Shown: positions 1 to 64,000, counted from the first letter of the stretch. The stretch: DNA of 64,000 nt from Sulfolobales archaeon (GCA_038831135.1 JAWBKW010000004.1:29135-93134), one strand, 5' to 3'. Made by a program: numbers and translations. Notes: a model not told the origin generated them from the letters alone.

Positions 1-322
1 TAATATCCCAGCAAGCTATCTCAATAGCGCTGACTGCAGACATAACCGTTAGGTCCGGATGCCTGAAGTCGTGGTCGTAAGTATACATCCTATGCATTAG
101 GTGCTCAATCCTAAACGGATCTGAACCAACCACGTAACGCCTACATAGATCCTCTAATAACTTAACGTTGGACACCTCCCTACCAACAGCAGCTAACGCT
201 GTAAGCTCACCCACACCCTCAACACCCTCATCAGTAACGAGTTTCAGAAACGTCCAATAACGCCCACCCCTATATGGAGGAGTAGTCTCAACCACAAACA
301 CCTCAAACCCACTAACCCTCAA
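1..322 (-). CDS. Mandelate racemase/muconate lactonizing enzyme family (galactonate dehydratase-like), N-terminal part; runs off the window edge
   Basis: Not in ORF track. Manual translation from TTG at 322: MRVSGFEVFVVETTPPYRGGRYWTFLKLVTDEGVEGVGE...VVGSDPFRIEHL...AVSAIEIACWDI, the typical enolase-superfamily N-terminal capping domain. Confidence 0.85.
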   Translation of the reverse strand, partial: MRVSGFEVFVVETTPPYRGGRYWTFLKLVTDEGVEGVGELTALAAVGREVSNVKLLEDLCRRYVVGSDPFRIEHLMHRMYTYDHDFRHPDLTVMSAVSAIEIACWDI

Positions 323-536
323 ATTAAAACCCCACAAACCTATACACAACCAAACATATAAATACCCTCCAAACCCCAACAACAGATTAAAACCGCGTCC
401 CCCAAGCTAAGAATATACAGCATTGAAAACAATACGTAAATTTCACTCACAATAAAATTGGAAACCATCCCACCATAACGAGAACATGCCACCCAACCCT
501 AACAGAATTAGAGGGGATACCCTATATATTGACTGA

Positions 537-689
537 GTAATTAATTACATAACACGTTAATTTAATTAACTAACTACCTACATACATGACCTCCTAAACT
601 TTACGACGTAATTAAGTAAGTAATTACGCCACAGATCTCAGCTGAGGTACTGCCCTACGGAACGGGCCAGACAAGATATGCGGATATCT
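537..689. repeat. Cluster of short AT-rich palindromes and inverted repeats
   Basis: GTAATTAATTAC (537-548), GTTAATT-T-AATTAAC (556-570), CGTAATTA-N6-TAATTACG (607-628), CTCAGCTGAG (637-646), AGATAT-N4-ATATCT (674-689). Confidence 0.6.
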
Positions 690-741
690 CAGTAACGCAT
701 CCAAAGTCAGTAAACCCACCTGCCACAACCTCCACCCATAA

Positions 742-2058
742 CTAACTAGTCAGTAGAGGGGGAGGGTTTGAAGGATTAAGCCTCTCCATACTCTCCCTAT
801 ATACTGACATCATCAGTGATGGGTTCTCCGTATGTATGGGTATAAACGCTTTCGGCTTGAATACACCTACTAATTCGCTTAGCTGATGTGGTAGGTAGTG
901 CCCTGAAATCCTTAGCCTGTAGACCTCAAATCCGAAGATATTTAACCACCTAGCTATGACACCTTCCTCAACCTCCTTTACCGTCTCCTTAGGCTCCGGA
1001 TCCATTAGAATGACTGCAGAATTCGTAAACCTCCGCTCCTCACTCCACAATTTAAGCTTCCTAAGGATTTCTAAAAACGCTACAGGCTCTATTACTATGA
1101 TGTAGTCCTTCCTCCGCTTAAACACCTCAGACAATTCAATAATATCCACATACGTTTGCGGGATTAAACCTACCTCTAGAGCTACACATATATTTTCTAC
1201 CTGACGTCCCATCACCTTTTTTAAGTAGTCTACGGCCCATAGTAAACGCTTTGAAGATATAACTACCTGCTTACCGAACATGGGGGCAGAATCTAATATA
1301 AGTGTGAAAGCCTCCAGGTCCAGAGGATCTATAGATACTGCCACTAGGTCGTATGTCGATAGAGCGTATGTCAGTGATTCACGAAATACTTGAGGCGTTA
1401 TTGGGAAGTGCTCTAATTCCATGCTGAAGTTCGTACCTTCAATTAACGCAACATCTATGCCGTCGATACCGAGTTTCCTGGGTACCTCCCTCAGGTCTTG
1501 AAAGTTGAGGGCGGTTAAAAAGTCGAGTCTAAGGTCACCGCTATAGAATAACGTTAGATTTTTACCTATATATAGAAAGGAATTCGCCGGATACGCACTA
1601 TGCGATACGGGTATCGATACAACGCCGTAGCCGTCCTCAGATAGGTATCCCCTATCTGTGAGTTTAACACTATAGCTTGGCGGTAGATATGCTAACCAAG
1701 TAGTAGAGCCCTTATACCAAGTAAATAAGGTGTCTTCAGCTACCCGCACACTTGGGAGAACTACCTCAAGATCTGATGGCACTGCAGACAGAAGACCTAC
1801 ATGATCCATATGCATATGTGATATATACAGCGCTTCAGCTCCACTATAAACCTCTAAGCCAGGAATTATGCCTAAATCCCTAAGCTCAGCAACACCTAAA
1901 GGCTCCACCCTACCACTATAGAAACGTTTTAACTCCCGGAACCTTATACCGTTATCGAAAACTACCTTTCTATCACCATCTCTAACGACTATACAGTTCC
2001 CTCCGATTTCCCTCCAACCACCATATACTTCAATCTTAGCGTTACTATACTCAGACAC
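742..2058 (-). CDS. MBL-fold beta-CASP nuclease, RNase J-like
   Basis: GGWREIGGN, FDNG, SHMHMDH (HxHxDH), SHS, YSGDLR, IEGTN, C-terminal SGH and PIH motifs. Start overlaps the helicase stop by 8 nt. Confidence 0.85.
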   Translation of the reverse strand: MSEYSNAKIEVYGGWREIGGNCIVVRDGDRKVVFDNGIRFRELKRFYSGRVEPLGVAELRDLGIIPGLEVYSGAEALYISHMHMDHVGLLSAVPSDLEVVLPSVRVAEDTLFTWYKGSTTWLAYLPPSYSVKLTDRGYLSEDGYGVVSIPVSHSAYPANSFLYIGKNLTLFYSGDLRLDFLTALNFQDLREVPRKLGIDGIDVALIEGTNFSMELEHFPITPQVFRESLTYALSTYDLVAVSIDPLDLEAFTLILDSAPMFGKQVVISSKRLLWAVDYLKKVMGRQVENICVALEVGLIPQTYVDIIELSEVFKRRKDYIIVIEPVAFLEILRKLKLWSEERRFTNSAVILMDPEPKETVKEVEEGVIARWLNIFGFEVYRLRISGHYLPHQLSELVGVFKPKAFIPIHTENPSLMMSVYRESMERLNPSNPPPLLTS

Positions 2059-5000
2059 TTTCTGTATAGGCGTGATTCCCTACCCCCACGAGTCTATATC
2101 TCCTCGCACCTACTTCAACCCATCTAACATTCCTAGCAGGGTTCCTGATGATTAGGAGCCTAGGCTTCAACGCTATGTTATAGATTATGTAGAGCCAATA
2201 GCCATCACCTAACATCTCCGAATACTTAAACTCTACTTCAGTAAGTTCTACCTGAATGCTATTATCGCTACGACCCTTAACCTCTATAAATCTTATCTCA
2301 CCACTCCGAGGGTCGAAGCTCCGTATATCATAATGCTCAAACTTACTCACATCGGTAGGTTCACGACCACACCTACGTTCATACTCCATCGCGATCTCCA
2401 TAGCCTTCCTCTCAACCTCCTCTACAACTACAGGTGGAGGAGCTCCACGAACTTCATATGCCCTCAGGAACAAGATCCTACCTAGGCACCTCACCTTAGG
2501 TTCTTGTACGTCTCGAGCTAAATCCTTCGGACTCCACGTACTGTGTTGATGGCTGAAACGACCTTCAACACTCCTTACGTAACTAGTAAACTGATTTAGT
2601 ATTCTCCTCATAATGTCTTTAAACTTACTGGAGATCTTCATGAGAAGGTTGCCATCATCGTCTTGAACGCTACTAGCGACCCCAACAACATTCTTCAATA
2701 TCTGCGCTAAAATCTGAAGGAGTTGAATACCTCGAACCTCATCGAATTTATTGCCCTTCCTCCTAACACCAACTACTTCACTATAGTAAGGTCTTCCACC
2801 AGCTTCGAGCTCAACCCTATAGAGAATTAGTTCATCAGCATCTATACCCTCATCAGACACGAGTAGTGTTAACTCGTCTTGAAGTTCAGGGACGTTTTTA
2901 AGCATGCTTAATAGAACTTTATATGTCTCTGAGACATTACCCTTTGCAATAACGTAGTCACCAGATCCAACGAAGATCTTATCCCCCCTATCATCTACGT
3001 CGAGGTTCTGTAGCTCTGCTACTGTGGTAAGTAGGTTGAGTAATGCCTTCTCAGCATGCGACCCGTAGATACCTCCAAGAACTTCATCTAGGAATTTACT
3101 AACCTTAATCTCTTTCTCACCTTCCTCACGTCTAACACGTTCAGAGTACTTCTTCAACGTCTGAAGCATGGCTATGATCTTCCCAACATACTCCTCTAAG
3201 CCGGTCCCTCCCCTACTTACGAACTCTAACCACGCCCTATACTCGCTAAACTGGACTCTCTCACCTCTCTCACCAGTCATAGGCACTAGGACTAGAAGGT
3301 CGGTATTATACCCTTCACCTCTAGCCTTAACCCCTAACATATCGATCTCAAGCTCCTCGCCTATCGGCACGCTACGCTCCACACCTGAGATATACCATGA
3401 TAGGAGCTTCGCATAAAGTATCTCAAGCGCCTTCAAATCACTTTCCACCGATAGAAGGACAGTATAACTTATGACATCCTTCTTCTGACCTAACCTCCAC
3501 ACCCTGCCAATACGTTGCACAATTTTTATCGGACTCCATGGAGGTTCGTAATGCACTACAACATTCGCGTACTGAAGGTTTAGACCTTCCGAAGCCACAT
3601 CGGTTGACACTAAGACATGTACGTAGTCTCTAGCTAACCATTCCTTCACATCCTCAATTGAAAACTCCTGCTTCTTCAAACTACTTAGCAGTACTGGAGG
3701 CTCAATACTATCCGACGTGATGAGTGCTACTCTATCACCCCAATAATTAGGCAACCTCTCCCTAAGCTTTTCAAATATGTATTTAGCCGTATCTCTAAAC
3801 TCAGTAAACACAACAACTCTATCTCCTTTACTTAGATGAGTTTGAATGATGCTCACAAGGGTTTCCAATCTCGAATCACGTTCCCCAATAATGTTTTGAG
3901 CGAGTCTATGCATGTCGCTAAGGGTCTCCCTATCACGTTCGTCTAACAGCACAGAGCATCGTTCAGCAAAACTGTTTAAAATGTCATCAACGTCAACAGT
4001 CTTAGGTCCTAAAACCTCATCGTATTCCTCAAAACCTCCGTAACCGAGAATAGTTTCTATAAGTTCGTCAGCCTCACGTTCGAGGTCTTCGGAAGTACTT
4101 TCATCACCTCCTGCACCAAGTCTTAGAGTTCTAACCCTCCTCTGTATTATTTTATCTAAAGTACTGAGAGCTGCTTTCGGGCTTGATGACGCTCGTTTAG
4201 CAATTAAAACAAGTAGTAGTCCTAGAGCTGATGGCTTCTCACCTACTCTGCCATAGTATTTAACTAGTATGCTTCGTAGAAACTCTATGAGCTTGCTGTG
4301 GAACACCATCTCATTACGCGAGGCTTCTACCGTCCGAGCCTTAAACTTACAGTTCGTAAATATGGGCCTTCTCTCATATACGTTGTTAACATCCAACTTT
4401 GTCCGCCTAAAGGTTAAAGACCCATTAATAAGCCTGTAGAACTCCTCACTATCAAGCTCATTAACACTAGCGGAGAGGTGCGGATCTATAAGCCTTATTC
4501 TCTCAATATAATCATCAGGCTTCCCCCTATGCGGCGTCGCAGATAAAAGCATTAGGTTAACACATGTGTTTTGAGCAAGCTTTGACACTAGGTTGAGGCG
4601 CTGCGTTTCACGATTGCCTACCTTCCCAACCCTATGCGCCTCATCAATAACTACAACGTCCCAACCTACCTTCAGAACTTTATCTCGGTACTCCTCCCTC
4701 TTCACAAGGTCTATCGACGCTATGTAAACACCTCTGGGGAAGCCCTTAGCTAGGAGGTCTTGAACCGTTCCACGCTCTATTTGAAATACTTCCGTTTTTG
4801 AAAAACCGAACCTCATCAACTCATCTCCCCACTGATGTGTAAGAATCCTAGGTACGAGGATTAACACCCTTTGCGCTAATCCCACCTCACATAGATACTT
4901 AACCAACATCATAGCTTCTACCGTCTTACCGAGACCTATCTCATCACCTATGAGGACGCGTATAGGCCTGCGTGGAAAAAGACTTACTAGGAGTTCTAAC

Positions 5001-5134
5001 TGGTGGGCATACGGGTAAACAGGCTCACCAGACATATGATGACGTAACATAAACATATATGGATGATAGTTAAAGCCGTCTAATACGGTTTTAATTAAGC
5101 TTAGCCTAGCTGATTCAAGCGGTATCATCACCAT
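2051..5134 (-). CDS. SNF2-family helicase with C-terminal DUF3883 (PD-(D/E)xK) nuclease domain
   Basis: DEIGLGKT, DEAH, SATPH, TDVASEGLNLQ, QRIGRVWR. C-terminal ERKAMEIAMEYE...YDIRS...FIEVKG...YWLYII. Confidence 0.9.
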   Translation of the reverse strand: MVMIPLESARLSLIKTVLDGFNYHPYMFMLRHHMSGEPVYPYAHQLELLVSLFPRRPIRVLIGDEIGLGKTVEAMMLVKYLCEVGLAQRVLILVPRILTHQWGDELMRFGFSKTEVFQIERGTVQDLLAKGFPRGVYIASIDLVKREEYRDKVLKVGWDVVVIDEAHRVGKVGNRETQRLNLVSKLAQNTCVNLMLLSATPHRGKPDDYIERIRLIDPHLSASVNELDSEEFYRLINGSLTFRRTKLDVNNVYERRPIFTNCKFKARTVEASRNEMVFHSKLIEFLRSILVKYYGRVGEKPSALGLLLVLIAKRASSSPKAALSTLDKIIQRRVRTLRLGAGGDESTSEDLEREADELIETILGYGGFEEYDEVLGPKTVDVDDILNSFAERCSVLLDERDRETLSDMHRLAQNIIGERDSRLETLVSIIQTHLSKGDRVVVFTEFRDTAKYIFEKLRERLPNYWGDRVALITSDSIEPPVLLSSLKKQEFSIEDVKEWLARDYVHVLVSTDVASEGLNLQYANVVVHYEPPWSPIKIVQRIGRVWRLGQKKDVISYTVLLSVESDLKALEILYAKLLSWYISGVERSVPIGEELEIDMLGVKARGEGYNTDLLVLVPMTGERGERVQFSEYRAWLEFVSRGGTGLEEYVGKIIAMLQTLKKYSERVRREEGEKEIKVSKFLDEVLGGIYGSHAEKALLNLLTTVAELQNLDVDDRGDKIFVGSGDYVIAKGNVSETYKVLLSMLKNVPELQDELTLLVSDEGIDADELILYRVELEAGGRPYYSEVVGVRRKGNKFDEVRGIQLLQILAQILKNVVGVASSVQDDDGNLLMKISSKFKDIMRRILNQFTSYVRSVEGRFSHQHSTWSPKDLARDVQEPKVRCLGRILFLRAYEVRGAPPPVVVEEVERKAMEIAMEYERRCGREPTDVSKFEHYDIRSFDPRSGEIRFIEVKGRSDNSIQVELTEVEFKYSEMLGDGYWLYIIYNIALKPRLLIIRNPARNVRWVEVGARRYRLVGVGNHAYTESV

Positions 5135-5571
5135 ACCCTGTAGAGTAGTCTGAATGCCTTTGCAACTCTATACACGCCCCAATACCCCACCTCTTCATAA
5201 GCTTCTAAAAATCTTGAATACCAGAATAGGACTTCAACCTCATTCAATCCCTGCACGGTTCCTGCAAGGTCTACGGAGTTATTAATATGCTGCCTAACGC
5301 CTGAGTAGACCACTAATCTACGTAGGTAGGTGTCGGGGTCCTCACCTTCCAACACAAGGATGTCCTCACCTATGAGGTTGTATGGTGCGGCTATACCGCT
5401 GAGGAATGCCTTAACGTAGTCCTTACCAACCCTAGCCTCGAAGATGGGGTTTGAACCCCTTACAGGTTCTGATAAATACATGTACGATACGTCAACCCTT
5501 CGGCGGGACTTCCTACCAACGAGTTTTGAAGTGAAGACCACGTACCGCTGAATCAACGGCCCCCTACTCAT
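5128..5571 (-). CDS. Small accessory protein of the DUF499 system, DUF3780-like
   Basis: Lies between the DUF499 ATPase and the helicase. C-terminal GLNEVEVLFWY...RVAKAFRLL resembles the DUF3780 tail (L.PEERWWLY...WRKALR). Confidence 0.55.
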   Translation of the reverse strand: MSRGPLIQRYVVFTSKLVGRKSRRRVDVSYMYLSEPVRGSNPIFEARVGKDYVKAFLSGIAAPYNLIGEDILVLEGEDPDTYLRRLVVYSGVRQHINNSVDLAGTVQGLNEVEVLFWYSRFLEAYEEVGYWGVYRVAKAFRLLYRVW

Positions 5572-5605
5572 TACTCAAACCTACACCTATTTTAGTCCAG
5601 TAGTT

Positions 5606-8600
5606 TTAATCGAAGCACACCTCAGTTACATACTGACTTAACTCGTTAAATTCATTCTCTAGTAGTTGCGGCAGAGGCTTTATCTCAGTAGCCTTAAGGC
5701 TTAGCCTAATAGATAACTTCACCTCACCAAGTTGTAATGCGTTAATAATACTACCCACTATCTTATACGCTTCATCTGGCGCGACTTCATCAAACTCTAG
5801 GATAACACGAGTTGACTTCTCATCCCTCTTATCCCTTCGCAGCACTAACTCTAACTTACCACCTATGTTAAACCCTCTAAATCTTGCGTTAATTATCTGT
5901 AATGGCTTTAGGTAGGGCCTATCTATTTTAACCCTAACTTCCTTCACACTCCTATCATAAATTTTAGGTAGTCCCTTAACACATTTTGTAACATCAGCAG
6001 GCACTACGCTGACAGATACTATTACTACTGCCCTAGCGACTTCAGTTCCATCAGGTAGGAGTAAGCGGATAAGTTCCTGACTAGTACCATCAGTTAGCGA
6101 TGCTCGGTACTTCCAGACAAACTCGTTTCTAGGTACGTCAGCATTAAATACTGCCTTACTCGGACTTATCTCACCTGAACTACTCTGAATACTGATTTCA
6201 CCAACGAAGTTTCCTAACCTCTCAACGGTGAACCCCAGCTCAACACTCCCGCCCGGCTCGACGGTAACCTCCTTCCTCTCCGGGTATATCTTTATCACAG
6301 CAGTACGCTCCCTCTTAAGTAAGGGAGCGTTCCTAAGCACATCTATGTCGAATTTTTCAATACTTTCAACGACATCCTCTACACGGTAGAGCTCCTCACC
6401 GTATCTGACGAGATATTCAATTATCTTTAAACCCTCTGCCACGCTCTTAAGGCGTCTTAACTGTTCGATTAAAGCCTCCCTCCATGAGAGGACCTGACAT
6501 TCATCCGCTATAACTGGTGGGATTTCAGCTTTCGCCACTACGACCCTCCTACATTCTTCATCGGTTTTACATGCCTCAATAACCTTAAAGTATACGTTAT
6601 CCCTACACAGCAAACCTATGCTTAAGTTGTTCAAACCACCAGCTATAGCCCGCTTAATAGTATCCTCCCTAGCTACTGGTAGCCTCGGATTTGAGTAGAA
6701 GTAACCAATAATGTCTCTAACGCTCTTAGGTGCTGAGACCTCAGTTAGGTCTATGCCGACGCCCCTCAGGTAATAGTCAAGGGTTTCGAAATCCATATCA
6801 AGTACGATCTTCCTAGGCTGGATGCTCTGCAGGGCATGTTCAACGCCCTCAACTACTGTATCCATAATACTTAGGTCGGCCTCCTTAACGGTATTCCTAC
6901 CCTCAACATATGCTGGGTAAGCGACGGAATTAAATAATGATAAAATACTCATTAACATGTCGCTGTAAGTCTTACTACAGTACTCCTTTAATTTATTCTC
7001 AAGAACCTTCTTAACGATTTCTCTCTCCTCTACGGTGTAATCCGACACTAATTTCTCTACATGCCCTTCAGCCTCAACCTCTCTGCAAGCTTTATGCTTC
7101 CGAACAAGATCGAAGATAGCCACAGTTCTCTCCTTACTACTTGGGAATGCAACGAATATCGTATTAGCATGCCTTCGAGGACCACCGCTTTTAGTTGTGT
7201 AAATTATTTCCTCGAATACGGGTTGTCTTGAAGTAGGGTTTGAGGGGACATCAACGCATGCGTAGAGAATGTATTTAGGAGCATCGTAATCAAGTTTATC
7301 ACAGCTATAGGAAACTGTTGATAGTTCACGATCGAATATCTTACCAACTTCCACGGTACTCTTCTTCTTACTCTCAATGCGTGTCTTCAACACGTTCTTA
7401 GCGCTTGCCTCAATCTCTTTAATAACATCTAAGTCTGAGACGTGCTTAGCTCTATCCTCTACGTACTTAACTGGTGTTATGAATTGAGTGAACCACAACC
7501 TACGGGTCTTCTCATCCTCCAAGACATATACGAGGTTATGCTTCATCCAATCAACAGCATCTACGACATCCTTAGGGAGTAAACCCCTATCACTAAAGCT
7601 CTTAGGTTCGTAAACCATTACAGCAAGTTCCTCCGGCGTTGGGAAGACCTCATGTTTCGGAACTAGGCCACCACCGTATACGAAAGTCCTTACAAGTAAT
7701 GTATTCGCAACTATCTGTGCAAGCCATAACTTCTCGTAACTTCCCGCCCTCTCCTGCACATCACTCTTAATAACAGATCTAAACCCCTCAAATCCCTGCA
7801 TTAGGTAAGATGCTAGTACTTCATCCGATACTAAGTTTATATGCCAAGGCATTACGAGCTCGTAACTCTCCTTACCCGACGCCACAGATCTAAGTATGCG
7901 TCTGCTAATCTTCAGTAAGTCCCGCGTCTTCTGCAGCTTAACATGTTTGTCGAGAATGTCGATGAGGGTATCAATATATGTCGGGTGGAATGGATATGTG
8001 TCCACGATTTTCTGGGCAACCCCCTCAGCAAGCCCGCGGTCGAAGACCTCACCATCCCTTGAGTAATTACTGTATAGGGCTTTCCTCATCTCAGAAGCCT
8101 TATGGCGGTCTACACTTTCAAAGAGTCTCACCCTCAGCAATGCTGGTACGTTTCTAGGGCTTACAGGCTCTACGTACATCACAGCTACGCGGCTGAGACT
8201 CTTCACTATCGCCTCTATAGCATCTCTAATAGCTATATATGTAGTCTCCACACGCTCTACCTCACCTCTACCCCCAATAGCCACTGGCACTGAAACAACC
8301 AACACGACATTCTTAGCGATATCTACAGCCTTAACCAACCTCTCAATAAAACTCTTTAAAGCACTAACATAGCTTGTTTGAGAGAGTATACTCTGTATGT
8401 AATTTGCTAATTCATCGACTAAGATAACTACACGCCTATTTTCAAAGAGTTTTATGAGGGTGTCAACCTCCGGAGCTACGAGTTGCTCATCATATACCTT
8501 CAATAGGCTGTAGCTACCGAGGCAGTGAGCTATATACCCCCACAGAGTTCTCACACTATACGCACCTACGCCTAACGGCGCTACTGGGTGAGGCGCTAAC

Positions 8601-9019
8601 TGCTGCATATAGCCATCCACTACGATAACATCGGTAGATTGTACAATACTTGAAATCCTATTAACTACTTTCTGAACTTTCTCACGCGCACCTACCTCTT
8701 CGGCGGCGGCTTTAACTAATTGATTTGAGTTCCTTAATGCGTGGTATATAGTTATAAGGGTGTGTGTTTTACCGCCGCCGTATAGAGCGCTGAGTAGTAC
8801 TACCTTCCTACCTTTACCCTCAACCAACACGTCAGTTATGTCATCCAATATGTCAATCATTTGCTGCGTTATCAGCGTGAGTGAGAAGAACTTGGCGGGG
8901 TCTCCGTAGATGTCGGGTTCTTTACCCAGTACAACACCTCCAAGGCTAGGTGCGAGTCTCTCATCTAAACCTTCATCGAATACATCACTACGAATCTTAT
9001 TACTCCCGAGAAGCACCAT
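5606..9019 (-). CDS. DUF499 family AAA+ ATPase with C-terminal beta-sandwich (Ig-like) region
   Basis: YGGGKTHTLI Walker A, TLWGYIA, ILVDELANY Walker B, YPFHP, QKTRDLLK; beta-rich tail EVTVEPGGSVELGFTVER. Confidence 0.9.
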   Translation of the reverse strand: MVLLGSNKIRSDVFDEGLDERLAPSLGGVVLGKEPDIYGDPAKFFSLTLITQQMIDILDDITDVLVEGKGRKVVLLSALYGGGKTHTLITIYHALRNSNQLVKAAAEEVGAREKVQKVVNRISSIVQSTDVIVVDGYMQQLAPHPVAPLGVGAYSVRTLWGYIAHCLGSYSLLKVYDEQLVAPEVDTLIKLFENRRVVILVDELANYIQSILSQTSYVSALKSFIERLVKAVDIAKNVVLVVSVPVAIGGRGEVERVETTYIAIRDAIEAIVKSLSRVAVMYVEPVSPRNVPALLRVRLFESVDRHKASEMRKALYSNYSRDGEVFDRGLAEGVAQKIVDTYPFHPTYIDTLIDILDKHVKLQKTRDLLKISRRILRSVASGKESYELVMPWHINLVSDEVLASYLMQGFEGFRSVIKSDVQERAGSYEKLWLAQIVANTLLVRTFVYGGGLVPKHEVFPTPEELAVMVYEPKSFSDRGLLPKDVVDAVDWMKHNLVYVLEDEKTRRLWFTQFITPVKYVEDRAKHVSDLDVIKEIEASAKNVLKTRIESKKKSTVEVGKIFDRELSTVSYSCDKLDYDAPKYILYACVDVPSNPTSRQPVFEEIIYTTKSGGPRRHANTIFVAFPSSKERTVAIFDLVRKHKACREVEAEGHVEKLVSDYTVEEREIVKKVLENKLKEYCSKTYSDMLMSILSLFNSVAYPAYVEGRNTVKEADLSIMDTVVEGVEHALQSIQPRKIVLDMDFETLDYYLRGVGIDLTEVSAPKSVRDIIGYFYSNPRLPVAREDTIKRAIAGGLNNLSIGLLCRDNVYFKVIEACKTDEECRRVVVAKAEIPPVIADECQVLSWREALIEQLRRLKSVAEGLKIIEYLVRYGEELYRVEDVVESIEKFDIDVLRNAPLLKRERTAVIKIYPERKEVTVEPGGSVELGFTVERLGNFVGEISIQSSSGEISPSKAVFNADVPRNEFVWKYRASLTDGTSQELIRLLLPDGTEVARAVVIVSVSVVPADVTKCVKGLPKIYDRSVKEVRVKIDRPYLKPLQIINARFRGFNIGGKLELVLRRDKRDEKSTRVILEFDEVAPDEAYKIVGSIINALQLGEVKLSIRLSLKATEIKPLPQLLENEFNELSQYVTEVCFD

Positions 9020-9022
9020 ATA

Positions 9023-12000
9023 CTACGACCCCCTCCTAGAGAACTTTAATAAACCCTGCTGAGGAACCTCACCTAAAGCATTTAGTAGAACTGCTACAGC
9101 CCTCCTCTCACTCTCATTCTCAGGAAGTACGTTGTAGAGTATTCTTGCAAGTGCTACAGCTTCTTCAACGTACTGAGGACTCCTCGCCTTAATCTCGGAG
9201 TAACGCTTCATGAATACCTCCTTCGGCGTACTTATAGCTAAGTATTCAAGTAGGTGTAACGCATCGATAGAGGACCTTATGGTCGGTGATGAAGGACTTA
9301 AGCCTCTATCAGCTAATGTAACCTCTATAGACTGCCGAACATCTTCTACATGTAGAGCATGCTTAGGCTCAATAAGAACCACCCTATCATCCTCCCTACG
9401 CACCAGCCTCAAAGCCTCAAGCATCGAGAGGTCTGACCGCGTACCTATAGAGAATATTACAGCTGTACTCCTATCCATATACCTCCTATCCGCTCCAGGC
9501 CTCCTCTCAATAAGAACCTTAGCTAGGAGGTAGAACGTGGATTGAGGGCTGAATCTCTTCTCAGCAACTATGGACCCGAGTGACCGCGCTATAGCTTCAG
9601 CCGTAGCTGGGTAAACATGATTCTCAACTAAATTCTTCAAACCATCCTCCCTCAAATCACCAACACCAACTAAGGACCTGTACTGAGTGAAGTGAGATAA
9701 CACGCAACCAAGCACGGCAACAAACAAATCAATACTACTACGCCCCGCCCTCCTAAGATCCCCAGCAAACTCACTACACGCACCAACAGACCTAGCGTAA
9801 ACCTCATCAACAAGGGCCTCCCCAGAAACCCCCTTCCTCCACACAACAACTAGTGAGGTATCTAGACTAACCTTACCGCGAGCAGTAACCCTCTGAGCCG
9901 ACTCAGTAACAATGCTATGTGCAGCAGTAATCCTAAGGCCTGCGTTAAGCCAGCCAGCCTCAAGAAGAGCCTCCCAAGCATCAGGAGTTGTATGAGCATA
10001 ATAAGTAGCAATAACACCACCATCACTAAGCTTATCAACCATAGATTTAAACGACTTAGCTAAAAGCCCACTAAAATGATCGAAAGAACTTACCCCCAAG
10101 CCGAAGAACTTACCCCTACCCTCAGACTCGCTAACCTCCCTCACCGCAAACACCTTCCACTGAACCTCAACCTCACTACCAGCCTCATCAAAGAAGGCTT
10201 CAGGATAAAACCTAGGAGCCACCATTAAAACTCCCCCAACCTCACTAACATCACTTAAAGCTCTCTTCAACCACACATAATAGAAGTCGCTGAGCTCCGC
10301 GTAGGCAACATCATCCCTGTACGGCGGGTCCGTAACGATTAGGTCGAACCTCTCGTCCCCGAGCTTGCCGAGAACCGTGGCATCGTCCAGCACAACCTCA
10401 ACACGGCTAGGACTACCCGAAACAGCGTTGATAAGGTAATTTATACCGTTGTTTACAGTATTTATGTTTCTAAGAAATGAGCCAGTAATTGGAACTGTAG
10501 GCGGTAGTTCACACCAATTCCAAACCATGGCAATTCCTCTGAACGTTAATGCTCCTGCCGCTAGCGCACCCATTATTGTATCTGCTCTTACCGGTGAGAC
10601 TATCGAGGAAAATGTTGCATATCTCACTAGTGTTATTGCTAGGTATGTTGTTACTGCTTCTGCGTATTTGTGTGCTTTCTGCCTGTCCCAGCCCTGCTCC
10701 AGCTTCTCCTCCTCTACCCTCCTACCGGCTTCGCGTACCAGCTTGACGAGCTTGACTAGGGTTAGGAGCTGGCGCGGGTTGAAGAATTGATACCATTTCT
10801 CGACAACATCTACTGGGAAACGAAGACCACCCCCGACGTTTCCATAAGGTGGTATCGGCTCTGTCGGTATGTCTGGGTCTCCCCATATCTGCTTGAGCTT
10901 CTCTAGTGCTTTCCAGGGGTTCTCGTTGTCTTGTTTGGTAGTTGGTTCGAAAATCATTTTTCTGTTTATTATTTTTACTTTGGCTATTAGTCTTGGTCTT
11001 GCTTTACTTTCTAGTAGTTGTTGTAGTGTTATTTCTCCTGAGAGGTATTTTTCTAGGTTTTGGTTCCACTCTCTTAGTGCTTGTTTGACGTACCATCCTT
11101 CGTTTTTTCCTTTACTTGTTATTGTGTTATTGCATAGTAGGCATGTTGCTGTTTCTCTTCTTGCGTCTATATTTGGTCTTGGTATGTTGTATCTTATTCC
11201 ATGTGTTTCTACTACTCCTTGTTTCGTATTTATCCTTGCCTCTATGTTGTGTTTGTTTAGTTCTTTATTTAGATCTACGATATCTATGTATACGTTGTTT
11301 CCAGCTACTTTGGGTGTCATCCAGGCTAACCTACTGTACGTACCCCTCCTAGCCCTTTCCTCAACTTCTTCCTCCTCTGACGGCCCCTCCTTAGATACTC
11401 TTGCCAGCCACCAGTTCCCTATTAGTGGTGTGTATCTGTTGCAGTGGGGGCATCTCGCTTCCCACGAACCTATGTATACGGCTACGTCTTCATCGTATAG
11501 CTTCTTTACGTCTGAGTCATTCTTTAATTGCTCTATTACCCACTCACCCCACCTCTCTAGGTCTCTGATTAACGCACCATCTAGCTTCTCATCAACGACC
11601 CACTTAGGTATTTCTAGGACTGCTTTAAGGAATATGTAGGCCGTTGGTAGGAGTTCCACCGCAACTACGTCACCTACACCTAACCTAATAGCTTCCAGGG
11701 GTATTGAACCAAAACCTGCGAATGGGTCTAGGAGCCTAGCATTCTTGAGTAAATCCCTATACCTCGGGGCTACGAGTGGGTTGTGCTTATGTGGAACGCC
11801 TTCAACACCTATAAGTCTAACCATACGGGAAAACTCTGCTGGCTCAGTTGATTCAGGAAGGAGGGATGCGGCCACAGTAGCTCTAGCGCTAATCAACGGC
11901 TTTCGAGTCCACCAAAACACCATCTCCCAAATCGGGGGCCTACCACCCCCACCCTTCTCCCTCGCAGAAGCCTTATTAATCAGATCTACGGGAAATCTAT

Positions 12001-12031
12001 CCGACCCAATAAATCTACGCTCCATAAACAC
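9023..12031 (-). CDS. DUF1156-containing adenine-specific DNA methyltransferase
   Basis: WWTRKPL, LDPFAGFGSIPLEA (motif I), CPHC/CLLC, FNPRQLL, TDPPY...YAELSDFYYVWLKR (motif IV). Confidence 0.92.
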   Translation of the reverse strand: MFMERRFIGSDRFPVDLINKASAREKGGGGRPPIWEMVFWWTRKPLISARATVAASLLPESTEPAEFSRMVRLIGVEGVPHKHNPLVAPRYRDLLKNARLLDPFAGFGSIPLEAIRLGVGDVVAVELLPTAYIFLKAVLEIPKWVVDEKLDGALIRDLERWGEWVIEQLKNDSDVKKLYDEDVAVYIGSWEARCPHCNRYTPLIGNWWLARVSKEGPSEEEEVEERARRGTYSRLAWMTPKVAGNNVYIDIVDLNKELNKHNIEARINTKQGVVETHGIRYNIPRPNIDARRETATCLLCNNTITSKGKNEGWYVKQALREWNQNLEKYLSGEITLQQLLESKARPRLIAKVKIINRKMIFEPTTKQDNENPWKALEKLKQIWGDPDIPTEPIPPYGNVGGGLRFPVDVVEKWYQFFNPRQLLTLVKLVKLVREAGRRVEEEKLEQGWDRQKAHKYAEAVTTYLAITLVRYATFSSIVSPVRADTIMGALAAGALTFRGIAMVWNWCELPPTVPITGSFLRNINTVNNGINYLINAVSGSPSRVEVVLDDATVLGKLGDERFDLIVTDPPYRDDVAYAELSDFYYVWLKRALSDVSEVGGVLMVAPRFYPEAFFDEAGSEVEVQWKVFAVREVSESEGRGKFFGLGVSSFDHFSGLLAKSFKSMVDKLSDGGVIATYYAHTTPDAWEALLEAGWLNAGLRITAAHSIVTESAQRVTARGKVSLDTSLVVVWRKGVSGEALVDEVYARSVGACSEFAGDLRRAGRSSIDLFVAVLGCVLSHFTQYRSLVGVGDLREDGLKNLVENHVYPATAEAIARSLGSIVAEKRFSPQSTFYLLAKVLIERRPGADRRYMDRSTAVIFSIGTRSDLSMLEALRLVRREDDRVVLIEPKHALHVEDVRQSIEVTLADRGLSPSSPTIRSSIDALHLLEYLAISTPKEVFMKRYSEIKARSPQYVEEAVALARILYNVLPENESERRAVAVLLNALGEVPQQGLLKFSRRGS

Positions 12032-12486
12032 ACCGGAACCTAACTACCTACCCAACCTTATGTTATGCAGGAAATACATAAAAACTTTTTAGCCAGTAAT
12101 CCCCAAAAATACCTCACAAAATCCTTACAATGATTACTTTAAAGTCCCCTCCAGCACTAATCACCGTACATATAAAAACACCGCGAAGTACTACCTACTG
12201 AGGAATAAGTTAAAAATAATATAAGAAAACACCGAAGAAGTTCTTAAGGATGCCCATTGATGTCGCCATCTCCACGGACGTCCTCAGACCATTTCCGTAA
12301 TTCATGACGCGGAATGCGAAGATCGGGTCCAAGATCTTCGGGCTAAGTAGGGGCTACGGAACTCTGGGAGGCAACTCATAAAGCATAATGTGCCGTCCAG
12401 AAGATCATGAAGTTAAAATTAAGCAACTCAGAGAACACGTTTCGGAATTTAGAGGTTTTTAAGCGTTCTTACCATTATATTCCTGT

Positions 12487-13569
12487 ATGACGATGAGATT
12501 ATTGCCGACCATCCGAAAGATTATTTTTATCATCTTTTATAGTATTTATTTCCTTTGCTCGTTACGCGTCTTTTACACTCTCATATTCCAATCGCAGAGA
12601 CTCGTCTCTGATTATGTCTATCTTGGAGTCCCTCTGTCATATTCGCTATTCTACTTATTATGTTACTTTACGCGTTGGTCAGCTAGTCAGACATGCGGGT
12701 CATCGCGCTTGATACTCCCACTATTAGGTAACCGGATTTCTATGCTTACACATTTTATCCTGTTCTTCGGACTCTTCCTAATAATGTTCTCTCTAATATA
12801 TGTCGTGGTTGGTATTTTCATCTTTCCATTGTTTATCTTCCCTAGCTACGGACTGATCGATTATAACATATTCGTTACATTCCTTATAATAGCGTCAGTA
12901 ATTTCTGCGATAGGCTTAATGCTCGTATTTAAACATCCTACTAGGTCACACTTTATTATCGGAGTTTTCATGATAGCTACGGTACTCAGCATACCGGTAG
13001 CACCTCTGATGGTCAGCTTCGTGCCTTGGATTGAGGATGCGTATAAGAATGAGTTGAGGGGTTATGAGGCTGTATTAGGTTATTGCTTTGCAAATACCTC
13101 CCCACAATGCTTATTTGAAGCGGTGAAGGAATATACGAACCGCTTTATAGGCACTTACAAATATCCGTATCCGAAGCCGAGACAGTTCCTTATCGACGCG
13201 CTGAATGCTGAATTCGTTAAAAAGCTTGCAGTAATTCTTAAGACAGGTGCGTGTGAGGACTACTCGTTAGGACTGACAAAACTTATAGAGGATATCTACG
13301 GTCTTAAGACCAGGGTTGTAGTCTTCGATGTGTGGGACCATGCAATGCCTGAAGCCGAAATCAACGGTACTTGGTATGTACTCGACCTAGTATTCACAAC
13401 CCCTAACAACATAGTAAAGGCCTCAGACTACGCCGGACACCTCAGCAAAATATGCAGAGAGCTAGGAGGGAACTACTGCGAACTCTACGAAAAGTTGGTG
13501 AAGAGGGAGGCAAAGATAATGGACGGAAGCAGTAGAGAAGACCTAACAAAAGAGCACGGCTTCAGCTAG
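12487..13569 (+). CDS. Multi-pass membrane protein with C-terminal transglutaminase-like (PNGase-like) Cys-His-Asp domain
   Basis: About 5 hydrophobic N-terminal segments, then KTGACEDYS...TRVV...DHAMPEAEINGTWYVLD. Confidence 0.8.
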   Translation: MTMRLLPTIRKIIFIIFYSIYFLCSLRVFYTLIFQSQRLVSDYVYLGVPLSYSLFYLLCYFTRWSASQTCGSSRLILPLLGNRISMLTHFILFFGLFLIMFSLIYVVVGIFIFPLFIFPSYGLIDYNIFVTFLIIASVISAIGLMLVFKHPTRSHFIIGVFMIATVLSIPVAPLMVSFVPWIEDAYKNELRGYEAVLGYCFANTSPQCLFEAVKEYTNRFIGTYKYPYPKPRQFLIDALNAEFVKKLAVILKTGACEDYSLGLTKLIEDIYGLKTRVVVFDVWDHAMPEAEINGTWYVLDLVFTTPNNIVKASDYAGHLSKICRELGGNYCELYEKLVKREAKIMDGSSREDLTKEHGFS

Positions 13570-13601
13570 CAGGCACTCACTAGCTGGCATGATAGTTGAG
13601 A

Positions 13602-13619
13602 CTGAGGCTGGAGCCTCAG
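13602..13619. repeat. Perfect 8-bp inverted repeat downstream of the transglutaminase gene
   Basis: CTGAGGCT-GG-AGCCTCAG. Confidence 0.45.
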
Positions 13620-13899
13620 CCACTCCCTCCTCTATTTGATTTTGTGAGTAGAGGTGTAGGACCTCTTAGAACTACGGCATGACGGGAAGAACGAATATCT
13701 CCGTTGCAACCACAATGCCAGGCAGTTCTCTTTACTTCGACTGCAGCGACCTCCGCGAAATCTATAACCCTGTCAAAGAAGGTAGTGAGGAAGTTTGAGA
13801 GAAGTTTTCCTTATAGGGATAGTTCTATAGGAGGTGTTAGGTAATTTTAAGGTATTTAACGTTTGAGGTTAGGATGTTTTGGAAGTGGGGGTCTTTAGG

Positions 13900-14910
13900 T
13901 TAGTACCAGAATGTTGTGAAGGTGTGTTCGGGGACCATGTACTTAGGGTCTTTAAATGCTTTGCAGGTGGGGGATAGGGTGCAGCCTCCGTCGCGTCCTC
14001 TTAGCTCCGCACGCCCAGTACTGCATGAGTATCTACATGCGGGTTTATCTCTGGTGCAGCATTTCCTGCCGAAGCTCCATAGCATGTCGTCTAATATGAA
14101 TGGGTTTAGGGATGAGGTGGTTGATACTTCCTTATATGCCTTCCTAGCTGTGAGTCTTAAGATTACGTCCATTTCTTCACTGAATTCCTCCCCAGAGGCT
14201 ATGGCTGTGAGGGTTCTGTCGTCAACTTCGATTAGGCCTGTCCTTAATGCTATCCTACTTAGGTGGTTGTCTACTGGGACTTCCTTATTATGCTGGTCCA
14301 CTATTTCTAATACCTTCCTCCTCTCGAGGAACTTTGCTAGTAGGAAGGCTTTCTTCTCCACAGGGTCTTGGTAGGCTTTAAACACCTTAACAATGTTTAG
14401 AAATCCTCCAGCAACGTCTCTAAGCCTGCCCCTAGACTCTAAGACCACGTTGTATGGGTCGCCGTCAAATAATTTAAGTAGCTTTAAGCCTAGGTCTCTT
14501 AGGAGTTCTGCTCTAATGTCGGGGTCGGGGACTCTGACCTTCAACTTACTGCCTAATGTGAGCCAATCCACGACCTCCCTAGTAGTTATCTTAGCCAGCC
14601 TCCCAGCCTCGAAGAAACTTAAATCCTCCTCAAACTTCATACTGCCAAGCCTGTATAGGAGGTCTGCCCCATGGTGGGTCTTACCATCAATTACTGCCTC
14701 GTAAGGTATCCCCGAACCGCTAAGCCTATGGTCCATAGCAACCATCACTAAGAAGTAAGCAGTTACAGTCCTCCTATCAGCACTAGCAGGCGGGTAGAAA
14801 TCAACATCTAAAAACATATCCACCTCCAAACCAGTAGCCATAAAGGAGAACAGCCTACCGAGCTCACCAACCCTAACTCCGTTAATCCCTAAGTAAATTA
14901 CTACCACCAC
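13900..14910 (-). CDS. HhH-GPD superfamily protein with C-terminal Fe-S cluster loop (queuosine-salvage/N-glycosylase-like)
   Basis: DPVEKKAFL, PVDNHLSRIALRTG, LDDMLW, Cys-rich tail CCTRDKPAC...CTLSPTC like an EndoIII 4Fe-4S loop. Confidence 0.65.
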   Translation of the reverse strand: MVVVIYLGINGVRVGELGRLFSFMATGLEVDMFLDVDFYPPASADRRTVTAYFLVMVAMDHRLSGSGIPYEAVIDGKTHHGADLLYRLGSMKFEEDLSFFEAGRLAKITTREVVDWLTLGSKLKVRVPDPDIRAELLRDLGLKLLKLFDGDPYNVVLESRGRLRDVAGGFLNIVKVFKAYQDPVEKKAFLLAKFLERRKVLEIVDQHNKEVPVDNHLSRIALRTGLIEVDDRTLTAIASGEEFSEEMDVILRLTARKAYKEVSTTSSLNPFILDDMLWSFGRKCCTRDKPACRYSCSTGRAELRGRDGGCTLSPTCKAFKDPKYMVPEHTFTTFWY

Positions 14911-15200
14911 ATAATGTAGGTCGCGTAGCCTTATTACCCTTCACACCTCATAAAACTACCAATTAAAATCGGTGTAGGTCAGCATCCTCACCCAATCAGA
15001 CCTCGTAAACCCATCACCTAACTCAAAGCCACTTAAAAACCTCCACACCATGATGATAGCGTGTATCAACAATAAACATCACAAACGAACACCCACCTTA
15101 GCTAAGTAGTCCCTTAGTAGGGATAGGAACACCTAAACCTCACCCCCATGAAAGTGTGGGGTTTACTCACTTTTAGCAGTGTTTGTATTGGCTGGCGTTC

Positions 15201-15977
15201 TTAGTCCTCAATGGTTGTGTTGGTGTAGGTCCTTACCGCTACTGCAGTGCTCAATACTGCGAATATACATAGTAGGCCGACGTCAACTGCTGGTTCGAAT
15301 CTCGACGTCCCTGTCAGGCTGTACCTCATCCCGTCTACGGCGTAGGTTACTGGGTTTACATAAGCTATTAATCTTACCCAGTCTGGTAGGTTGTCAATCG
15401 GATAGAAAACCCCGCCTAGGAATATGAGGGGCATCGTTATCAGGTTTATAAACATTTGGAAGCCCTCCATACTGGATAGCTTTAGAGATATGATTAGGCC
15501 TAATGATGTGAAGCACATTGAGAGTATTAGACCGTATAGCGTTGCTGGTAGGATGCCTGGGAGTTTCATTTGAGGCGTTATGAAGTACATGAAAGTTAGG
15601 ATTATGAGGCCTTGGGAGATACTGACTAATGAGTCGCCGAAGGCCCTACCCAGTATGACTTCAGCCCTCGACGTAGGTGCTACTAAGGTCTCCTTCAAGA
15701 ACCCGAACCTCTTATCCCATATTACCGACATCCCACTCATGAAGGAGTTCATTATTATTGTCACTGCAACCATACCCGACGCTAGGTAGGTTATGTAGTC
15801 GAGGCCTCCGAAGACTGCCCTAGCTTGAGGGAAGTTGAATATGTTGCCCCAACCCAGTCCGAAGAAGACTGTCCACAGGATGGGGTTTACTAACGCCATA
15901 ACTAACCTAGACCTAGCAGCTATGAACCTCTTAACCTGCCTGTAAGTCATCGTTATGAAGCCGTCCACAACTACCAC
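15201..15977 (-). CDS. ABC-2 type exporter permease (DrrB-like)
   Basis: WDKRFGFLKETLVAP, FYPIDNLPDW, NPVTYAVDGMR; six TM segments. Confidence 0.9.
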   Translation of the reverse strand: MVVVDGFITMTYRQVKRFIAARSRLVMALVNPILWTVFFGLGWGNIFNFPQARAVFGGLDYITYLASGMVAVTIIMNSFMSGMSVIWDKRFGFLKETLVAPTSRAEVILGRAFGDSLVSISQGLIILTFMYFITPQMKLPGILPATLYGLILSMCFTSLGLIISLKLSSMEGFQMFINLITMPLIFLGGVFYPIDNLPDWVRLIAYVNPVTYAVDGMRYSLTGTSRFEPAVDVGLLCIFAVLSTAVAVRTYTNTTIED

Positions 15978-16272
15978 CTCCTAATAAATCTATGGGGGAT
16001 TACGAAATCCTCTAACGAGTCCCTCAACTCCCTCCCAGTTAAGTGTATGAAGACCTCGTTTAGTGTTGGGCGTTTATAGCTGACCTCAGAAACCTCAACC
16101 CCTAACTCAGCAGTTAATTCGAGGAGTTTAGGTATTGAGGTTGAAGCATCCCTCACAACAACCTCCATTAAGTCCTCCCTAACCACCTTACACCTAATTA
16201 TGAAGTCAGCCTCTAAACACTGCTTAAGGTCTTTCAAGCCGCTTTTAAACCTCACGTATATTACCTCATTAC
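15971..16272 (-). pseudogene. 3' fragment of DrrA-like ABC ATP-binding gene (C-terminal domain), cut off by the IS
   Basis: NEVIYVRFKSG...KRPTLNEVFIHLTGRELRD is the typical DrrA C-terminus; the frame is open up to the IS left end. Confidence 0.85.
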
Positions 16273-16358
16273 AATTTCGAAAGCCTCGCCCTTTAGGGCG
16301 GGGATGGTGTGGTAAGGTTTATAAGTTCTGTATTCTCTAATGTATTCTTGGGATAGCC

Positions 16359-16787
16359 GTGGAGGGCGACTCCCAGACGTGGTTTGAGTTTAGGAGCACT
16401 AGGTATGCTAGGTACTGGTGTGGCTACCACTTCGTGTGGATTCCTAAGTACCGTAGGGATATTTTGGTGGGCGGTGTTGCTGAATACGCTAGAGAGGTGC
16501 TGAAGCAGATACTGCTTGAGCTCGGATGCGAACCTATAGCTATCGAGGTTCTGCCAGACCATGTCCACGTGTTCTGCTCATGCCCCCCACGGCTATCCCC
16601 AGCCTACGTGGTGAACTACCTCAAAGGTAAGAGCGCTAGGAGGATACTGCAGAGGTTCCCTGAGCTGAAAACCGATGCTAGCAGAGGTAGGCTATGGTCT
16701 AGAAGCTACTTTGTAGCAACAGTTGGCAATGTATCAGCAGATGTTGTTAAGAGGTATGTGGAGGAGCAGTGGGTGAAGGAGGAGTGA
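16359..16787 (+). CDS. tnpA: IS200-type Y1 HUH transposase
   Basis: YHFVWIPKYRR, DHVH (HUH), LKGKSAR, LWSRSYFVATVG, catalytic Tyr in KRYVEEQ. Confidence 0.95.
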   Translation: MEGDSQTWFEFRSTRYARYWCGYHFVWIPKYRRDILVGGVAEYAREVLKQILLELGCEPIAIEVLPDHVHVFCSCPPRLSPAYVVNYLKGKSARRILQRFPELKTDASRGRLWSRSYFVATVGNVSADVVKRYVEEQWVKEE

Positions 16788-18079
16788 GGAGAACAGTAGT
16801 ACTGAGATTAGCACCAGATAGAGAATCGGAGAATAAGCTCAAGCTACTTTGCTCACTATCAGCTAAGCTATGGAACGAAGTCAACTACACTAGGAGGAGA
16901 ATGTTCTTTGAGGAGAAGAGAGTAGATCTGAAGACAACGTATAGGGAGTTCTACGAGAAGTACAAAGCTTTAATAGGTTCAGCTACAGCTCAACAGGTCC
17001 TGAACAAGAATGATGAAGCTTGGAGAAGCTTCTTCTCACTACTGAAAGCGAAGAAGGAAGGAAAGCTACCACCGTTCGTAAAGAAGGTGAATTCGCCGGG
17101 GTATAGGAAGAGAGGCGGGTCGAGGGAGCTGTGGTGTGTTCTCAGGAAAGACCAGTACAGGTTCGATGGAGAATACATTGTATTCAAGGGGTTGGGCGCG
17201 ATCAGGAGCATCAGAGTGAGGTACATCGGTAGAGTAAACGTTAGAGGTAAGCAGGGTAGGGCTGAGATACGCTACGACAGTGATGAAAGGAAGTGGTACA
17301 TACATGTAGTGTTCGAGGTCTCTGAGAAGCTGGTTAAGGAAAAATGGGTTGAGGTACCAATGAACCCCTTGGGAGATAAAGTTGCTGGAGTAGATATTGG
17401 TATAAACAACCTGTTAGCAGTATATGTAGAGGATGGTTCTGCTCTACTCGTTTCGGGTAGACCTTTGAAGAGCACTAGCTTCTACTGGAGGAAGAAGATA
17501 GCGGACTACCAGTCCACTTTGAACAGGTACGGATTAAAGACCTCCAGGAGGCTTAGGAGAATGTACGAGAAGTGGAGGAGGCAGGTGAAGAACTACGTAA
17601 ACTGGGTTGTGAGGAACACCGTGGAGTGGTTGTACTGGAGAAGAGTATCAAGAGTAGTAGTTGGCTATCCAAAGTACATTGCTCAAAACAACAATAAAGA
17701 CTCTAAGGTAAACTTCGAGGTGGTTCACATATGGACGTATGGGTATCTGCTGATGAGGATTGCCGAAGTTGGAGAAGAGTACGGTATCAGAGTAGAGTTT
17801 GTCAGCGAAGAAAATACATCCACTACCTGCCCACTATGCAAAGCGAAGAACCAGAACCACAGAAGAGTATACAGAGGATTATTCAAGTGCTACAAGCACA
17901 GCAAATTATTCAACACAGACCTAGTGGGTGCGTACAACATACTACTCAAAACAAAAACCATACCCCCAAGCCCCGTCCTACACGGGGTAGGGGTAATGCG
18001 CCTGAGACCGGGCGCAGAGCTAAACCCGGCGAAAGCCGAGAATGTAGCTCCAAACCTCCCCAGAACCCTCACACTTTAG
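16769..18079 (+). CDS. tnpB: RNA-guided endonuclease TnpB
   Basis: LWNEVNY, GVDIGINN (RuvC-I), EENTSTTCPLC and CYKH Zn finger, NTDLVGAYNI (RuvC-III). The true start may be the GTG at 16784. Confidence 0.93.
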   Translation: MGEGGVRRTVVLRLAPDRESENKLKLLCSLSAKLWNEVNYTRRRMFFEEKRVDLKTTYREFYEKYKALIGSATAQQVLNKNDEAWRSFFSLLKAKKEGKLPPFVKKVNSPGYRKRGGSRELWCVLRKDQYRFDGEYIVFKGLGAIRSIRVRYIGRVNVRGKQGRAEIRYDSDERKWYIHVVFEVSEKLVKEKWVEVPMNPLGDKVAGVDIGINNLLAVYVEDGSALLVSGRPLKSTSFYWRKKIADYQSTLNRYGLKTSRRLRRMYEKWRRQVKNYVNWVVRNTVEWLYWRRVSRVVVGYPKYIAQNNNKDSKVNFEVVHIWTYGYLLMRIAEVGEEYGIRVEFVSEENTSTTCPLCKAKNQNHRRVYRGLFKCYKHSKLFNTDLVGAYNILLKTKTIPPSPVLHGVGVMRLRPGAELNPAKAENVAPNLPRTLTL

Positions 18080-18112
18080 GGCGGGGAGGAGGTCAGTGTG
18101 ATGTTATTCTCC
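17950..18112 (+). ncRNA. Putative omega/reRNA: TnpB guide scaffold from the right end plus flank-derived guide
   Basis: GC hairpins at the tnpB 3' end (ACCCC..CCCCGT..ACGGGG..GGGGT) and the right-end hairpin. Location inferred from known TnpB biology; boundaries approximate. Confidence 0.45.
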
Positions 18113-18663
18113 TTCTTAATCCTCATTATGTAGTCCCATATCTTAACCCTTGTCTGAGGGTCTAACCCGATGGTGGGCTCATCAAGGAATAGTACGTGGG
18201 GCTCATGCAGTAATGACCTAGCAATCTCCAACCTCCTACGCATACCCCCTGAGAAGTACTTCACCTGCTTATTAGCGAATTCCTTCAAACCTACGAAGTC
18301 TAATAGTTCTAAAATCTTACGCCTCAGCACATCACCTCTAATACCGTAAAGCCTCCCATGAATGTACATGTTATCATAGGCTGTTAACTGATCATCTAGT
18401 GAGGGGTCCTGGAAGACTATGCCGACCTCCTCCCTAACCCTATCACGCTCCCTAACCACGTCGTACCCAGCGACGTAGGCGCTGCCTGAAGTAGGCCTCA
18501 ACAACGTAGTTAGTATGTGGATGGTTGTAGTCTTACCGGCACCGTTAGGGCCTAACAAACCGTAGACCTCACCCTCCCTAACAACGAATGACACTCCATC
18601 AACCGCTAAAACATCTTTAAACCTCTTAGTAAGTCCTTCAACCCTAACGACATCTACGACCAT
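18097..18663 (-). pseudogene. 5' fragment of DrrA-like ABC ATP-binding gene
   Basis: GPNGAGKTT, FQD, FSGGMRRR, LFLDEPTIGLD. Stops at ...KENNIT before the H-loop and reads into the IS end. Confidence 0.9.
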
Positions 18664-18669
18664 ACTAAC

Positions 18670-19149
18670 TCACCCCCTACACCTAGACATAACGTTAATA
18701 GCTCTAGCCTCAAAATCAGCTACCGCCTTCTTCAACTCCATCAAATCCTCCTCAGACAGCTCATCAGCAATGGCAACCAACTCCCTTAAAACCAATAACA
18801 ACCTATCACATCCAGCAACCTTAAGTTTTCTAAGAGATTCAGCAGTCCTTAAAGCCTCTTTAAGCTCCCCCTCATGAACTTTTAAGTAGTTAAGCCCCTT
18901 ATCAGTTAACCTATAAGTCTTAACGTCCTTACCGTCCCGAAGCACCACCACATCAACTGAGACCAACCCCTCACGAATTAACTTATTAAGTACTGGGTAA
19001 ACAGCACCGGTACTCGGCCTAACACCGGTTAACTCCTCCAACCCCTTAATCACTCCGTAGGCGTGGCGGGGCCCACCCTCCAGCATACTAAGAACTACTA
19101 ACTTCATATACGTCTTAAATACAGCCCTCCTACGTAGCATACCTACCAC
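18670..19149 (-). CDS. PadR family transcriptional regulator
   Basis: PRHAYGVIK, PSTGAVYPVL, KTYRLTDKG. Confidence 0.9.
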   Translation of the reverse strand: MVGMLRRRAVFKTYMKLVVLSMLEGGPRHAYGVIKGLEELTGVRPSTGAVYPVLNKLIREGLVSVDVVVLRDGKDVKTYRLTDKGLNYLKVHEGELKEALRTAESLRKLKVAGCDRLLLVLRELVAIADELSEEDLMELKKAVADFEARAINVMSRCRG

Positions 19150-19151
19150 TA

Positions 19152-19180
19152 ATCTAAAGATATATCTATAGATATTTAAA
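19152..19180 (-). promoter_or_regulatory. TATA box and probable PadR operator
   Basis: Tandem 12-mers ATCTAAAGATAT ATCTATAGATAT (19152-19175) containing the palindrome ATATCTATAGATAT, abutting a minus-strand TTTAAATA just upstream of padR. Confidence 0.55.
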
Positions 19181-19254
19181 TACTGTTAAGACTTACCGCA
19201 AGCCCAGAAATCATATTTTTAAGTCTTAATTACCTACTACTGTAGGTATCGGAT

Positions 19255-20097
19255 GTGGGCATATCCGAGGAGATTAAAGTAATTGCTGTAATAGGGGCCG
19301 GTAAGATAGGCTCAGCCATAATTAAAGGTATTAAAGAGTGCTACAGTGATGTCCACATCATAGCTACAGGTCGTAGGGATACTACTTTAGAGAACGCTAG
19401 GTCTTTAGGTGCGGAAGTAACTAGAAGTAATAAGGAAGCAGTTATCAGGGCCGATCTAGTCATACTTAGTGTTAAGCCGCATCACTTCCCAGTAGTTATT
19501 AAGGGTGTTGGGCGTGATGTATGGGATGGGAAGACAGTTATATCGGTAATGGCCGGTGTGAAGCTCAATACGTTAAGCTCGGTATTAGTTGGTGCTAAGA
19601 TCTTTAGGGCTATGACGAACATTAACGCGTCAGTCAAAAAAGCATCTACAGCTATAGCAACGCTGAATAGCGGTGACCGTGAGAAGGAAGTAGTGGAAGA
19701 TCTGTTTAAGTGTTTAGGAACGGTGTACTGGGTTCCTGAAGAGTATATAGACATATGGACTGCGTTAGCTGGTAGCGGACCCGCATTCATATCAGAAATT
19801 GTTGATGCGTTGGTTCTCGGTGCGGTAGCGTCTGGAATGCCTAGAGATATAGCGTATAAAGCAATATTGGATGTTCTTGAAGGAACAGCAATACTTCTTA
19901 AGAATAAAGACGTACATCCTGCAGAGGTTAGAGATGAAGTAACCACACCAGGCGGTACAACGATTAAAGGGCTAGCAGTTATGGAATCTAGAGGTATTAA
20001 ATCTGCATTGATTGAAACCATTGAAGCGGCGTATAAGAGATCGTTTGAAATAGGTAATGATATAGACTTATACATAAGGAAAGAGTTAAGTATGTAA
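19255..20097 (+). CDS. proC: Pyrroline-5-carboxylate reductase
   Basis: IGAGKIG, SVKP, ISVMAG, LAGSGPAF, VTTPGGTTI. Confidence 0.95.
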   Translation: MGISEEIKVIAVIGAGKIGSAIIKGIKECYSDVHIIATGRRDTTLENARSLGAEVTRSNKEAVIRADLVILSVKPHHFPVVIKGVGRDVWDGKTVISVMAGVKLNTLSSVLVGAKIFRAMTNINASVKKASTAIATLNSGDREKEVVEDLFKCLGTVYWVPEEYIDIWTALAGSGPAFISEIVDALVLGAVASGMPRDIAYKAILDVLEGTAILLKNKDVHPAEVRDEVTTPGGTTIKGLAVMESRGIKSALIETIEAAYKRSFEIGNDIDLYIRKELSM

Positions 20098-20240
20098 CCC
20101 CTCATAAATAAGTCTTTAAGACTCTTCATTACTCACTACGTGTCGAATTAACAGCGAAGAATGTTGAATCCAGGAATTAGAGACAATGATTCAACTATAA
20201 AGCTTATAAATGTCTATCAAGTTCTATAAGGGGATATATT

Positions 20241-21233
20241 TTGAGCAGCTCTAGAAGTAAGTATATCGCATTAGCTGCGATCTTAGTAATAGTGATTGTT
20301 GGGGTAGTAGCATATTATATGACATCAACACCATCAGCACCTCAAATATCGCATGTTCGGTTCATGGCTGGGGTCTCAGGCGGTGGTGGATATCAGTTTG
20401 GGACCGCATTAATTAAGGTGTGGCAAAGCAAGGTATCAGGAGTAACATACACTCTAGAAGCTACTCAAGGATTCGTTGATAATGCGAAGAAGATGTGTGG
20501 AGGTGTTGGTGAGTTCGGAGTAGTAAGTGCTGGTGAAGCCCTTAAAATCATACGTAGTGAGTCCCCATACACCAACTGCACTTCTAAAGTATATGCTGTA
20601 TTCCCGCTACTCCCACCTACATATTTCCACGTAATAGTTCCAGCTGACTCCAAGATTAACTCGTTCTCAGACCTCAACGGTAAAAGAGTTAACATCCTTA
20701 CAAGAGGATCATTAACCGAGCAACTCGCAACTCAAATCTTCAGTATCTTAGGAATTAATATAGTACCTACGTACCTCACACATACTGATGCAGCTATAGC
20801 ATTATCGAAGGGTGAGATCGATGCAGCAGCATCTACGACGTTCGCGTCTCAGTATAAGGAGTTAGCTCTTAGCAGGAAGTTAAGGATCCTTTCCTTAACT
20901 ACTGAAGAAGTAAACAAGATCAAAAATGCGTTACCTCATCTAGGATTCGAAACCTTCAACTTCAGTTCCCAATATGAGGGTACTAACCCCGCACTAGTTC
21001 CTGTAGACTGGACTTTAGTAGTAGCGCGTTCCGATATACCGGAAGCCTTCGTATATAACTCTGTTAAAGTAATTTATGAAAACATCGGGGCGCTAACGGA
21101 GTCATACCCTCAATCCAAGGATCTAAAACCTGAGCTCCTGCTTAAGGCTCCTGTACCACTACACCCCGGCGTAGTTAAATACTACAACGAGAAAGGTATA
21201 CAAATACCAGAGCAGTTACTGCCTAAAAAATAA
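20241..21233 (+). CDS. TAXI family TRAP transporter solute-binding protein
   Basis: N-terminal TM anchor; GGGYQFG, ATQGFVDN, DLNGKRV, PVPLHPGVVKYYNEKG. Confidence 0.9.
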   Translation: MSSSRSKYIALAAILVIVIVGVVAYYMTSTPSAPQISHVRFMAGVSGGGGYQFGTALIKVWQSKVSGVTYTLEATQGFVDNAKKMCGGVGEFGVVSAGEALKIIRSESPYTNCTSKVYAVFPLLPPTYFHVIVPADSKINSFSDLNGKRVNILTRGSLTEQLATQIFSILGINIVPTYLTHTDAAIALSKGEIDAAASTTFASQYKELALSRKLRILSLTTEEVNKIKNALPHLGFETFNFSSQYEGTNPALVPVDWTLVVARSDIPEAFVYNSVKVIYENIGALTESYPQSKDLKPELLLKAPVPLHPGVVKYYNEKGIQIPEQLLPKK

Positions 21234-21316
21234 CTTCAAATCATAGCTTCGAACTTGTTAAAAACTAAAAATATTTTTCCTCCTGGTTCTAGCTTTATGA
21301 GGTCTGAGGTGGTGAA

Positions 21317-23173
21317 GTGGATCTCACATGGTTAATCAGTAGGGTTGTTGCCGTAGTATACGGTTCTATATTTCTCTATAGTTTCTTAACATACACGTTC
21401 GACCCCTTCCTTCAAAATAGCTTATTTCTTCAGATGGTTCTGATTCTTGCGTTTCTAAAACTCTATAAGAAAAGCAAATCGAACATCATAAAAATTGCCT
21501 TAATTCCATTAGCCATAACTTCCGTAATACCTTCCATCTACATATCTATAAATTACGTAGATGTTGCTTATAGAGCTGGTATACCGACACAGCTCGAATT
21601 CGTATTTGGTATTATCACCATCACCGCCATACTGGCCCTTACGTGGGTCTTCGTAGGGAAAGTGCTAACCATCATTGCTGCAGTATTTATAGTATATTCG
21701 TACTTAGGCAATTATATTCCCGGTATGTGGGGGCATGGCGGGTACCCGTTAAACATGCTTGTTGGTTACTTGTATATGACTAGAGAGGGTCTATGGAGCA
21801 CCCCAATGAGTATAGCAGCTACTTACGTAGTAGCTTTCAATATCATGGGCTCACTGCTGTATAGAATTAAGACAGCTAAACTAATAATGGATGGGCTCTC
21901 ACCGTTATCAAGGTTGAAGGGAGGTCCAGGTATAGTAGCGGTTTTAAGCAATATGTTCTTAGGGATGGTATCAGGGAGTGCTCCGGAGAACGCGGCCTTA
22001 ACTGGAACTACCTTCCAACCACTCCTGAGATCTTACGGATTTTCTGCCGAGAAATCTGCAGCTATAATAGCAGCTGCAGCAGCTGGTGCTCTAATAATGC
22101 CACCTGTCATGGGTGCTGCAGCATTCTTGATGGCTGACCTACTCGGCATTACATACAGAGACATAGTTATTGCTGCATTCCTACCAGGATTTCTCTACTT
22201 TACATCATTAATAATTCACATATATTTAGATACTTCATCATTGATGGCTCGCGGGAATTTGAAGGGAACCGTAGCAGTAGACCGTAGCAGTAGCTTTAAC
22301 TTAATAAAGGGATTCGGTCATACGTTAATCCCCCTAGTGGTTGTGACTTACTTCATATTAGTGGGTTACTCACCAACTAGGGCAGCTATGTATGCAATAA
22401 TATCAGCGGTTCTCGTGTCCTTAATCAAGAAGGATACTAGACTAAACTTGAAGGGCTTTATTGAATCAATTCATGAGGCACTTGATAGGGTGGTAATGTT
22501 AGGGATAGCGATATCTGCTGCATGTCTAATATATTCATCCGTTATGATGACTGGGTTAGGACTTAAATTATCTCTAACTATAGAATCGTTATCGGCGGGA
22601 AATCTATTCCTCGCCTTAATATTGATTATGATTTCATGCATTATCCTAGGTATGGGTTTACCAGCAACCGTAGCTTACCTAATCGTAGCAATCACCATAG
22701 CATCTGCAGTTGTTAAACTAGGGATACCACCAATCGCTGCACATATGTTCATATTCTACTTTGCAACGTTCTCAACCATAACACCTCCAGTAGCTTTAGC
22801 GCTTTACACAGCCTGCGCGGTCTTTAACTCGGACGTTATGAAGACTGGGTATAATGCTATTAAGATCGCATTACCGGCATTTATAGTACCATTCATTTTT
22901 ACTATAAGGCCATCACTCTTAGCTCTGGGTACCCCCGCAGAAGCTGCTACCTCATTTATTACTGGACTACTCGGACTCATCAGCATAACAACTGCACTTA
23001 CTGGATATATGCTACGATCAATTACAACTATTGAGAGAGTAATATATGGAATTGCAGGCATTCTAATGATATTCCCGGAGACTACATACTTAACGGATAT
23101 TTTAGGAGTGTCAATGCTCTTAGTAATGATGACTATAAACATATTCATAGTGAAGAAGGTGAAGAAGAATTAA
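21317..23173 (+). CDS. TRAP transporter 4TM/12TM fused permease
   Basis: GMVSGS, IMPPVMGAAAFLMA, LGMGLP, AHMFIFYF, ITPPVAL. Confidence 0.92.
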   Translation: MDLTWLISRVVAVVYGSIFLYSFLTYTFDPFLQNSLFLQMVLILAFLKLYKKSKSNIIKIALIPLAITSVIPSIYISINYVDVAYRAGIPTQLEFVFGIITITAILALTWVFVGKVLTIIAAVFIVYSYLGNYIPGMWGHGGYPLNMLVGYLYMTREGLWSTPMSIAATYVVAFNIMGSLLYRIKTAKLIMDGLSPLSRLKGGPGIVAVLSNMFLGMVSGSAPENAALTGTTFQPLLRSYGFSAEKSAAIIAAAAAGALIMPPVMGAAAFLMADLLGITYRDIVIAAFLPGFLYFTSLIIHIYLDTSSLMARGNLKGTVAVDRSSSFNLIKGFGHTLIPLVVVTYFILVGYSPTRAAMYAIISAVLVSLIKKDTRLNLKGFIESIHEALDRVVMLGIAISAACLIYSSVMMTGLGLKLSLTIESLSAGNLFLALILIMISCIILGMGLPATVAYLIVAITIASAVVKLGIPPIAAHMFIFYFATFSTITPPVALALYTACAVFNSDVMKTGYNAIKIALPAFIVPFIFTIRPSLLALGTPAEAATSFITGLLGLISITTALTGYMLRSITTIERVIYGIAGILMIFPETTYLTDILGVSMLLVMMTINIFIVKKVKKN

Positions 23174-23230
23174 TGGAGAACTTCAAGGAGGGTAAGATAT
23201 TTTTAAGTGGATTAGTGCTTTAGGTATTAG

Positions 23231-24100
23231 GTGGTCTGTATGAGTTTGAAAAGGCCTTATAATCTGCTCGAATGTAGTTTCGTAGAAGCTCAGGAATGGC
23301 TTAAGGAAACTGATGTTGTGTTAATACCTATCGGGAGTTGCGAGAAACATGGACCACATATACCTTTGGGGACCGATAGCTTCATAACACTCTCCGTGGT
23401 TGAGAAGGCATCCGAAAAAGCTAATGTCCCGCACACCCCTCTAATGCCTTATGGTTACTCACCACATCACATGGGTGAGGTTGGAAAGGGCTACGGTTCC
23501 ATAACTTTGAGGGGAACAACGTTTAGATACGTCCTCTACGACATCGCTCTAAGTTTAATCTATCACGGCTTTAATAAATTAGTCTTCGTATCACATCACG
23601 GATCTAATACTAAGGTCATGGATGATGTGTTAAGAGCAATTCGTTATAAGACTGGCGCGTTGCCGGTATGGTATAAAGTACCTACAGAACGAGATATCAA
23701 GTTAATTAAGGATCTACTTAGATCAAAGCCTGAAGAAGCACCGGGATGGCACTCAGGTGAGGAGGAAACGGCAATCTTAATGTATTATAAACCAGAATTA
23801 GTTAAGATGGAGAGGGCTCAAGCTAGGAGTATTCACGCTCCTAAATGGTTAGGAGAGAAATTCATAAAGACCGATGGAACACCAACGATCGAATTTATGG
23901 GTAGTGAGAATATATGGATACCATTGGAACATCATGAGTATAGCGATAATGCCACGATAGGTAATCCCTTCATAGCTACTCCAGAGACCGGGAAATTACT
24001 TGTTGAACGCATCTCAACCCACTTAGCTGAGTTCTGCAAAGAACTCAGAAACGTCGATATAAAAGCTAAGGTTAGGGATTTCGAGGAAAGAGCATTTTAA
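23231..24100 (+). CDS. Creatininase family amidohydrolase
   Basis: PIGSCEKHGPHIPLGTD, HHGSN, HSGEEET. Confidence 0.9.
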   Translation: MVCMSLKRPYNLLECSFVEAQEWLKETDVVLIPIGSCEKHGPHIPLGTDSFITLSVVEKASEKANVPHTPLMPYGYSPHHMGEVGKGYGSITLRGTTFRYVLYDIALSLIYHGFNKLVFVSHHGSNTKVMDDVLRAIRYKTGALPVWYKVPTERDIKLIKDLLRSKPEEAPGWHSGEEETAILMYYKPELVKMERAQARSIHAPKWLGEKFIKTDGTPTIEFMGSENIWIPLEHHEYSDNATIGNPFIATPETGKLLVERISTHLAEFCKELRNVDIKAKVRDFEERAF

Positions 24101-24134
24101 CACTAGAGATTATTCATGGGTTAGGTATTAACAT

Positions 24135-25370
24135 ATGGGTAAAAAAGTAGCAATATTGGCTACTTTAGATACTAAAGGAACGGAAGCTCTCTATATAAAA
24201 AATTTATTTTTCGAACATAATATTGATTCCATCATAATCGACCTTGGCATACTTAACGAACCGATAGTTAAACCTGACGTATCTAGAGAGGAAGTACTGA
24301 AGGAACTAGATGTAGATCCTAAGAAATTTGCAGAAGGTGTTAAGTCAGGAAACATTAGAAGAGACGAAGCTATCAGAACCGTGGGGTTGGGCGCAGCTAA
24401 ATTACTCATCAAAATGCTGAAAGAATTAAATGGTGTTATAGGGATTGGTGGGAATCAAGGTACAGCCGCTGCCTCAATAGCTATGAAAGCACTACCCATA
24501 GGTTTTCCCAAGTTACTTGTATCTACTGTTGCATCAGGCAATATTAGACCGTATGTAGAGTATAAAGATATATTGATGATGTTCTCCGTGGCTGATCTCG
24601 AGTTCGGACCCAATACTATCTCAAAAACTATACTTAGGAATGCTGTGAATGCTATGGTTGGTTTGGTAATGGGGTATAAAAATATGGATGTTGACGACTC
24701 TATTAAGAGGGTTGCGGTAACTACCTTAGGTTCTACTGGTAGGTTGACTAGGTATTGCATTACTAAGCTTAAGGAGTTAAATTATGAGCCAATAGTTTTC
24801 CATGCTTCAGGTTCAGGCGGCTCTGCTATGGAGGAATTGATAGAGGGGAACTTCTTCCATGCAGTACTAGATTTAAACCTACATGAATTAGTTGGGGAAG
24901 TTATTCCGGATGATATATACAAGCCTATGAAACCTCGACTAATAAATGCCATTAAAATGGAATTACCTCTAGTATTAACTCCTGGAAGTATTAATTACTT
25001 AGTTTTTGGACCGCCAGATAGTATACCAAGTAAGTATCTGGGGAGGAAAACCCATTACCACAACCCATACAACACGAACGTAAGACTTCTCTTAAACGAA
25101 TTGATTTCCGTTGCTGAACACCTCAGCGTAAAACTCTCCGATGCTAAAAATAAGACCGTTCTTATACTGCCCATGAAAGGTTTTTCAGTCCTAGATATGG
25201 AAGGAGGTCCCCTATACCAACCAGAAGATGATATGAGATTTATAGAGAAAATTAAGAAAGAAGTGAATAAGTATGTGGGAATAGTGGAAATCGCCAGCAA
25301 CATCAACGATTACGAGGTAGCCTGCACCGTATTTAAATATTTTAAAAAATTAGTTCGTAATTCTAATTAA
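24135..25370 (+). CDS. UPF0261 / Tm-1-like ATP-binding domain protein
   Basis: ATLDTKGTE, GGNQGT, LPIGFPKLLVSTVASG, VFHASGSGGSAME, HNP. Confidence 0.88.
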   Translation: MGKKVAILATLDTKGTEALYIKNLFFEHNIDSIIIDLGILNEPIVKPDVSREEVLKELDVDPKKFAEGVKSGNIRRDEAIRTVGLGAAKLLIKMLKELNGVIGIGGNQGTAAASIAMKALPIGFPKLLVSTVASGNIRPYVEYKDILMMFSVADLEFGPNTISKTILRNAVNAMVGLVMGYKNMDVDDSIKRVAVTTLGSTGRLTRYCITKLKELNYEPIVFHASGSGGSAMEELIEGNFFHAVLDLNLHELVGEVIPDDIYKPMKPRLINAIKMELPLVLTPGSINYLVFGPPDSIPSKYLGRKTHYHNPYNTNVRLLLNELISVAEHLSVKLSDAKNKTVLILPMKGFSVLDMEGGPLYQPEDDMRFIEKIKKEVNKYVGIVEIASNINDYEVACTVFKYFKKLVRNSN

Positions 25371-25420
25371 AAGAAGACTTTTAAACATGCTAGCTCAAGG
25401 TTATGTTTGGTGCGAGATAA

Positions 25421-26476
25421 TTGAATGGTAAAATGAAAGCGTTAGTTATACGTAAACCTAAAGAACTAATAGTTGAGGAAGTTCCTATCCCTAAAATAAA
25501 AGAGGATGAAGTTCTAATTAAAGTAAATTCTGTAGGGATATGTGGGTCAGATATAGAAATCAAAAACGGTACGTACCCGGATTATATTGCTTATCCTATC
25601 ATACCAGGGCATGAAACTGCAGGTACTGTAGTGGAAGTGGGTTCTAACGTGCTTGGCTTCAAAGTAGGTGATAGGGTAGCTGTCGAACCTCACGGAGGTT
25701 GCGGTCAATGCAGAAACTGTAAAATAGGTTATTATTCGTATTGTGTTAATTACGGAAAACCTGGACATAGAACCTTAGGCTTCACTGTAAATGGTGGATT
25801 CGCAGAATATGTAGCTGCTCCCGCTAGGAATGCCCACAAACTACCTGATAATATAAGCTTTGAAGAAGGGGCTATGGCAGTCTCCGCTGGTACCTCAATG
25901 TTTGGCATTATGGAAATTGGTTTAGATCCGGGTGAGACTGTAGTCATAATAGGTCCAGGACCTATAGGACTTACCTCGTTATCTATAGCTAAGGCGTTAG
26001 GTGCTGGAACAACAGTGATGGTCGGCACTAGATGGGCTAGACTGAACCTAGCTAAAGAACTAGGTGCGGATGTACTAGTAAACGTGAGGGAGGGACAGGA
26101 CCCCGTAAAAGTAGCAATGGACGTATCTGATGGATTAGGCGTTGACTTAGTTATAAATACTACACCTTCGGCTGAGTCAGTAGTTCAAAGTGTTAAGATG
26201 TTAAGAAGAGGTGGTAGACTACTAATGCTCGGTATCACTTGGGAACCAACCCCTCTAATTCTAGGTGAGATCGTAACTAAAGGATTAACAATAAAGGGTA
26301 CTAGGGGTGAGGCTCGTAATGCCCTGGAACGTGTGATTAAGTTAGCCTCTAATGGAAAGATAGACTTAAAGAAAATAATAACTAACGTCTTCCCGTTGAG
26401 TGAAGTTATAGAGGCTTTTGAGGTATTCGAGAAACGTATCGGTGACCCAATAAAGGTTGTTGTGAAACCTGAATAA
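25421..26476 (+). CDS. Zn-dependent alcohol dehydrogenase (sorbitol/threonine dehydrogenase-like)
   Basis: GICGSD, GHE, CGQCRNC..C, GPGPIG. Confidence 0.92.
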   Translation: MNGKMKALVIRKPKELIVEEVPIPKIKEDEVLIKVNSVGICGSDIEIKNGTYPDYIAYPIIPGHETAGTVVEVGSNVLGFKVGDRVAVEPHGGCGQCRNCKIGYYSYCVNYGKPGHRTLGFTVNGGFAEYVAAPARNAHKLPDNISFEEGAMAVSAGTSMFGIMEIGLDPGETVVIIGPGPIGLTSLSIAKALGAGTTVMVGTRWARLNLAKELGADVLVNVREGQDPVKVAMDVSDGLGVDLVINTTPSAESVVQSVKMLRRGGRLLMLGITWEPTPLILGEIVTKGLTIKGTRGEARNALERVIKLASNGKIDLKKIITNVFPLSEVIEAFEVFEKRIGDPIKVVVKPE

Positions 26477-26488
26477 TTTAGAGGTGTA

Positions 26489-27607
26489 ATGTTGAGAATT
26501 ACGGACATAGATGTTTTAACGTTAGATATAAAAATGAAAATACCCTATAAAAGCGCTAAGAAAAGTGAAGTAGTCTCGCAAGAGTACCTAAAAACTAATA
26601 TCGTAATGATTAAAACGGATAACGGTATTACAGGTTATGGTGAAATACCGTCTATCCCAAGAATGTTTGAAACACCTGAAGTAGTTAAAGACCTCTTTAT
26701 CAGTAGATTTAAGGACTTAATAATTAATGAAGATCCCTTTAACCTTATTGATATTATTACTAAAATCACTAAAAAATTCAAAGTTAGTGATCAGATAATT
26801 GCAGGTCTAGATATAGCATTGCATGACTTAATTGCGAAATATCTTAATGTTCCGCTATATAAGTTACTGGGGGGTAAAATTAAAGGTAAGACAGCTCCAG
26901 CATCTTCATTAATACCTCTTCTACCCCCTGAAGAAGTAGCTATGGTTGCCCATAATTATCTAAAGAACGGAATTAAGGTACTTAAGATGAAGGTTGGGGA
27001 TGATCCTGTTCTTGATATAGAAAGAGTTAAGAGCATTAGAGAAGCCGTTGGGGATAAAGTAATCTTGAATTTAGATGTAGGTGAGAGCTGGATCACAGCG
27101 AAGAATGCATTAAGGATAATTAGACAGTTAGAGAGGTATGGTGTTGAATATATTGAACAACCTGTGCTGGCTCAAGATATCGATGGATTAAAGGAAGTCA
27201 CCCGAAATACTGATATTACAATAGTTGCTGACGAAAGCGTCAAACCTGAATTCATAATAAGGCTTGTATCGGAGAAGGCTGCAGATATGCTTGCCCTAAA
27301 ACCATTAAATGGTGGAATATTAATCACTAAGAAATACGCGTTGATAGCTCATGAAGCAGGGCTAGACTGCAATATAGGGACTTACGTCGCGCAGACAGGT
27401 ATCTTAGACGCCGCAGGAATACATCTCTTTATATCAACACCTAACATCACGGTTAGTGAAATAGGTAGGTCTGAGATACTGCTTGAAGATAACCCTATAA
27501 AAGGCATAAAGATTGAGGAAGGACTTACTAAAATATTTGAAGAACCTGGCTTAGGAATAAAGATAATTAATGATTTAAAACTTTATATGCGTAATAAAAA
27601 CGCTTAA
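26489..27607 (+). CDS. Enolase superfamily, MLE subgroup (epimerase/racemase-like)
   Basis: LKMKVG (KxK), LDVGE, IEQP, ADES, LKP. Confidence 0.88.
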   Translation: MLRITDIDVLTLDIKMKIPYKSAKKSEVVSQEYLKTNIVMIKTDNGITGYGEIPSIPRMFETPEVVKDLFISRFKDLIINEDPFNLIDIITKITKKFKVSDQIIAGLDIALHDLIAKYLNVPLYKLLGGKIKGKTAPASSLIPLLPPEEVAMVAHNYLKNGIKVLKMKVGDDPVLDIERVKSIREAVGDKVILNLDVGESWITAKNALRIIRQLERYGVEYIEQPVLAQDIDGLKEVTRNTDITIVADESVKPEFIIRLVSEKAADMLALKPLNGGILITKKYALIAHEAGLDCNIGTYVAQTGILDAAGIHLFISTPNITVSEIGRSEILLEDNPIKGIKIEEGLTKIFEEPGLGIKIINDLKLYMRNKNA

Positions 27608-27618
27608 TTAGGTTTAAT

Positions 27619-28230
27619 TTACTCCAATTTTTCTAAAAACTCTTTATGCGTCATCACTTCAGCAATTAAAGGAAATAACTTCTCCTCAGCGTATTTCTGT
27701 TCCTCCCAAGAACTGGCGGCTGTACAATCCTTTATTATAATTACTTTATAGTTCAAATCGAAAGCGGTCCTAGCCGTAGACTCAACACATACGTTAGTTA
27801 GGAACCCAGCTATGGCTACGTTTTTAATCCCCCTATATCTTAATATAACATCTAGATTAGTTCCGTGGAAGCCGTCTAAACCCCTCTTTCCTTCAACATA
27901 TATATCGATATAAGGTTTTAATTCATCGATGAATTCCGCTCCCTTAGTACCTCTTCGGAACACCCCTAATTTCTTCACATTAGCTTTAATACCGAATTCC
28001 TGGCCTAGGTCCTTATAGTCGCTTTCGAAAACTATGGGGCACCCAATAATTAAGACACCCTTATTCCTAGCACTCCTAACCAGCTCTACGGTATTCTCTA
28101 TTACGTTATAACCCTTTAATACGGTTTCCACAGCTGAATACAGTGGGTATCCTTGCTTGCAAAAATCGTTCTGAAATTCTATCAGAACTATAGCGGTTTC
28201 ATTCACCTTAAAACCCATGTATAACACCAC
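27619..28230 (-). CDS. Isochorismatase-family cysteine hydrolase
   Basis: IEFQNDF, GKRG, GFLTNVCVESTAR. Confidence 0.9.
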   Translation of the reverse strand: MVLYMGFKVNETAIVLIEFQNDFCKQGYPLYSAVETVLKGYNVIENTVELVRSARNKGVLIIGCPIVFESDYKDLGQEFGIKANVKKLGVFRRGTKGAEFIDELKPYIDIYVEGKRGLDGFHGTNLDVILRYRGIKNVAIAGFLTNVCVESTARTAFDLNYKVIIIKDCTAASSWEEQKYAEEKLFPLIAEVMTHKEFLEKLE

Positions 28231-28327
28231 TCACAATTATAATTATTAAATAAAATTTAAAAATTTATAATTGTTATACCATTTTGTAATAATAAAATAA
28301 ATATTTTCTTAAGGTAACTTACTTCAG

Positions 28328-28921
28328 TTGGTTAGGTATTTGGTGGCACTAAGTAGAAATACATTAGTTATAGGAGTAACGCTATTATCCATAGCCTTCA
28401 TACCGTTCCCCCCTGAGCTCTTAAATATTTTAAGAATTAATTCTTTCTTCCTAGGCTTGATTTTCTTTACGCTAGGAGCTATGCTTTCAGGATATTCTCT
28501 AAATGATAAAAAATTAATAAAATATCCCATGTTGATAATTTTACAAATTATTATGGTATTATTTTCACTAACTTTAATTATTTTAGAGCATAAGGCCCCT
28601 CACAATATCTACGTTTTTAATAAGGTAATTATAGTCACTACGTTAGTTAGTTTTCTTACTCTATACATCTATATATGGAGATTATTTAAGAAGAAATTTA
28701 AATCCATTAATAAAGCCATATACGATGCTGTTTCTATGATAATAGCTATTTCTCTAGCTATCTCAACATACCTAATGCCGAAAATTATAACTATTTTTAC
28801 AGGTGTCTGTACGTATGAATTTTCTGAGGACCAATTAAGGTATTACTATATGCTTTCAGTGATAATGTTTCCCTCACTACTAATACTTTCCCTTATATAT
28901 TCGTCTTTACCTGATTTCTAG
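28328..28921 (+). CDS. Hypothetical multi-pass membrane protein
   Basis: 197 aa, about 6 hydrophobic segments, very AT-rich; 3' end overlaps the convergent epimerase gene. Confidence 0.55.
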   Translation: MVRYLVALSRNTLVIGVTLLSIAFIPFPPELLNILRINSFFLGLIFFTLGAMLSGYSLNDKKLIKYPMLIILQIIMVLFSLTLIILEHKAPHNIYVFNKVIIVTTLVSFLTLYIYIWRLFKKKFKSINKAIYDAVSMIIAISLAISTYLMPKIITIFTGVCTYEFSEDQLRYYYMLSVIMFPSLLILSLIYSSLPDF

Positions 28922-29830
28922 GAACTCTTTAATCCCATCAATAATACTTACTGAAGGTTTGAATCCTAATAATTTAGTAATTTTCGATATATCCGCATAG
29001 CTGTGAAGTATATCACCAACTCTAGGAGGCATATAAACAACACCTACTTTAGAGCCTCTAACGGATTGAACGAGATTAGCTAATTCATTAATACTTAAAG
29101 GCACCCCACTACCGACATTATATACCTCATTAACATATTTGGTTGTAAGCGATAATTCTACAGCCTTACATACATCCCTTACATGTATGAAGTCTCTTGA
29201 CTGCTCACCGCTCCCAAATATCGTAAGCGGTAGGTCTTTCTTAACCATATCAATAAATTTTATGATTACCCCCGAATAGTGGGTTAATTTCTGCCCCGGA
29301 CCATACACATTAAACAGACGTAGGATTATAAAACCGTATCCGTATAATTGTGAGAATAACTTAACGATTCCCTCACCAAATAACTTACTTAATCCGTAAG
29401 GTGATTTAGGATTAGTGGGATGCTCCTCCTTAATTGGGAGTTCGATCGGGTCGCCGTAAACCGCAGCAGAACTTAAGTATATCACTCTCCTAACACCGAA
29501 GTCCTTCACAACCCTTACAACATTTAACGTTCCCATAACGTTATTCTTGAAATACTCCTCAGGTTTCTCCAAAGATTCTTCTACACTTATTAGGGCTGCA
29601 GCATGTACTACCGCATCAGGTCTGATAGAGCCCATACTATCTCTTAATGAGTTAAGGTCAGTAACATCACTGATAACTAACTTAATATTATTGTCTTGTA
29701 AGGCCTTCACTGCATCGTTAGTTGAGCGAGTTAAATTATCAATGCATATAACTTCGTAGCCAAGACTATTTAAATATATAGCTAAATGATGCCCTATGAA
29801 GCCAGCCCCGCCTGTAATCAATACCCTCAA
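28907..29830 (-). CDS. NAD-dependent epimerase/dehydratase (UDP-glucose 4-epimerase-like)
   Basis: TGGAGFIG, SSAAVYG, YGLSK, RLFNVYGP. Confidence 0.92.
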   Translation of the reverse strand: MRVLITGGAGFIGHHLAIYLNSLGYEVICIDNLTRSTNDAVKALQDNNIKLVISDVTDLNSLRDSMGSIRPDAVVHAAALISVEESLEKPEEYFKNNVMGTLNVVRVVKDFGVRRVIYLSSAAVYGDPIELPIKEEHPTNPKSPYGLSKLFGEGIVKLFSQLYGYGFIILRLFNVYGPGQKLTHYSGVIIKFIDMVKKDLPLTIFGSGEQSRDFIHVRDVCKAVELSLTTKYVNEVYNVGSGVPLSINELANLVQSVRGSKVGVVYMPPRVGDILHSYADISKITKLLGFKPSVSIIDGIKEFLEIR

Positions 29831-30669
29831 TCAACACCCTCAATTCCAGCTATAATTTCCGATACCACTTTCTTTAAGGAATTAGTTACCGGACTATCTG
29901 GATACTTAAGGACGTAAGGTGTGCCACTATCCATACATTCACTAACTCTTGGGTCTAATGGTATAGAGCCTAAATACTTAATATTTAATTCCTCAGCGAG
30001 TTCCTTACCTGCACTTCCTGGGAATATGGAATACGTCTGATTACTTGAAGGACATAGGAACTCCTTCATATTCTCAACAATGCCTAACACAGGTACCTGA
30101 AGTTCTCTGCAGAACCTAATCGCCTTCCTAACAACTAATTTCGAAAGCGACGTAGGTATGGTAATTATTAAGGCTCCTGTAAGTTTCCTAATGTATTGAG
30201 CCACACTTAATGCTTCATCACCGGTCCCAGGAGGTAAATCTATAAATAAATAATCAAGGCTTCCCCAATTAACACTCGATAAGAATTCACCGATGAGCCT
30301 CCCTTTCAGAGGGCCCCTCCAAATCAATGGCAAGTCGTCCTCGGGGAGGAAAAATTGAGTAGACATAACCTTAATGCCTAAGGGACCTGCAACCGGTTCC
30401 AATCCTTCAGAACCCATAGTTATTTGAGGGTTGGTGATGCCTAAGGCTTTAGGTATGGATGGACCGTGAATATCTGCGTCAAGAACACCGACACTCTTAC
30501 CCATAGAAGCAGTTATAACTGCCAATGACGCCGTTAAGAAACTCTTACCAACACCTCCCTTACCACTAACGATTGCGATTTTATGCTTAATGGACTGCAT
30601 TCTCTTATCTATTAACTTATTGAGTTCTTCATAAGATTTCGGCTTAGCGCTATCACCCATACACACCAC
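29827..30669 (-). CDS. mrp: Mrp/NBP35 (ApbC) Fe-S cluster carrier ATPase
   Basis: SGKGGVGKS, DADIHGPS, WRGP, DLPPGTGD, VENM. Confidence 0.93.
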   Translation of the reverse strand: MVCMGDSAKPKSYEELNKLIDKRMQSIKHKIAIVSGKGGVGKSFLTASLAVITASMGKSVGVLDADIHGPSIPKALGITNPQITMGSEGLEPVAGPLGIKVMSTQFFLPEDDLPLIWRGPLKGRLIGEFLSSVNWGSLDYLFIDLPPGTGDEALSVAQYIRKLTGALIITIPTSLSKLVVRKAIRFCRELQVPVLGIVENMKEFLCPSSNQTYSIFPGSAGKELAEELNIKYLGSIPLDPRVSECMDSGTPYVLKYPDSPVTNSLKKVVSEIIAGIEGVD

Positions 30670-30737
30670 AGGTTAGTAGTTCAGGCAATACATAAAAAAT
30701 TTATTTAATAATAATTTATGTGGCTTAAATTATTAAG

Positions 30738-32051
30738 TTATTTAATTAGTAGGTTCTCCGAAGCTACTTTAAGATACTTCTTTGGCCTAGTTATTAGTTC
30801 TCTTATTTCTTCCTCTAATTCTGTCCTATTCATTGACTTCCTAGCAACTCCCTCCTCCATGGCTTTCTCAGCAACCTTAATTGCCTCATAAACATATAAT
30901 TCAATCTCATCCATTGTCGGTAATATCCTATCCTCTGAAATCCCCTCCTTCTCAGCAAATTCTGCTATAGCATGAGCAGCTGCTAAACACATCCCATCAG
31001 TTATTTTCTTTGCCCTAACAGTTAACGCGCCCCTAAATACTGCAGGAAATGCTAAACTATTATTAACTTGATTCGGGAAATCAGACCTTGCAGTCCCTAC
31101 AACCTTAGCCCCTGCTTCTTTAGCCTCCCAAGGCCATATCTCAGGAATAGGATTAGCCTCAGGGAAGACTACGGGATCGTCGTTCATGGTCTTGATCCAT
31201 TCCGGTTTTATAACACCTGGTCCAGGAGTAGATAACCCTATGAGTACATCAGTCCCTTTAATAGCTTCTGCCATTCCTCCACTCCTACCCTCAGAATTAG
31301 TTATCTCAGCCATTTCCTTCTTCCACCTAACAGCGAAGTCACCGGTTTTTAAGTCAGGTCTATCCCTATGAAGTATACCTTTAGTATCGACCATGTAAAT
31401 GTTTCCAGCCTTAACACCTGCAGCTATCAAGTACTTAGCAGTAGCTATGCCAGCAGCGCCAGAGCCAATTATAGCAACCTTAACATCACTTAATTTCTTA
31501 TTAACGATCTTCAAAGCATTAATTACCGCTGCAACATTTACAACTGCTGTGCCTTGCTGATCATCATGCCATACCGGTACCTCCAACAACTCCCTTAACT
31601 TCTCCAAAATATAGAAACACTTAGGCTGCTCTATATCTTCTAAGTTAATACCTCCAAAGCTAGGCTCTAATAATTTAACAACTTCTATAAACTTATCAGC
31701 GTCAGTAGTTGCTAGAGCCAACGGTATAGCATCAACACCTCCAAGATACTTAAATAGTAATGACTTACCCTCCATAACCGGGAGCCCTGCTTCAGGACCT
31801 ATCTTACCTAAACCGAGAACCCTCGTACCATCAGTGACTACAGCAACTAAATTCCACCTGAAAGTATATTCTAAGGAAAGATCTTTTCCACCGGACTTAA
31901 TCCTCCTACAAGGCTCAGCAACCCCAGGAGTATACCATATAGAGAAATCCTCAAAACTCTTTATAGGTACCTTAGGAACAACTTCTAACTTACCCCTATA
32001 CTTTCGGTGAAGTTCTTCAGAAACAGAATACCAATCCTTTTTCTCACCCAT
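30738..32051 (-). CDS. NAD(P)-dependent malic enzyme
   Basis: YTPGVAEPC, DGTRVLGLG, PVMEGK, NLEDI, HDDQQGTA, NQVNN. Start taken at MGEKK rather than the ORF-track start. Confidence 0.93.
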   Translation of the reverse strand: MGEKKDWYSVSEELHRKYRGKLEVVPKVPIKSFEDFSIWYTPGVAEPCRRIKSGGKDLSLEYTFRWNLVAVVTDGTRVLGLGKIGPEAGLPVMEGKSLLFKYLGGVDAIPLALATTDADKFIEVVKLLEPSFGGINLEDIEQPKCFYILEKLRELLEVPVWHDDQQGTAVVNVAAVINALKIVNKKLSDVKVAIIGSGAAGIATAKYLIAAGVKAGNIYMVDTKGILHRDRPDLKTGDFAVRWKKEMAEITNSEGRSGGMAEAIKGTDVLIGLSTPGPGVIKPEWIKTMNDDPVVFPEANPIPEIWPWEAKEAGAKVVGTARSDFPNQVNNSLAFPAVFRGALTVRAKKITDGMCLAAAHAIAEFAEKEGISEDRILPTMDEIELYVYEAIKVAEKAMEEGVARKSMNRTELEEEIRELITRPKKYLKVASENLLIK

Positions 32052-32135
32052 AAATCTAAACCTCAGGAAAATATCATCAAACATACTTAAAAGTATTTAA
32101 GAATTACCACAATCTATTAATGGAGGTTTTACTGT

Positions 32136-32918
32136 ATGCCTCTATCAGAGGAATCAATTAAAGAAATTATTAATAAGTTATTAGAAGCTGAATTAAGCTG
32201 CAAACCTATCGAATCATTAACTTCTACTTACCCAGAAATTACCTTAGAAGACGCCCGTAAAATTAACTTCGGAATCCTTAATGAAAGAATTAAGAAGGGT
32301 GAAAAAGTAATAGGTTTTAAGGTAGCTTTTACATCAAAGGCTATGCAACAATCTTGGGGTGTAAATAAACCTGAGTGGGGATACCTTACCAGCGGAATGG
32401 TTGTACCAGATGGTGGTGAGGTAGAATTTAAGAAGCTTATTCAGCCTAGAATAGAGCCTGAGATAGCCTTCCTCCTAAAAGAGGACGTTAAAGGCCCGGG
32501 AATCACAACAGCAGATATAATTAAAGCAACAAGCGGGGTCTTACCAGCAATTGAGATCGTTGATAGCAGAATTGCAGGTAAACGTAAGGTAGAAGACTTC
32601 GTTGCTGATAGTTCGGGAGCCTCTAGAGTAGTGTTAGGTGGTAATATAAAGAGTATTGATGGTTTAGACCTTAAGCTCGTTGGATGTGTGGTAGAGATAG
32701 GTGAGGTAGTTGCTACTGCTACAGGTGCCGCAGTACTTGGAAATCCCGTAAACTCCATGGTATTCCTAGCTAATGCTCTTTCCGAAGTTGGGGAGTGTTT
32801 AAGAGCTGGGCAAATAGTTATAACTGGTTCATTAGTGGCTGCAATACCAGTTAAGGCAGGGGATTACGTGAAGGTTAGCTTCGATAGGTTAGGTTCTGTT
32901 TCAGTCAAATTTATCTAA
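32136..32918 (+). CDS. 2-keto-4-pentenoate hydratase-like (FAH superfamily)
   Basis: GFKVAFTS, PRIEPEIAF, EIVDSR, VADSS, VLGNP, ITGS. Confidence 0.88.
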   Translation: MPLSEESIKEIINKLLEAELSCKPIESLTSTYPEITLEDARKINFGILNERIKKGEKVIGFKVAFTSKAMQQSWGVNKPEWGYLTSGMVVPDGGEVEFKKLIQPRIEPEIAFLLKEDVKGPGITTADIIKATSGVLPAIEIVDSRIAGKRKVEDFVADSSGASRVVLGGNIKSIDGLDLKLVGCVVEIGEVVATATGAAVLGNPVNSMVFLANALSEVGECLRAGQIVITGSLVAAIPVKAGDYVKVSFDRLGSVSVKFI

Positions 32919-32931
32919 TTTTTTATAAAAC

Positions 32932-33804
32932 TTATTTTTCCTCCAACTTCGTCATTACTGGTTTATCTGTTGACGCCACAAACATAGCCACTAATATCAT
33001 TCCTGCACCGATTAGTTGATGAAGCAGCATGACTTCACCCAAGAATATATATGAGAAAAACGATGCAGAAACCGGCTCAACTAAGAATATAACTGCGGCA
33101 ACTGCAGGAACTATATATCTTTGACCGTAGACCTGTAAAGCAAACGCCATATTACTACAAACTATCGCTAAGTAACTAATTATGAGAAAAGACCTTAAGT
33201 CTATACCGCCGTAACCGTTAAATAAAATATCCGGAACTACAAACATTAAAGCCGGTACCATCTCAAATAATGTAAAAATTAAAGGGTCACCACCACTATA
33301 TTTACCAACTAAAATTATCTGAGCCGCCCACATAAAAGACCCTAACAAAACGAGGAAGTCACCAATATTAAAACCTGATGAAGGATTCGTCAACATGTAG
33401 AGACCTAGAAGAGATAAGATTAATGTGATACCTAACCTATAACTGTACTCCCCTTTAACTGCCCCAGTATATACGTGTACAAAGACAACGCTTAGACCAG
33501 TGATGAAGGCTGAATTAGAAGCAGATGTATATCTAGTACCCCAACCCTGAAGCCAAAGACCTAATGCATATGCTAACCCCGCCATAATCCCTCCTTTAAT
33601 TAAAGATTTTGAGACCCTATCCCTACGATATATGAGGTAAGGGACTAAACCAGCAATCGCTATTAAACTCCTTACCCACGTATATGTGTACTCATTAACG
33701 AAGGAGGTCACATCCTTTATAGCTGGAAAAGACGTCCCCCACAGCAACGAAGTAAGTAGTAAAGCTACCAAACCCTTCAACCTATTATCAACTAAGACTA
33801 CCAT
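32932..33804 (-). CDS. DMT/EamA family transporter
   Basis: LWGTSF, SAFITG, EPVSA; ten TM segments in two repeats. Confidence 0.88.
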   Translation of the reverse strand: MVVLVDNRLKGLVALLLTSLLWGTSFPAIKDVTSFVNEYTYTWVRSLIAIAGLVPYLIYRRDRVSKSLIKGGIMAGLAYALGLWLQGWGTRYTSASNSAFITGLSVVFVHVYTGAVKGEYSYRLGITLILSLLGLYMLTNPSSGFNIGDFLVLLGSFMWAAQIILVGKYSGGDPLIFTLFEMVPALMFVVPDILFNGYGGIDLRSFLIISYLAIVCSNMAFALQVYGQRYIVPAVAAVIFLVEPVSASFFSYIFLGEVMLLHQLIGAGMILVAMFVASTDKPVMTKLEEK

Positions 33805-33976
33805 ATCGTATCACTAAATCGAATACAATGCAAAGATATTAAGCATTTAACACTTAATTCATGAATTGAATGCATTATTACGGAATTCCTTACATAGATG
33901 ATATCGTTACTACATAAGCAAAAATTTTTAAATCGATTTATAACTATGTTATATTCGTTGGAGGTCCCTAAATATT

Positions 33977-35551
33977 ATGAAGTGTTACACACCTGATGTT
34001 GTTATCGTTGGTGGGGGGATATCAGGCTTATCAACAATGTTCTTCTTAGACCGTAAATCGGGTCCCGGGGAACTAAGCATAGCTGTTATATCTAAGTCAT
34101 CACTTGGTTATGGAACGTCAACATACTACTCAGCAGGTGCCTTTAGATGCCCAGTAGGTGGTTATTCAAGAGAAGATTATATTAAAGATGTTCTAGAAAG
34201 CGGTAGATATGTTAATAGAAAAGCATTAGTTGAATTAGTCGCTAATGAGGCCTTTAACTCTATAACAGCATTAGAGGAATTAAGCCTTAAATTCAAAGTA
34301 TCTAGAGGGACCTTAAGAGTTGTTAGCGATGACCCTTTATTCCCAGGTAAAGAGTTGGTTATGGTTTTGAGGAAATACGCGTTTAGTAGAAAGAATACCA
34401 TAATATTAGAGAATACCCATGTTCTTGATGTAGTGAGAGGTAGTGATTCAAGCTTCTACACGGTCGGTATAACCCATGACGGTAAGCGCGTAATCATTAA
34501 TAGTAAAGTTGTATGTTTGGCTACAGGAGGGGTCTCAAATATATTCATAAGAAGTGATAATCCTCAGCAACTCACATGTGATGGGCATGGCATATCCCTT
34601 AGACTCGGGCTACCATTAGTAGATATGGAGTTCACTCAATTCTTCCCATTGGGTATTGCTGAAGACTCGAAGCCTAGCTTCATGATACCGTTCTCACGGG
34701 GGAAATTAGTGAATAGATTAGGTGAGGATATAGTGCTGAAGTACGGACTTGAAAGTTTAGGTAAGGCTATAATTTACTATAGAGACGCGTTATCAAGGAG
34801 TATCATGACCGAAGTTGCTTTAGGAAATGATGTTGATGGTGCATTACTACTTTATCCGGATGATGTGCAGGACGATCTCTCATCATTTGCTCATGAATTA
34901 ATGAAAAAATTGAAACTGGGGGTGCCGATTAAGGTACTTCCAACCGCGCATTTCTCCATGGGTGGTGTGGAGGTAGATGACGAGGTAAACACCTCTATTA
35001 AGGGATTATATGTTGCCGGCGAGCTAGTAGGAGGTATACATGGAGCTAATAGGTTAGGGGGTAATGCATTAACCTCATGCGTGGTTACGTCAAATAAAGT
35101 AGCTGAAAACATCCTAAAACACATCAACAATGAGTTCCATGAAAGATTAAAAAGCGATTCGAATGAATCTCTAAACGAGGTATTTAAGAGGTACTCCTTA
35201 AGAGGAGGAAGCCTTAGATCTGATGACCTTAAATCTAAAATACGACATATTATGTGGTCTAATGTTGGAGTATTAAGAAGTGATGAATCGATTAAAGAAG
35301 CCCTCAACATACTAAATGAAGTTCATGAGAACCTCGACGATGTAGTAATCGACAACCACATAGATGTGGTTAAATACTCCGAACTAGAAAACCTGTTACT
35401 AGCATCAATGTCTGTGTCATATTCAGCACTCCTAAGAACTGAGAGTAGAGGAAGCCATATCAGAACAGACTATCCACAAGAAGATAGTAAGTGGAGGAGG
35501 AACATAAAAATTAGGTACTATGATAATAGATTCATATATAGGGTGGATTAA
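33977..35551 (+). CDS. SdhA/FrdA/NadB-family flavoprotein
   Basis: VGGGISG, LATGG, DMEFTQF, PTAHFSMGG, HGANRLGGNAL, RTESRGSH. Confidence 0.88.
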   Translation: MKCYTPDVVIVGGGISGLSTMFFLDRKSGPGELSIAVISKSSLGYGTSTYYSAGAFRCPVGGYSREDYIKDVLESGRYVNRKALVELVANEAFNSITALEELSLKFKVSRGTLRVVSDDPLFPGKELVMVLRKYAFSRKNTIILENTHVLDVVRGSDSSFYTVGITHDGKRVIINSKVVCLATGGVSNIFIRSDNPQQLTCDGHGISLRLGLPLVDMEFTQFFPLGIAEDSKPSFMIPFSRGKLVNRLGEDIVLKYGLESLGKAIIYYRDALSRSIMTEVALGNDVDGALLLYPDDVQDDLSSFAHELMKKLKLGVPIKVLPTAHFSMGGVEVDDEVNTSIKGLYVAGELVGGIHGANRLGGNALTSCVVTSNKVAENILKHINNEFHERLKSDSNESLNEVFKRYSLRGGSLRSDDLKSKIRHIMWSNVGVLRSDESIKEALNILNEVHENLDDVVIDNHIDVVKYSELENLLLASMSVSYSALLRTESRGSHIRTDYPQEDSKWRRNIKIRYYDNRFIYRVD

Positions 35552-35574
35552 AATACTTATTTTTATTTAGTGAT

Positions 35575-37086
35575 TTAACCAGAATTATTAAGCACCTCTC
35601 GGACAGCCTTATCAGCTATAACTAAACCATTACCAACGGCATTTGAACCCCAAACATGAATTTCAGTACCTCCTGTAGGCACATTAACTTCAGCACTTCC
35701 TTCGGATATATTAATGGTAGAACTTTCAAGTAATTGCTCTGCTATCGGTTGATTAATATCTAACTTATTATCCTTTAAGATATCGGCCTGTAAAATTAAT
35801 GCAAGTATACCGCTAACATGAGGTGCTGCCATAGAGGTACCACTTACGTAATAGTATTGCCCTGGCTTACCGTTAGCCCATAATGGTGGGTGAGCCGTTC
35901 CATAAGCCGTATATGGTGCAACGACCCAAACACCAGGCGATAAAACATCTAAATCCTGCCCTTCTAAAGCCCTACTACTGAAGTTAGGTATGTAGACCTG
36001 ACCCCTAAGTTCATCAGGATTTTCAGGGACGTCTGAAAGACGCCACCAACCACTCATCTTGAATTGATCTACCCAACCTACTGCACCAACAGATATCACC
36101 TCCTCATATGCCCCTGGATACGACATCCCTTTATCTCCCTCATTCCCAGCAGCCGCTACGACGAAAACACCTTTACTTATTGAGTAATCTATAACTTCTT
36201 TCATAAGTGGTGATGGAGGTCCTCCTAAGCTTAAGCTTATGATTATCGGGTTAACAATGCCTGGTGGGTAAAGGGTGTTCCCCTCACTAGCAATCTCATC
36301 TTCATATAATTTAGTAATGTAATATATTCCTGCTACAACATCTGAAGTGAATCCCCATCCCTGATTACCTATTACCTTAACTGGGATGATCTTAGCGTTT
36401 GGAGCCACTCCATCAATTACGTAGAGATTGTAGACCTTATAACCCAATATCACTGACGTGACCGCCATACCGTGACCGTCTTTATCAGCTTCCCAAGCAT
36501 TCCTATTTAACTCCTTATTAGTTACTAAATATGAAGTCGCCATAGCTCCTAAGAAAGCCGCAGCATGTTCCGTATCTATACTATCTTCGCTGAAGTAGTT
36601 CCTCCAATGAGGTTCAAGTCCTGTGTCAAGGATCGCTATGTAAACCCCCGAACCATTATAACCTAACTCTTCATGAACTACAGATACGTTAATCATATCT
36701 AAGTTCCAAGTAAAATTAGCCCCATGTTCTAAACATTTGCTTGGCAGCGCCTCACCTAATGGTTTCACAATACCTGCTTCACTAATTGATTTAATACCTT
36801 TTAAGGATGTTTTTAAGTTGTTAATTCTTTCATTACTTAAGTATATTGCTAAGCCCCTAAACTCATCAAACCTATATATTATTCTTCCTCCTAAGTTAGA
36901 GATTACTTTAATATCTTCGTCGCTTATATCGCGGTCTAGCACGATCTCAAATACTGAAGGTTTTCCCTGCGCATGTAGTATTGATGTAAACGATGATGCG
37001 ATAATTACTGAAAATATAATCACGGCTATAGTTAGCGAATAGAGATTTAAAGTCTTCACCATTAAGTCAACCCATATATATATCAT
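35575..37086 (-). CDS. Secreted S8 subtilisin-like serine protease with propeptide
   Basis: Signal peptide; ILDTG, GHGMAV, AAGN, SGTSMAAPHVSG. Confidence 0.92.
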   Translation of the reverse strand: MIYIWVDLMVKTLNLYSLTIAVIIFSVIIASSFTSILHAQGKPSVFEIVLDRDISDEDIKVISNLGGRIIYRFDEFRGLAIYLSNERINNLKTSLKGIKSISEAGIVKPLGEALPSKCLEHGANFTWNLDMINVSVVHEELGYNGSGVYIAILDTGLEPHWRNYFSEDSIDTEHAAAFLGAMATSYLVTNKELNRNAWEADKDGHGMAVTSVILGYKVYNLYVIDGVAPNAKIIPVKVIGNQGWGFTSDVVAGIYYITKLYEDEIASEGNTLYPPGIVNPIIISLSLGGPPSPLMKEVIDYSISKGVFVVAAAGNEGDKGMSYPGAYEEVISVGAVGWVDQFKMSGWWRLSDVPENPDELRGQVYIPNFSSRALEGQDLDVLSPGVWVVAPYTAYGTAHPPLWANGKPGQYYYVSGTSMAAPHVSGILALILQADILKDNKLDINQPIAEQLLESSTINISEGSAEVNVPTGGTEIHVWGSNAVGNGLVIADKAVREVLNNSG

Positions 37087-37147
37087 ATGAGATATAAATA
37101 AAACTTATTATTTCATAGGACTTCCCTTTTACCGGGGATGTGTTGTA

Positions 37148-37438
37148 GTGGTTGATGACAGTTTCTGTAGCGATAACGTCATATATATCGGTAAGAAATT
37201 CTTTATGAGATATGTAGTAGCTGTTTTGGTGAAATTTAATAAATTTAATTGTAGTGAAGTAGTGCTTAAGGCTCGTGGAAGCAACGTCTCTAAAGCAGTA
37301 CTAATAGCTGAGTCGTCAAAGCAATTGATTAAGAACCTTAATTATCGCTCAATCGTTTTAGGTTCTTCATACCTCGAGTTAGGGGGACTAAGAAAGAGAT
37401 TATCAACTATTAAGATAGTTATTTCTAGAGTTGATTGA
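37148..37438 (+). CDS. alba: Alba-family chromatin protein (divergent paralog)
   Basis: IYIGKK..MRYV, VVLKARG..SKAV..AE, STIKIVI. Confidence 0.8.
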   Translation: MVDDSFCSDNVIYIGKKFFMRYVVAVLVKFNKFNCSEVVLKARGSNVSKAVLIAESSKQLIKNLNYRSIVLGSSYLELGGLRKRLSTIKIVISRVD

Positions 37439-40135
37439 GTTAATAATTTCCTTTATGTTGCTAGATAGTCTAAGGATTAGCTCATCCTCGTTACTTATGT
37501 TTAATGCTATTATCCAAGCATCAACCTGCTTCTCTACCGGTATTGCAGTAATTTCGTTTTCCTCAAGTACTTTAATTTCGTCAGGAGATCTTATATAATT
37601 CCATTTAGGCATTAAGAACTTCCTTATCTTAACCTTCTTAGTCCTGATGGCTGCCAAGATTTTCCCAGAACCTCTCCAATCTAAGCCCCCAACAGGGCCT
37701 ACACCACCTTTAATATCACATTTACCCGTCATAACTATATCCGGGCTTACAGGAATTCTAGCAAGTTCCGAAATAGTAGCAACACTTAATGCTAGACCTA
37801 AACTAGGTCCACTAACACCTGCCCCAGGAACACCCTCCATAGGACTTATGACTTGATATCTGAAGTCGAAATTCTTTAAGTCGTAACCAGCTTTAGTCAT
37901 TATATAATGCTTTATAAAATCAACCACGTTAGACGCGCTCTCCACCACACTTAGATCTTCTACAGAGGCCCCAGGTCCTAGTACGATTGATTTCGCTACT
38001 CCTGTAATACTTACTTTTCCACTACCGAAGGGATTAACAGAGCATTCAACAATTAATGGAATGCCTCTCCTACCTTGGGTATCTGTTCCCAACCCTATAG
38101 CGATGCCTGGGCGAGGTTCAATAGTGATTAAACTTTCTTGCACATCAAGTAGTTCCTTATCTATATCTTGCTCTAATGACTCGGCTGCTTTTTCGAAATG
38201 ATATAATCTTAACTTATAATCTTCAGTCCTAACTTTCAGAACTTCATCTATGCTCGAAGCATTTAAAACCTCTTTCACTCTTTTTAACTCATCAGAGTAG
38301 AACTTAATCAACTCCTCATACCTGGTAGTGTTTAACGAACTCTTAACATCAGTGATAGCCGTAATTTCCTGAGCCCTCAATCTATTAGCCTCTCTGATGA
38401 CTTCAGCAATAACCCTAGGCGATACGGTCCTAAACCTCTTCAATATACTTAAAACTCTCTCAGGAGTTACTTCGGGATGTATATGTTGGATGTATTGCCT
38501 AAGATGCACCCTAATTATGTCTAAACGCTCAGAATCATTTCTAGGTAGAGGTATTTCAATTACGTAAGGCTCGAACCTATTAATTACTGCTTCATCAATA
38601 GCTTCGATCCTATTAGTTGCTGCAATAATTAAGACTCCTTCAAGTGGTTGAAGACCGTCTAGCTCAGTAAGTATTTGAGCTGTTAATCTATCACCAACAG
38701 GATCCCCTCTCCTCTTAGTAGCTATGACATCAAATTCATCGAAGAAAACGATACTCGGTGAGTGTTTCCTAGCCAACGAGAATAAATCTTTAATGTTCTT
38801 TTCAGGTTCACCAACCCACTTAGCGTTAATGAGTAACTGTGAGGCAGGCACGTAAAAGAATGTAGCATTTGCTTCCTTAGCGATCGCCTTAGTTAAGTAT
38901 GTCTTACCGCACCCCGGCTCACCATATAGTAGGATACCTTTAGGTGGGACCCAACCGAGCTTACCTGAAAGCTCAGGCCTTAAACTCAGCATGACCAACT
39001 TAAATAATTTGTCCTTAATGCTGAATAAACCACCTATATCTGAATAATTTACTGCTGGCTTTATCTGAAGTATAGTACCTAAAACTTCTACACTCTTCTC
39101 CTGCTCTACATAGCCCCTTAACTCCCTCGAAACTAATTTAAAATCCTCTAAGGTTACGTTGCTTTTGATAATATCCTCGATTTTATCCGAACCAAAGAAC
39201 CTACTAAGTAACTTACTCCTTAACGGTTCAACCTTCTTAAGATAGACCTTAGTACATGCATCAATTATGTCGAAGGGAGTTAACTGTGTTTGCCTGTAAG
39301 CACTTACAGACTTTTCAAGAACCTTCATAACTTCTTCAGTCTTAAGATGCGTCCAACCAAACCGTTTTAACTGGGAGTCTAAAACAGCTAATAACATTTC
39401 CCAAGTAATATTCTGATCAAGGTCTATTACATATGCTCTCCTCCTAATGTCCTCCCTAATGCTTTCAAACTTATTGGTAGCAGCTATTATTACGACTCTC
39501 TTATTACCATCAACAATCTTATTTATGTGTTCAATAAACAGATCCTGAACCTTAACATCCTCACGTTCAGCACCATACATAGGCTTCTCAACCTTCATAC
39601 CGATAGAGTGAAACTCGTCTAGGAAGATCACGGTTGGTGTTTCCTCAGCACGCCTGAAGATAGCTGTTAAATTCTTCAATGACTGACCATAAAGCGGATG
39701 AAATATCTCATCACATTGAATGACCATAGGCTGTACATTAACTCCGCGCTTTAAACCGTAAATTATTGCCTCCCTTAAACATACCTCGGCCAGTAAAGAC
39801 TTGCCGGTTCCTGTATTACCTTTAAGTAGAAAGAACTTAGGGGGTTGCATCCCCTTAAGCAAATTAATAATTGCATCATCCTTAATAACGTGATAAGCTA
39901 TTGCAGACATAATCATTTCAAATTCCTTATCCCTACCAACTAAGTCCTCCCTCTTCTTAGGGAATAGTTTATCGACCTCCCTTAATTTTTTCTTAATCTT
40001 TGTAGGTGTTAGCCTAGCATTCCTCCATTTCCTAAAGTCCTTATTAACGAGAGACAGAGGTAGGTATAGAATCCTCCTTAATGCAGAATTCTTTAACCAC
40101 CAGTACACGTTTTCCTCATTCTTCATCGATGACAT
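37403..40135 (-). CDS. Tandem AAA+ ATPase (Cdc48-like D1-D2) fused to a C-terminal Lon (S16) protease domain
   Basis: GNTGTGKS/IFLDEF/AATN; GEPGCGKT/KWVGE/FFDEFD/AATNR; Lon motifs SGPSLG, MTG, PVGG...KILAA. Start at MSSMK (40135) is more likely than the GTG at 40177. Confidence 0.88.
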   Translation of the reverse strand: MSSMKNEENVYWWLKNSALRRILYLPLSLVNKDFRKWRNARLTPTKIKKKLREVDKLFPKKREDLVGRDKEFEMIMSAIAYHVIKDDAIINLLKGMQPPKFFLLKGNTGTGKSLLAEVCLREAIIYGLKRGVNVQPMVIQCDEIFHPLYGQSLKNLTAIFRRAEETPTVIFLDEFHSIGMKVEKPMYGAEREDVKVQDLFIEHINKIVDGNKRVVIIAATNKFESIREDIRRRAYVIDLDQNITWEMLLAVLDSQLKRFGWTHLKTEEVMKVLEKSVSAYRQTQLTPFDIIDACTKVYLKKVEPLRSKLLSRFFGSDKIEDIIKSNVTLEDFKLVSRELRGYVEQEKSVEVLGTILQIKPAVNYSDIGGLFSIKDKLFKLVMLSLRPELSGKLGWVPPKGILLYGEPGCGKTYLTKAIAKEANATFFYVPASQLLINAKWVGEPEKNIKDLFSLARKHSPSIVFFDEFDVIATKRRGDPVGDRLTAQILTELDGLQPLEGVLIIAATNRIEAIDEAVINRFEPYVIEIPLPRNDSERLDIIRVHLRQYIQHIHPEVTPERVLSILKRFRTVSPRVIAEVIREANRLRAQEITAITDVKSSLNTTRYEELIKFYSDELKRVKEVLNASSIDEVLKVRTEDYKLRLYHFEKAAESLEQDIDKELLDVQESLITIEPRPGIAIGLGTDTQGRRGIPLIVECSVNPFGSGKVSITGVAKSIVLGPGASVEDLSVVESASNVVDFIKHYIMTKAGYDLKNFDFRYQVISPMEGVPGAGVSGPSLGLALSVATISELARIPVSPDIVMTGKCDIKGGVGPVGGLDWRGSGKILAAIRTKKVKIRKFLMPKWNYIRSPDEIKVLEENEITAIPVEKQVDAWIIALNISNEDELILRLSSNIKEIINSINSRNNYLNS

Positions 40136-40925
40136 CGTACCACCCTTTCCATTTACATATGTAGTAAGCCACACCATTCACGAAGAGTATGAGAAACGGC
40201 ACTAATAACCATGAAATCTCTAAATTAAAGCTCCTATAGAGTAAATTATTATATATAGCTAACCCAACCGTAGTTATGGCGCATGCCAAGAACGCGACTA
40301 AAGAACCATACAATAAGTACCTAATAACTAATGCTATGGATTCCTCAATACCCCACCTATCCCTCCTTAACACAGAATAACTTCTAACATCAAGAACTGC
40401 AGTAGTTATAAATAATGACAGGATAATCAAGATTATAGCTACGTTCCAAGTAGGTGCCCTCAGATAGAAAGGTATTTGAATAGAAGGTACTCCGTAACTC
40501 CCTGATAAATTATTTACAAGCCTAAAAGTTAGTTGTAGACTAACATTACCGGGACTATTAAGTATATCCACTAAGGAATTCTTTGAATTAATGACGGATA
40601 TATTGATTGTATAAGGACTTGAGGAATAAAGCACAACTAAAAAATACGAATCACTTAAATTATATACCTGCTTAACTAACTTCATGTAGATGGAACCGGA
40701 ATACTTGCCCTCACTAGAAGTGTTAACGACGTCAACCAAGAAAGCATCAGACAAATCCGACGTTAATACATAGATTTGATCCTTTCCCTGATAATTTATG
40801 AGGATCCCATCATTTATATTTGATAACACTACATCCTTCTGAACTACCATAACATTAGCTAAATTCATAACCATGAGTACATATACCATAAAACTCAAGA
40901 CTTTCGCATATGTAGGTACTAGCAT
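40116..40925 (-). CDS. Hypothetical membrane protein (N-terminal signal/TM, beta-rich domain, three C-terminal TMs)
   Basis: Hydropathy by eye; 3' end overlaps the AAA-Lon start. Confidence 0.7.
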   Translation of the reverse strand: MLVPTYAKVLSFMVYVLMVMNLANVMVVQKDVVLSNINDGILINYQGKDQIYVLTSDLSDAFLVDVVNTSSEGKYSGSIYMKLVKQVYNLSDSYFLVVLYSSSPYTINISVINSKNSLVDILNSPGNVSLQLTFRLVNNLSGSYGVPSIQIPFYLRAPTWNVAIILIILSLFITTAVLDVRSYSVLRRDRWGIEESIALVIRYLLYGSLVAFLACAITTVGLAIYNNLLYRSFNLEISWLLVPFLILFVNGVAYYICKWKGWYDVIDEE

Positions 40926-41013
40926 TATACTTATTCTACACCAATATTACCTACGAATTACTAGCTAATTAAGCTATATTGACTTCGTTAACCATCTCAG
41001 CACTACTCAATTT

Positions 41014-42456
41014 TCACATCCTAAGAGAACCCAACATAAGGTTTAATAATATATGAGGTATAAACCAAGTAATGACTAACAACACTATAATTAATATTAA
41101 AGTTGCATTCATGGATTTCGGTAACTCTACATATCCTATATCAGCAGGCTTTAACGAACCAAAGACCACATTCTTAATAATTCTTAAACCATAAGCTATC
41201 GTAAATATCATAGATGTGATAGCTGCTAATGAGAGTATATAAAATTCTATAGACGCTTCAGCAGCAGTTCTTAGCACTGATGAAATTATTAAGAACTTTG
41301 ATACGAATCCAGCAAATGGTGGTAAGCCGGCTAGGCTAAAAAATCCGACAATGAATCCTATACCACATAATCTGCATCTCCTTAAAATCCCACCAATAAG
41401 ATTAATATCTCTTATACCTAGCGAGTAAACCAAAACACCTGAAGAGAGGAAGAGTAGAGCTTTCGCATAAGCGTGTGAAAGATAATGATATGAAAAAGCC
41501 ATACTGCTATAGAGCGGGTCTTGAACAGATAATGCTAATGCTAAATAGCCCATATGGCTTATGGTTGAATAAGCTAAGATCCTCTTAATGTCGTCCTCTA
41601 GTAAAGCACCTAACCCTCCATAAACTATGGATGAGAGCCCCCAAATTAACACAGCAAGAGCGAATTCGTAAGACTCTATTAAAGACCCCAAAATTCTTAA
41701 GACCCCGTAACCACCTAAACCAACTATTAACGGACTAAGTATAGCACTAAATGGTGTAGGTGCCTCCGCATGTACGAGGGGTAACCATAAATGAACCCCG
41801 AATAACCCCATCTTTATGCCGAAACCTATTAGAAGAATATAAGACACCCATGGAGGTATAGAACTCGATGTTAAAGTACTGAATTGAAAACTACCTACAT
41901 ATACATAAACCGTAGAAAGACCTATGAATATAATTAATGAACCTATTAAAGACCAAACTAAGTAAGTAAAGGATATACTCACACGATTACCATAGCCGTA
42001 GAAGTATATTAGCCCCCAAGATGTTAAAACTATAAGCTCATAAAATATTATAAAAGCAATCATATTGTAGGAAATTATTACTCCAACAATACCTGAGGTA
42101 TTAAGTAATAATAATCCATAAAAAAGGTTAAGCGGAATCCCCCCCAACTCTTCAACTCTATGAATCATATAGTTATATGAATACAAATATATTAGTGGTA
42201 GCAACGTTAAGGCAGCTATTAAAATTATTATATTTAAATAATCGATACCTAGAGAGAAGGAATATTCTAGATGTCCATGTATAACGACTTCAACGTAATT
42301 TTCAACAATGGGTAGGTTTCTAAATAACAAAATTAAAATTAAGTAAATTACTGAGAAACCCAACGATGAAGTACTTAGTATGTATGCTACTCTATCATTA
42401 CGTATGTTAAACACTATTGCTGCAACTGTCGCTGGTACTACTATAAGCTCTATCAC
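41014..42456 (-). CDS. NuoM/MrpD-like proton-conducting membrane subunit
   Basis: FYEL, IKMGLFGVHLWLP.VHAEAPTP, KRILAYSTISHMG, SHAYAKALLF, GLPPFAGF. Confidence 0.9.
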   Translation of the reverse strand: MIELIVVPATVAAIVFNIRNDRVAYILSTSSLGFSVIYLILILLFRNLPIVENYVEVVIHGHLEYSFSLGIDYLNIIILIAALTLLPLIYLYSYNYMIHRVEELGGIPLNLFYGLLLLNTSGIVGVIISYNMIAFIIFYELIVLTSWGLIYFYGYGNRVSISFTYLVWSLIGSLIIFIGLSTVYVYVGSFQFSTLTSSSIPPWVSYILLIGFGIKMGLFGVHLWLPLVHAEAPTPFSAILSPLIVGLGGYGVLRILGSLIESYEFALAVLIWGLSSIVYGGLGALLEDDIKRILAYSTISHMGYLALALSVQDPLYSSMAFSYHYLSHAYAKALLFLSSGVLVYSLGIRDINLIGGILRRCRLCGIGFIVGFFSLAGLPPFAGFVSKFLIISSVLRTAAEASIEFYILSLAAITSMIFTIAYGLRIIKNVVFGSLKPADIGYVELPKSMNATLILIIVLLVITWFIPHILLNLMLGSLRM

Positions 42457-42465
42457 TATTGCGCA

Positions 42466-44508
42466 TCACCTTATAAGTAATAAAACCCCAGTTAAAAAGA
42501 TAGACAAGGCAATCATATAAGTAGTTAAGAATGTATCAATATCAGCATAGCTTAACGCGTCAAACAACTTCCTCAAGCTTTTATAAGAATAAATCCCTAC
42601 GTATGTAACAACTAAATTGAGGAAATTATTTAACGCGTTGAATAAATCCTTAGCAACTATCGTCACTAACCTAGTATTTGGGCAAAAGCTTTCATAGCAG
42701 ATAAGTGATCTAACGCGGTTTTTAAAGGTATGTATGTATTTTAAAGTTTTGTAATGTTTGGGAATGCCTTTAATGGATGAGAGAAAGACTCTCAATCTAT
42801 AAATCATTTTAAGTTTCACTAAAAATCCATAGTATGTTAATGGACGTGATAGGTAAGGTTGATTGACATATATCGCTAATAAAACACCTAAGAAAATAGC
42901 ACTGAGGGATATTACCATAAAGGAGAGATCCAGATGCACGTGTTCTATCTCCTCGATTAAGGTTACCATCTTCAAGATGTTGCCTTTAATATCTAAACCT
43001 AAAATTCCTGCTAGAAACGTAGCAAATGCCAAGATGAGTGGTGGGTAATACATTAATTCGTTAATTTCGCGATACGTATGAATAGCTTTATCAGACCCGC
43101 TAAATATAATTACAATCATACGGGTTGCGTAAAAAGCTGTGAGGAACGTACCTAACACCGTAATTAGGAATAACGCATTATGTCCTCCACCAACTATAGT
43201 CTCTATTATAAACTCCTTGCTCCAGAACCCCATAAGTGGAGGAACCCCTATAAGACTAAGGGATGATATTAAAGTAATCATGAATAAAGACTTAAATCCC
43301 TTTATATGCAACTTCATTTCATCGAGGTAAATGGTGCTAGTTACATGTATTAGAATTCCGGCTATGAGGAAAAGAGCTGACTTAAATAATGCATGATTAA
43401 TTAAATGATACAATGTAGCTGCACCCGCTAATAAAGGTACCTCTAAAAATCGTGATAAACCTAAAAGAATGAACATATAGCCTATTTGACTAATTGTTGA
43501 ATACGCTAAAACCCCCTTCAACTCTACAGTCCTACCCGCATATATAGCACCGATAATCATAGAGCCTATCCCTGAAGCAATTAATATGTAAAAAAGTAAT
43601 GAAGCCGTATCTATCGCATTAGCTATCTCCACAAAATACGGAAGTAAACGCAGTATAATGTAAACACCACCTTTCACCATAGTTGCTGAATGTAGGAGTG
43701 CTGACACCGGTGTAGGTCCAGCCATCGCGTAGGGCAACCATACATGCAGAGGAAATTGTGCCGATTTAGCGATCGGCCCTACAATAAATAGAATTAAAGA
43801 CAAGACCACTATCCAGCTAGGGGTACCACCATAAATTAATTCTCTAATTACATGTAAATCTTCGTAGTAAGGAGAGCCTGTAATTGACATAAGCAGTAAG
43901 ATACCTAGTAACATAAGGGTGTCTGCCGAACCAACGATCAAAAACGTAATATAGGAACAATAACTCGGCTTATACATAGGTGTCTTAGACGGAGGTCCCC
44001 CAATCCAATGCTCCTTTTCATCACCATAGTAATAGCCAATCAATAAATAACTGCTTAAGCTCATACCCTCCCAGCCGATGAACATTAAGATGAAATTATT
44101 AGAATTAATTACAACTAACATGCTTGACACAAATATAAGCATTAGGAACCAAAATCTTCTAGTGTCACTATAGTTCTCATCCTTACCCATATAACTGATT
44201 GAGTAAGTAAGAATTAGGATAGATAATCCGCAAACAAGTATGTTAAGTATAATGCTTAGAAAATCTAAAGCAAAAGACATACCAATAGGCTTTATACCGG
44301 GTAAATTCAGCCAACCATTAAATAATTCAACATTAATAACCGTACCATTAATAACGTTAAATAATAAGACTAGGGAGACGGAAAGGGAGATGCAGACAGA
44401 AATTACTGAAATAATTCCTAAAAACGCATTACTTTTTACAATAAGTGATATCAACGCAGCAACCATAGGTGCCGTTAACTCTATAGTCAATAATTCCCTA
44501 ATCATCAT
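42466..44508 (-). CDS. NuoL/MrpA-like proton-conducting membrane subunit
   Basis: GWEG, KSAQFPLHVWLP.AMAGPTPVSALLHSATMV, HALFKSALF, GFWSKE. Confidence 0.92.
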   Translation of the reverse strand: MMIRELLTIELTAPMVAALISLIVKSNAFLGIISVISVCISLSVSLVLLFNVINGTVINVELFNGWLNLPGIKPIGMSFALDFLSIILNILVCGLSILILTYSISYMGKDENYSDTRRFWFLMLIFVSSMLVVINSNNFILMFIGWEGMSLSSYLLIGYYYGDEKEHWIGGPPSKTPMYKPSYCSYITFLIVGSADTLMLLGILLLMSITGSPYYEDLHVIRELIYGGTPSWIVVLSLILFIVGPIAKSAQFPLHVWLPYAMAGPTPVSALLHSATMVKGGVYIILRLLPYFVEIANAIDTASLLFYILIASGIGSMIIGAIYAGRTVELKGVLAYSTISQIGYMFILLGLSRFLEVPLLAGAATLYHLINHALFKSALFLIAGILIHVTSTIYLDEMKLHIKGFKSLFMITLISSLSLIGVPPLMGFWSKEFIIETIVGGGHNALFLITVLGTFLTAFYATRMIVIIFSGSDKAIHTYREINELMYYPPLILAFATFLAGILGLDIKGNILKMVTLIEEIEHVHLDLSFMVISLSAIFLGVLLAIYVNQPYLSRPLTYYGFLVKLKMIYRLRVFLSSIKGIPKHYKTLKYIHTFKNRVRSLICYESFCPNTRLVTIVAKDLFNALNNFLNLVVTYVGIYSYKSLRKLFDALSYADIDTFLTTYMIALSIFLTGVLLLIR

Positions 44509-44600
44509 TATTCCAATCCTAATTAGAACCTACTAATTAAAACTTACTGGAGATTTAATCACTTAAGCTGATAAGGGAATACTTATCGATAATCCTAAGT

Positions 44601-45671
44601 TTATTGTGTGCTTAAGTAGGTAGCTATTGATCTTCCAGCGGTAAGACCTTCCTTAACAGCCAAACCTATTCTCGAAGGTCCCAAAACTACATCACCAGCA
44701 GCATAAACACCTTTCCTAGTTGTCTCCCTCAACTCATTAACTAATATCCTTCCATCTTTACTTAATTTAATCCCTAACTCACCATCAACTATTGGTGGCG
44801 TGGGTAATTCACCAACACAATTAATAACAACATCAACATCTAATTCGAATTCGCTACCCTCTACCGGAATAGGTTTGGGTCTACCACTTTCGTCAGGCTC
44901 CCCTAACTTACATCTCATTAACTTCACAGATTTTACTATTCCTCCAGATGCCACTATCTTCGTTGGAATGACTAACTCAATCCAAGAGACGCCAGTATTT
45001 ATTAATCTTCTTATTTCTTTCTCACCAGCAGGTGCTTCCTTAATAGTCCTTCTATAAAGCATATAGACCTTTGAGGCATTCATTTTTACAGTTTCTGACG
45101 CTGCGTCGACTGCTGAAAGGCCGGCACCTACTACCGCTACCTTCTTACCACTAAGTACTGGAACCTTATCTGAAACCAGGTAACCTAATTCACCGGATTT
45201 AACCCTAAAAAGGAAGTCCAAAGCCTTAAACACGCCTCTATATTCCTCACCTGAAATACCTAAAGACCTAGATCTCCAAGCGCCGGTAGAAATTAACACC
45301 GCATGATACCTATCAATTATGTCATCAATTCCTATCTCAGACTTTACGAATTCATCACCCTCATCAACATCCCTCTTAGAACTTACTACCTTAGTACGCC
45401 CTATGAAATTGATGTTGTAGGATTCAAGCAACTCTTTAACTCCATCTCTAACCCCTTCAACATCTATTCTATTACTGGGTATAGCAAATAAAAGTAGTCC
45501 ACCCGGCTCAGGCAGTTTATCATAAATATCTACATAAGCTCCACTACATCCCAGAAATCCTGCAGCAACCAACCCAGCAGGTCCCGAACCTATTACCGCT
45601 ACCTTCTTACCACTTAATTTCTTCTCAGGCATGCAGGCCAGGTTAAACCTCATGCTACCATTCCAGACCAT
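44601..45671 (-). CDS. GltD-like FAD/NAD(P)H oxidoreductase lacking the N-terminal Fe-S domain
   Basis: IGSGPAG, PGGLL...IP, VGAGLSAVD, YRR, DESGRPKP, AAGD. May start at MRFN (45653). Confidence 0.88.
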   Translation of the reverse strand: MVWNGSMRFNLACMPEKKLSGKKVAVIGSGPAGLVAAGFLGCSGAYVDIYDKLPEPGGLLLFAIPSNRIDVEGVRDGVKELLESYNINFIGRTKVVSSKRDVDEGDEFVKSEIGIDDIIDRYHAVLISTGAWRSRSLGISGEEYRGVFKALDFLFRVKSGELGYLVSDKVPVLSGKKVAVVGAGLSAVDAASETVKMNASKVYMLYRRTIKEAPAGEKEIRRLINTGVSWIELVIPTKIVASGGIVKSVKLMRCKLGEPDESGRPKPIPVEGSEFELDVDVVINCVGELPTPPIVDGELGIKLSKDGRILVNELRETTRKGVYAAGDVVLGPSRIGLAVKEGLTAGRSIATYLSTQ

Positions 45672-45723
45672 TGAATAGTAGATGATTAATTCCTTAAATA
45701 CTTAATGTAATATTATAGATTCA

Positions 45724-46551
45724 GTGTCCGTAATGTGGGCTGGAACATATATACTCATAGCATCAATGCTATGGTCCACAATAGGTGTTGCAACAATGTT
45801 TAGTGACGATACGGTCTTAATGCTCCTTACGAGGTCTATACTGATCTCATTTGCTGGTCTACTTATTTGTAGGTCAAGATCTAAAGCATCAATATTATGC
45901 GGAGTTATTCTAGGAATTCTCTTTATATCATATGTAGCTTCAGTGCTCTTAACCGGTATAGGACCTGCTGCATATTTACTATATACTGCACCGTTATGGA
46001 GTTCTTTACTAGCCCTTAGGTACGGGGAGAGAATTAATAAAACCACATTATGTGGTATGATACTCATATTGATTTCCGTGTTTCTAATGGGTTTAGAAAG
46101 TATATTATTTCATACTATAAGTGTTTATGGGTTATTACTAGGACTTTTCGCAGGCTTCATCTACGGCTCATATATATCCATAGTAAGGTATTTCTCGTCG
46201 CAAGGTCTTGATAGGGAGGTCTCGTGGGGATCTATGCCGTACACATTAATTGTGGTATTACCTTTAACCTTTCTGTACTTAAGTCCTAATTATAATTACC
46301 CAGCGAGTACACAGAATTCCGTAATTGCTGGATCATATCTAGCCATCTTCTGCACCCTCATACCTTATAGGTTATTTGCTAAAGGAACTAGATACCTAAA
46401 AGCATCAACAACATCAGTAATTGCATCGGTAGAACCTGTATTCGCATCTATATGGGACTACATCATATTCAATAAAATTCCTACACAGCCCCTGCTACTA
46501 GCTTATATATTGATTACTCTAGCACTTATCTTAGTGTCGATTGAGAAGTAG
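45724..46551 (+). CDS. DMT/EamA family transporter
   Basis: LLYTAP, SVEPVFA; about ten TM segments. Confidence 0.8.
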   Translation: MSVMWAGTYILIASMLWSTIGVATMFSDDTVLMLLTRSILISFAGLLICRSRSKASILCGVILGILFISYVASVLLTGIGPAAYLLYTAPLWSSLLALRYGERINKTTLCGMILILISVFLMGLESILFHTISVYGLLLGLFAGFIYGSYISIVRYFSSQGLDREVSWGSMPYTLIVVLPLTFLYLSPNYNYPASTQNSVIAGSYLAIFCTLIPYRLFAKGTRYLKASTTSVIASVEPVFASIWDYIIFNKIPTQPLLLAYILITLALILVSIEK

Positions 46552-46589
46552 CCCTTATAATTTGTTTATTGTCAGAGGTACTAAAATAG

Positions 46590-46937
46590 TTATTTGGTAG
46601 GTTTATTATTCCTTCTCTTATCTGAGGAAAGCCTATAGTAATACCCGAATTCCCTTCTTTCGCCGAAGGCGTTTACACCATTAGTAATTAATTCATTCCT
46701 TAATTTATCCGCTAAATCCTTACTTAACTCACCTCTTTTTTCTAAGTAATCAATGACTTTCAAACCTTCTTCAACGTTCTTGATTCTGCCTAAGAAATCA
46801 TATACGTTTGGGGTATAATTCTCTAAAGGATCTTTAGAGAGCTCACTAATGGTGCCGGAAGAACTCTTTTCATCTATAATTTCTTTAGATAATTTAGGGA
46901 AGAGTTTACGAAATTCATCAACGTCGAATTCAGGCAA
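46590..46937 (-). CDS. DUF2095 family protein
   Basis: FPKLSKEI, YTPNVYDFL, IDYLEKRGELS, FGERREFGYY. Confidence 0.75.
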   Translation of the reverse strand: MPEFDVDEFRKLFPKLSKEIIDEKSSSGTISELSKDPLENYTPNVYDFLGRIKNVEEGLKVIDYLEKRGELSKDLADKLRNELITNGVNAFGERREFGYYYRLSSDKRRNNKPTK

Positions 46938-46991
46938 TGTGATTACCAGAATATTAAATCCTTATAACCTTAATAAACCATAATTTTATTT

Positions 46992-47050
46992 GGTATGATG
47001 ATGTCTTCGATCGCTGAGTATAATGATGATGGCAGGGTTTACCTGAAACC
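46992..47050 (+). ncRNA. C/D-box sRNA (2'-O-methylation guide)
   Basis: Box C ATGATGA 46995-47001, guide TGTCTTCGATCG, D' CTGA 47014-47017, C' ATGATGA 47023-47029, guide TGGCAGGGTTTAC, D CTGA 47043-47046, terminal GGT/ACC stem; intergenic. Confidence 0.88.
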
Positions 47051-47250
47051 TAAACTTCGATGACTTTACATTTAAGCTTACTTAAGAACTCATCAAGCTT
47101 TTCAAGAGGTACTTTATAAGTGAATAAGTACTTCTTAGTTCTGAACTTAACTTTAGCTACCTTATCTTTTTCTAATTTCTTAACCCTACACTCTATAGCC
47201 ACTTCACCTAACTTTATAGCATGTTCCTCATCCTTAATCTCGATAGGCAT
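47050..47250 (-). CDS. rpl38e: 50S ribosomal protein eL38 (L38e)
   Basis: MPIEIKD...CRVKK...KVKFRTKKYLFT matches eL38 (MPxEI.D...KFKVR.SRYLYT). Confidence 0.8.
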   Translation of the reverse strand: MPIEIKDEEHAIKLGEVAIECRVKKLEKDKVAKVKFRTKKYLFTYKVPLEKLDEFLSKLKCKVIEV

Positions 47251-47301
47251 ACTAACCACCATATTTACGGTTTACGCGAGTTTTTAAGCATTTAAAGACT
47301 C

Positions 47302-47865
47302 TTATGAAGAATATAATTCTTTATTAATTCTTGGGATTAAAGCCATCATAACTGAATAATACGTTAAATCATCCCTAAGTACTTGACCGTTCGTTAAGAA
47401 TTTAATGAATCCTCCATGTTCCCCCACATCTTTAGTCTTAAAGTGCTTATCAACTAAAACCTCTAATTCATTAACTCTTTTCTCAAGTAACTCCTTAACA
47501 AATCTTGGAGGAACCTCAAACGCGGGACTTAATCCGTAGGTTACCCTTTCATTTCTATCAACAATTGCTGCTACATGAACGTCAAACCAAATATCGTTAA
47601 TAACGAATAAGCCTGCCTCAACTCCAACACCGTGTTCTGCTTCATCAACTAATTCGAGAGACCTTAATGCTCTAAACAATGCTCCATTAAAAGTTGAGCT
47701 CAGATCCATTGGTTGTGGGGGAAGCTCCTTAGCTACTTCAACACCTAATACCTCACAATCCTTCATAAATAACTTATAGGCTTTATTAACACCACTCAGT
47801 TTAGATTTATTCTTACTTCCTACGGCTACTAACATCTTAGTTACTCCTCGAAATGATATGGACAT
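47302..47865 (-). CDS. yjjX: Inosine/xanthosine triphosphatase (YjjX/DUF84)
   Basis: VAVGSKN..K, QPM, GALFRA, GVGVEAG, GGFIKFLT...R. Confidence 0.85.
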   Translation of the reverse strand: MSISFRGVTKMLVAVGSKNKSKLSGVNKAYKLFMKDCEVLGVEVAKELPPQPMDLSSTFNGALFRALRSLELVDEAEHGVGVEAGLFVINDIWFDVHVAAIVDRNERVTYGLSPAFEVPPRFVKELLEKRVNELEVLVDKHFKTKDVGEHGGFIKFLTNGQVLRDDLTYYSVMMALIPRINKELYSS

Positions 47866-47913
47866 ATTTAATAAAATTTATTACCATTATAGATAGTAGT
47901 AGTTCAGGCGTTA

Positions 47914-48168
47914 GTGATGAACTCTGGGATTGATGTTGTGGAACAGATTAAGGACCTCTACGGTATTGTTTTGTTCTTTAGGGATAACGCTGTTGATGAT
48001 GACTTCTATGATGCATTAGATACTGTTTTACAAATGATTGAGGAGTTCCTTGGAAGAAATGATGTAAGTGAGGAGGATATTAAGAATTTCATTAATAAAT
48101 TATACGCTTTTGTTAGGTCGAACCCTTTAACTAAGTTTCTAGCGATATACGTTAGGGATTATCTGTAA
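47914..48168 (+). CDS. Hypothetical small acidic protein
   Basis: 84-aa ORF filling the gap between flanking genes; RSNPLT motif. Confidence 0.6.
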   Translation: MMNSGIDVVEQIKDLYGIVLFFRDNAVDDDFYDALDTVLQMIEEFLGRNDVSEEDIKNFINKLYAFVRSNPLTKFLAIYVRDYL

Positions 48169-48169
48169 A

Positions 48170-49162
48170 TTACTTAAGTACTTGAGGATTGACAGGGTAT
48201 AATGGAGGTAATCCCTCAAACCTTCGGATTATTTCCTCAGCTGCTGTGAGTGATACCCTCCTCCAACACTCGTATGTGGAACCACCGATATGCGGCGTTA
48301 TCACCACATTAGGTAATTTATAGAGTGGGTGTTCTCTGGGCAACGGTTCTGGGTCGGTAACATCTAATGCTGCACCAGCGATCCAGCCTTCCTTCAAAGC
48401 CTTGTAGAGAGCGTCGGTATCTATTAATCCGCCACGTGCCGTATTAATTATGACTGCTGTTGGTTTCATGAGCTTAAGCCTTTCTTCATTAATTAGGTGA
48501 TAAGTCTCTTTAGTTAGTGGTGCGTGAATAGACACTATATCCGATCTAGTGAGTAACGTCTCTAGATCTACTAGCTTAACTCCTATTGATGAAGCCTTGG
48601 ACTCTGTGACGTAGGGATCATAAGCTAATACCTCAGAAGCTTCCATAGCTTTAACTATTTTAGCTACCCTCCCCCCAATGTTACCTATACCAATCAAACC
48701 TACGATTTTTCCATATATCTCGTTGCCAGTACCATAGATTCTGGCCTCATCCCAACCACCTTCAATCATTTTACTAATGACCAACTGCAACTTCCTTAGT
48801 AAAGTTAACATTAATCCTATAGTTAACTCAGCAACTGACTGAGCGTTAGCCCCAGGAGTGTAGGTTACTAGAATACCTCTTCTTGTAGCCTCTTCAACAT
48901 CAACCCTATCGAAACCTACACCATGAACTGCTATAATTCTTAGATTAGGGCATACATCCATAACAGCCTTATCAATGCGACCAATTCTAACTAGTATAGC
49001 TTCGGAGCCCTTAACCTCCTTCAAAACTTCTTCATCAGATACCCATCCCTTAGTGGTAACGAATTTAAGGATAAATTTCTCTTTAAGTAGTTTTACAGCA
49101 TCATCATGAATAGGTGCATCCTTAGTTGATAATAAGGCTACAACATGTTTACCACTCATCAT
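48170..49162 (-). CDS. D-2-hydroxyacid dehydrogenase (SerA/glyoxylate reductase-like)
   Basis: GVGFD, VAEL, GIGNIG, INTARG, LDVTDPEP, TPHIGG. Confidence 0.92.
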   Translation of the reverse strand: MMSGKHVVALLSTKDAPIHDDAVKLLKEKFILKFVTTKGWVSDEEVLKEVKGSEAILVRIGRIDKAVMDVCPNLRIIAVHGVGFDRVDVEEATRRGILVTYTPGANAQSVAELTIGLMLTLLRKLQLVISKMIEGGWDEARIYGTGNEIYGKIVGLIGIGNIGGRVAKIVKAMEASEVLAYDPYVTESKASSIGVKLVDLETLLTRSDIVSIHAPLTKETYHLINEERLKLMKPTAVIINTARGGLIDTDALYKALKEGWIAGAALDVTDPEPLPREHPLYKLPNVVITPHIGGSTYECWRRVSLTAAEEIIRRFEGLPPLYPVNPQVLK

Positions 49163-49208
49163 TGATCCACCATAAGAAATGATGTATACGACGTTAAATA
49201 CTTATAGA

Positions 49209-49328
49209 TGGTAGCCGGGCGGGGATTCGAACCCCGGTCGCGGGGGATCTCCCCTAGGGACCAAACTCGGGGGCAGCCCGCAACACAGACCGCCTGCCCC
49301 GCATCCTTGACCGCTAGACGACCCGGCT
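49209..49328 (-). tRNA. tRNA-Gln(UUG) with two introns (32/33, 30 nt; 37/38, 14 nt) and encoded CCA
   Basis: Removing 49266-49295 and 49247-49260 gives a 76-nt cloverleaf: AGCCGGG/CCCGGCT acceptor, CGGGG-CTTTGGC-CCCCG anticodon arm, TTCGAAT T-loop. Both introns form BHB-type structures. Confidence 0.92.
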
Positions 49329-49475
49329 TCATTTGAATTTAAGTAAATGTAGGCTTAAATACTTTATATCATTGAGGTATTACCTAGATATTACCTAACT
49401 GATATAACTGTTTATATAAATTCTTAGATGACACTTCTTATAACCCACCTTATACCATATTAATCAGGTGTTGAA

Positions 49476-49931
49476 ATGTCTAGAAGCTGTTGCGTAGCTA
49501 AATTATTAAGAGACTTAGGTGTACGTTCGGACTTTAAATCATTTAAGGATAGATTATTGGCGCAGAAGATAGTTTATCTGGCGCAAACAATATTCGGTAT
49601 TAATTTCGGCTATAGATTTATATGGCATATCAGAGGGCCTTACTCAAAATCACTAAGCCGGGACTTGAGAACTCCTGAAGTCTATGATGAGTGTAGTTGT
49701 TTAGAAGTGGAAAATAACGCTTTATTGAGATTAAAGTCATTATTAAACGAGCTGAAAGGTTTAAACATAGATATTAGTCTAGCCTTGGAAATAATTGCTA
49801 GTTATTTGATGCTTTTAAGAGATGTCTTTCCGAAGCCTGAAGATCCTGTGAAGGAGTTAATGATTAGAAAACCTTATATAAGTGGTGAAAATATTAAAAC
49901 AGCCTTAAGCGTAATTAGTAAGTACCTATAG
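49476..49931 (+). CDS. YwgA/DUF4065 (SocA/Panacea)-like protein
   Basis: RLLAQKIVYL...YRFIWHIRGPYSKSL...LEIIAS. Confidence 0.6.
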   Translation: MSRSCCVAKLLRDLGVRSDFKSFKDRLLAQKIVYLAQTIFGINFGYRFIWHIRGPYSKSLSRDLRTPEVYDECSCLEVENNALLRLKSLLNELKGLNIDISLALEIIASYLMLLRDVFPKPEDPVKELMIRKPYISGENIKTALSVISKYL

Positions 49932-49949
49932 CTCTTCAGCTAAATCGTT

Positions 49950-51167
49950 TTACATGTTATTCACTATCTTATTGATAATCTCTAAAGTTTTCTCCTCATT
50001 TTCTGATTCCAAGTACTCAACATCATGACTCGAAGCAGTATCTGGATCCTTTAAGGCTGTACCAGTGAGAATGGATACCACTGATTCGTCTCCATCGATT
50101 ATTCCCATTTCTATAGCTTTACGTACTCCAGCAATAGATGCTGCACTAGCAGGTTCGACTCCTAATCCTTCCATTCTAGCAAGCGATTTCTGAGCCTCAA
50201 GTATCTCAGAGTCACTTACGGTTAACGCAACGCCGCTGCTTTCCTTCAGGACATTCAGAGCTCTCTCCCAATGTACTGGATTACCTATCCTAATTGCTGA
50301 TGCTATTGTTTCAACACCTCTTTGAGGGCTATAGCTTCCGTTACGAAAAGCATTAACTATTGGTGATGCCCCCTCAGCCTGAACAGCCAATATCCTAGGT
50401 AATTTATTGATAAGTCCTAGGGCTATAAGTTCCTTAAGACCCTTCCACAGGGAGGTTATATTTCCAGCGTTTCCCACAGGTATCGAGACCCAGTCTGGGA
50501 CCCCTAACTCATCAACTATTTCAAAAGCAACAGTCTTCTGCCCCTCAATCCTCCAAGGATTTATGGAATTAAGAGGATAAACCTTTAAGTCCTTAGCTAA
50601 ATTCATAATCACCTTCATAGCTAGATCAAAGTTCCCCTGTACTTCAATAACCGTCCCACCATAGAGTACTGCCTGACTCATCTTGCCTTTGGCAATACCA
50701 TTCTTGGGAACTACTAATATGGGTTTTATACCGGCTCTCCTCGCATAGGCAGCCATACTTGATGAAGTGTTTCCTGTCGATGCACACACAACAGCCTTAA
50801 CTCCTAAATGTTTCGCGATTGAGATACCTACCGACATACCTCTGTCCTTAAAACTTCCCGTAGGGTTACTACCTTCAAACTTCATGTAGAGTTCCTTAAT
50901 CCTAAGCTTTTTTCCTAAATTATTTGCACGGATTAAGGGTGTCCCACCTTCATGAAGAGTTACTATCTCAGCATCCTTTGGTAAAGGTATTAACTCCCTA
51001 TACCTCCACATGTTGAATTTTCTCTTCCTGAAGAACTCCCAGCTAATATTTTGAGGAATTTCATTCAACTTAACCTTAAGCAATCCACCGCACTCGCAAA
51101 TCACTTTATAACTTAAGATATCATACGTCTTTCCGCATTTATCGCAAATTAATTGGTTTGGAGTATA
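49950..51167 (-). CDS. thrC: Threonine synthase (start codon ambiguous)
   Basis: EGGTPL, NPTGSFKDRG, ASTGNT, RIEGQKT, PVGNAGN, TIASAIRIGNP. The in-frame N-terminal CDKC..CEC Zn ribbon extends upstream of the called GTG at 51104. Confidence 0.92.
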   Translation of the reverse strand, partial: YTPNQLICDKCGKTYDILSYKVICECGGLLKVKLNEIPQNISWEFFRKRKFNMWRYRELIPLPKDAEIVTLHEGGTPLIRANNLGKKLRIKELYMKFEGSNPTGSFKDRGMSVGISIAKHLGVKAVVCASTGNTSSSMAAYARRAGIKPILVVPKNGIAKGKMSQAVLYGGTVIEVQGNFDLAMKVIMNLAKDLKVYPLNSINPWRIEGQKTVAFEIVDELGVPDWVSIPVGNAGNITSLWKGLKELIALGLINKLPRILAVQAEGASPIVNAFRNGSYSPQRGVETIASAIRIGNPVHWERALNVLKESSGVALTVSDSEILEAQKSLARMEGLGVEPASAASIAGVRKAIEMGIIDGDESVVSILTGTALKDPDTASSHDVEYLESENEEKTLEIINKIVNNM

Positions 51168-51274
51168 TTAACCACCGGATAGGTATTTCTCTGAGATTTA
51201 AATATTTAACTACAGCATATATGATGATTAAAAATATAAGCTATAAAGCATTGATGTATTAGCAGGCGGAATTT

Positions 51275-52558
51275 ATGGTTAGATTAAGAAGTACCTCAAG
51301 TGTTGGCAAAGGTGTTAAAAGCATTTATGACGAAATTTACGGTTATATACCAGTATCAGAGCTAGAGCTTAAAGTTATTGAGACCCCAACTCTCCAGAGG
51401 TTAAGGAGGGTTAAGCAATTAGCTCTTGCATGGTATGTATACCCAGGCGCGGTCCACACAAGATTTTCTCATTCGTTAGGCGTGATGCACGTAATTGGAA
51501 TTATCGCTAATAAATTTATTGATGAAGGATACATAAGAAGGGATGATTATGAGCTCCTTAGAATTGCAGGAGCCCTACATGACGTAGGTCATACACCATA
51601 CAGTCATGCCATAGAGCTTTACATGACCCAAGCATTTAAGATAAGACATGAAGAGATGGCTACATATGTTATCGAGAATGACCCTTACCTTAACGAGGTA
51701 TTCTCAAAATACGGTATTAATCCGAAGGAGGTTTCATCAATAATTAGAGGCACTCATAAAGAACCCCTATATAATATGTTGCTATCTAGCGATTTAGACG
51801 CTGATAGAATTGATTACTTACTACGGGATTCCCTGCACACCGGAGTTGCTTATGGAATGATAGACATAGATAGAATCCTACATACCGTAATGGTGGATAA
51901 AGACGGTGAGCTAGCTGTTCCAGCTAAATCGGTACAAGCAATTGAAAACTTCTACATCGCTAGGATGCATATGTATAGGGCTGTATATCACCATAAGACT
52001 ATTGCCGCATTCCAGGTAATGATGAAAACCATATACGAAATGATGCTTAACGAGTTGAGAGGTTATCTAGAGCCTTTCACTTCAATATCAAACATTCTTT
52101 CAACTATTCGGAAGGGAACATTCTATTTATGGGATGATAATTACATTGCAGGTCTTATGAACCTAGCCCTAGTAAAGAACTTAGGTAGTGAAGAGTTAAG
52201 AGATCTTATCAGACTTTTATTTAACAGAGTGGGCTATAAAGCGGTATACGATAAAATTAAACTATCTCAAGAACCAATCGCACTAAGAGGTGATGAGGAA
52301 GCTACATCTTTGAGTAATTTAAGAGACTTAATAATAAATGGCTTAGGCTATAAGGATTTCATGGCAATACCGTATGTTGAAGAGCTTAACTTAGTTGATG
52401 AAGATCTGTGTGTTAAGATATTAGATAATGAAACTACGACTAGGATTACAGAATTCGAATCATCAATAATTAACTCTATACCTAGGTACATATCAATAAC
52501 TAGATTATATGTTCATCCCTACATACTTGACAAGGTTAAAGACTTTATAAGAAAGTAG
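51275..52558 (+). CDS. HD-domain phosphohydrolase, SAMHD1/YwfO-like dNTP triphosphohydrolase family
   Basis: QRLRRVKQL, YPGAVHTRFSHSLG, LHDVGHTPYSH, HE, DADRIDYLLRD, MYRAVYHH. Confidence 0.88.
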   Translation: MVRLRSTSSVGKGVKSIYDEIYGYIPVSELELKVIETPTLQRLRRVKQLALAWYVYPGAVHTRFSHSLGVMHVIGIIANKFIDEGYIRRDDYELLRIAGALHDVGHTPYSHAIELYMTQAFKIRHEEMATYVIENDPYLNEVFSKYGINPKEVSSIIRGTHKEPLYNMLLSSDLDADRIDYLLRDSLHTGVAYGMIDIDRILHTVMVDKDGELAVPAKSVQAIENFYIARMHMYRAVYHHKTIAAFQVMMKTIYEMMLNELRGYLEPFTSISNILSTIRKGTFYLWDDNYIAGLMNLALVKNLGSEELRDLIRLLFNRVGYKAVYDKIKLSQEPIALRGDEEATSLSNLRDLIINGLGYKDFMAIPYVEELNLVDEDLCVKILDNETTTRITEFESSIINSIPRYISITRLYVHPYILDKVKDFIRK

Positions 52559-52605
52559 AACATGACTTCTAATACTTTCTCAAAAATAGCTAGAGTCGTT
52601 CATCA

Positions 52606-53058
52606 TTAAGACCTAATTAAATCTTTAATCATTAAGTAAGCATCCTCACCATCAGGGTAGTAATTCTTCATGACGCCAGAGACTCTATAACCTAGACTAC
52701 TATACATCTTAATAGCTACTAAGTTACTCACAGCTACTTCTAATTTAAACCTATTAATTCCATCCTTAGAACACTTAGATTCCACGGCCTCCATTAATAA
52801 TCTTCCCACACCACGCCCTCTATACTCAGGGTCTACTGCGATAGATATTATGTGTCCTGAGCCGTCTCTATCAATAGCTGCAGAAACGTAACCGATGACA
52901 TTACCGCGATACTCACACACTAGGAAGTACTTTGGATATAATTTCATTAAGGTGATGAAAGCTAATGCTGGATATGGATACTTGAAAGACCTTTTCTCTA
53001 TATCAACTATATACCTAATATCCTCAATCTTTGCTTCCCTAATTACTGCTGCGGACAT
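52606..53058 (-). CDS. rimI: RimI/Ard1-like N-terminal acetyltransferase (GNAT)
   Basis: HIISIAVDPEYRGRGVG, LEV..SN..A..MY, YYPDGEDAYLM. Confidence 0.88.
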   Translation of the reverse strand: MSAAVIREAKIEDIRYIVDIEKRSFKYPYPALAFITLMKLYPKYFLVCEYRGNVIGYVSAAIDRDGSGHIISIAVDPEYRGRGVGRLLMEAVESKCSKDGINRFKLEVAVSNLVAIKMYSSLGYRVSGVMKNYYPDGEDAYLMIKDLIRS

Positions 53059-53167
53059 CCTACCACATCATACTTCATTAATTAAATCGAATTCATTAAA
53101 CATCCCTTAACAATTACTAATATTCAGAAATTATCAATTTATATACTTAAATAGGTAAAATGTACTG

Positions 53168-53515
53168 GTGTACCTTATGCAATTCACAATCAAAGAAACC
53201 GCACCTTATCAAGAAACTGAAACAAAGGATAGAAGAAGATGGATCCTCATGGTCGGTGAGAAACTTATGTTAATAATGGTTGAGTTAGATCCAGGTGCTA
53301 GTGTTCCTTGGCACTCCCATCCACAAGAACAAGTTAGCTTTGTGTTGAAGGGTAGAGCGGAAGTTAGAACGTCGGAAGGCCTTTACGTATTCCAGGAGGG
53401 CACGTCATATAACTTCAAGCCTAACGAACCCCATGAAACCCGTAATCCAGGACCTGATAAATTAGTAGTTATTGAGGCTTTCTCACCGCCCCGCGAGGAT
53501 TTACTTAAAAAATAA
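53168..53515 (+). CDS. Cupin domain protein
   Basis: PWHSHPQEQ...PNEPH...FSPPRED. Confidence 0.88.
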   Translation: MYLMQFTIKETAPYQETETKDRRRWILMVGEKLMLIMVELDPGASVPWHSHPQEQVSFVLKGRAEVRTSEGLYVFQEGTSYNFKPNEPHETRNPGPDKLVVIEAFSPPREDLLKK

Positions 53516-53539
53516 TTTTTTATTTCTGTATAATTTATT

Positions 53540-54028
53540 TCAGCCCTGCTCAGGTTCTAAGGGTGAGAAATCTATCTCTGGATCGTATTTCTTAATTATT
53601 TTAACTCCCTTCAACTCAACAATCACTACATCTGAGGTTACAAGTATCGGGTTGCCTCCCTTAACTATATGGCCGCCATGGACGTGGCCCCATTGATCGC
53701 ATACCGCCCCATGTATGTGTGTAAGCCTATTGCCTTTCTCATCCCTTCCCACTACTCCTGAACCGCCTAAGAATGAGAGAGGTCCTACTATCTCTTTAGG
53801 AGGGCTATAACTAGCTCCTAACTTCACATTCGGATTTGGAATGAAGTACATTATGGTTGCCTTAGTTAGCGTACCAGTACCTACGTCAACGTAGGCGTAA
53901 TCTATGTTTAGCTCATCGCATAACTTCTCAATACCTTCTATAATATCCGTACCTGGTTGAAGTCTCGCAATTACAACCCTTCCTTGAGACCCCACAGCGT
54001 ACTTAAATCTTGCAGGCAATGGTGTCAC
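53540..54028 (-). CDS. PPC/DUF296 domain protein
   Basis: RLQPGTD, THIHG, VHGGH. Confidence 0.85.
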   Translation of the reverse strand: MTPLPARFKYAVGSQGRVVIARLQPGTDIIEGIEKLCDELNIDYAYVDVGTGTLTKATIMYFIPNPNVKLGASYSPPKEIVGPLSFLGGSGVVGRDEKGNRLTHIHGAVCDQWGHVHGGHIVKGGNPILVTSDVVIVELKGVKIIKKYDPEIDFSPLEPEQG

Positions 54029-54087
54029 CTATTAATCATTCAAGCTAAGGTTTTAAAGATTTTAATATCTTAAATGTGGGGTAATGC

Positions 54088-55653
54088 TTGATAGTTAAAG
54101 GATTTACTAACTGTAAGATTTACTCTAAGTTTAAACCTATAGAAACGTATGAAGGGTTTCTGGTTATTAATGATAGGGTCGCGTATTTAGGGAAAGAGAA
54201 AGAGGTTGAGTCAATAATTAATAATTTGGGTGGGGAATTAATCGATCTTAAAGGCTCGACAGTAATGCCTGGATTTGTCGATAGTCATTTACACCTACTC
54301 AGCTTAGGTGAAAGTTTAAGATCACTTGATCTAAGGAGATGTACCTCTATAGAAGAAGTTAAAAGATTACTTAAGGATTACTCATTAAGGAGTAACGAGT
54401 ATTGGTTGCTAGGTCATGGATGGGATCATGAACTCTTCAAAGAGAAAAGGCTTATAAATAGATACGACGTAGATGAAATAATCAATGATAGACCTGTATT
54501 ACTTACTAGGATATGTCTCCATCTAGCAACCCTTAATAGTAAAGCTTTAGAACTCTTGAGAATTAACGAAAGATTTCCTACTTCACCAAACGTACTAAGG
54601 GACGGTAATGGATTACCAACCGGTGTTATTAGAGAAGATGTATTAGGTAGGGTGATTATGGAATTAAGAGATGACATTAATCTAGTTGTAAATGAAGTAA
54701 CTACGGGTATTAAGCACTTACTAGCTAATGGTGTAACATCTATAGGCTCAGTGAACTGCAGTTTAAGCGAGTTCCAAGCACTGCAATTAATAAGACTTGA
54801 GGACCGTCTCCACATTAGGATCGGCTTATACTTAAGTAGTGAATACATTGAATTAATAGAGAAATTAAGGATCATAAGAGGGTTAGGCGACGATAAATTA
54901 AGGATACTTGGTGTTAAGGTTTTTATAGATGGTTCGTTAGGAGCGCGAACGGCTTTGCTTAATGAACCATATGATGATGACCCTAATAACTTTGGTGTTC
55001 AAGTAACTTCTGAAGAAACGCTTAATAAGATTCTACATACCGCATCTAAGTACAAGCTTCAGGTAGCATCACACGCCATAGGTGATAGAGCAATTGATTT
55101 GGTACTCAAGTCATATGCGCTTCTAGATAACGTTAAAGAATCTAGACATAGGATCGAACACATGTCTATAGTGAGAGATGAACAAATAAACTTAGCAAAG
55201 AGTCTAGGCGTAACGGCGGTAGTGCAACCGAGATTCTTATTAAGTGATTGGTGGGTAATCGAGAGAGTAGGACTGAAGAGAGTGAAATACGTTTATCCAT
55301 TCAAGAAGATATGTAATTCATTACCAACCGGATTCTCAAGTGACGCACCGGTGGAACCCCCTAATCCTTGGGAAGCTATATACGCAGCCATAACTAGGGG
55401 TGAGTATGATGGAATACCTCTAAGCTATATTAAGGATAACGAGTCTGTAGATATATTGAATGCTTTACATGCCCATACCTTAGGTTCTGCATACGTGTTA
55501 TTCCTTGAAGATTTAACAGGTACCTTAGAGATGGGGAAGAAAGCAGACTTCATCGTAGTTGATAAAGACCCGTTGGAAATCGATGCTAAAGAAATTAAGA
55601 AGATTAAAGTATTAGCAACTTACGTAGATGGTCGTAAGGTTTACCCAGAATAA
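54088..55653 (+). CDS. Amidohydrolase family 3 (YtcJ-like)
   Basis: PGFVDSHLH, KVFIDGSLGARTA, HAIGDRA, RIEH, SSDAP, GKKADF. Confidence 0.92.
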   Translation: MIVKGFTNCKIYSKFKPIETYEGFLVINDRVAYLGKEKEVESIINNLGGELIDLKGSTVMPGFVDSHLHLLSLGESLRSLDLRRCTSIEEVKRLLKDYSLRSNEYWLLGHGWDHELFKEKRLINRYDVDEIINDRPVLLTRICLHLATLNSKALELLRINERFPTSPNVLRDGNGLPTGVIREDVLGRVIMELRDDINLVVNEVTTGIKHLLANGVTSIGSVNCSLSEFQALQLIRLEDRLHIRIGLYLSSEYIELIEKLRIIRGLGDDKLRILGVKVFIDGSLGARTALLNEPYDDDPNNFGVQVTSEETLNKILHTASKYKLQVASHAIGDRAIDLVLKSYALLDNVKESRHRIEHMSIVRDEQINLAKSLGVTAVVQPRFLLSDWWVIERVGLKRVKYVYPFKKICNSLPTGFSSDAPVEPPNPWEAIYAAITRGEYDGIPLSYIKDNESVDILNALHAHTLGSAYVLFLEDLTGTLEMGKKADFIVVDKDPLEIDAKEIKKIKVLATYVDGRKVYPE

Positions 55654-55696
55654 ACTTAACAATAAGACATGTATTTTATTAAAAAGTTAATTAATT

Positions 55697-56389
55697 TTAA
55701 AATTCGAAAGAGCTTCCCGGACTTAATACAATTACTGAAGCCTGAAGCCTTAATTCTTCGATGTTATTGCTTAACTCCTTAGGGTCAGCCTTAATTAAGT
55801 CAAACGTATTGTAATGTATTGGTATTACGTACCTAGGCTTTAGCAATTCTACGGCCTTAGTAGCTTCTTTAACCCCCATCGTGTAATGACCGCCGATAGG
55901 AAGTAAAGCAACCTTTATCTTATATAGTTCTCCAATCATAGACATCTCAGCAAATAATCCCGTATCCCCTGCGTGGTAAATACTACCTTCATTACCTATT
56001 AGAACTACACCGGTAGGATTGCCCCTGATTGATGAGTGGATGGATGGAGTTAATACTGCTGTAAGAGTACCTAATCTTATAGGACCTCCGATATTTGCAC
56101 CTACTACACGTTCTGATGCACCTGCCTCACTTCCTAAGTGATTAGCTATTTCAAAGATTGAAAGTAATTTAGCATTTCTATAATGCCTTAATAATTCAAC
56201 CGCTTCACCAACATGGTCACCATGATCGTGAGTAACCACTATGAAGTCTATATCACTTGTAGCTCTTATAAACTCGTTAATAGACTTAAAAGGTGATAGA
56301 GGGTTAGTCACCCAAGGATCTATTAATACTTTAACGTTATCCAACTCTACTAATGTACATGCGTGGCCGTACCAAGTAATCCTGCCCAA
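55697..56389 (-). CDS. UPF0173 metal-dependent hydrolase (MBL fold)
   Basis: WYGHA, IDPW, THDHGDH, HAGDTG, LPIGG, PIHYNTF. Confidence 0.9.
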   Translation of the reverse strand: MGRITWYGHACTLVELDNVKVLIDPWVTNPLSPFKSINEFIRATSDIDFIVVTHDHGDHVGEAVELLRHYRNAKLLSIFEIANHLGSEAGASERVVGANIGGPIRLGTLTAVLTPSIHSSIRGNPTGVVLIGNEGSIYHAGDTGLFAEMSMIGELYKIKVALLPIGGHYTMGVKEATKAVELLKPRYVIPIHYNTFDLIKADPKELSNNIEELRLQASVIVLSPGSSFEF

Positions 56390-56461
56390 AACATCTCCCC
56401 AACCACTAATAAAAAGTCGCAGACTTATTAATGTATTGCCTAAGAATTCTATGGGGTTAGA

Positions 56462-57733
56462 ATGAATGTTGTTGTTCCTCTAGCAACAAGAATTCATGGT
56501 CCCAACTACTATAGGCAGCTACTGAAACCTATAGAAGAATTCTTCCAATCCCGCAACATTAAAGTCCTGGAAGTGTTGGATTCGGAGGAACTAATAAGGG
56601 ACGATATCTTAAATATTATAAAGAACTCAACACCTATATTTCTCATACTTACTGGAGGGACAAGTAGGTTAGCGTGGAAGTTAATGACTCAAAGCAATGT
56701 TAGGAAAGCTATTATAATCTCACATAGTGAGCATAATAGCCTACCGTCAGCTATATCAATAAGGAGTAGAGCAGATGCTGAAGGGATCCCTACAAGCGTA
56801 AGATACTGCAAAGACTTAACAAGCAGTGAGTGCATTAAAACATTAGAAGAAGTAGTAGAACTAAGTAGCGTCATTACAAATATATCAAACGCCCGTATTG
56901 CAGTAGTAAGCGATTCCGTTGAGGATTACTACAGCCTCTTTGAGAGTATCTACGGTATTAAGTTATCTCTAATTAATTATGAAGAATTGGAGGGATTACT
57001 TAAGGAGGTTAAAGAAGATGAAGCCAGGGATTACTTAAGTAACTTAATACCTAAACTAAGGCTTAGTGATGTTGGTGATGCCCAACTAATCAATGCTGTG
57101 AGGGTATATCTCGCAATTAAGAAGTTAATTGATGTAGGGAGGTTTAATGCATTAGCGATTGATTGCTTCCCATTCTTAACTAAGTATAAACTCACACCAT
57201 GTCTAGCTGTTTCCTTACTCAATGATGATGGAGTACCGACAGCTTGTGAAGCTGACTTAAGATCTCTTCTAATTATGCTTATAGTCAAGTCATTAGGTAG
57301 CTGGCCTGTATGGATTGCTAATATATCATCAATAAGTAATAACCGAATAATATTAGCCCATTGCACAATAGCAACTAAATTAGGATACAATTGTAGCTTA
57401 GTACCACACTTCGAATCCAGTTATCCGTACTCATTAACATGTAATATACCCCCAGGACATTACACCTTAGCAAGCATTGATAGGGAGTTCACAACAATAG
57501 CAACCCTTAAAGCTAAATTGATAGGTAGCGGCTCCCTATTTAAGACTATGTGTAGGACTCAAGCAATATTAGAAACGGAAGTCGATCTAAGCAACTTTGC
57601 TAACATAGCTCTAAATAATCACCATGTATTAATAACCGGAGACTTAAGGAATAAAATCAGAGACGTAGCCTACATGTTTGGAATGGATTTCATTACTTAT
57701 GAATCGATAATTAAATATTTAAGTGAGGTGTAG
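56462..57733 (+). CDS. L-fucose/L-arabinose isomerase-like protein
   Basis: TGGT, HNSLPSA, IDCF, TPCL, ACEAD, AHCT, CRTQ, NHH. Confidence 0.75.
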   Translation: MNVVVPLATRIHGPNYYRQLLKPIEEFFQSRNIKVLEVLDSEELIRDDILNIIKNSTPIFLILTGGTSRLAWKLMTQSNVRKAIIISHSEHNSLPSAISIRSRADAEGIPTSVRYCKDLTSSECIKTLEEVVELSSVITNISNARIAVVSDSVEDYYSLFESIYGIKLSLINYEELEGLLKEVKEDEARDYLSNLIPKLRLSDVGDAQLINAVRVYLAIKKLIDVGRFNALAIDCFPFLTKYKLTPCLAVSLLNDDGVPTACEADLRSLLIMLIVKSLGSWPVWIANISSISNNRIILAHCTIATKLGYNCSLVPHFESSYPYSLTCNIPPGHYTLASIDREFTTIATLKAKLIGSGSLFKTMCRTQAILETEVDLSNFANIALNNHHVLITGDLRNKIRDVAYMFGMDFITYESIIKYLSEV

Positions 57734-57738
57734 CTGTA

Positions 57739-58185
57739 ATGAGTAATTTTAGGGTAGCTATAGGTTCTGATGACAATTACTACATAGCAAATTATGTGGC
57801 CAACTACGTGAAATCTAAAAGTTTTAATATAGTGTTAGTTGGTAGCCTTAAAAGCGGAAAGCCAGAACCTTGGCCGCTTGTAGGTTATGAAGTTGGTAAG
57901 CTAGTAGCATCGAATGCAGTCGATACTGGGATTGTGATATGTTATACGGGGACGGGAGTCTCAATAGCCGCTAATAAAGTTAAGGGTGCCAGGGCCGCCT
58001 TATGCTTCGATGCCAGAACAGCTCAAGGAGCTAGATTGTGGAACGATGCTAACGTACTAGCTTTAAGTGCTAGATTACTTTCAGAAGAAGTAGCTAAGGA
58101 AATAATTGACGCGTGGTTTTCGGTAAGAGAACCTGATCCTTCAGAGTTAAACAATATAAAACTACTCAAAGAGTTTGACATTTAA
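57739..58185 (+). CDS. RpiB/LacA/LacB family sugar-phosphate isomerase
   Basis: IGSD, ICYTGTGVSIAANKVKGARAA, WNDANVL. Confidence 0.9.
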   Translation: MSNFRVAIGSDDNYYIANYVANYVKSKSFNIVLVGSLKSGKPEPWPLVGYEVGKLVASNAVDTGIVICYTGTGVSIAANKVKGARAALCFDARTAQGARLWNDANVLALSARLLSEEVAKEIIDAWFSVREPDPSELNNIKLLKEFDI

Positions 58186-58220
58186 GTAGTTTTCCTACAA
58201 TTTTTCTAAATAAAACAAAG

Positions 58221-59402
58221 CTACGCTCGCTTCATGTTTTTCCACATGATAAGAAGTAAAGGTATACCTAGGGCAGAAAAAAGTGAGAGAATCCATAGAC
58301 CCGCTTCGTAGCCGCCCGTTGTATCGTATGATAACCCACCAATCATTGGACCAACGAACATTGAGACGGTAGATGCCGTTAGCAGTAAGCCATAATTACT
58401 CCCGAGATACTTCGACCCCCACATAATTATGGCTATCAATGGAGTGAAAGCTACGTTAGTTCCATGAATGAGTCCTACTACGGAAGCCCCTAAATAAGCA
58501 GATATAACATTCCTATACGACGGGAATAGAATAGTATTTAAAGTCGATAATAAATAAATAGCGAGTAAAATTTTATGGATGCCAACACGTTCAGATAAAC
58601 CACCCATTAAAATTCTACTAAAGAAATTAACGGCTGAGTAAATACTTACTCCAATAGAAGCCACTAAAGGTGAAACCCCAACATATTGAACCATAAATGG
58701 GGTTAAATGAGATACTGCGAAACCATCTATTAAGCTTGTAAAGAATATCATAAACCAAGCAACATAAAAGACCTTACTCCTTAGTAAGTCTAAAGGACTA
58801 AACGATTTAGTTTCCTCATAAGAGTTCCTTGAAGGTTCATCAATGATTAAGGTAGCTAAACCCATAACCACCAAAGATATAAAACCTAATAATAGTAAAG
58901 TGAACCTCCATCCATAATAGCTAGTCAAAAATGATGTGATGGGGGCTAATAATAGTGTTCCTAAGCTATAACCGCCCGACGTTAGGCCAGCAGCCAGACC
59001 TCTACGAGAATTATAAAACCATTTAACGCTTAATGTAACTGCTAGTACATAACCTAATGCGTGGCCTATCCCATATATACCGGCGTACGAGATCGTAAGC
59101 ATTAATATGTCTTGAGATAACGAAGTTAGGATTAAACCAAAACTTGAGGCGGAGGTGATTAAGATTAACGTTAAGCGGAGCCCTATTTTACACTTGATGT
59201 AGTCTATACCTAAAAAGCCAATTATATTCGTAAGTGACATAATGCTAAATGGCAATACTGATAAAGACCTTGAAATATTAAAATCCTGCTCTATATATGG
59301 TACAAGGACCGACCATACATGCTTGAACCCTAACAGGAAATTAATTGACACACAAAATAAAAGAATTAAAAACGGATTATATCTAAGCCTCATAACAAAC
59401 AC
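58221..59402 (-). CDS. MFS transporter (OFA/oxalate:formate antiporter-like)
   Basis: WSV, KWF..RRGLAAG, GWR, SRILMGGLSERVG, GSNYG. Confidence 0.88.
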   Translation of the reverse strand: MFVMRLRYNPFLILLFCVSINFLLGFKHVWSVLVPYIEQDFNISRSLSVLPFSIMSLTNIIGFLGIDYIKCKIGLRLTLILITSASSFGLILTSLSQDILMLTISYAGIYGIGHALGYVLAVTLSVKWFYNSRRGLAAGLTSGGYSLGTLLLAPITSFLTSYYGWRFTLLLLGFISLVVMGLATLIIDEPSRNSYEETKSFSPLDLLRSKVFYVAWFMIFFTSLIDGFAVSHLTPFMVQYVGVSPLVASIGVSIYSAVNFFSRILMGGLSERVGIHKILLAIYLLSTLNTILFPSYRNVISAYLGASVVGLIHGTNVAFTPLIAIIMWGSKYLGSNYGLLLTASTVSMFVGPMIGGLSYDTTGGYEAGLWILSLFSALGIPLLLIMWKNMKRA

Positions 59403-59413
59403 GTCAAAATTTA

Positions 59414-60316
59414 TTAAATAAGGGCGAGTCCGAGATTAATTAATGCACGCTTGAGTTCCTCTTTCTCCTTATCTGTAAGAGTAGGTAGAGGCTTACGTAC
59501 CGGTCCTGCAGGAAGACCTAACATACGGAGAGCCTCCTTACATGGTGCAACATAACCAGGCTCGTATTCAAAGAATTTAAAGATTTCCTGCAACTTAACA
59601 TGGATTTCGAAAGCTTTTGCGTAATTCCCATTAATGAATTCCTCATAAAGCTTCACCATATGTTTAGGAACTACACATGCTGCCGTGGAGAATATTCCGC
59701 GCCCGCCAATGCATAACGTTGGGTAGAACTGACTATCAATACCAGTTAGGACCGATATCTTATGCCCTACAAGTCTTATAATCTCGGATGTTTGACCTAT
59801 ATCACTATTACTTTGCTTCATACCTATGACATTATCAAGTGATGCTATTCTAACCATTAACTGTGGAGTTATATTATGACCGGTATATTCTGGATTATTA
59901 TAAACTATTACCGGTATTTCGGAATTCTCCGATAAGATCTTATAGAACTCAAATAATGACTCCTGAGGTAATTTATAATAATATGGTGGAGTGGATATTA
60001 CCCCATCAGCACCTACATCAACTGCATGCCTAACATAGGTTAAAGCCTCTTTAAGATTGCAGGATGAGACACATGCAATTACAGATATGTTGGAGGGAGT
60101 ATTTTCCCTAACTACCTCAAGCACCTTAAATCTCTCCTCAGGTAGTAAATGTGGGAACTCACCATTCCCACCCGTAGTCATGATGCCATGAACGCCATTA
60201 ACAACTAAGTAATCAGTTAATGTTTTTAAACCATTGACATCAAGTTCGTAATCATCCTTAAAAGGGGTTACGATAGCAGTAATCACCCCGCTTAAAGTAT
60301 CCTTAGATAGTCTCAT
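59414..60316 (-). CDS. DHDPS/DapA-family aldolase
   Basis: AIVTPF, GGNGE (canonical DapA has GTTGE), PPYY, YNNP, GMKQS. Confidence 0.88.
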   Translation of the reverse strand: MRLSKDTLSGVITAIVTPFKDDYELDVNGLKTLTDYLVVNGVHGIMTTGGNGEFPHLLPEERFKVLEVVRENTPSNISVIACVSSCNLKEALTYVRHAVDVGADGVISTPPYYYKLPQESLFEFYKILSENSEIPVIVYNNPEYTGHNITPQLMVRIASLDNVIGMKQSNSDIGQTSEIIRLVGHKISVLTGIDSQFYPTLCIGGRGIFSTAACVVPKHMVKLYEEFINGNYAKAFEIHVKLQEIFKFFEYEPGYVAPCKEALRMLGLPAGPVRKPLPTLTDKEKEELKRALINLGLALI

Positions 60317-60386
60317 ATTATGAACCGAGTTAATACTTCAGCATAACTTAAAATATCTTTAACTTCCTATAAGTTAGGGTGATGTT

Positions 60387-61118
60387 TTGAGAGGTACTGA
60401 AATATTGACGCATGTAATTGTATTAATACTCCTTACAGTACTAGCAATTACTAATGTTTACTATCCGCAGTTCACGTTCATAACTTTATTAGTTTTTATG
60501 GGTTTTATTACCATAGTAGTATATAGCGGCTATAGAGCTTCTAGAAAACCCCCTAAAATATTTGATGTTGTTGCAGATGAAGTAAAACGCGGTAATATCT
60601 TATTAGAAGTGGATAATGATGAAGTATCGAAACTTCTGGAGAAGGATTTTATATTAATGGATGAGATACGGAAGTATAGCTATAGGAGTCTAATAGAGTC
60701 TTCTGGAATTCTTTTGGTATTTGCTTGGTATTTCGTGTTCTTCTACCTTATATTACCTAGGTTCGTAGGTGCGGAAGACTTAGTAAGATTTTTTGTGTAC
60801 CTCCTGGGTTACCTAATCCCGTATATCGGATATGTGGGGTTAGATCTAATCCCTCGGAGAGCTGGAAGACCTGTAACCTACGTCTTGAGAGGTTATGAGG
60901 TTTACGACACAGGAATAGTTTCCGCTAGTCAATATATAGTAATTAAATTTCCTTTAAGTAAGGAGTACGTTGTTAAAGAATTCAATAAGAGGAAATGTGT
61001 GGAACTGTCCAAGAAATTTAAAGGGTATAATATTAGGTTCCTTCTTTACACTAAAAACTTATCCAAGCTAACAGAAATTATAACTAACTACGGGAAGATA
61101 GAACCTACCCCAAGCTAA
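60387..61118 (+). CDS. Crenarchaeal membrane protein, DUF2208-like
   Basis: Two plus two TM segments and a soluble C-terminus (YEVYDTGI, IKFPL, RKCVEL, LYTK). Confidence 0.55.
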   Translation: MRGTEILTHVIVLILLTVLAITNVYYPQFTFITLLVFMGFITIVVYSGYRASRKPPKIFDVVADEVKRGNILLEVDNDEVSKLLEKDFILMDEIRKYSYRSLIESSGILLVFAWYFVFFYLILPRFVGAEDLVRFFVYLLGYLIPYIGYVGLDLIPRRAGRPVTYVLRGYEVYDTGIVSASQYIVIKFPLSKEYVVKEFNKRKCVELSKKFKGYNIRFLLYTKNLSKLTEIITNYGKIEPTPS

Positions 61119-61175
61119 CCAATAATATATAAATTTTTAATTACTGGATACGAAAATTTCATTGGTGATTATAAA

Positions 61176-61577
61176 TTGAAAGTTGTTAAGTTTTCAGAAG
61201 CAGCTGAATTTCATCACCCAGAAAACCCATTACGTAGAGTTAAAATCTTTGGTAATCCAGCATTACTGGGCATTAAGAATATGAGTATTGGTATGGGTGT
61301 CATGGGTCCTGGCGTAAGGGTTCCTCTCCATAAGCATGAATGCGACGAAATGATGTTCATACTTCATGGAGAGGGTAAATGGTTTACGAAGGATAAGGAA
61401 TACAATGTAACGCCATATACAGTAATATATGCAGAAGCTGGCGAAGAACACGGATTCGAAAATACCTCAACATGCCAGTCACTTGAGTTCTTGTTCGTCT
61501 ACTCTCCGCCAGGTGGTGAAGAACCGATATTTAAGAACTTTATTAAAGTTAAGGATTTTACCTATAAAGGAACTTAA
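61176..61577 (+). CDS. Cupin domain protein
   Basis: PLHKHECDE...GEG...EEHGFEN...YSPPG. Confidence 0.88.
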   Translation: MKVVKFSEAAEFHHPENPLRRVKIFGNPALLGIKNMSIGMGVMGPGVRVPLHKHECDEMMFILHGEGKWFTKDKEYNVTPYTVIYAEAGEEHGFENTSTCQSLEFLFVYSPPGGEEPIFKNFIKVKDFTYKGT

Positions 61578-61639
61578 TCAGATAAGGTTGTAATCATTAA
61601 TTTTTTAAGACTTTATACCATAAACTTACGGTGTAGTAT

Positions 61640-62509
61640 TTGAAATTAGTTCGATTTAGAGTAGGAAGCTATGTGGATTGGGGCATAGTTATAAACGAAT
61701 ACATATGTGATAGAATATATTTAAGTAACTTATCTGGATTAGAACTTCCTAAAGATGCTATATCTTTCCTAACAGATAAGGAGTCACTTACTAAAGTTTC
61801 TAATATATTAAATAAAGTTAAACTAGAGAATTGCATCAACTTAAGCAGTGTTAAACTACTTCAACCAATACCTAAACCATCTAAGATGGTGTTCATAGGT
61901 CTGAACTACTTAGACCATGCAAAGGAGGTCGGTATGGAAATACCTAAAGAGCCTGTAATATTCTTGAAGCCTCCTTCAGCACTCATAGGTCCCTACGACG
62001 ATATAGTACTTCCGAGACGCTCTAAAAAAGTAGACTACGAAGGCGAATTAGCAGTAATAATAGGTAGGCATGCTAAAGACGTCAGCAAGGAGGAAGCCCT
62101 AAATTACGTCTTAGGCTATATGGTCATGAATGACGTAACAGCTAGAGATGTCCAAAAAGCTATAAGTCAGTGGGATAAGGGCAAAGGTTTCGATACTTTC
62201 GCACCATGCGGTCCTTGGATAGTGACAGCAGATGAGATTCCTGACCCCCATACAGTCAAAATTACTACTAAAGTCAACGATGTAGTGAAGCAGGATTCAG
62301 GAACATGGAATATGATATTTAAAGTACCTGATCTAATACAAGATATTAGCGAGGTCATGACCTTAGAACCTGGTGATATTATATCTACAGGAACCCCAAG
62401 TGGTGTCGGATACGTTAAGGGCGAGTTCCTAAGTCCTGGCGATGTAGTTGAAGTATGCGTTGACAAAATAGGATGTATAAGGAATAAGGTTGTTTCGAAA
62501 AGCCAGTGA
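61640..62509 (+). CDS. Fumarylacetoacetate hydrolase family protein
   Basis: IGLNYLDH, DYEGEL, NDVTARD, KGFDTF, DIISTGTP. Confidence 0.92.
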   Translation: MKLVRFRVGSYVDWGIVINEYICDRIYLSNLSGLELPKDAISFLTDKESLTKVSNILNKVKLENCINLSSVKLLQPIPKPSKMVFIGLNYLDHAKEVGMEIPKEPVIFLKPPSALIGPYDDIVLPRRSKKVDYEGELAVIIGRHAKDVSKEEALNYVLGYMVMNDVTARDVQKAISQWDKGKGFDTFAPCGPWIVTADEIPDPHTVKITTKVNDVVKQDSGTWNMIFKVPDLIQDISEVMTLEPGDIISTGTPSGVGYVKGEFLSPGDVVEVCVDKIGCIRNKVVSKSQ

Positions 62510-62569
62510 TACATCCTTTTCAGCTCTTAACATCAACTTAATAACATAATAAATAATTAAGTGATCGTT

Positions 62570-64000
62570 TTGAGAAGGATCGACATTTTCATAGGATTTC
62601 AACATATAATTAGTTCATTGACTAGAATACTGTTTGTCTTAAGTCTCATTATACTCATCCCGGCAGTAGTGGGTATGATTTATGGTGAAATCTACGCGGT
62701 TAGGGTAATGCTTCTATTAGGTATCCTCCTGCTTACACCTTCATACATAATATCACGCATACTCGGTCCGCCGACACAAATAAACTTAAGTAGTGCTTTA
62801 TTGATAGCTGGCATTAGTTGGTTAATAGTTCCCTTAATTGGTGCCTTACCATATTACTTTATATGTAATACATCATTAATTAATGCGTACTTCGAAAGCA
62901 TGTCAGGATTCACAACAACGGGCATGACTATATTCAGTAACATTGAATCTCTCCCTAAGACCATCCTCTTTTGGAGGTCCCTTACGCAATGGGTTGGAGG
63001 TCTCGGTATCATACTACTATTTATAATAATTGCAGGACCTCTGAGTGGTATAGACTTACTTAGGCTATATACTGCAGAAGCTAGGGAATTGAAGCTCAGA
63101 GCTTCAACTTGGGTTACAGTTAGAGATCTATGGATTATTTATCTATTTTACACGGCGGTATGTTTTTTGCTACTATGGATGTTTGGGATGAATCTATTTG
63201 ATGCTTTAACACATTCATTTACGGCAATAGCAACTGGGGGATTCTCAACCAAGGATAACAGCATAGCTACTTATAATAATCCTACTATAGAGTTAATTCT
63301 TACAATATTTGAGTTCCTAGGTGCTACGAGTTTCGTAGCACATTACTCACTCTTTAAGTTTGGTCCTCGAGCGTTCTTTAAGTACTACGAAGTACGTTAC
63401 TACCTATTTCTCTTATCCACATCATCTTTAGTTATTATGGCTGACCACATCCTTAATAGAGGCATGGATATTTTAAATGCTTTTAGGATTTCTACTTTCC
63501 AAGTAGTCTCTATGGTTACGACCACAGGCTATTTAACATCAGACATTAATCTCTGGCCCCCACTCTCTAAGTTTCTAATAGTTGTGCTTATGCTTATAGG
63601 TGGTAATCTATGCTCTACCGGAGGTGCTATTAAGTTAGGTAGGATAATCATAGCTTTAAAGGTAGTAGTAAATCAATTAGAGCACCTATATCTCTCACCT
63701 TCTACGGTAAAACCCGTAAAAGTCGACACGCATATGCTAGAAAACGAGGACATAACTAGGATCTTCACTTTCCTCACCATATACTTCGCACTACTAGGTT
63801 TTGGCACCCTTATCTTCACATCCTTCGGATATGAACCTTTCGCCGCTCTTTCAGCTGTAGCTTCAGCGCAGGGCAATATAGGCCCTGCTTACGTATCGCT
63901 CCTGGATATGGGTGAACTACCGAAGACGCTACTAATAATTCATATGTGGTTAGGTAGATTAGAATTACTGCCAGCTATAGCTGTTTTTATACCGCAGATG
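62570..64000 (+). CDS. trkH: TrkH potassium uptake membrane protein; runs off the window edge
   Basis: Not in ORF track. Manual translation gives FESMSGFTTTG, WRSLTQWVGGLG, ATGGFST, TTTG, STGGAIK, QGNIGP, WLGRLE. Start TTG 62570 or GTG 62561. Confidence 0.93.
   Translation, partial: MRRIDIFIGFQHIISSLTRILFVLSLIILIPAVVGMIYGEIYAVRVMLLLGILLLTPSYIISRILGPPTQINLSSALLIAGISWLIVPLIGALPYYFICNTSLINAYFESMSGFTTTGMTIFSNIESLPKTILFWRSLTQWVGGLGIILLFIIIAGPLSGIDLLRLYTAEARELKLRASTWVTVRDLWIIYLFYTAVCFLLLWMFGMNLFDALTHSFTAIATGGFSTKDNSIATYNNPTIELILTIFEFLGATSFVAHYSLFKFGPRAFFKYYEVRYYLFLLSTSSLVIMADHILNRGMDILNAFRISTFQVVSMVTTTGYLTSDINLWPPLSKFLIVVLMLIGGNLCSTGGAIKLGRIIIALKVVVNQLEHLYLSPSTVKPVKVDTHMLENEDITRIFTFLTIYFALLGFGTLIFTSFGYEPFAALSAVASAQGNIGPAYVSLLDMGELPKTLLIIHMWLGRLELLPAIAVFIPQM

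Follow-up and report, generated by a model that had tools for sequence, protein, structure and literature searches.

The run of five co-oriented genes described here raises two questions: to which known defence system the cassette is closest, and whether its fifth gene, encoding an RNase J-like β-CASP nuclease, belongs to it and on what this nuclease would act. The cassette lies at positions 742-12031 of the window, the whole 64,000-nucleotide stretch analysed, which comes from a Sulfolobales archaeon (GCA_038831135.1, JAWBKW010000004.1:29135-93134). With moderate confidence, we regard it as one operon of the restriction-modification-like, DUF499-centred, BREX-related family, an archaeal/thermophile, horizontally mobile variant of Hma with the β-CASP enzyme as a second nuclease. 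Gene content, motifs and conserved order were observed directly; a defence role against viruses or plasmids is presumed from knowledge of the family.

Table 1. Features of the cassette and its surroundings (positions counted from the first nucleotide of the window).
Feature	Position	Strand	Length	Basis or remark
Gene 1, DUF1156-type N6-adenine DNA methyltransferase	9023-12031	minus	1002 aa	Pfam, PADLOC
Gene 2, DUF499 ORC/Cdc6-like AAA+ ATPase	5606-9019	minus	1137 aa	Pfam, PADLOC
Gene 3, small α+β protein, uncatalogued family	5128-5571	minus	147 aa	no family match
Gene 4, SWI2/SNF2 helicase with C-terminal NOV_C (DUF3883) nuclease	2051-5134	minus	1027 aa	
Gene 5, stand-alone MBL/β-CASP nuclease, RNase J-like	742-2058	minus	438 aa	
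Upstream intergenic region, presumed promoter	12032-12486			A/T-rich TATA-like stretches
Variable segment with the cassette and ORF 12487-13569	731-13878		~13 kb	tblastx of flanks

The methyltransferase and ATPase genes are separated by 3 nt (9020-9022) and the ATPase and small genes by 34 nt (5572-5605), while the small gene overlaps the helicase gene by 7 nt (5128-5134) and the β-CASP start overlaps the helicase stop by 8 nt (2051-2058). All coordinates, gaps and overlaps given in the initial annotation of the locus match exactly. The same gene order was found again in dozens of other genomes. Given the long ORFs, the strong family matches and this recurring order, the cassette is far beyond chance. 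The upstream intergenic region probably holds the operon promoter: it contains A/T-rich TATA-like stretches, e.g., TTTTTATG about 45-55 nt before the GTG. A sigma-70 scan of this region, with a bacterial model inapplicable to archaea, gave nothing above shuffled sequences. Metatranscriptome library X8 contained contigs 95-99% alike within all five genes, two of them bridging the small gene/DUF499 and DUF499/methyltransferase junctions; being contigs, they are not proof of transcription.

Comparison of the flanks by tblastx revealed that three congeners (G001, G003 and G004) have no cassette at the syntenic position. In G004, the counterpart of window positions 13879-14949 comes immediately after those of 2-331 and 568-730, with no cassette between them. 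In four congeners, a separate query search did not find the cassette. The cassette is accessory and island-borne.

The three large proteins carry the motifs expected of a methyltransferase, an ATPase, a helicase and a PD-(D/E)xK nuclease, and all motifs previously reported as intact could be read in the translations. In Pfam, gene 1 matched DUF1156 (PF06634, 1.9e-12) and methyltransferase domains; the PADLOC MTase_II model matched it at 4.7e-220. Motif I (LLDPFAGFG, residues ~100-108) and DPPY (568-571) enclose a large nested target-recognition insert, and two CxxC pairs (at 194 and 297) also lie between them. Identity to the first gene of related cassettes was 36-70%, and in the methyltransferase tree the 34 archaeal rows formed one long-stemmed clade of their own (support 100). 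Gene 2 matched DUF499 (PF04465, 5.4e-142) with Walker A ALYGGGKT and Walker B VVILVDE (198-204); no HEPN family was present among its reported profile matches. Gene 4 combines SNF2-rel_dom, Helicase_C and NOV_C/DUF3883 (6.4e-21). Its helicase motifs are GLGKT (67), DEAH (164), SAT (198) and QRIGRVWRLGQ (540), and its nuclease motifs EHYD and IEVKG. The helicase core begins near residue 33-57, the stretch at residues 6-24 aligns to positions 77-90 in two Type-1 helicases, and the ORF is not extendable upstream. The protein thus lacks ~75-90 N-terminal residues that bacterial Hma helicases have; the missing segment is taken as the Tudor region, following section 29 of PMC12839542. Pfam detected no PLD/HKD domain in gene 4.

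For the placement of the cassette, Hma (HmaA/B/C; PADLOC, Payne et al. 2021) was taken as the 'Type-1 BR' of Rakesh & Krishnan 2026 and Gao_RL as 'Type-2 BR'. The best PADLOC models for the three large proteins were HmaA (gene 4, 3.8e-59, model positions 99-614), HmaB (gene 1, 4e-46) and HmaC (gene 2, 3.7e-48), vs. 2.3e-23 (PLD_Helicase, over the helicase core), 2.3e-21 and 1.6e-22 for the Gao_RL models. With one or two examples per type, BLAST scores of the methyltransferase were 179/106 bits to Type-1 vs. 88/79 to Type-2, and those of the helicase 170/169 vs. 74. The NCBIfam models DUF1156_antiphage, DUF499_antiphage and NF042964 (Gao_RL-type) reached only 108 (cut-off 1000), 90 (1200) and 131 bits (1100), respectively. 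HMM and BLAST scores as well as the type of nuclease place the cassette nearest to Hma/Type-1 BR among the catalogued systems. Family matches thus bear out the reading as a BREX-related, restriction-modification-like DUF499, DUF1156 and SNF2-nuclease cassette; the Gao_RL architecture originally assigned to it gives way to Hma on the PADLOC, NCBIfam, BLAST and NOV_C evidence. Profile searches for BREX (types 1-6) detected no PglZ in the cassette, and BrxC (0.0014) and PglY (3.8e-06) matched only poorly.

The Lactamase_B match of gene 5 was below the Pfam threshold. The protein nevertheless has the motif HMHMDH (81-86), and its alignments to Helicobacter RNase J (PDB 7pcr, 8cgl) and EF2904 (2az4) span it from end to end, at E ~1e-9 to 5e-10. 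D35, H81, H83, D85, H86, H153, D175, E207, T209 and N210, as well as S385, G386, H387 and H409, were invariant in 21 sequences. Artemis was among the weak PDB matches, and no Cas14 chain was found among the PDB sequence matches at E ≤ 1. The protein ends ~25 residues after motif C and has no RNase J C-terminal dimerisation domain, whereas the 553-aa H. pylori RNase J runs ~160 residues beyond this motif.

That this fifth gene belongs to the operon was upheld by its position: in 28/30 class loci it lies directly downstream of SNF2, mostly with overlapping stop and start, and likewise in 12 of 13 full-length close homologues found by genome contig search. The complete order methyltransferase, DUF499, small gene, SNF2, β-CASP was present in 19 of the 22 larger class loci; two others are cut by contig ends, and one (L053) has no recognisable small ORF with the rest of the cassette present. 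The five-gene order also occurs in Methanomethylicota, Bathyarchaeia, Vulcanisaeta and one Thermodesulfatator MAG. Among 80 loci with β-CASP homologues, 15 had cassette genes, all with a β-CASP of at least 32% identity or fragments thereof; none of the 64 distant matches had them, and one locus (L066) held an N-truncated copy without a cassette. This β-CASP subfamily is almost confined to this cassette position. Identity to the window for β-CASP correlated with that for SNF2, methyltransferase and DUF499 (Spearman 0.76, 0.68 and 0.65, respectively; 19 loci, kin and not independent).

DUF499 was found in 78/351 class genomes and the β-CASP gene in 33/351. Four-gene cassettes without β-CASP are common, so the gene is facultative; in 12 of them, the genes downstream were unrelated. 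The two forms are interleaved in the methyltransferase tree, where well-supported branches force at least six changes. NOV_C was lost in 8/20 β-CASP-linked helicases, all of one Sulfolobaceae-like clade and a single evolutionary event, and in 0/12 helicases of cassettes lacking β-CASP. In the eight NOV_C-less cassettes, β-CASP is the sole remaining nuclease.

We propose the following mode of action. The DUF1156 enzyme would place m6A marks on host DNA, its nested target-recognition insert reading the sites, and the ORC/Cdc6-like DUF499 ATPase may serve as scaffold and sensor. The Tudor-less SNF2 translocase would bring the NOV_C PD-(D/E)xK nuclease onto unmarked DNA, with the 147-aa DUF7680-like protein as a putative dedicated subunit, which accompanies helicases without a Tudor domain. 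The β-CASP protein is probably a dedicated, facultative second nuclease with intact motifs, co-inherited with the cassette, which would process invader nucleic acid after the helicase-nuclease attack. We prefer to see it as most likely a 5'-3' exo/endonuclease on nicked or unwound DNA, which may take over as the sole nuclease where NOV_C is lost. The m6A self mark, the part given to each subunit and the choice of DNA as what β-CASP cuts are all deduced from knowledge of the family.

Alternatively, helicase-NOV_C could restrict DNA while β-CASP acts at the RNA level, degrading transcripts of the virus or the host, either as a backup or in abortive infection. A facultative gene is what one expects of a backup module, and as many sister cassettes do without it, β-CASP may be an added backup and not a helicase partner; endoRNase backups (HEPN, PIN, Schlafen) are described as frequent in BREX/BR systems (PMC12839542, section 35). 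Since the best matches of gene 5 are RNases (NCBIfam TIGR00649, 9e-09; RNase J1, 2.5e-06; PDB 7pcr and 8cgl) and Cas14 of archaeal type VII CRISPR, the one β-CASP immune effector known, cleaves RNA (PMC10910872), an RNA target is as well grounded as DNA. However, the two RNase J matches reach only 34 bits vs. a cut-off of 400 and 26.5 vs. 820, the RNase J C-terminal domain is missing, and the β-CASP family includes DNA nucleases (PMC10910872), with Artemis among the weak matches noted above. Moreover, the eight cassettes with β-CASP as their only nuclease would then restrict nothing at the DNA level. The confinement of NOV_C loss to cassettes that keep β-CASP fits a system nuclease at least as well as an RNA effector. 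An additional RNA-level effector, as the initial annotation had it, is therefore unsupported in that form, β-CASP enzymes cutting RNA and/or DNA; we hold it as a possible but doubtful reading.

The small protein bears on a further alternative, that the cassette is a Gao_RL/Type-2 BR member whose gene 3 product is a divergent DUF3780. Gene 3 had no sequence match in Pfam, PADLOC, NCBIfam or PDB. Its family comprises 97 representative relatives of 55-205 aa, always encoded between the ATPase and helicase genes. The AF2 model (pLDDT 93.3) has the order β-β-β-α-β-β-α-α-α-α; its 4-5 strands and five helices resemble DUF3780, described as a four-stranded sheet with five helices (PMC12839542), and a shared fold is possible. 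A small protein after DUF499 and a Tudor-less helicase likewise recall Type-2 (PMC12839542). At the sequence level, the DUF3780-like label formerly given to gene 3 found no support: DUF3780 (PF12635) matched 0/81 family members and 0/301 phylum genomes, the latter being weak evidence as the search was silent in control genomes too. Comparison with DUF7680 (PF24728) by hhalign gave a probability of 60% (E 8.7e-5) over 62 columns of the C-terminal helices, and weak DUF7680 matches (E ~1e-3) occurred in 2/81 family members; gene 3 itself stayed below the gathering score (24 bits), and a DUF7680 family search in six cassette-bearing genomes found nothing. This suggests a distant and weak kinship of gene 3 with DUF7680. 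With a helicase lacking PLD/HKD, NCBIfam equivalogs an order of magnitude below their cut-offs, a different gene order, and a methyltransferase and helicase scoring higher to Type-1 examples, membership in Gao_RL is improbable.

A DNA-transaction or epigenetic module, e.g., RapA-like remodelling plus methylation instead of immunity, is suggested by the match of gene 4 to RapA (2.4e-44), though homology to the experimentally defensive HmaA (PMC11232893) speaks against it. The two nuclease domains, the patchy, island-borne distribution and frequent pseudogenisation (copies L009, L010, L054, L055 and L072 in other genomes) also make this reading very improbable.

Archaea have β-CASP RNases, and several sources annotate gene 5 as 'ribonuclease J', but an unrelated housekeeping RNA-processing gene merely adjoining a defence operon is effectively refuted by the β-CASP distribution: a small minority of class genomes, no hit with the query used in four congeners, a position inside the 13-kb variable segment and directly after SNF2, mostly overlapping, and joint occurrence with the cassette in several phyla, a bacterium included.

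Among known systems, the cassette shares with Hma the DUF499 ATPase, the DUF1156 N6-methyltransferase with nested target-recognition domain, and the SNF2 helicase with C-terminal NOV_C. Since HmaA is defined as SNF2 plus NOV_C (PMC11232893), DUF3883 in place of PLD is a hallmark of Hma and not the novel difference it was first taken for. The NOV_C domain of HmaA is described as a nickase required for T4 defence (PMC11232893); the experimental basis for defence by the Hma operon appears to be one bacterial study, of HmaA alone. Hma is a three-gene operon (PMC8565338; PMC12839542, section 29), with the order helicase, methyltransferase, ATPase in two bacterial examples, whereas here the methyltransferase and ATPase precede the helicase and five genes are conserved, or four in sisters lacking β-CASP. 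[quoted passage not shown] The methyltransferase-first order, likewise claimed as a difference, had already been described in archaea for a predicted restriction system, COG1743, DUF499, SWI2/SNF2-nuclease and in some cases EVE (Bell et al. 2020, PMC7641849). That operon has the same order of the three large genes; it differs in its EVE partner, and the small gene and β-CASP/MBL go unmentioned in the main-text passages ('lactamase', 0 occurrences). Gao_RL likewise has DUF499, DUF1156 and SNF2, a small protein right after DUF499 and a Tudor-less helicase, but its nuclease is an N-terminal PLD/HKD and its order DUF499, small gene, methyltransferase, helicase. Its small protein is DUF3780 according to PMC12839542 and DUF7680 in two plasmid loci examined, and gene 3 occupies the slot of these proteins in PLD-helicase (Type-2) systems. 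DUF7680 proteins are likewise stand-alone, of ~150-200 aa, encoded directly after DUF499 and modelled with the same predicted element order, although gene 3 itself has no Pfam match. Gene 5 shares the MBL and β-CASP core and all its motifs with RNase J and is close in length to EF2904 (429 aa), but its distribution is accessory and defence-linked, not housekeeping. Cas14 is similarly a β-CASP nuclease recruited as an archaeal immune effector (PMC10910872); it differs in being RNA-guided via Cas5/Cas7 and in its Cas10-like C-terminal adaptor. New relative to Hma are thus two extra dedicated genes in hot-spring archaea, one for the small, adaptor-like protein and one for the RNase J-like nuclease.

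The ORF listing reproduced exactly the five co-oriented genes proposed in the initial annotation, with its spacing of a 3-nt gap, a 34-nt gap, a 7-nt overlap and an 8-nt overlap in gene order. The motifs reported there as intact were likewise found whole in the translations. The MTase had motif I and DPPY (residues 568–571) intact, separated by an insert of ~460 residues with two CxxC pairs. Walker A and B motifs were present in the ATPase, and GLGKT, DEAH, SAT, and QRIGR in the helicase, the nuclease domain of which contained EHYD...IEVKG. The product of gene 5 carried HMHMDH; its alignment with Helicobacter RNase J spanned the entire protein, that with EF2904 a part of it. It differed from RNase J in that it stops shortly after motif C, the C-terminal domain being absent, and scored 34 bits against a family cut-off of 400.

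Coordinates of the cassette genes and of other features discussed in the text
Feature	Position	Strand	Description
Gene 1, MTase	9023-12031	-	1002 aa; Pfam DUF1156 and MTase domains
Gene 2, ATPase	5606-9019	-	1137 aa; Pfam DUF499 (5.4e-142)
Gene 3, small protein	5128-5571	-	147 aa; Pfam: none
Gene 4, helicase	2051-5134	-	1027 aa; Pfam SNF2-rel_dom, Helicase_C, NOV_C (DUF3883, 6.4e-21)
Gene 5, β-CASP	742-2058	-	438 aa; Pfam Lactamase_B, sub-threshold only
Variable segment	roughly 731-13878		~13 kb; cassette and ORF 12487-13569
ORF in the variable segment	12487-13569	+	360 aa
MTase target-recognition insert	10209-11136		stretch inside the insert; raised contig depth
Swapped short segments	~10438-10628 and 10785-10860		within the insert
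Interrupted ABC-transporter ATPase gene	15971-18663		split by an IS200/IS605 element
C-terminal piece	15971-16255		
TnpA	16359-16787		
TnpB-like	16769-18079		
ABC_tran piece	18076-18663		

In their 2026 survey (PMC12839542), Rakesh & Krishnan sort DUF499 systems into three BREX-related (BR) types: Type-1, which is Hma and has a Tudor-SNF2-REase helicase; Type-2, which is Gao_RL and has DUF3780 and an HKD-helicase without Tudor; and Type-3, with PglZ and iSTAND and no named equivalent. The assignment to Gao_RL as the nearest system, made in the initial annotation, did not hold. PADLOC Hma models were the top named matches (HmaA 3.8e-59, HmaB 4e-46, HmaC 3.7e-48), whereas the Gao_RL models (PLD_Helicase, DUF1156_MTase, DUF499) reached only ~1e-21 to 1e-23, and the window scores were tenfold below the cut-offs of the NCBIfam Gao_RL-type equivalogs. 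Four plasmid loci served for BLAST comparison, L058 and L059 (bacterial, Type-1) and L056 and L057 (Type-2-like); Type-1 vs. Type-2 scores were 179 and 106 vs. 88 and 79 bits for the MTase, 170 and 169 vs. 74 bits for the helicase, and 124 and 111 vs. 111 and 107 bits for the ATPase. Judged by these scores, the MTase and the helicase are clearly nearer to Type-1 than to Type-2, and the ATPase is equidistant. The helicase alignments began at residues 6–24 on the window side and at residues 77–90 on the Type-1 side; the N-terminal segment that PMC12839542 names Tudor is therefore missing from the window helicase.

The β-CASP gene was present in 33 of the 351 genomes of the class (26 of the 202 good-quality ones), and the β-CASP query gave no match in four congeners. 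Its coupling to the other genes, proposed in the initial annotation, was confirmed: 28 of 30 class loci (1.5-kb flanks) have the SNF2 gene as its immediate upstream neighbour, the two exceptions (L005, L018) being N-truncated β-CASP remnants, and the complete five-gene order was kept in 19 of 22 larger stretches. No small ORF was detected in the gap at L053, and two further stretches stop at contig edges. Decay was seen at L009 (split DUF499 gene, broken β-CASP gene) and at L054 and L055 (broken β-CASP gene). The identity of the β-CASP protein to that of the window covaries with that of the other cassette genes (Spearman 0.65–0.76 over 19 non-independent loci).

Scanning of 185,579 species genomes yielded 80 β-CASP loci, which were mapped for cassette genes. 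Cassette genes adjoin the β-CASP gene at 15 of them, which added Methanomethylicota (L060), Bathyarchaeia (L064, L068), Vulcanisaeta (L067), a bacterial MAG labelled Thermodesulfatator (L065), and a decayed copy in Archaeoglobales (L072); L066 is a truncated orphan β-CASP locus. At the remaining 64 loci, Planctomycetota and Bacillota included, no cassette gene was found, and the β-CASP proteins were at most ~26% identical over the full length or matched in the N-terminal part only. L074–L093 and others (Planctomycetota, Bacillota, DPANN) form a distant stand-alone group, ~21–26% identical and of EF2904-like length, with no cassette gene nearby. Close homologues also bear the names Nezhaarchaeales, Njordarchaeales, and Thermofilum, and complete Sulfolobaceae-like genomes are among the carriers of the cassette. 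The Thermodesulfatator MAG holds a complete five-gene cassette, which points either to transfer between thermophiles, from archaea to bacteria, or to a binning error.

DUF499 was found in 78 of the 351 class genomes. We mapped 20 DUF499 loci taken from genomes without a β-CASP match; the MTase, DUF499, and SNF2 genes followed in the same order at 15, two (L147, L155) had no SNF2 match, and three stop at contig edges. An ORF of 136–171 aa lay just upstream of the helicase gene in all 12 loci with sufficient downstream DNA. In 12 of the 15, the helicase gene is followed by 1.5 kb or more of sequence devoid of any β-CASP gene, the other three being too short. A substitute fifth gene was rejected, since the downstream ORFs encoded an MFS transporter, a peptidase A24, an HhH-GPD glycosylase, or products of no family. 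The highest DUF499 scores of the class belong to L147 and L155 (genomes G178 and G177), where the gene is located after a DUF1156 MTase gene, with no SNF2 match in 7 kb downstream; their architecture is a different one.

In a maximum-likelihood tree from a quick search, built on 38 MTases (without L055, L060, and L065, which have no ORF of at least 500 aa), the 34 archaeal sequences formed one clade with a support of 100 and a long stem. The four Type-1 and Type-2 references fell outside, and the length of their branches makes their relative position uncertain. Five-gene cassettes were interleaved with four-gene ones, which have the same order without β-CASP, and well-supported branches forced at least six changes. 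Given this interleaving and the covariation of identity, the simplest reading is that an ancestral β-CASP gene was probably lost repeatedly.

The metallo-β-lactamase motifs (D35, H81xH83xD85H86, H153, D175) and the β-CASP motifs (E207-G-T209-N210, S385-G386-H387, H409) were invariant in 21 β-CASP sequences of 32–72% identity, which argues that the product of gene 5 is under selection as an active nuclease. The status of NOV_C in the helicases was read from motifs, backed by Pfam and alignment. Among 20 β-CASP-linked helicases, 12 keep the nuclease (EHYD and IEVK[GT] seen), and both the NOV_C HMM match and the motifs are missing from eight; the ExK motif is kept in all 12 β-CASP-less helicases. 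The eight (L043–L050) belong to a single Sulfolobaceae-like clade, so the loss of NOV_C counts as one event; their helicases are ~900 aa long with the remnant YIKIV. The β-CASP gene is kept in all eight cassettes, and the three aligned products carry every invariant residue. The β-CASP protein is the only recognisable nuclease in these cassettes, and its retention after NOV_C loss fits a nuclease able to serve the restriction function of the system. At L043–L048, an extra MTase-like ORF of ~450–520 aa adjoins the β-CASP gene (convergent in L043–L045, co-oriented in L046), and L044, L045, and L048 have a second large DUF1156 MTase copy beside the first, divergent and partly broken.

According to PMC10910872, β-CASP enzymes cleave RNA and/or DNA, and the sole known immune member, Cas14 of type VII CRISPR, is RNA-cutting; judged by sequence, either may be the substrate here. 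Complex prediction for SNF2 residues 570–1027 with the β-CASP protein scored 0.00, which is no answer and evidence for neither side.

The small protein had no match in Pfam, PADLOC, NCBIfam, or PDB sequences. A profile of 22 homologues retrieved 97 representative clusters from 1.84 billion proteins, all stand-alone and 55–205 aa long. AlphaFold2, run on the alignment of this family, gave a confident model (pLDDT 93.3), in which three strands are followed by a helix, then by two short strands, and finally by four helices. Foldseek search of PDB with this model gave nothing at E ≤ 0.1 (Foldseek may have missed a fold), and solved structures offered no convincing counterpart; the ESM Atlas model was poor (pLDDT 0.39) and gave no usable match. 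A split-off Tudor domain was rejected on the five helices of the fold and the lack of a Tudor-like structure match.

The gene had been called DUF3780-like, but none of 81 family members matched DUF3780 at the sequence level, and two matched DUF7680 (~1e-3). The absence of DUF3780 (PF12635) from 301 genomes of the phylum has little weight, since control genomes were likewise blank. Profile–profile comparison of the family with DUF7680 gave a probability of 60% and an E-value of 8.7e-5 in the C-terminal helices, and the order of elements in a DUF7680 model (pLDDT 82.7) was identical to that in the small-protein model. The DUF7680 matches, the profile comparison, and the shared order suggest, short of proof, that the small protein is a distant DUF7680-like component. 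Search with the DUF7680 family found nothing in the own genome or in five cassette-bearing genomes; the protein collection contains ~2,430 DUF7680 relatives, and DUF7680 is not mentioned in the literature searched. The Type-2-like plasmid loci of Sinorhizobium (L056) and Natrinema (L057) combine DUF499 with a PLD-helicase in the gene order of Gao_RL, and the protein right after DUF499, where the literature has DUF3780, is DUF7680 (PF24728; 1.2e-44 and 2.1e-38). In both types of system, the presence of a DUF7680-like small protein correlates with the lack of Tudor in the helicase, which is suggestive at this stage.

In congener G004, sequence corresponding to window positions 2–331 and 568–730 continues directly into 13879–14949; the ~13-kb segment between is therefore an insertion/deletion difference. 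It is missing from two more congeners, and the site is variable. The ORF next to the cassette encodes a protein with a multi-pass hydrophobic N-terminal half and no family match, the C-terminal Cys...His...Asp pattern of which recalls transglutaminase-like proteins. One partial homologue was found, in congener G002, and the ORF was rejected as a sixth component, having a homologue in none of the related loci. The ABC-transporter ATPase gene split by the IS200/IS605 element is contiguous in congener G001. No tRNA or Rfam families were found in the 64,000-nt window, and a sigma-70 promoter and intrinsic-terminator scan, unsuited to archaea, gave nothing above shuffles.

Cassette sequence was seen in hot-spring metagenomes of several studies. 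Contigs from a metatranscriptome library were 95–99% alike in all five genes, and two of them span the small protein/DUF499 and DUF499/MTase junctions, which is compatible with co-transcription but is not proof of it. Bins 2785–3248, 12065–12992, and 13457–13900 were uncovered by the RNA-library contigs and 465–928 nearly so; missing cover carries no meaning. In a stretch inside the MTase target-recognition insert, contig depth was 3 to ~25 times that of the flanks, both in the RNA library and in three metagenome runs on DNA, and contigs break off or swap short segments there, which looks like mosaic variants of the recognition region common to community members. A second copy of this region was not found in the own genome, and there were no repeats of note in or around the MTase gene.

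Taken jointly, these data allow a tentative reading, which we regard as possible rather than probable: the cassette would add to the DUF499 BREX-related systems a fourth flavour, not catalogued so far and characteristic of thermophilic archaea. Its Tudor-less Hma-type helicase would be paired with a stand-alone adaptor of the DUF7680/DUF3780 superfamily; NOV_C would nick DNA, and the dedicated β-CASP protein, a putative 5'–3' DNA exonuclease dependent on a nick or an end, would finish the nicked DNA and would have become the sole restriction nuclease in one Sulfolobaceae clade. Post-restriction DNA clean-up is done in bacteria by RecBCD-type enzymes, which, to our knowledge, are absent from archaea. 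Should this reading hold, the cassette would provide the first example of a β-CASP nuclease in an innate, methylation-based immune system. The cassettes that lost NOV_C and kept β-CASP represent natural nuclease swapping, and the small protein may tie the adaptor-like proteins of Type-2 (DUF7680) to a Type-1-like system with a Tudor-less helicase. Should genetically tractable relatives also carry the cassette, direct tests of the gene roles, of the methylated motif, and of the β-CASP substrate would become feasible.

The main text of PMC12839542 names PD-(D/E)xK, HNH, HKD, TOPRIM/OLD, HEPN, PIN, and Schlafen as BREX/BR effectors; it contains neither "lactamase" nor "CASP", its lone "metallo" is an unrelated reference, and its supplements may list such neighbours. 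The variant thus adds a nuclease class missing from the effectors of that text. In the literature searched, β-CASP never occurred together with DUF499, nor DUF1156 with lactamase, although the supplements of PMC12839542 and PMC7641849 may list them. Two of the three differences from Gao_RL in the initial annotation, the MTase-first order and DUF3883 instead of PLD, are real but already known from described forms. Bell et al. (PMC7641849) give the archaeal order COG1743, DUF499, SWI2/SNF2-nuclease, the same as that of the three large genes here. Hma was named as a three-gene operon by Payne et al. (PMC8565338), and its HmaA combines SNF2 with NOV_C, a nickase required against T4 (PMC11232893). 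The cassette shares this helicase type with Hma but without the Tudor of the latter; it shares the Tudor-less state with Gao_RL, which has a PLD/HKD helicase, whereas that of the cassette carries NOV_C.

Follow-up and report, generated by a model that had tools for sequence, protein, structure and literature searches.

Two overlapping genes in the window, a 64,000-nucleotide stretch of DNA from a Sulfolobales archaeon (GCA_038831135.1 JAWBKW010000004.1:29135-93134), probably encode an undescribed, membrane-anchored, three-tier ATP-dependent protease of two subunits. The large subunit joins two AAA modules to a Lon domain (AAA-AAA-Lon), and the gene upstream encodes a membrane protein that we propose as its anchor. 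We found no description of an AAA-AAA-Lon_C architecture in the literature searched, as the original prediction had supposed. That prediction had also taken LonA and LonB to contain a single AAA module; the available part of PMC9569914 agrees and assigns one AAA+ module to each of the Lon subfamilies A, B, C and BA, and the Lon_C architecture table does not include AAA-AAA-Lon_C in the available part of PMC2605481. As far as sequence can show, the original interpretation is supported. Coordinates are given in Table 1.

Table 1. Features of the AAA-AAA-Lon gene and its partner (window positions; residues of the large subunit numbered from ATG 40135).
Feature	Position	Strand	Basis or remark
AAA-AAA-Lon gene	37403..40135	(-)	910 aa + stop; longest ORF 37403..40177 from ATG 40177, 924 aa
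N-terminal helical region, residues 1-95 (approximate boundary)	39851..40135	(-)	helices 12-57 in P0001 model
D1 classic AAA module, residues ~96-345 (approximate)	39101..39850	(-)	motifs and invariance in 74 homologs
D2 classic AAA module, residues ~346-600 (approximate)	38336..39100	(-)	Pfam, motifs, conserved columns
Helical linker D2-protease, residues ~601-670	38126..38335	(-)	secondary structure of P0001 model; no family match; role inferred only
Lon S16 proteolytic domain, residues 672-868 (Pfam envelope)	37532..38122	(-)	Lon_C (PF05362), 43 bits (cut-off 21.1)
S778 codon	37802-37804	(-)	GPSLG motif
K825 codon	37661-37663	(-)	GKILAA motif
Partner gene, 269-aa membrane protein, proposed anchor subunit	40116..40925	(-)	ORF; AF2 model, mean pLDDT 82.2
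Partner N-terminal hydrophobic helix, residues 1-20	40866..40925	(-)	model helix 3-20; Kyte-Doolittle segment 1-19
Partner beta-sandwich ectodomain, residues 25-136	40518..40853	(-)	nine strands in AF2 model
Partner three TM helices, residues 159-260, conserved anchor core	40146..40451	(-)	model helices 159-186, 193-230, 237-260
Partner cytoplasmic tail, residues 261-269, ends IDEE	40119..40145	(-)	stop TGA 40116-40118
Gene junction	40116..40145	(-)	SD-like GGGTGG 40140-40145; ATG 40135, ATG 40126; 20-nt overlap, AAA frame +1

The start of the large gene was assigned by comparison. Both the homologs and the database cluster representative, P0001, begin at M15 of the longest open reading frame, that is, at ATG 40135. 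The overlap with the upstream gene, which had been predicted, thus measures 20 nt, or 11 nt if counted from ATG 40126, and not 62 nt. The protein is identical to P0001 at 908 of 910 positions, and the AF2 model of P0001 has a mean pLDDT of 81.8. Conservation was assessed in an alignment of 74 homologs from at least two deep clades. K112, D173, E174, R231-233, D466, E467, N508, R520, S778, and K825 show no variation in it, and K411 is kept in at least 90%. A comparison with a related strain listed 40 differences, among them 25 synonymous and 4 nonsynonymous changes in the large gene; the partner has 8 synonymous and 3 nonsynonymous ones.

A Pfam search of the large subunit placed AAA (PF00004, E = 1.5e-56) in two stretches. 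D1 has a Walker A motif around K112, the pore loop PLYG (Y149-G150), a Walker B motif at D173-E174, N221, and R231-R233 (RRR); the corresponding elements of D2 are Walker A around K411, the pore loop KWVG (W440-V441-G442), Walker B at D466-E467, N508, and R520, a single arginine (INRF) at the arginine-finger position where D1 has RRR. The best PDB matches of the whole protein were the D2 modules of VAT and p97 (E = 1.6e-76); those of D1 alone were the D1 modules of VAT, Cdc48, and p97 (best E = 4.4e-21). Consistent with this, Foldseek matched the p97/CDC48A fold over about 600-650 columns (E about 1e-28). The motifs show two classic-clade AAA modules colinear with D1-D2 of Cdc48/VAT that have complete Walker A/B motifs as well as aromatic pore-loop residues and arginine fingers. 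Outside the modules, W12-W13 in the N-terminal helical region is nearly invariant and W37 invariant, as are H646, F647, A650, and L654 in the helical linker. None of the 24 Pfam families listed at E<=0.01 was a Cdc48 N-domain, LON, or M41 family, and the highest 19-residue Kyte-Doolittle mean was 1.31, under the threshold of 1.6 applied for a transmembrane (TM) segment. The intact Walker motifs and aromatic pore loops, as well as the lack of an N domain and a TM segment, had all been read correctly from the sequence at the outset.

In the Lon domain, the residue preceding the predicted catalytic Ser is Pro, giving an A-type Gly-Pro-Ser centre. S778 and K825 stand 47 positions apart, with 46 intervening residues, unlike every characterised Lon, for which 42 is the spacing; the available part of PMC9569914 gives exactly 42 residues between Ser and Lys for LonA and LonB. 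A phmmer alignment with the protease domain of Archaeoglobus fulgidus LonB (1z0c, E = 1.2e-10) opened a gap of 4 residues in LonB immediately ahead of the Lys, so that the motifs and this alignment bear out the 4-residue insertion originally proposed. Overall, PDB protease domains of LonB and LonA matched at E values from 1.2e-10 to 1e-7. The dyad residues were retained in all 74 aligned homologs. In the second clade, two Walker A motifs, two Walker B motifs, and GPSAG were kept in 20 of 20 proteins, while GKI(E/D)AA was matched by pattern in 18 of the 20, with a Ser-Lys spacing of 47 where computed. From these features we infer that the AAA-AAA-Lon protein is an ATP-dependent protease.

Non-catalytic Lon-like domains occur in proteins such as RadA/Sms. 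The Lon domain could likewise be a non-catalytic scaffold or ligand-binding module, in which case the protein would be a membrane-tethered unfoldase or segregase that passes substrates to another protease. The atypical Ser-Lys spacing would suit such a role, and many MEROPS S16 groups are described as non-peptidase homologues in the available part of PMC9569914; moreover, the host genome encodes two true Cdc48 proteins (TIGR01243 scores 1162 and 1093) as well as a PAN-like ATPase, and these presumably work with the proteasome. However, not only Ser778 and Lys825 but also their Gly-rich surroundings are invariant in the 74 homologs across at least two deep clades, and the second clade keeps the Ser motif throughout, with the Lys motif found in 18 of 20 proteins. 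Docking on the 20S proteasome is also disfavoured by the C-terminus, which ends L-N-S, varies among homologs, and is devoid of HbYX, the C-terminal proteasome-docking motif of Cdc48/VAT/p97. We consider a non-catalytic Lon domain unlikely, and treat the large subunit as a candidate protease hereafter.

The partner matched no Pfam or NCBIfam family. Its sequence and model show three TM helices between a predicted exported beta-sandwich domain and an acidic tail on the cytoplasmic side; the N-terminal hydrophobic helix is likely a signal peptide or a first TM helix. The ectodomain contains five N-x-S/T sequons and a P-(A/G)-N-(I/V)-(T/S) motif conserved in alignment A3, and a fold search returned only weak Ig-like or cohesin-like matches. 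This domain is missing from partners of 124 and 134 residues (loci L125 and L128) and from Asgard fusions; having been lost in two lineages, it appears to be accessory, with a possible regulatory or structural role. The same alignment shows a conserved C-terminal motif, W-(R/K)-G-W-(Y/F)-(E/D)-x-I-D-E-E.

Several observations tie the partner to the protease. BLASTP aligned partner residues 160-269 with residues 9-122 of the Asgard fused proteins P0051 and P0062 (E = 2e-15 and 2e-16), and the alignment stops exactly at the partner C-terminus. The last 110 residues of the partner thus correspond over their full length to the N-terminal TM extension of the Asgard proteins, indicating that the two genes are one protein there; in these fusions the AAA protein's PWW motif follows the tail motif without a break. 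Of the 84 family members with more than 850 residues, 8 carry such N-terminal TM helices. A partner homolog lies directly upstream, in a +1 overlap, at 20/20 close-clade loci (21/21 including the window). In the second clade, a membrane-protein gene adjoins at 20/20 loci, divergently transcribed at 11 of them, and homology of this neighbour to the partner was not detected (hmmsearch, none; hhalign probability, 1.4%). In the third clade, a membrane-protein neighbour was found at 45 of 49 loci, and sixteen neighbours matched the clade-1 partner HMM at E<0.01. Conservation of the membrane gene beside homologs, on which the original prediction had staked its case, thus holds for the close clade, takes the form of a fusion in Asgard archaea, and extends to analogous or homologous membrane genes flanking the gene in two other clades.

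Co-folding with partner residues 155-269, a further step the original prediction had proposed, gave an ipSAE of 0.47 (best of three controls, 0.00), a score within the range up to 0.60 that contains only 7 of 80 solved complexes together with both of the mismatched pairs that pass the mark (passed by 58/80 solved complexes and 2/110 mismatched pairs). The runs agreed in at least 92% of contacts, with a partner pLDDT of at least 80. The model gives weak support to the N-terminal helical region of the large subunit as the docking region for the anchor.

If the adjacency were merely operonic, AAA-AAA-Lon would be a soluble cytoplasmic protease whose function is unrelated to the membrane protein. 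The large subunit has no TM segment of its own, the co-fold support is weak, and the second-clade neighbour is often divergently transcribed, all of which would agree with that reading. In contrast, those 8 of 84 long homologs carry the anchor module and the protease as one in-frame fusion; the partner profile found only 31 clusters among 1.84 billion representatives, and partner homologs adjoin the gene at every close-clade locus examined; the overlap and its frame are conserved; and beyond the pair there are no conserved neighbours, since the flanking genes differ between loci. An operonic coincidence is therefore very unlikely, and a dedicated anchor remains our preferred reading.

The junction raises another possibility, namely that both ORFs are translated as one polypeptide by programmed +1 frameshifting at the partner stop, giving an Asgard-like fusion alone or beside the separate products. 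The AAA frame is indeed offset by +1 relative to the partner at 21/21 loci, the partner stop is TGA in the window and at 18 of the 20 other loci, and a ribosome that passed over a single base at this stop would continue from IDEE into the residues that precede the WW motif, in the same order as in the Asgard fusion. Yet a fixed frame offset is explained by ancestral overlap alone. Furthermore, a start codon of the AAA frame lies inside the overlap at 21/21 loci (ATG at 20), and an SD-like motif stands 4-11 nt 5' of a start at 18/21; the W-R-G codons that form this motif are conserved in the split forms only and are missing from the fused ones. GAA-TGA also appears to offer no re-pairing slippery codon. 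RNA-library contigs span 37725-40921, including the junction, without indels; these contigs may include DNA, and a single transcript is not demonstrable from them. We give frameshifting very little credence: the starts and Shine-Dalgarno motifs inside the partner 3' end argue for two coupled cistrons.

We then considered distribution, using a phylum sample of 401 genomes. An AAA-AAA-Lon gene was present in 55 genomes and a LonB-like gene in 22, the curated cut-off of the LonB model being reached in none of the 401; no genome had both genes. As 324 genomes had neither, AAA-AAA-Lon is no general necessity. Neither LonB nor FtsH was found above cut-off in the host genome, which is 93% complete. 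The suggestion that AAA-AAA-Lon replaces LonB- or FtsH-type quality control is consistent with these observations but unproven.

By family, the gene occurs in 15/17, 13/32, 5/6, and 5/8 genomes, with one matching gene per genome. This pattern bears on whether the pair could be an anti-phage defence module resembling the ATPase-plus-protease system Iet. PADLOC IetA models matched the D2 region, and that region only (E = 1.4e-43), the NCBIfam model IteA (NF042959) scored 133.3 bits, and the same strand carries an S8 subtilase gene 317 nt further downstream. Nevertheless, the IteA score is well under the cut-off of 510 and lower than the Cdc48 or PAN scores, which points to generic classic-AAA similarity. 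Single copies throughout whole families, housekeeping neighbours that vary between loci, and a GC content with no departure from the flanks also speak against defence, which we regard as extremely improbable.

On the preferred reading, the large subunit would form a hexamer of three stacked tiers, namely a D1 ring, a D2 ring, and a Lon chamber. Its N-terminal helical region may dock on the tail or TM bundle of the anchor; as in FtsH, the D1 pore would then be turned toward the membrane. ATP hydrolysis would power the threading of membrane or membrane-proximal substrates through D1 and D2, and the Lon chamber would cleave them. On balance, we lean toward the view that the pair represents a third class of archaeal energy-dependent protease beside the proteasome and LonB: three-tiered, held by a three-helix anchor, engaged in FtsH-like extraction and degradation of membrane proteins, of an age that lets TACK and Asgard lineages share it, and placing a Cdc48-type motor at the membrane before eukaryotic ERAD. 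With a LonB-like gene in only 22 of 401 genomes, AAA-AAA-Lon and its anchor offer a concrete, testable candidate for membrane-protein quality control. For a double-ring unfoldase of the classic AAA clade with its peptidase in cis, we found no example in the papers searched; such an enzyme would make a compact system in which to study the coupling of rings to chamber. The Asgard form, in which anchor and protease make up one membrane protein, is relevant to the question of how Cdc48-type motors began to act at membranes.

As for known systems, archaea are said in one review to possess just two ATP-dependent proteases. Archaeal LonB (MEROPS S16.005; A. fulgidus, T. onnurineus) likewise combines a membrane-associated ATPase with a Lon Ser-Lys protease, in a single chain, and its protease domain (1z0c) is the closest solved relative by sequence. 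According to the available part of PMC9569914, LonB has one Lon-type AAA+ module, an anchor between Walker A and B, Asp before the Ser, and 42 Ser-Lys residues, whereas AAA-AAA-Lon has two classic-clade modules, no internal TM, Pro-Ser, 46 residues, and a separate anchor. It scored 59.2 bits with TIGR00764 (LonB; cut-off 516.6) and 59.5 with TIGR00763 (Lon; cut-off 608), and, in contrast to LonA, it lacks the N-terminal LON substrate-binding domain. LonBA of Firmicutes (B. subtilis 'LonB') shares an N-terminal rather than internal anchor and an A-type Pro-Ser centre, as the same part of PMC9569914 describes it, but is bacterial, with a single Lon-type AAA+ module and the anchor in the same chain.

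FtsH, the membrane AAA protease of bacteria and organelles, which is absent from archaea according to the available part of a review (PMC4343526), also places a protease after a classic-clade AAA module, is anchored on the N-terminal side with an extracytoplasmic domain, and would share a presumed role in membrane protein quality control. It has a single AAA ring, with an M41 zinc metalloprotease and TMs in the same chain, whereas AAA-AAA-Lon would have two rings and a protease of the Ser-Lys type, and its anchor is a separate chain except in the Asgard fusions; the TIGR01241 (FtsH) score was 149.4 bits against a cut-off of 600.

The tandem classic D1-D2 is shared with Cdc48/VAT/p97, type II classic AAA unfoldases that feed the 20S proteasome in archaea, and TIGR01243 is colinear over profile positions 178-725, with 218 bits against a cut-off of 802.65. 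AAA-AAA-Lon differs from them in having no N domain (a double-psi barrel and beta-clam), no HbYX tail, and a protease fused in cis; the Cdc48 proteins in the same homolog search (P0099 onward) carry PF02359 and PF02933, the N domain. Two stacked ATPase rings also feed a serine-peptidase chamber in ClpA/ClpC-ClpP, but there the ATPases belong to other AAA+ clades, the S14 peptidase is a separate heptamer, and the complex is soluble.

The domain composition of the large gene was determined by profile searches and by direct reading of its motifs. A Pfam scan placed PF00004 (AAA) in two stretches of the large ORF (E 1.5e-56) and PF05362 (Lon_C) at its C-terminus (43 bits vs a cut-off of 21.1). No Cdc48 N-domain, LON or M41 family occurred among the 24 Pfam families listed at E≤0.01, and no transmembrane (TM) segment was found in the large protein, the top 19-residue Kyte-Doolittle mean being 1.31. 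These results bear out the original prediction of a Cdc48-like tandem AAA ATPase fused to a Lon domain and devoid of both the Cdc48 N-domain and TM segments. Among NCBIfam models, the CDC48 model aligned colinearly with the two AAA modules at positions 178-725 of its 733, scoring 218 bits vs a cut-off of 802.65; for the LonB, LonA and FtsH models, the protein scored far below each cut-off.

Features of the AAA-Lon gene, its membrane partner and the flanking genes (nucleotide positions in the window; residues in the 910-aa numbering)
Feature	Position	Strand	Description
S8 subtilase	35575-37086	-	503 aa; N-terminal hydrophobic segment; downstream of AAA-Lon, same strand
Alba-family gene	37148-37438	+	PF01918, E 2.9e-9; converges on AAA-Lon gene
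Large (AAA-Lon) ORF	37403..40177	-	924 aa; overlaps 40116..40925 ORF
D1 motifs			Walker A K112; pore loop Y149-G150; Walker B D173-E174; sensor N221; R231-R233 (direct reading)
D2 motifs			Walker A K411; pore loop W440-V441-G442; Walker B D466-E467; N508; single R520 (direct reading)
Lon domain motifs			GPS with S778; GK with K825; spacing 47 positions (direct reading)
Partner ORF	40116..40925	-	269 aa; no Pfam family
Proton_antipo_M ORF (NADH-quinone oxidoreductase/Mrp antiporter membrane subunit) and further ORF	41014-44508	-	480 aa and 680 aa; directly upstream of the pair

P0001, the representative of its cluster in the protein database, is identical to the window's large protein at 908/910 positions. 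Because P0001 and the other homologs begin at the 15th codon of the ORF, ATG 40135, the protein is numbered here as 910 aa. With this start, the overlap with the upstream membrane gene that had been predicted is retained, but its length is corrected from 62 nt to 20 nt. The Ser-Lys spacing of 47 with a four-residue insertion was read as predicted: the protease domain of A. fulgidus LonB (1z0c) aligned to the Lon domain (E 1.2e-10) with four extra residues directly preceding the Lys. As stated in a section of PMC9569914, exactly 42 residues intervene between Ser and Lys in LonA and LonB, and the catalytic Ser is preceded by Pro in LonA and by Asp in LonB. Since Pro precedes Ser here and four extra residues lie ahead of Lys, we regard the catalytic centre as A-type with a family-specific insertion. 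Across A2, an alignment of 74 full-length homologs, all catalytic residues were invariant save K411, which was conserved in at least 90%.

Both AAA modules resemble those of the Cdc48 group. Searched alone, D1 was closest to D1 of VAT, Cdc48 and p97 (E down to 4.4e-21, on residues 217-346 of VAT) and matched D2 next, at a lower score, whereas the top-scoring stretch of the whole large protein lay on D2 of VAT and p97. P0001 was modelled with AlphaFold2 (mean pLDDT 81.8, pTM 0.54), and the model matched p97 and CDC48A chains across approximately 600-650 columns (E ~1e-28), with low TM-scores because the domain orientations differ. Among the 60 best sequence matches, no solved entry joined double AAA modules with a Lon domain. 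The window's genome also encodes a PAN-like ATPase, a CdvC-like ATPase and two true Cdc48 proteins, which score 1162 and 1093 bits; therefore, the AAA-Lon gene adds to the usual set and is not a substitute for Cdc48.

A homolog search returned approximately 98 family members or fragments ahead of ordinary Cdc48 proteins, row 98 scoring 444 bits and row 99 only 305. Their source names were only 'AAA family ATPase', 'ATP-binding protein', 'hypothetical protein' and 'SpoVK/Ycf46/Vps4 family', and their organism labels were Sulfolobales, Nezhaarchaeota, Verstraetearchaeota/Methanomethylicaceae, Bathyarchaeia, Hecatellales, Odin-, Hod- and Promethearchaeota; a further, more remote group was labelled as bacterial. 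Loci from a contig scan with generic AAA motif patterns (L001-L080) were Cdc48, FtsH and similar genes and were set aside. The gene was present in 55/401 genomes sampled from the window's phylum, 25 carrying the close clade of the window protein (clade 1; 53-63% identity across the last 365 aa) and 30 a second clade (clade 2; 33-40% across the same stretch). Walker A and Walker B motifs, two of each, and GPSAG were present in all 20 clade-2 proteins fetched, and 18 also had the pattern GKI(E/D)AA, with a Ser-Lys spacing of 47 where computed. The gene was absent from all 20 listed relatives in the window's own family and order, and the window's genome was its sole carrier there among those sampled. 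The nearest proteins beyond the window protein's own 73-90% identity group (65-68%) were labelled Nezhaarchaeota, and GC content at the gene pair did not depart from its surroundings. The gene may have entered this genome by horizontal gain or been retained in a basal lineage.

A third clade was reached via the database protein P0078. No match to P0078 at E≤1e-100 was found in 301 sampled Acidobacteriota genomes, only two candidates per genome being scored in the results shown, or in the starting genome; the 'bacterium' labels on some clade-3 proteins are putative and unconfirmed. Promethearchaeum syntrophicum MK-D1 and two Asgard MAGs gave no match either when searched at E≤1e-10 with the last 365 aa of the protein. 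A FastTree phylogeny was built from 104 sequences and 825 columns, comprising 56 clade-1 proteins (7 of them Asgard fusions), 20 clade-2 proteins, 18 clade-3 proteins and 10 Cdc48 proteins taken as outgroup by assumption; the tree left out partial sequences and any family member not in A2. With this outgroup, the family was monophyletic (support 0.945) and clade 2 was sister to clades 1 and 3 (1.0). The monophyly of clade 1 was weakly supported (0.134). The Asgard fused forms made up a single group (1.0) nested in a clade-1 subclade (0.941).

Conservation of the upstream gene, which the idea of a membrane anchor calls for, was found in the close clade, and the other two clades show a similar pairing: a membrane-protein neighbour was present at 20/20 close-clade loci from other genomes, 20/20 second-clade loci and 45/49 third-clade loci with enough upstream DNA. 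The close-clade neighbour is a same-strand ORF of 124-408 aa (mostly 257-298 aa) whose tail is of the W-(R/K)-G-W-(Y/F)-(E/D)-x-I-D-E-E type at 20/20 loci, and genes beyond the pair vary by locus (AIR synthase-like, SPOUT methylase, LeuA-like, phosphate transporter and others). In the third clade, identified by a metagenome scan with P0078, the TM protein has 260-327 aa and ends -23 to +3 nt from the AAA-Lon start; 16 of these neighbours matched the clade-1 partner HMM at E<0.01 (best 1.6e-7). At many third-clade loci (L157-L183, L201-L222, e.g. L158:1986-2306), a 102-106-aa SUI1/YciH-family gene lies approximately 300-700 nt upstream of the partner; one such gene scanned gave 134 bits on NF002096. 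The second-clade neighbour (229-270 aa) has a hydrophobic N-terminus, an exported domain of approximately 150 aa and two TM helices, and stands upstream on the same strand at 9/20 loci and divergently at 11/20. These neighbours are homologous among themselves (BLASTP 8e-14 to 8e-29). Homology to the clade-1 partner was not detected (no hmmsearch match at E≤10; hhalign probability 1.4%), the architecture alone being alike. The divergent arrangement occurs at L132, L134, L135, L137, L139-L144 and L148 (family f14, genus g37), and at 11/11 such loci the neighbour is followed by an ORF of 247-257 aa, for which four to six TM segments are predicted; at L132 this ORF had no Pfam family.

The partner was modelled with a mean pLDDT of 82.2. 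An N-terminal hydrophobic helix is followed by a nine-strand beta-sandwich containing N-x-S/T sequons (residues 25-136), three TM helices (159-186, 193-230 and 237-260) and a short acidic C-terminal tail ending in IDEE. Foldseek returned no PDB match to this fold at E≤1e-3; the best VIA-align wide scores, Z 7.7 for helix bundles and Z 6.5-6.9 for Ig-like folds, were within the tool's noise range, and no family was assigned. A partner profile search recovered only 31 clusters among 1.84 billion representative proteins. In P0148 (1666 aa), the partner ectodomain profile (positions 12-109) matched 15 separate stretches, so long tandem arrays of this beta-sandwich exist as well. At L125 and L128, the partner is reduced to the three-TM module, so the ectodomain is accessory.

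This module is also found in cis. Asgard homologs are approximately 100 residues longer at the N-terminus, and alignment identified the extension as the partner's TM module: partner residues 160-269 matched residues 9-122 of P0051 (E 2e-15) and P0062 (E 2e-16) in BLASTP. The alignment stops exactly at the partner's last residue, where the Asgard proteins run into a conserved PWW motif. N-terminal TMs of the partner type were found in 8/84 long family members. At the 20 split close-clade loci, the partner stop lies 7-40 nt ahead of the WW codons, and the frame offset from partner to AAA gene is +1 in all of them. As skipping one base at the partner stop would yield an Asgard-like fusion, programmed +1 frameshifting that joins the two products into one polypeptide was considered. 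However, a fixed frame is also accounted for by an ancestral overlap, and the overlap itself contains an AAA-frame start codon at 21/21 loci (ATG at 20), with a Shine-Dalgarno (SD)-like purine motif 4-11 nt before a start at 18/21. At L124 (G320:C7), the sole locus without ATG in the overlap, a TTG 7 nt after GGAGG is the one candidate for an AAA-frame start. In the window, the motif is GGGTGG, 4 nt ahead of ATG 40135; it is built from the partner's W-R-G codons and reads TGGAGGGG in most loci. The fused Asgard proteins, for which an internal ribosome-binding site is unnecessary, have other residues in place of W-R-G. Taken together, the sequence data favour two coupled cistrons. Rooted on Cdc48, the tree places the fused forms within a set of split ones, a topology which suggests that the split form is ancestral and the Asgard fusion secondary.

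Furthermore, the partner (residues 155-269) was co-folded with residues 1-345 of the large subunit. The original prediction that the two proteins associate received weak support from this model, with an ipSAE of 0.47 vs 0.00 for the best of three controls. This mark is reached by 58/80 solved complexes and 2/110 mismatched pairs, and scores from there to 0.60 include only 7 of the 80 solved complexes plus both passing mismatches. The runs shared at least 92% of contacts, with a partner pLDDT of at least 80. The partner's TM region and the N-terminal part of the large subunit might bind each other.

The gene content is consistent with the proposal that the system may replace LonB/FtsH-type quality control. 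Neither LonB nor FtsH was found above curated cut-offs in the 93%-complete window genome; a passage of PMC4343526, a review, states that FtsH is absent from archaea and counts just two ATP-dependent proteases there, the proteasome and LonB. In control searches, Sulfolobus acidocaldarius showed neither a Lon_C match nor a LonB-model match above cut-off. LonB-like genes (E≤1e-60, none above cut-off) occurred in 22/401 phylum genomes, with no overlap with the 55 AAA-Lon carriers. Neither gene was present in 324/401 genomes. The distribution fits 'alternative solutions', related genomes being non-independent observations and neither gene being universal. The sole other Lon_C match in the window's genome is a 665-aa ORF (L152:1153-3150, contig C14) with a Lon-like domain near the N-terminus (residues ~75-206) followed by approximately 450 residues of no assigned nature; far below the LonB and LonA cut-offs, it was ruled out as LonB.

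Around the pair, the 3' ends of the Alba-family and AAA-Lon genes overlap by 36 nt (37403-37438), and the antiporter-type neighbourhood upstream was not seen at other loci with scanned neighbours. PADLOC IetA models matched D2 of the AAA-Lon protein; Iet systems pair an ATPase with a subtilase. No clear TATA box was seen in the AT-rich 88-nt spacer upstream of the partner. Of the sampled words, 70-97% were present in eight DNA runs of hot-spring metagenomes (two studies) and 44% in one metatranscriptome run. Contigs of this RNA library, belonging to a strain 95-99% alike, span 37725-40921 and take in the junction (pieces 39634-40157 and 40128-40308), with no insertion or deletion; DNA carry-over is possible in these contigs, and they do not prove a single transcript. 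The stretches 37141-37704 and 40948-41088 were without cover (X9; one study, contigs only). Among 40 listed strain differences, with 9 more beyond the listing, 25/29 in the large gene and 8/11 in the partner were synonymous, a pattern that fits purifying selection on the pair.

In the full-text literature, with subscription journals and supplementary files outside the search, no account was found of a Lon domain fused to Cdc48-like or tandem AAA modules; by this measure, the architecture had not already been characterised. The Lon subfamilies A, B, C and the proposed BA have one AAA+ module apiece in the section of PMC9569914 that treats them, the Lon_C architecture table of PMC2605481 does not contain AAA-AAA-Lon_C, and the whole word 'Lon' has no occurrence in the main text of PMC11188069, PMC3493965 and PMC5070193. 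We consider that the AAA-Lon protein and its partner probably form a two-subunit membrane-anchored ATP-dependent protease, a reading drawn from sequence that is directly testable and addresses a stated gap in archaeal proteostasis. What was not found described is the combination of a Lon peptidase of altered dyad spacing, joined in cis to a Cdc48-type double ring, with a dedicated three-helix tether subunit. Tested for membership, the protein falls outside LonA, LonB, Cdc48 and FtsH alike; what is familiar in it is the classic AAA modules, the S16 peptidase, the TM anchor and the AAA+ protease principle.
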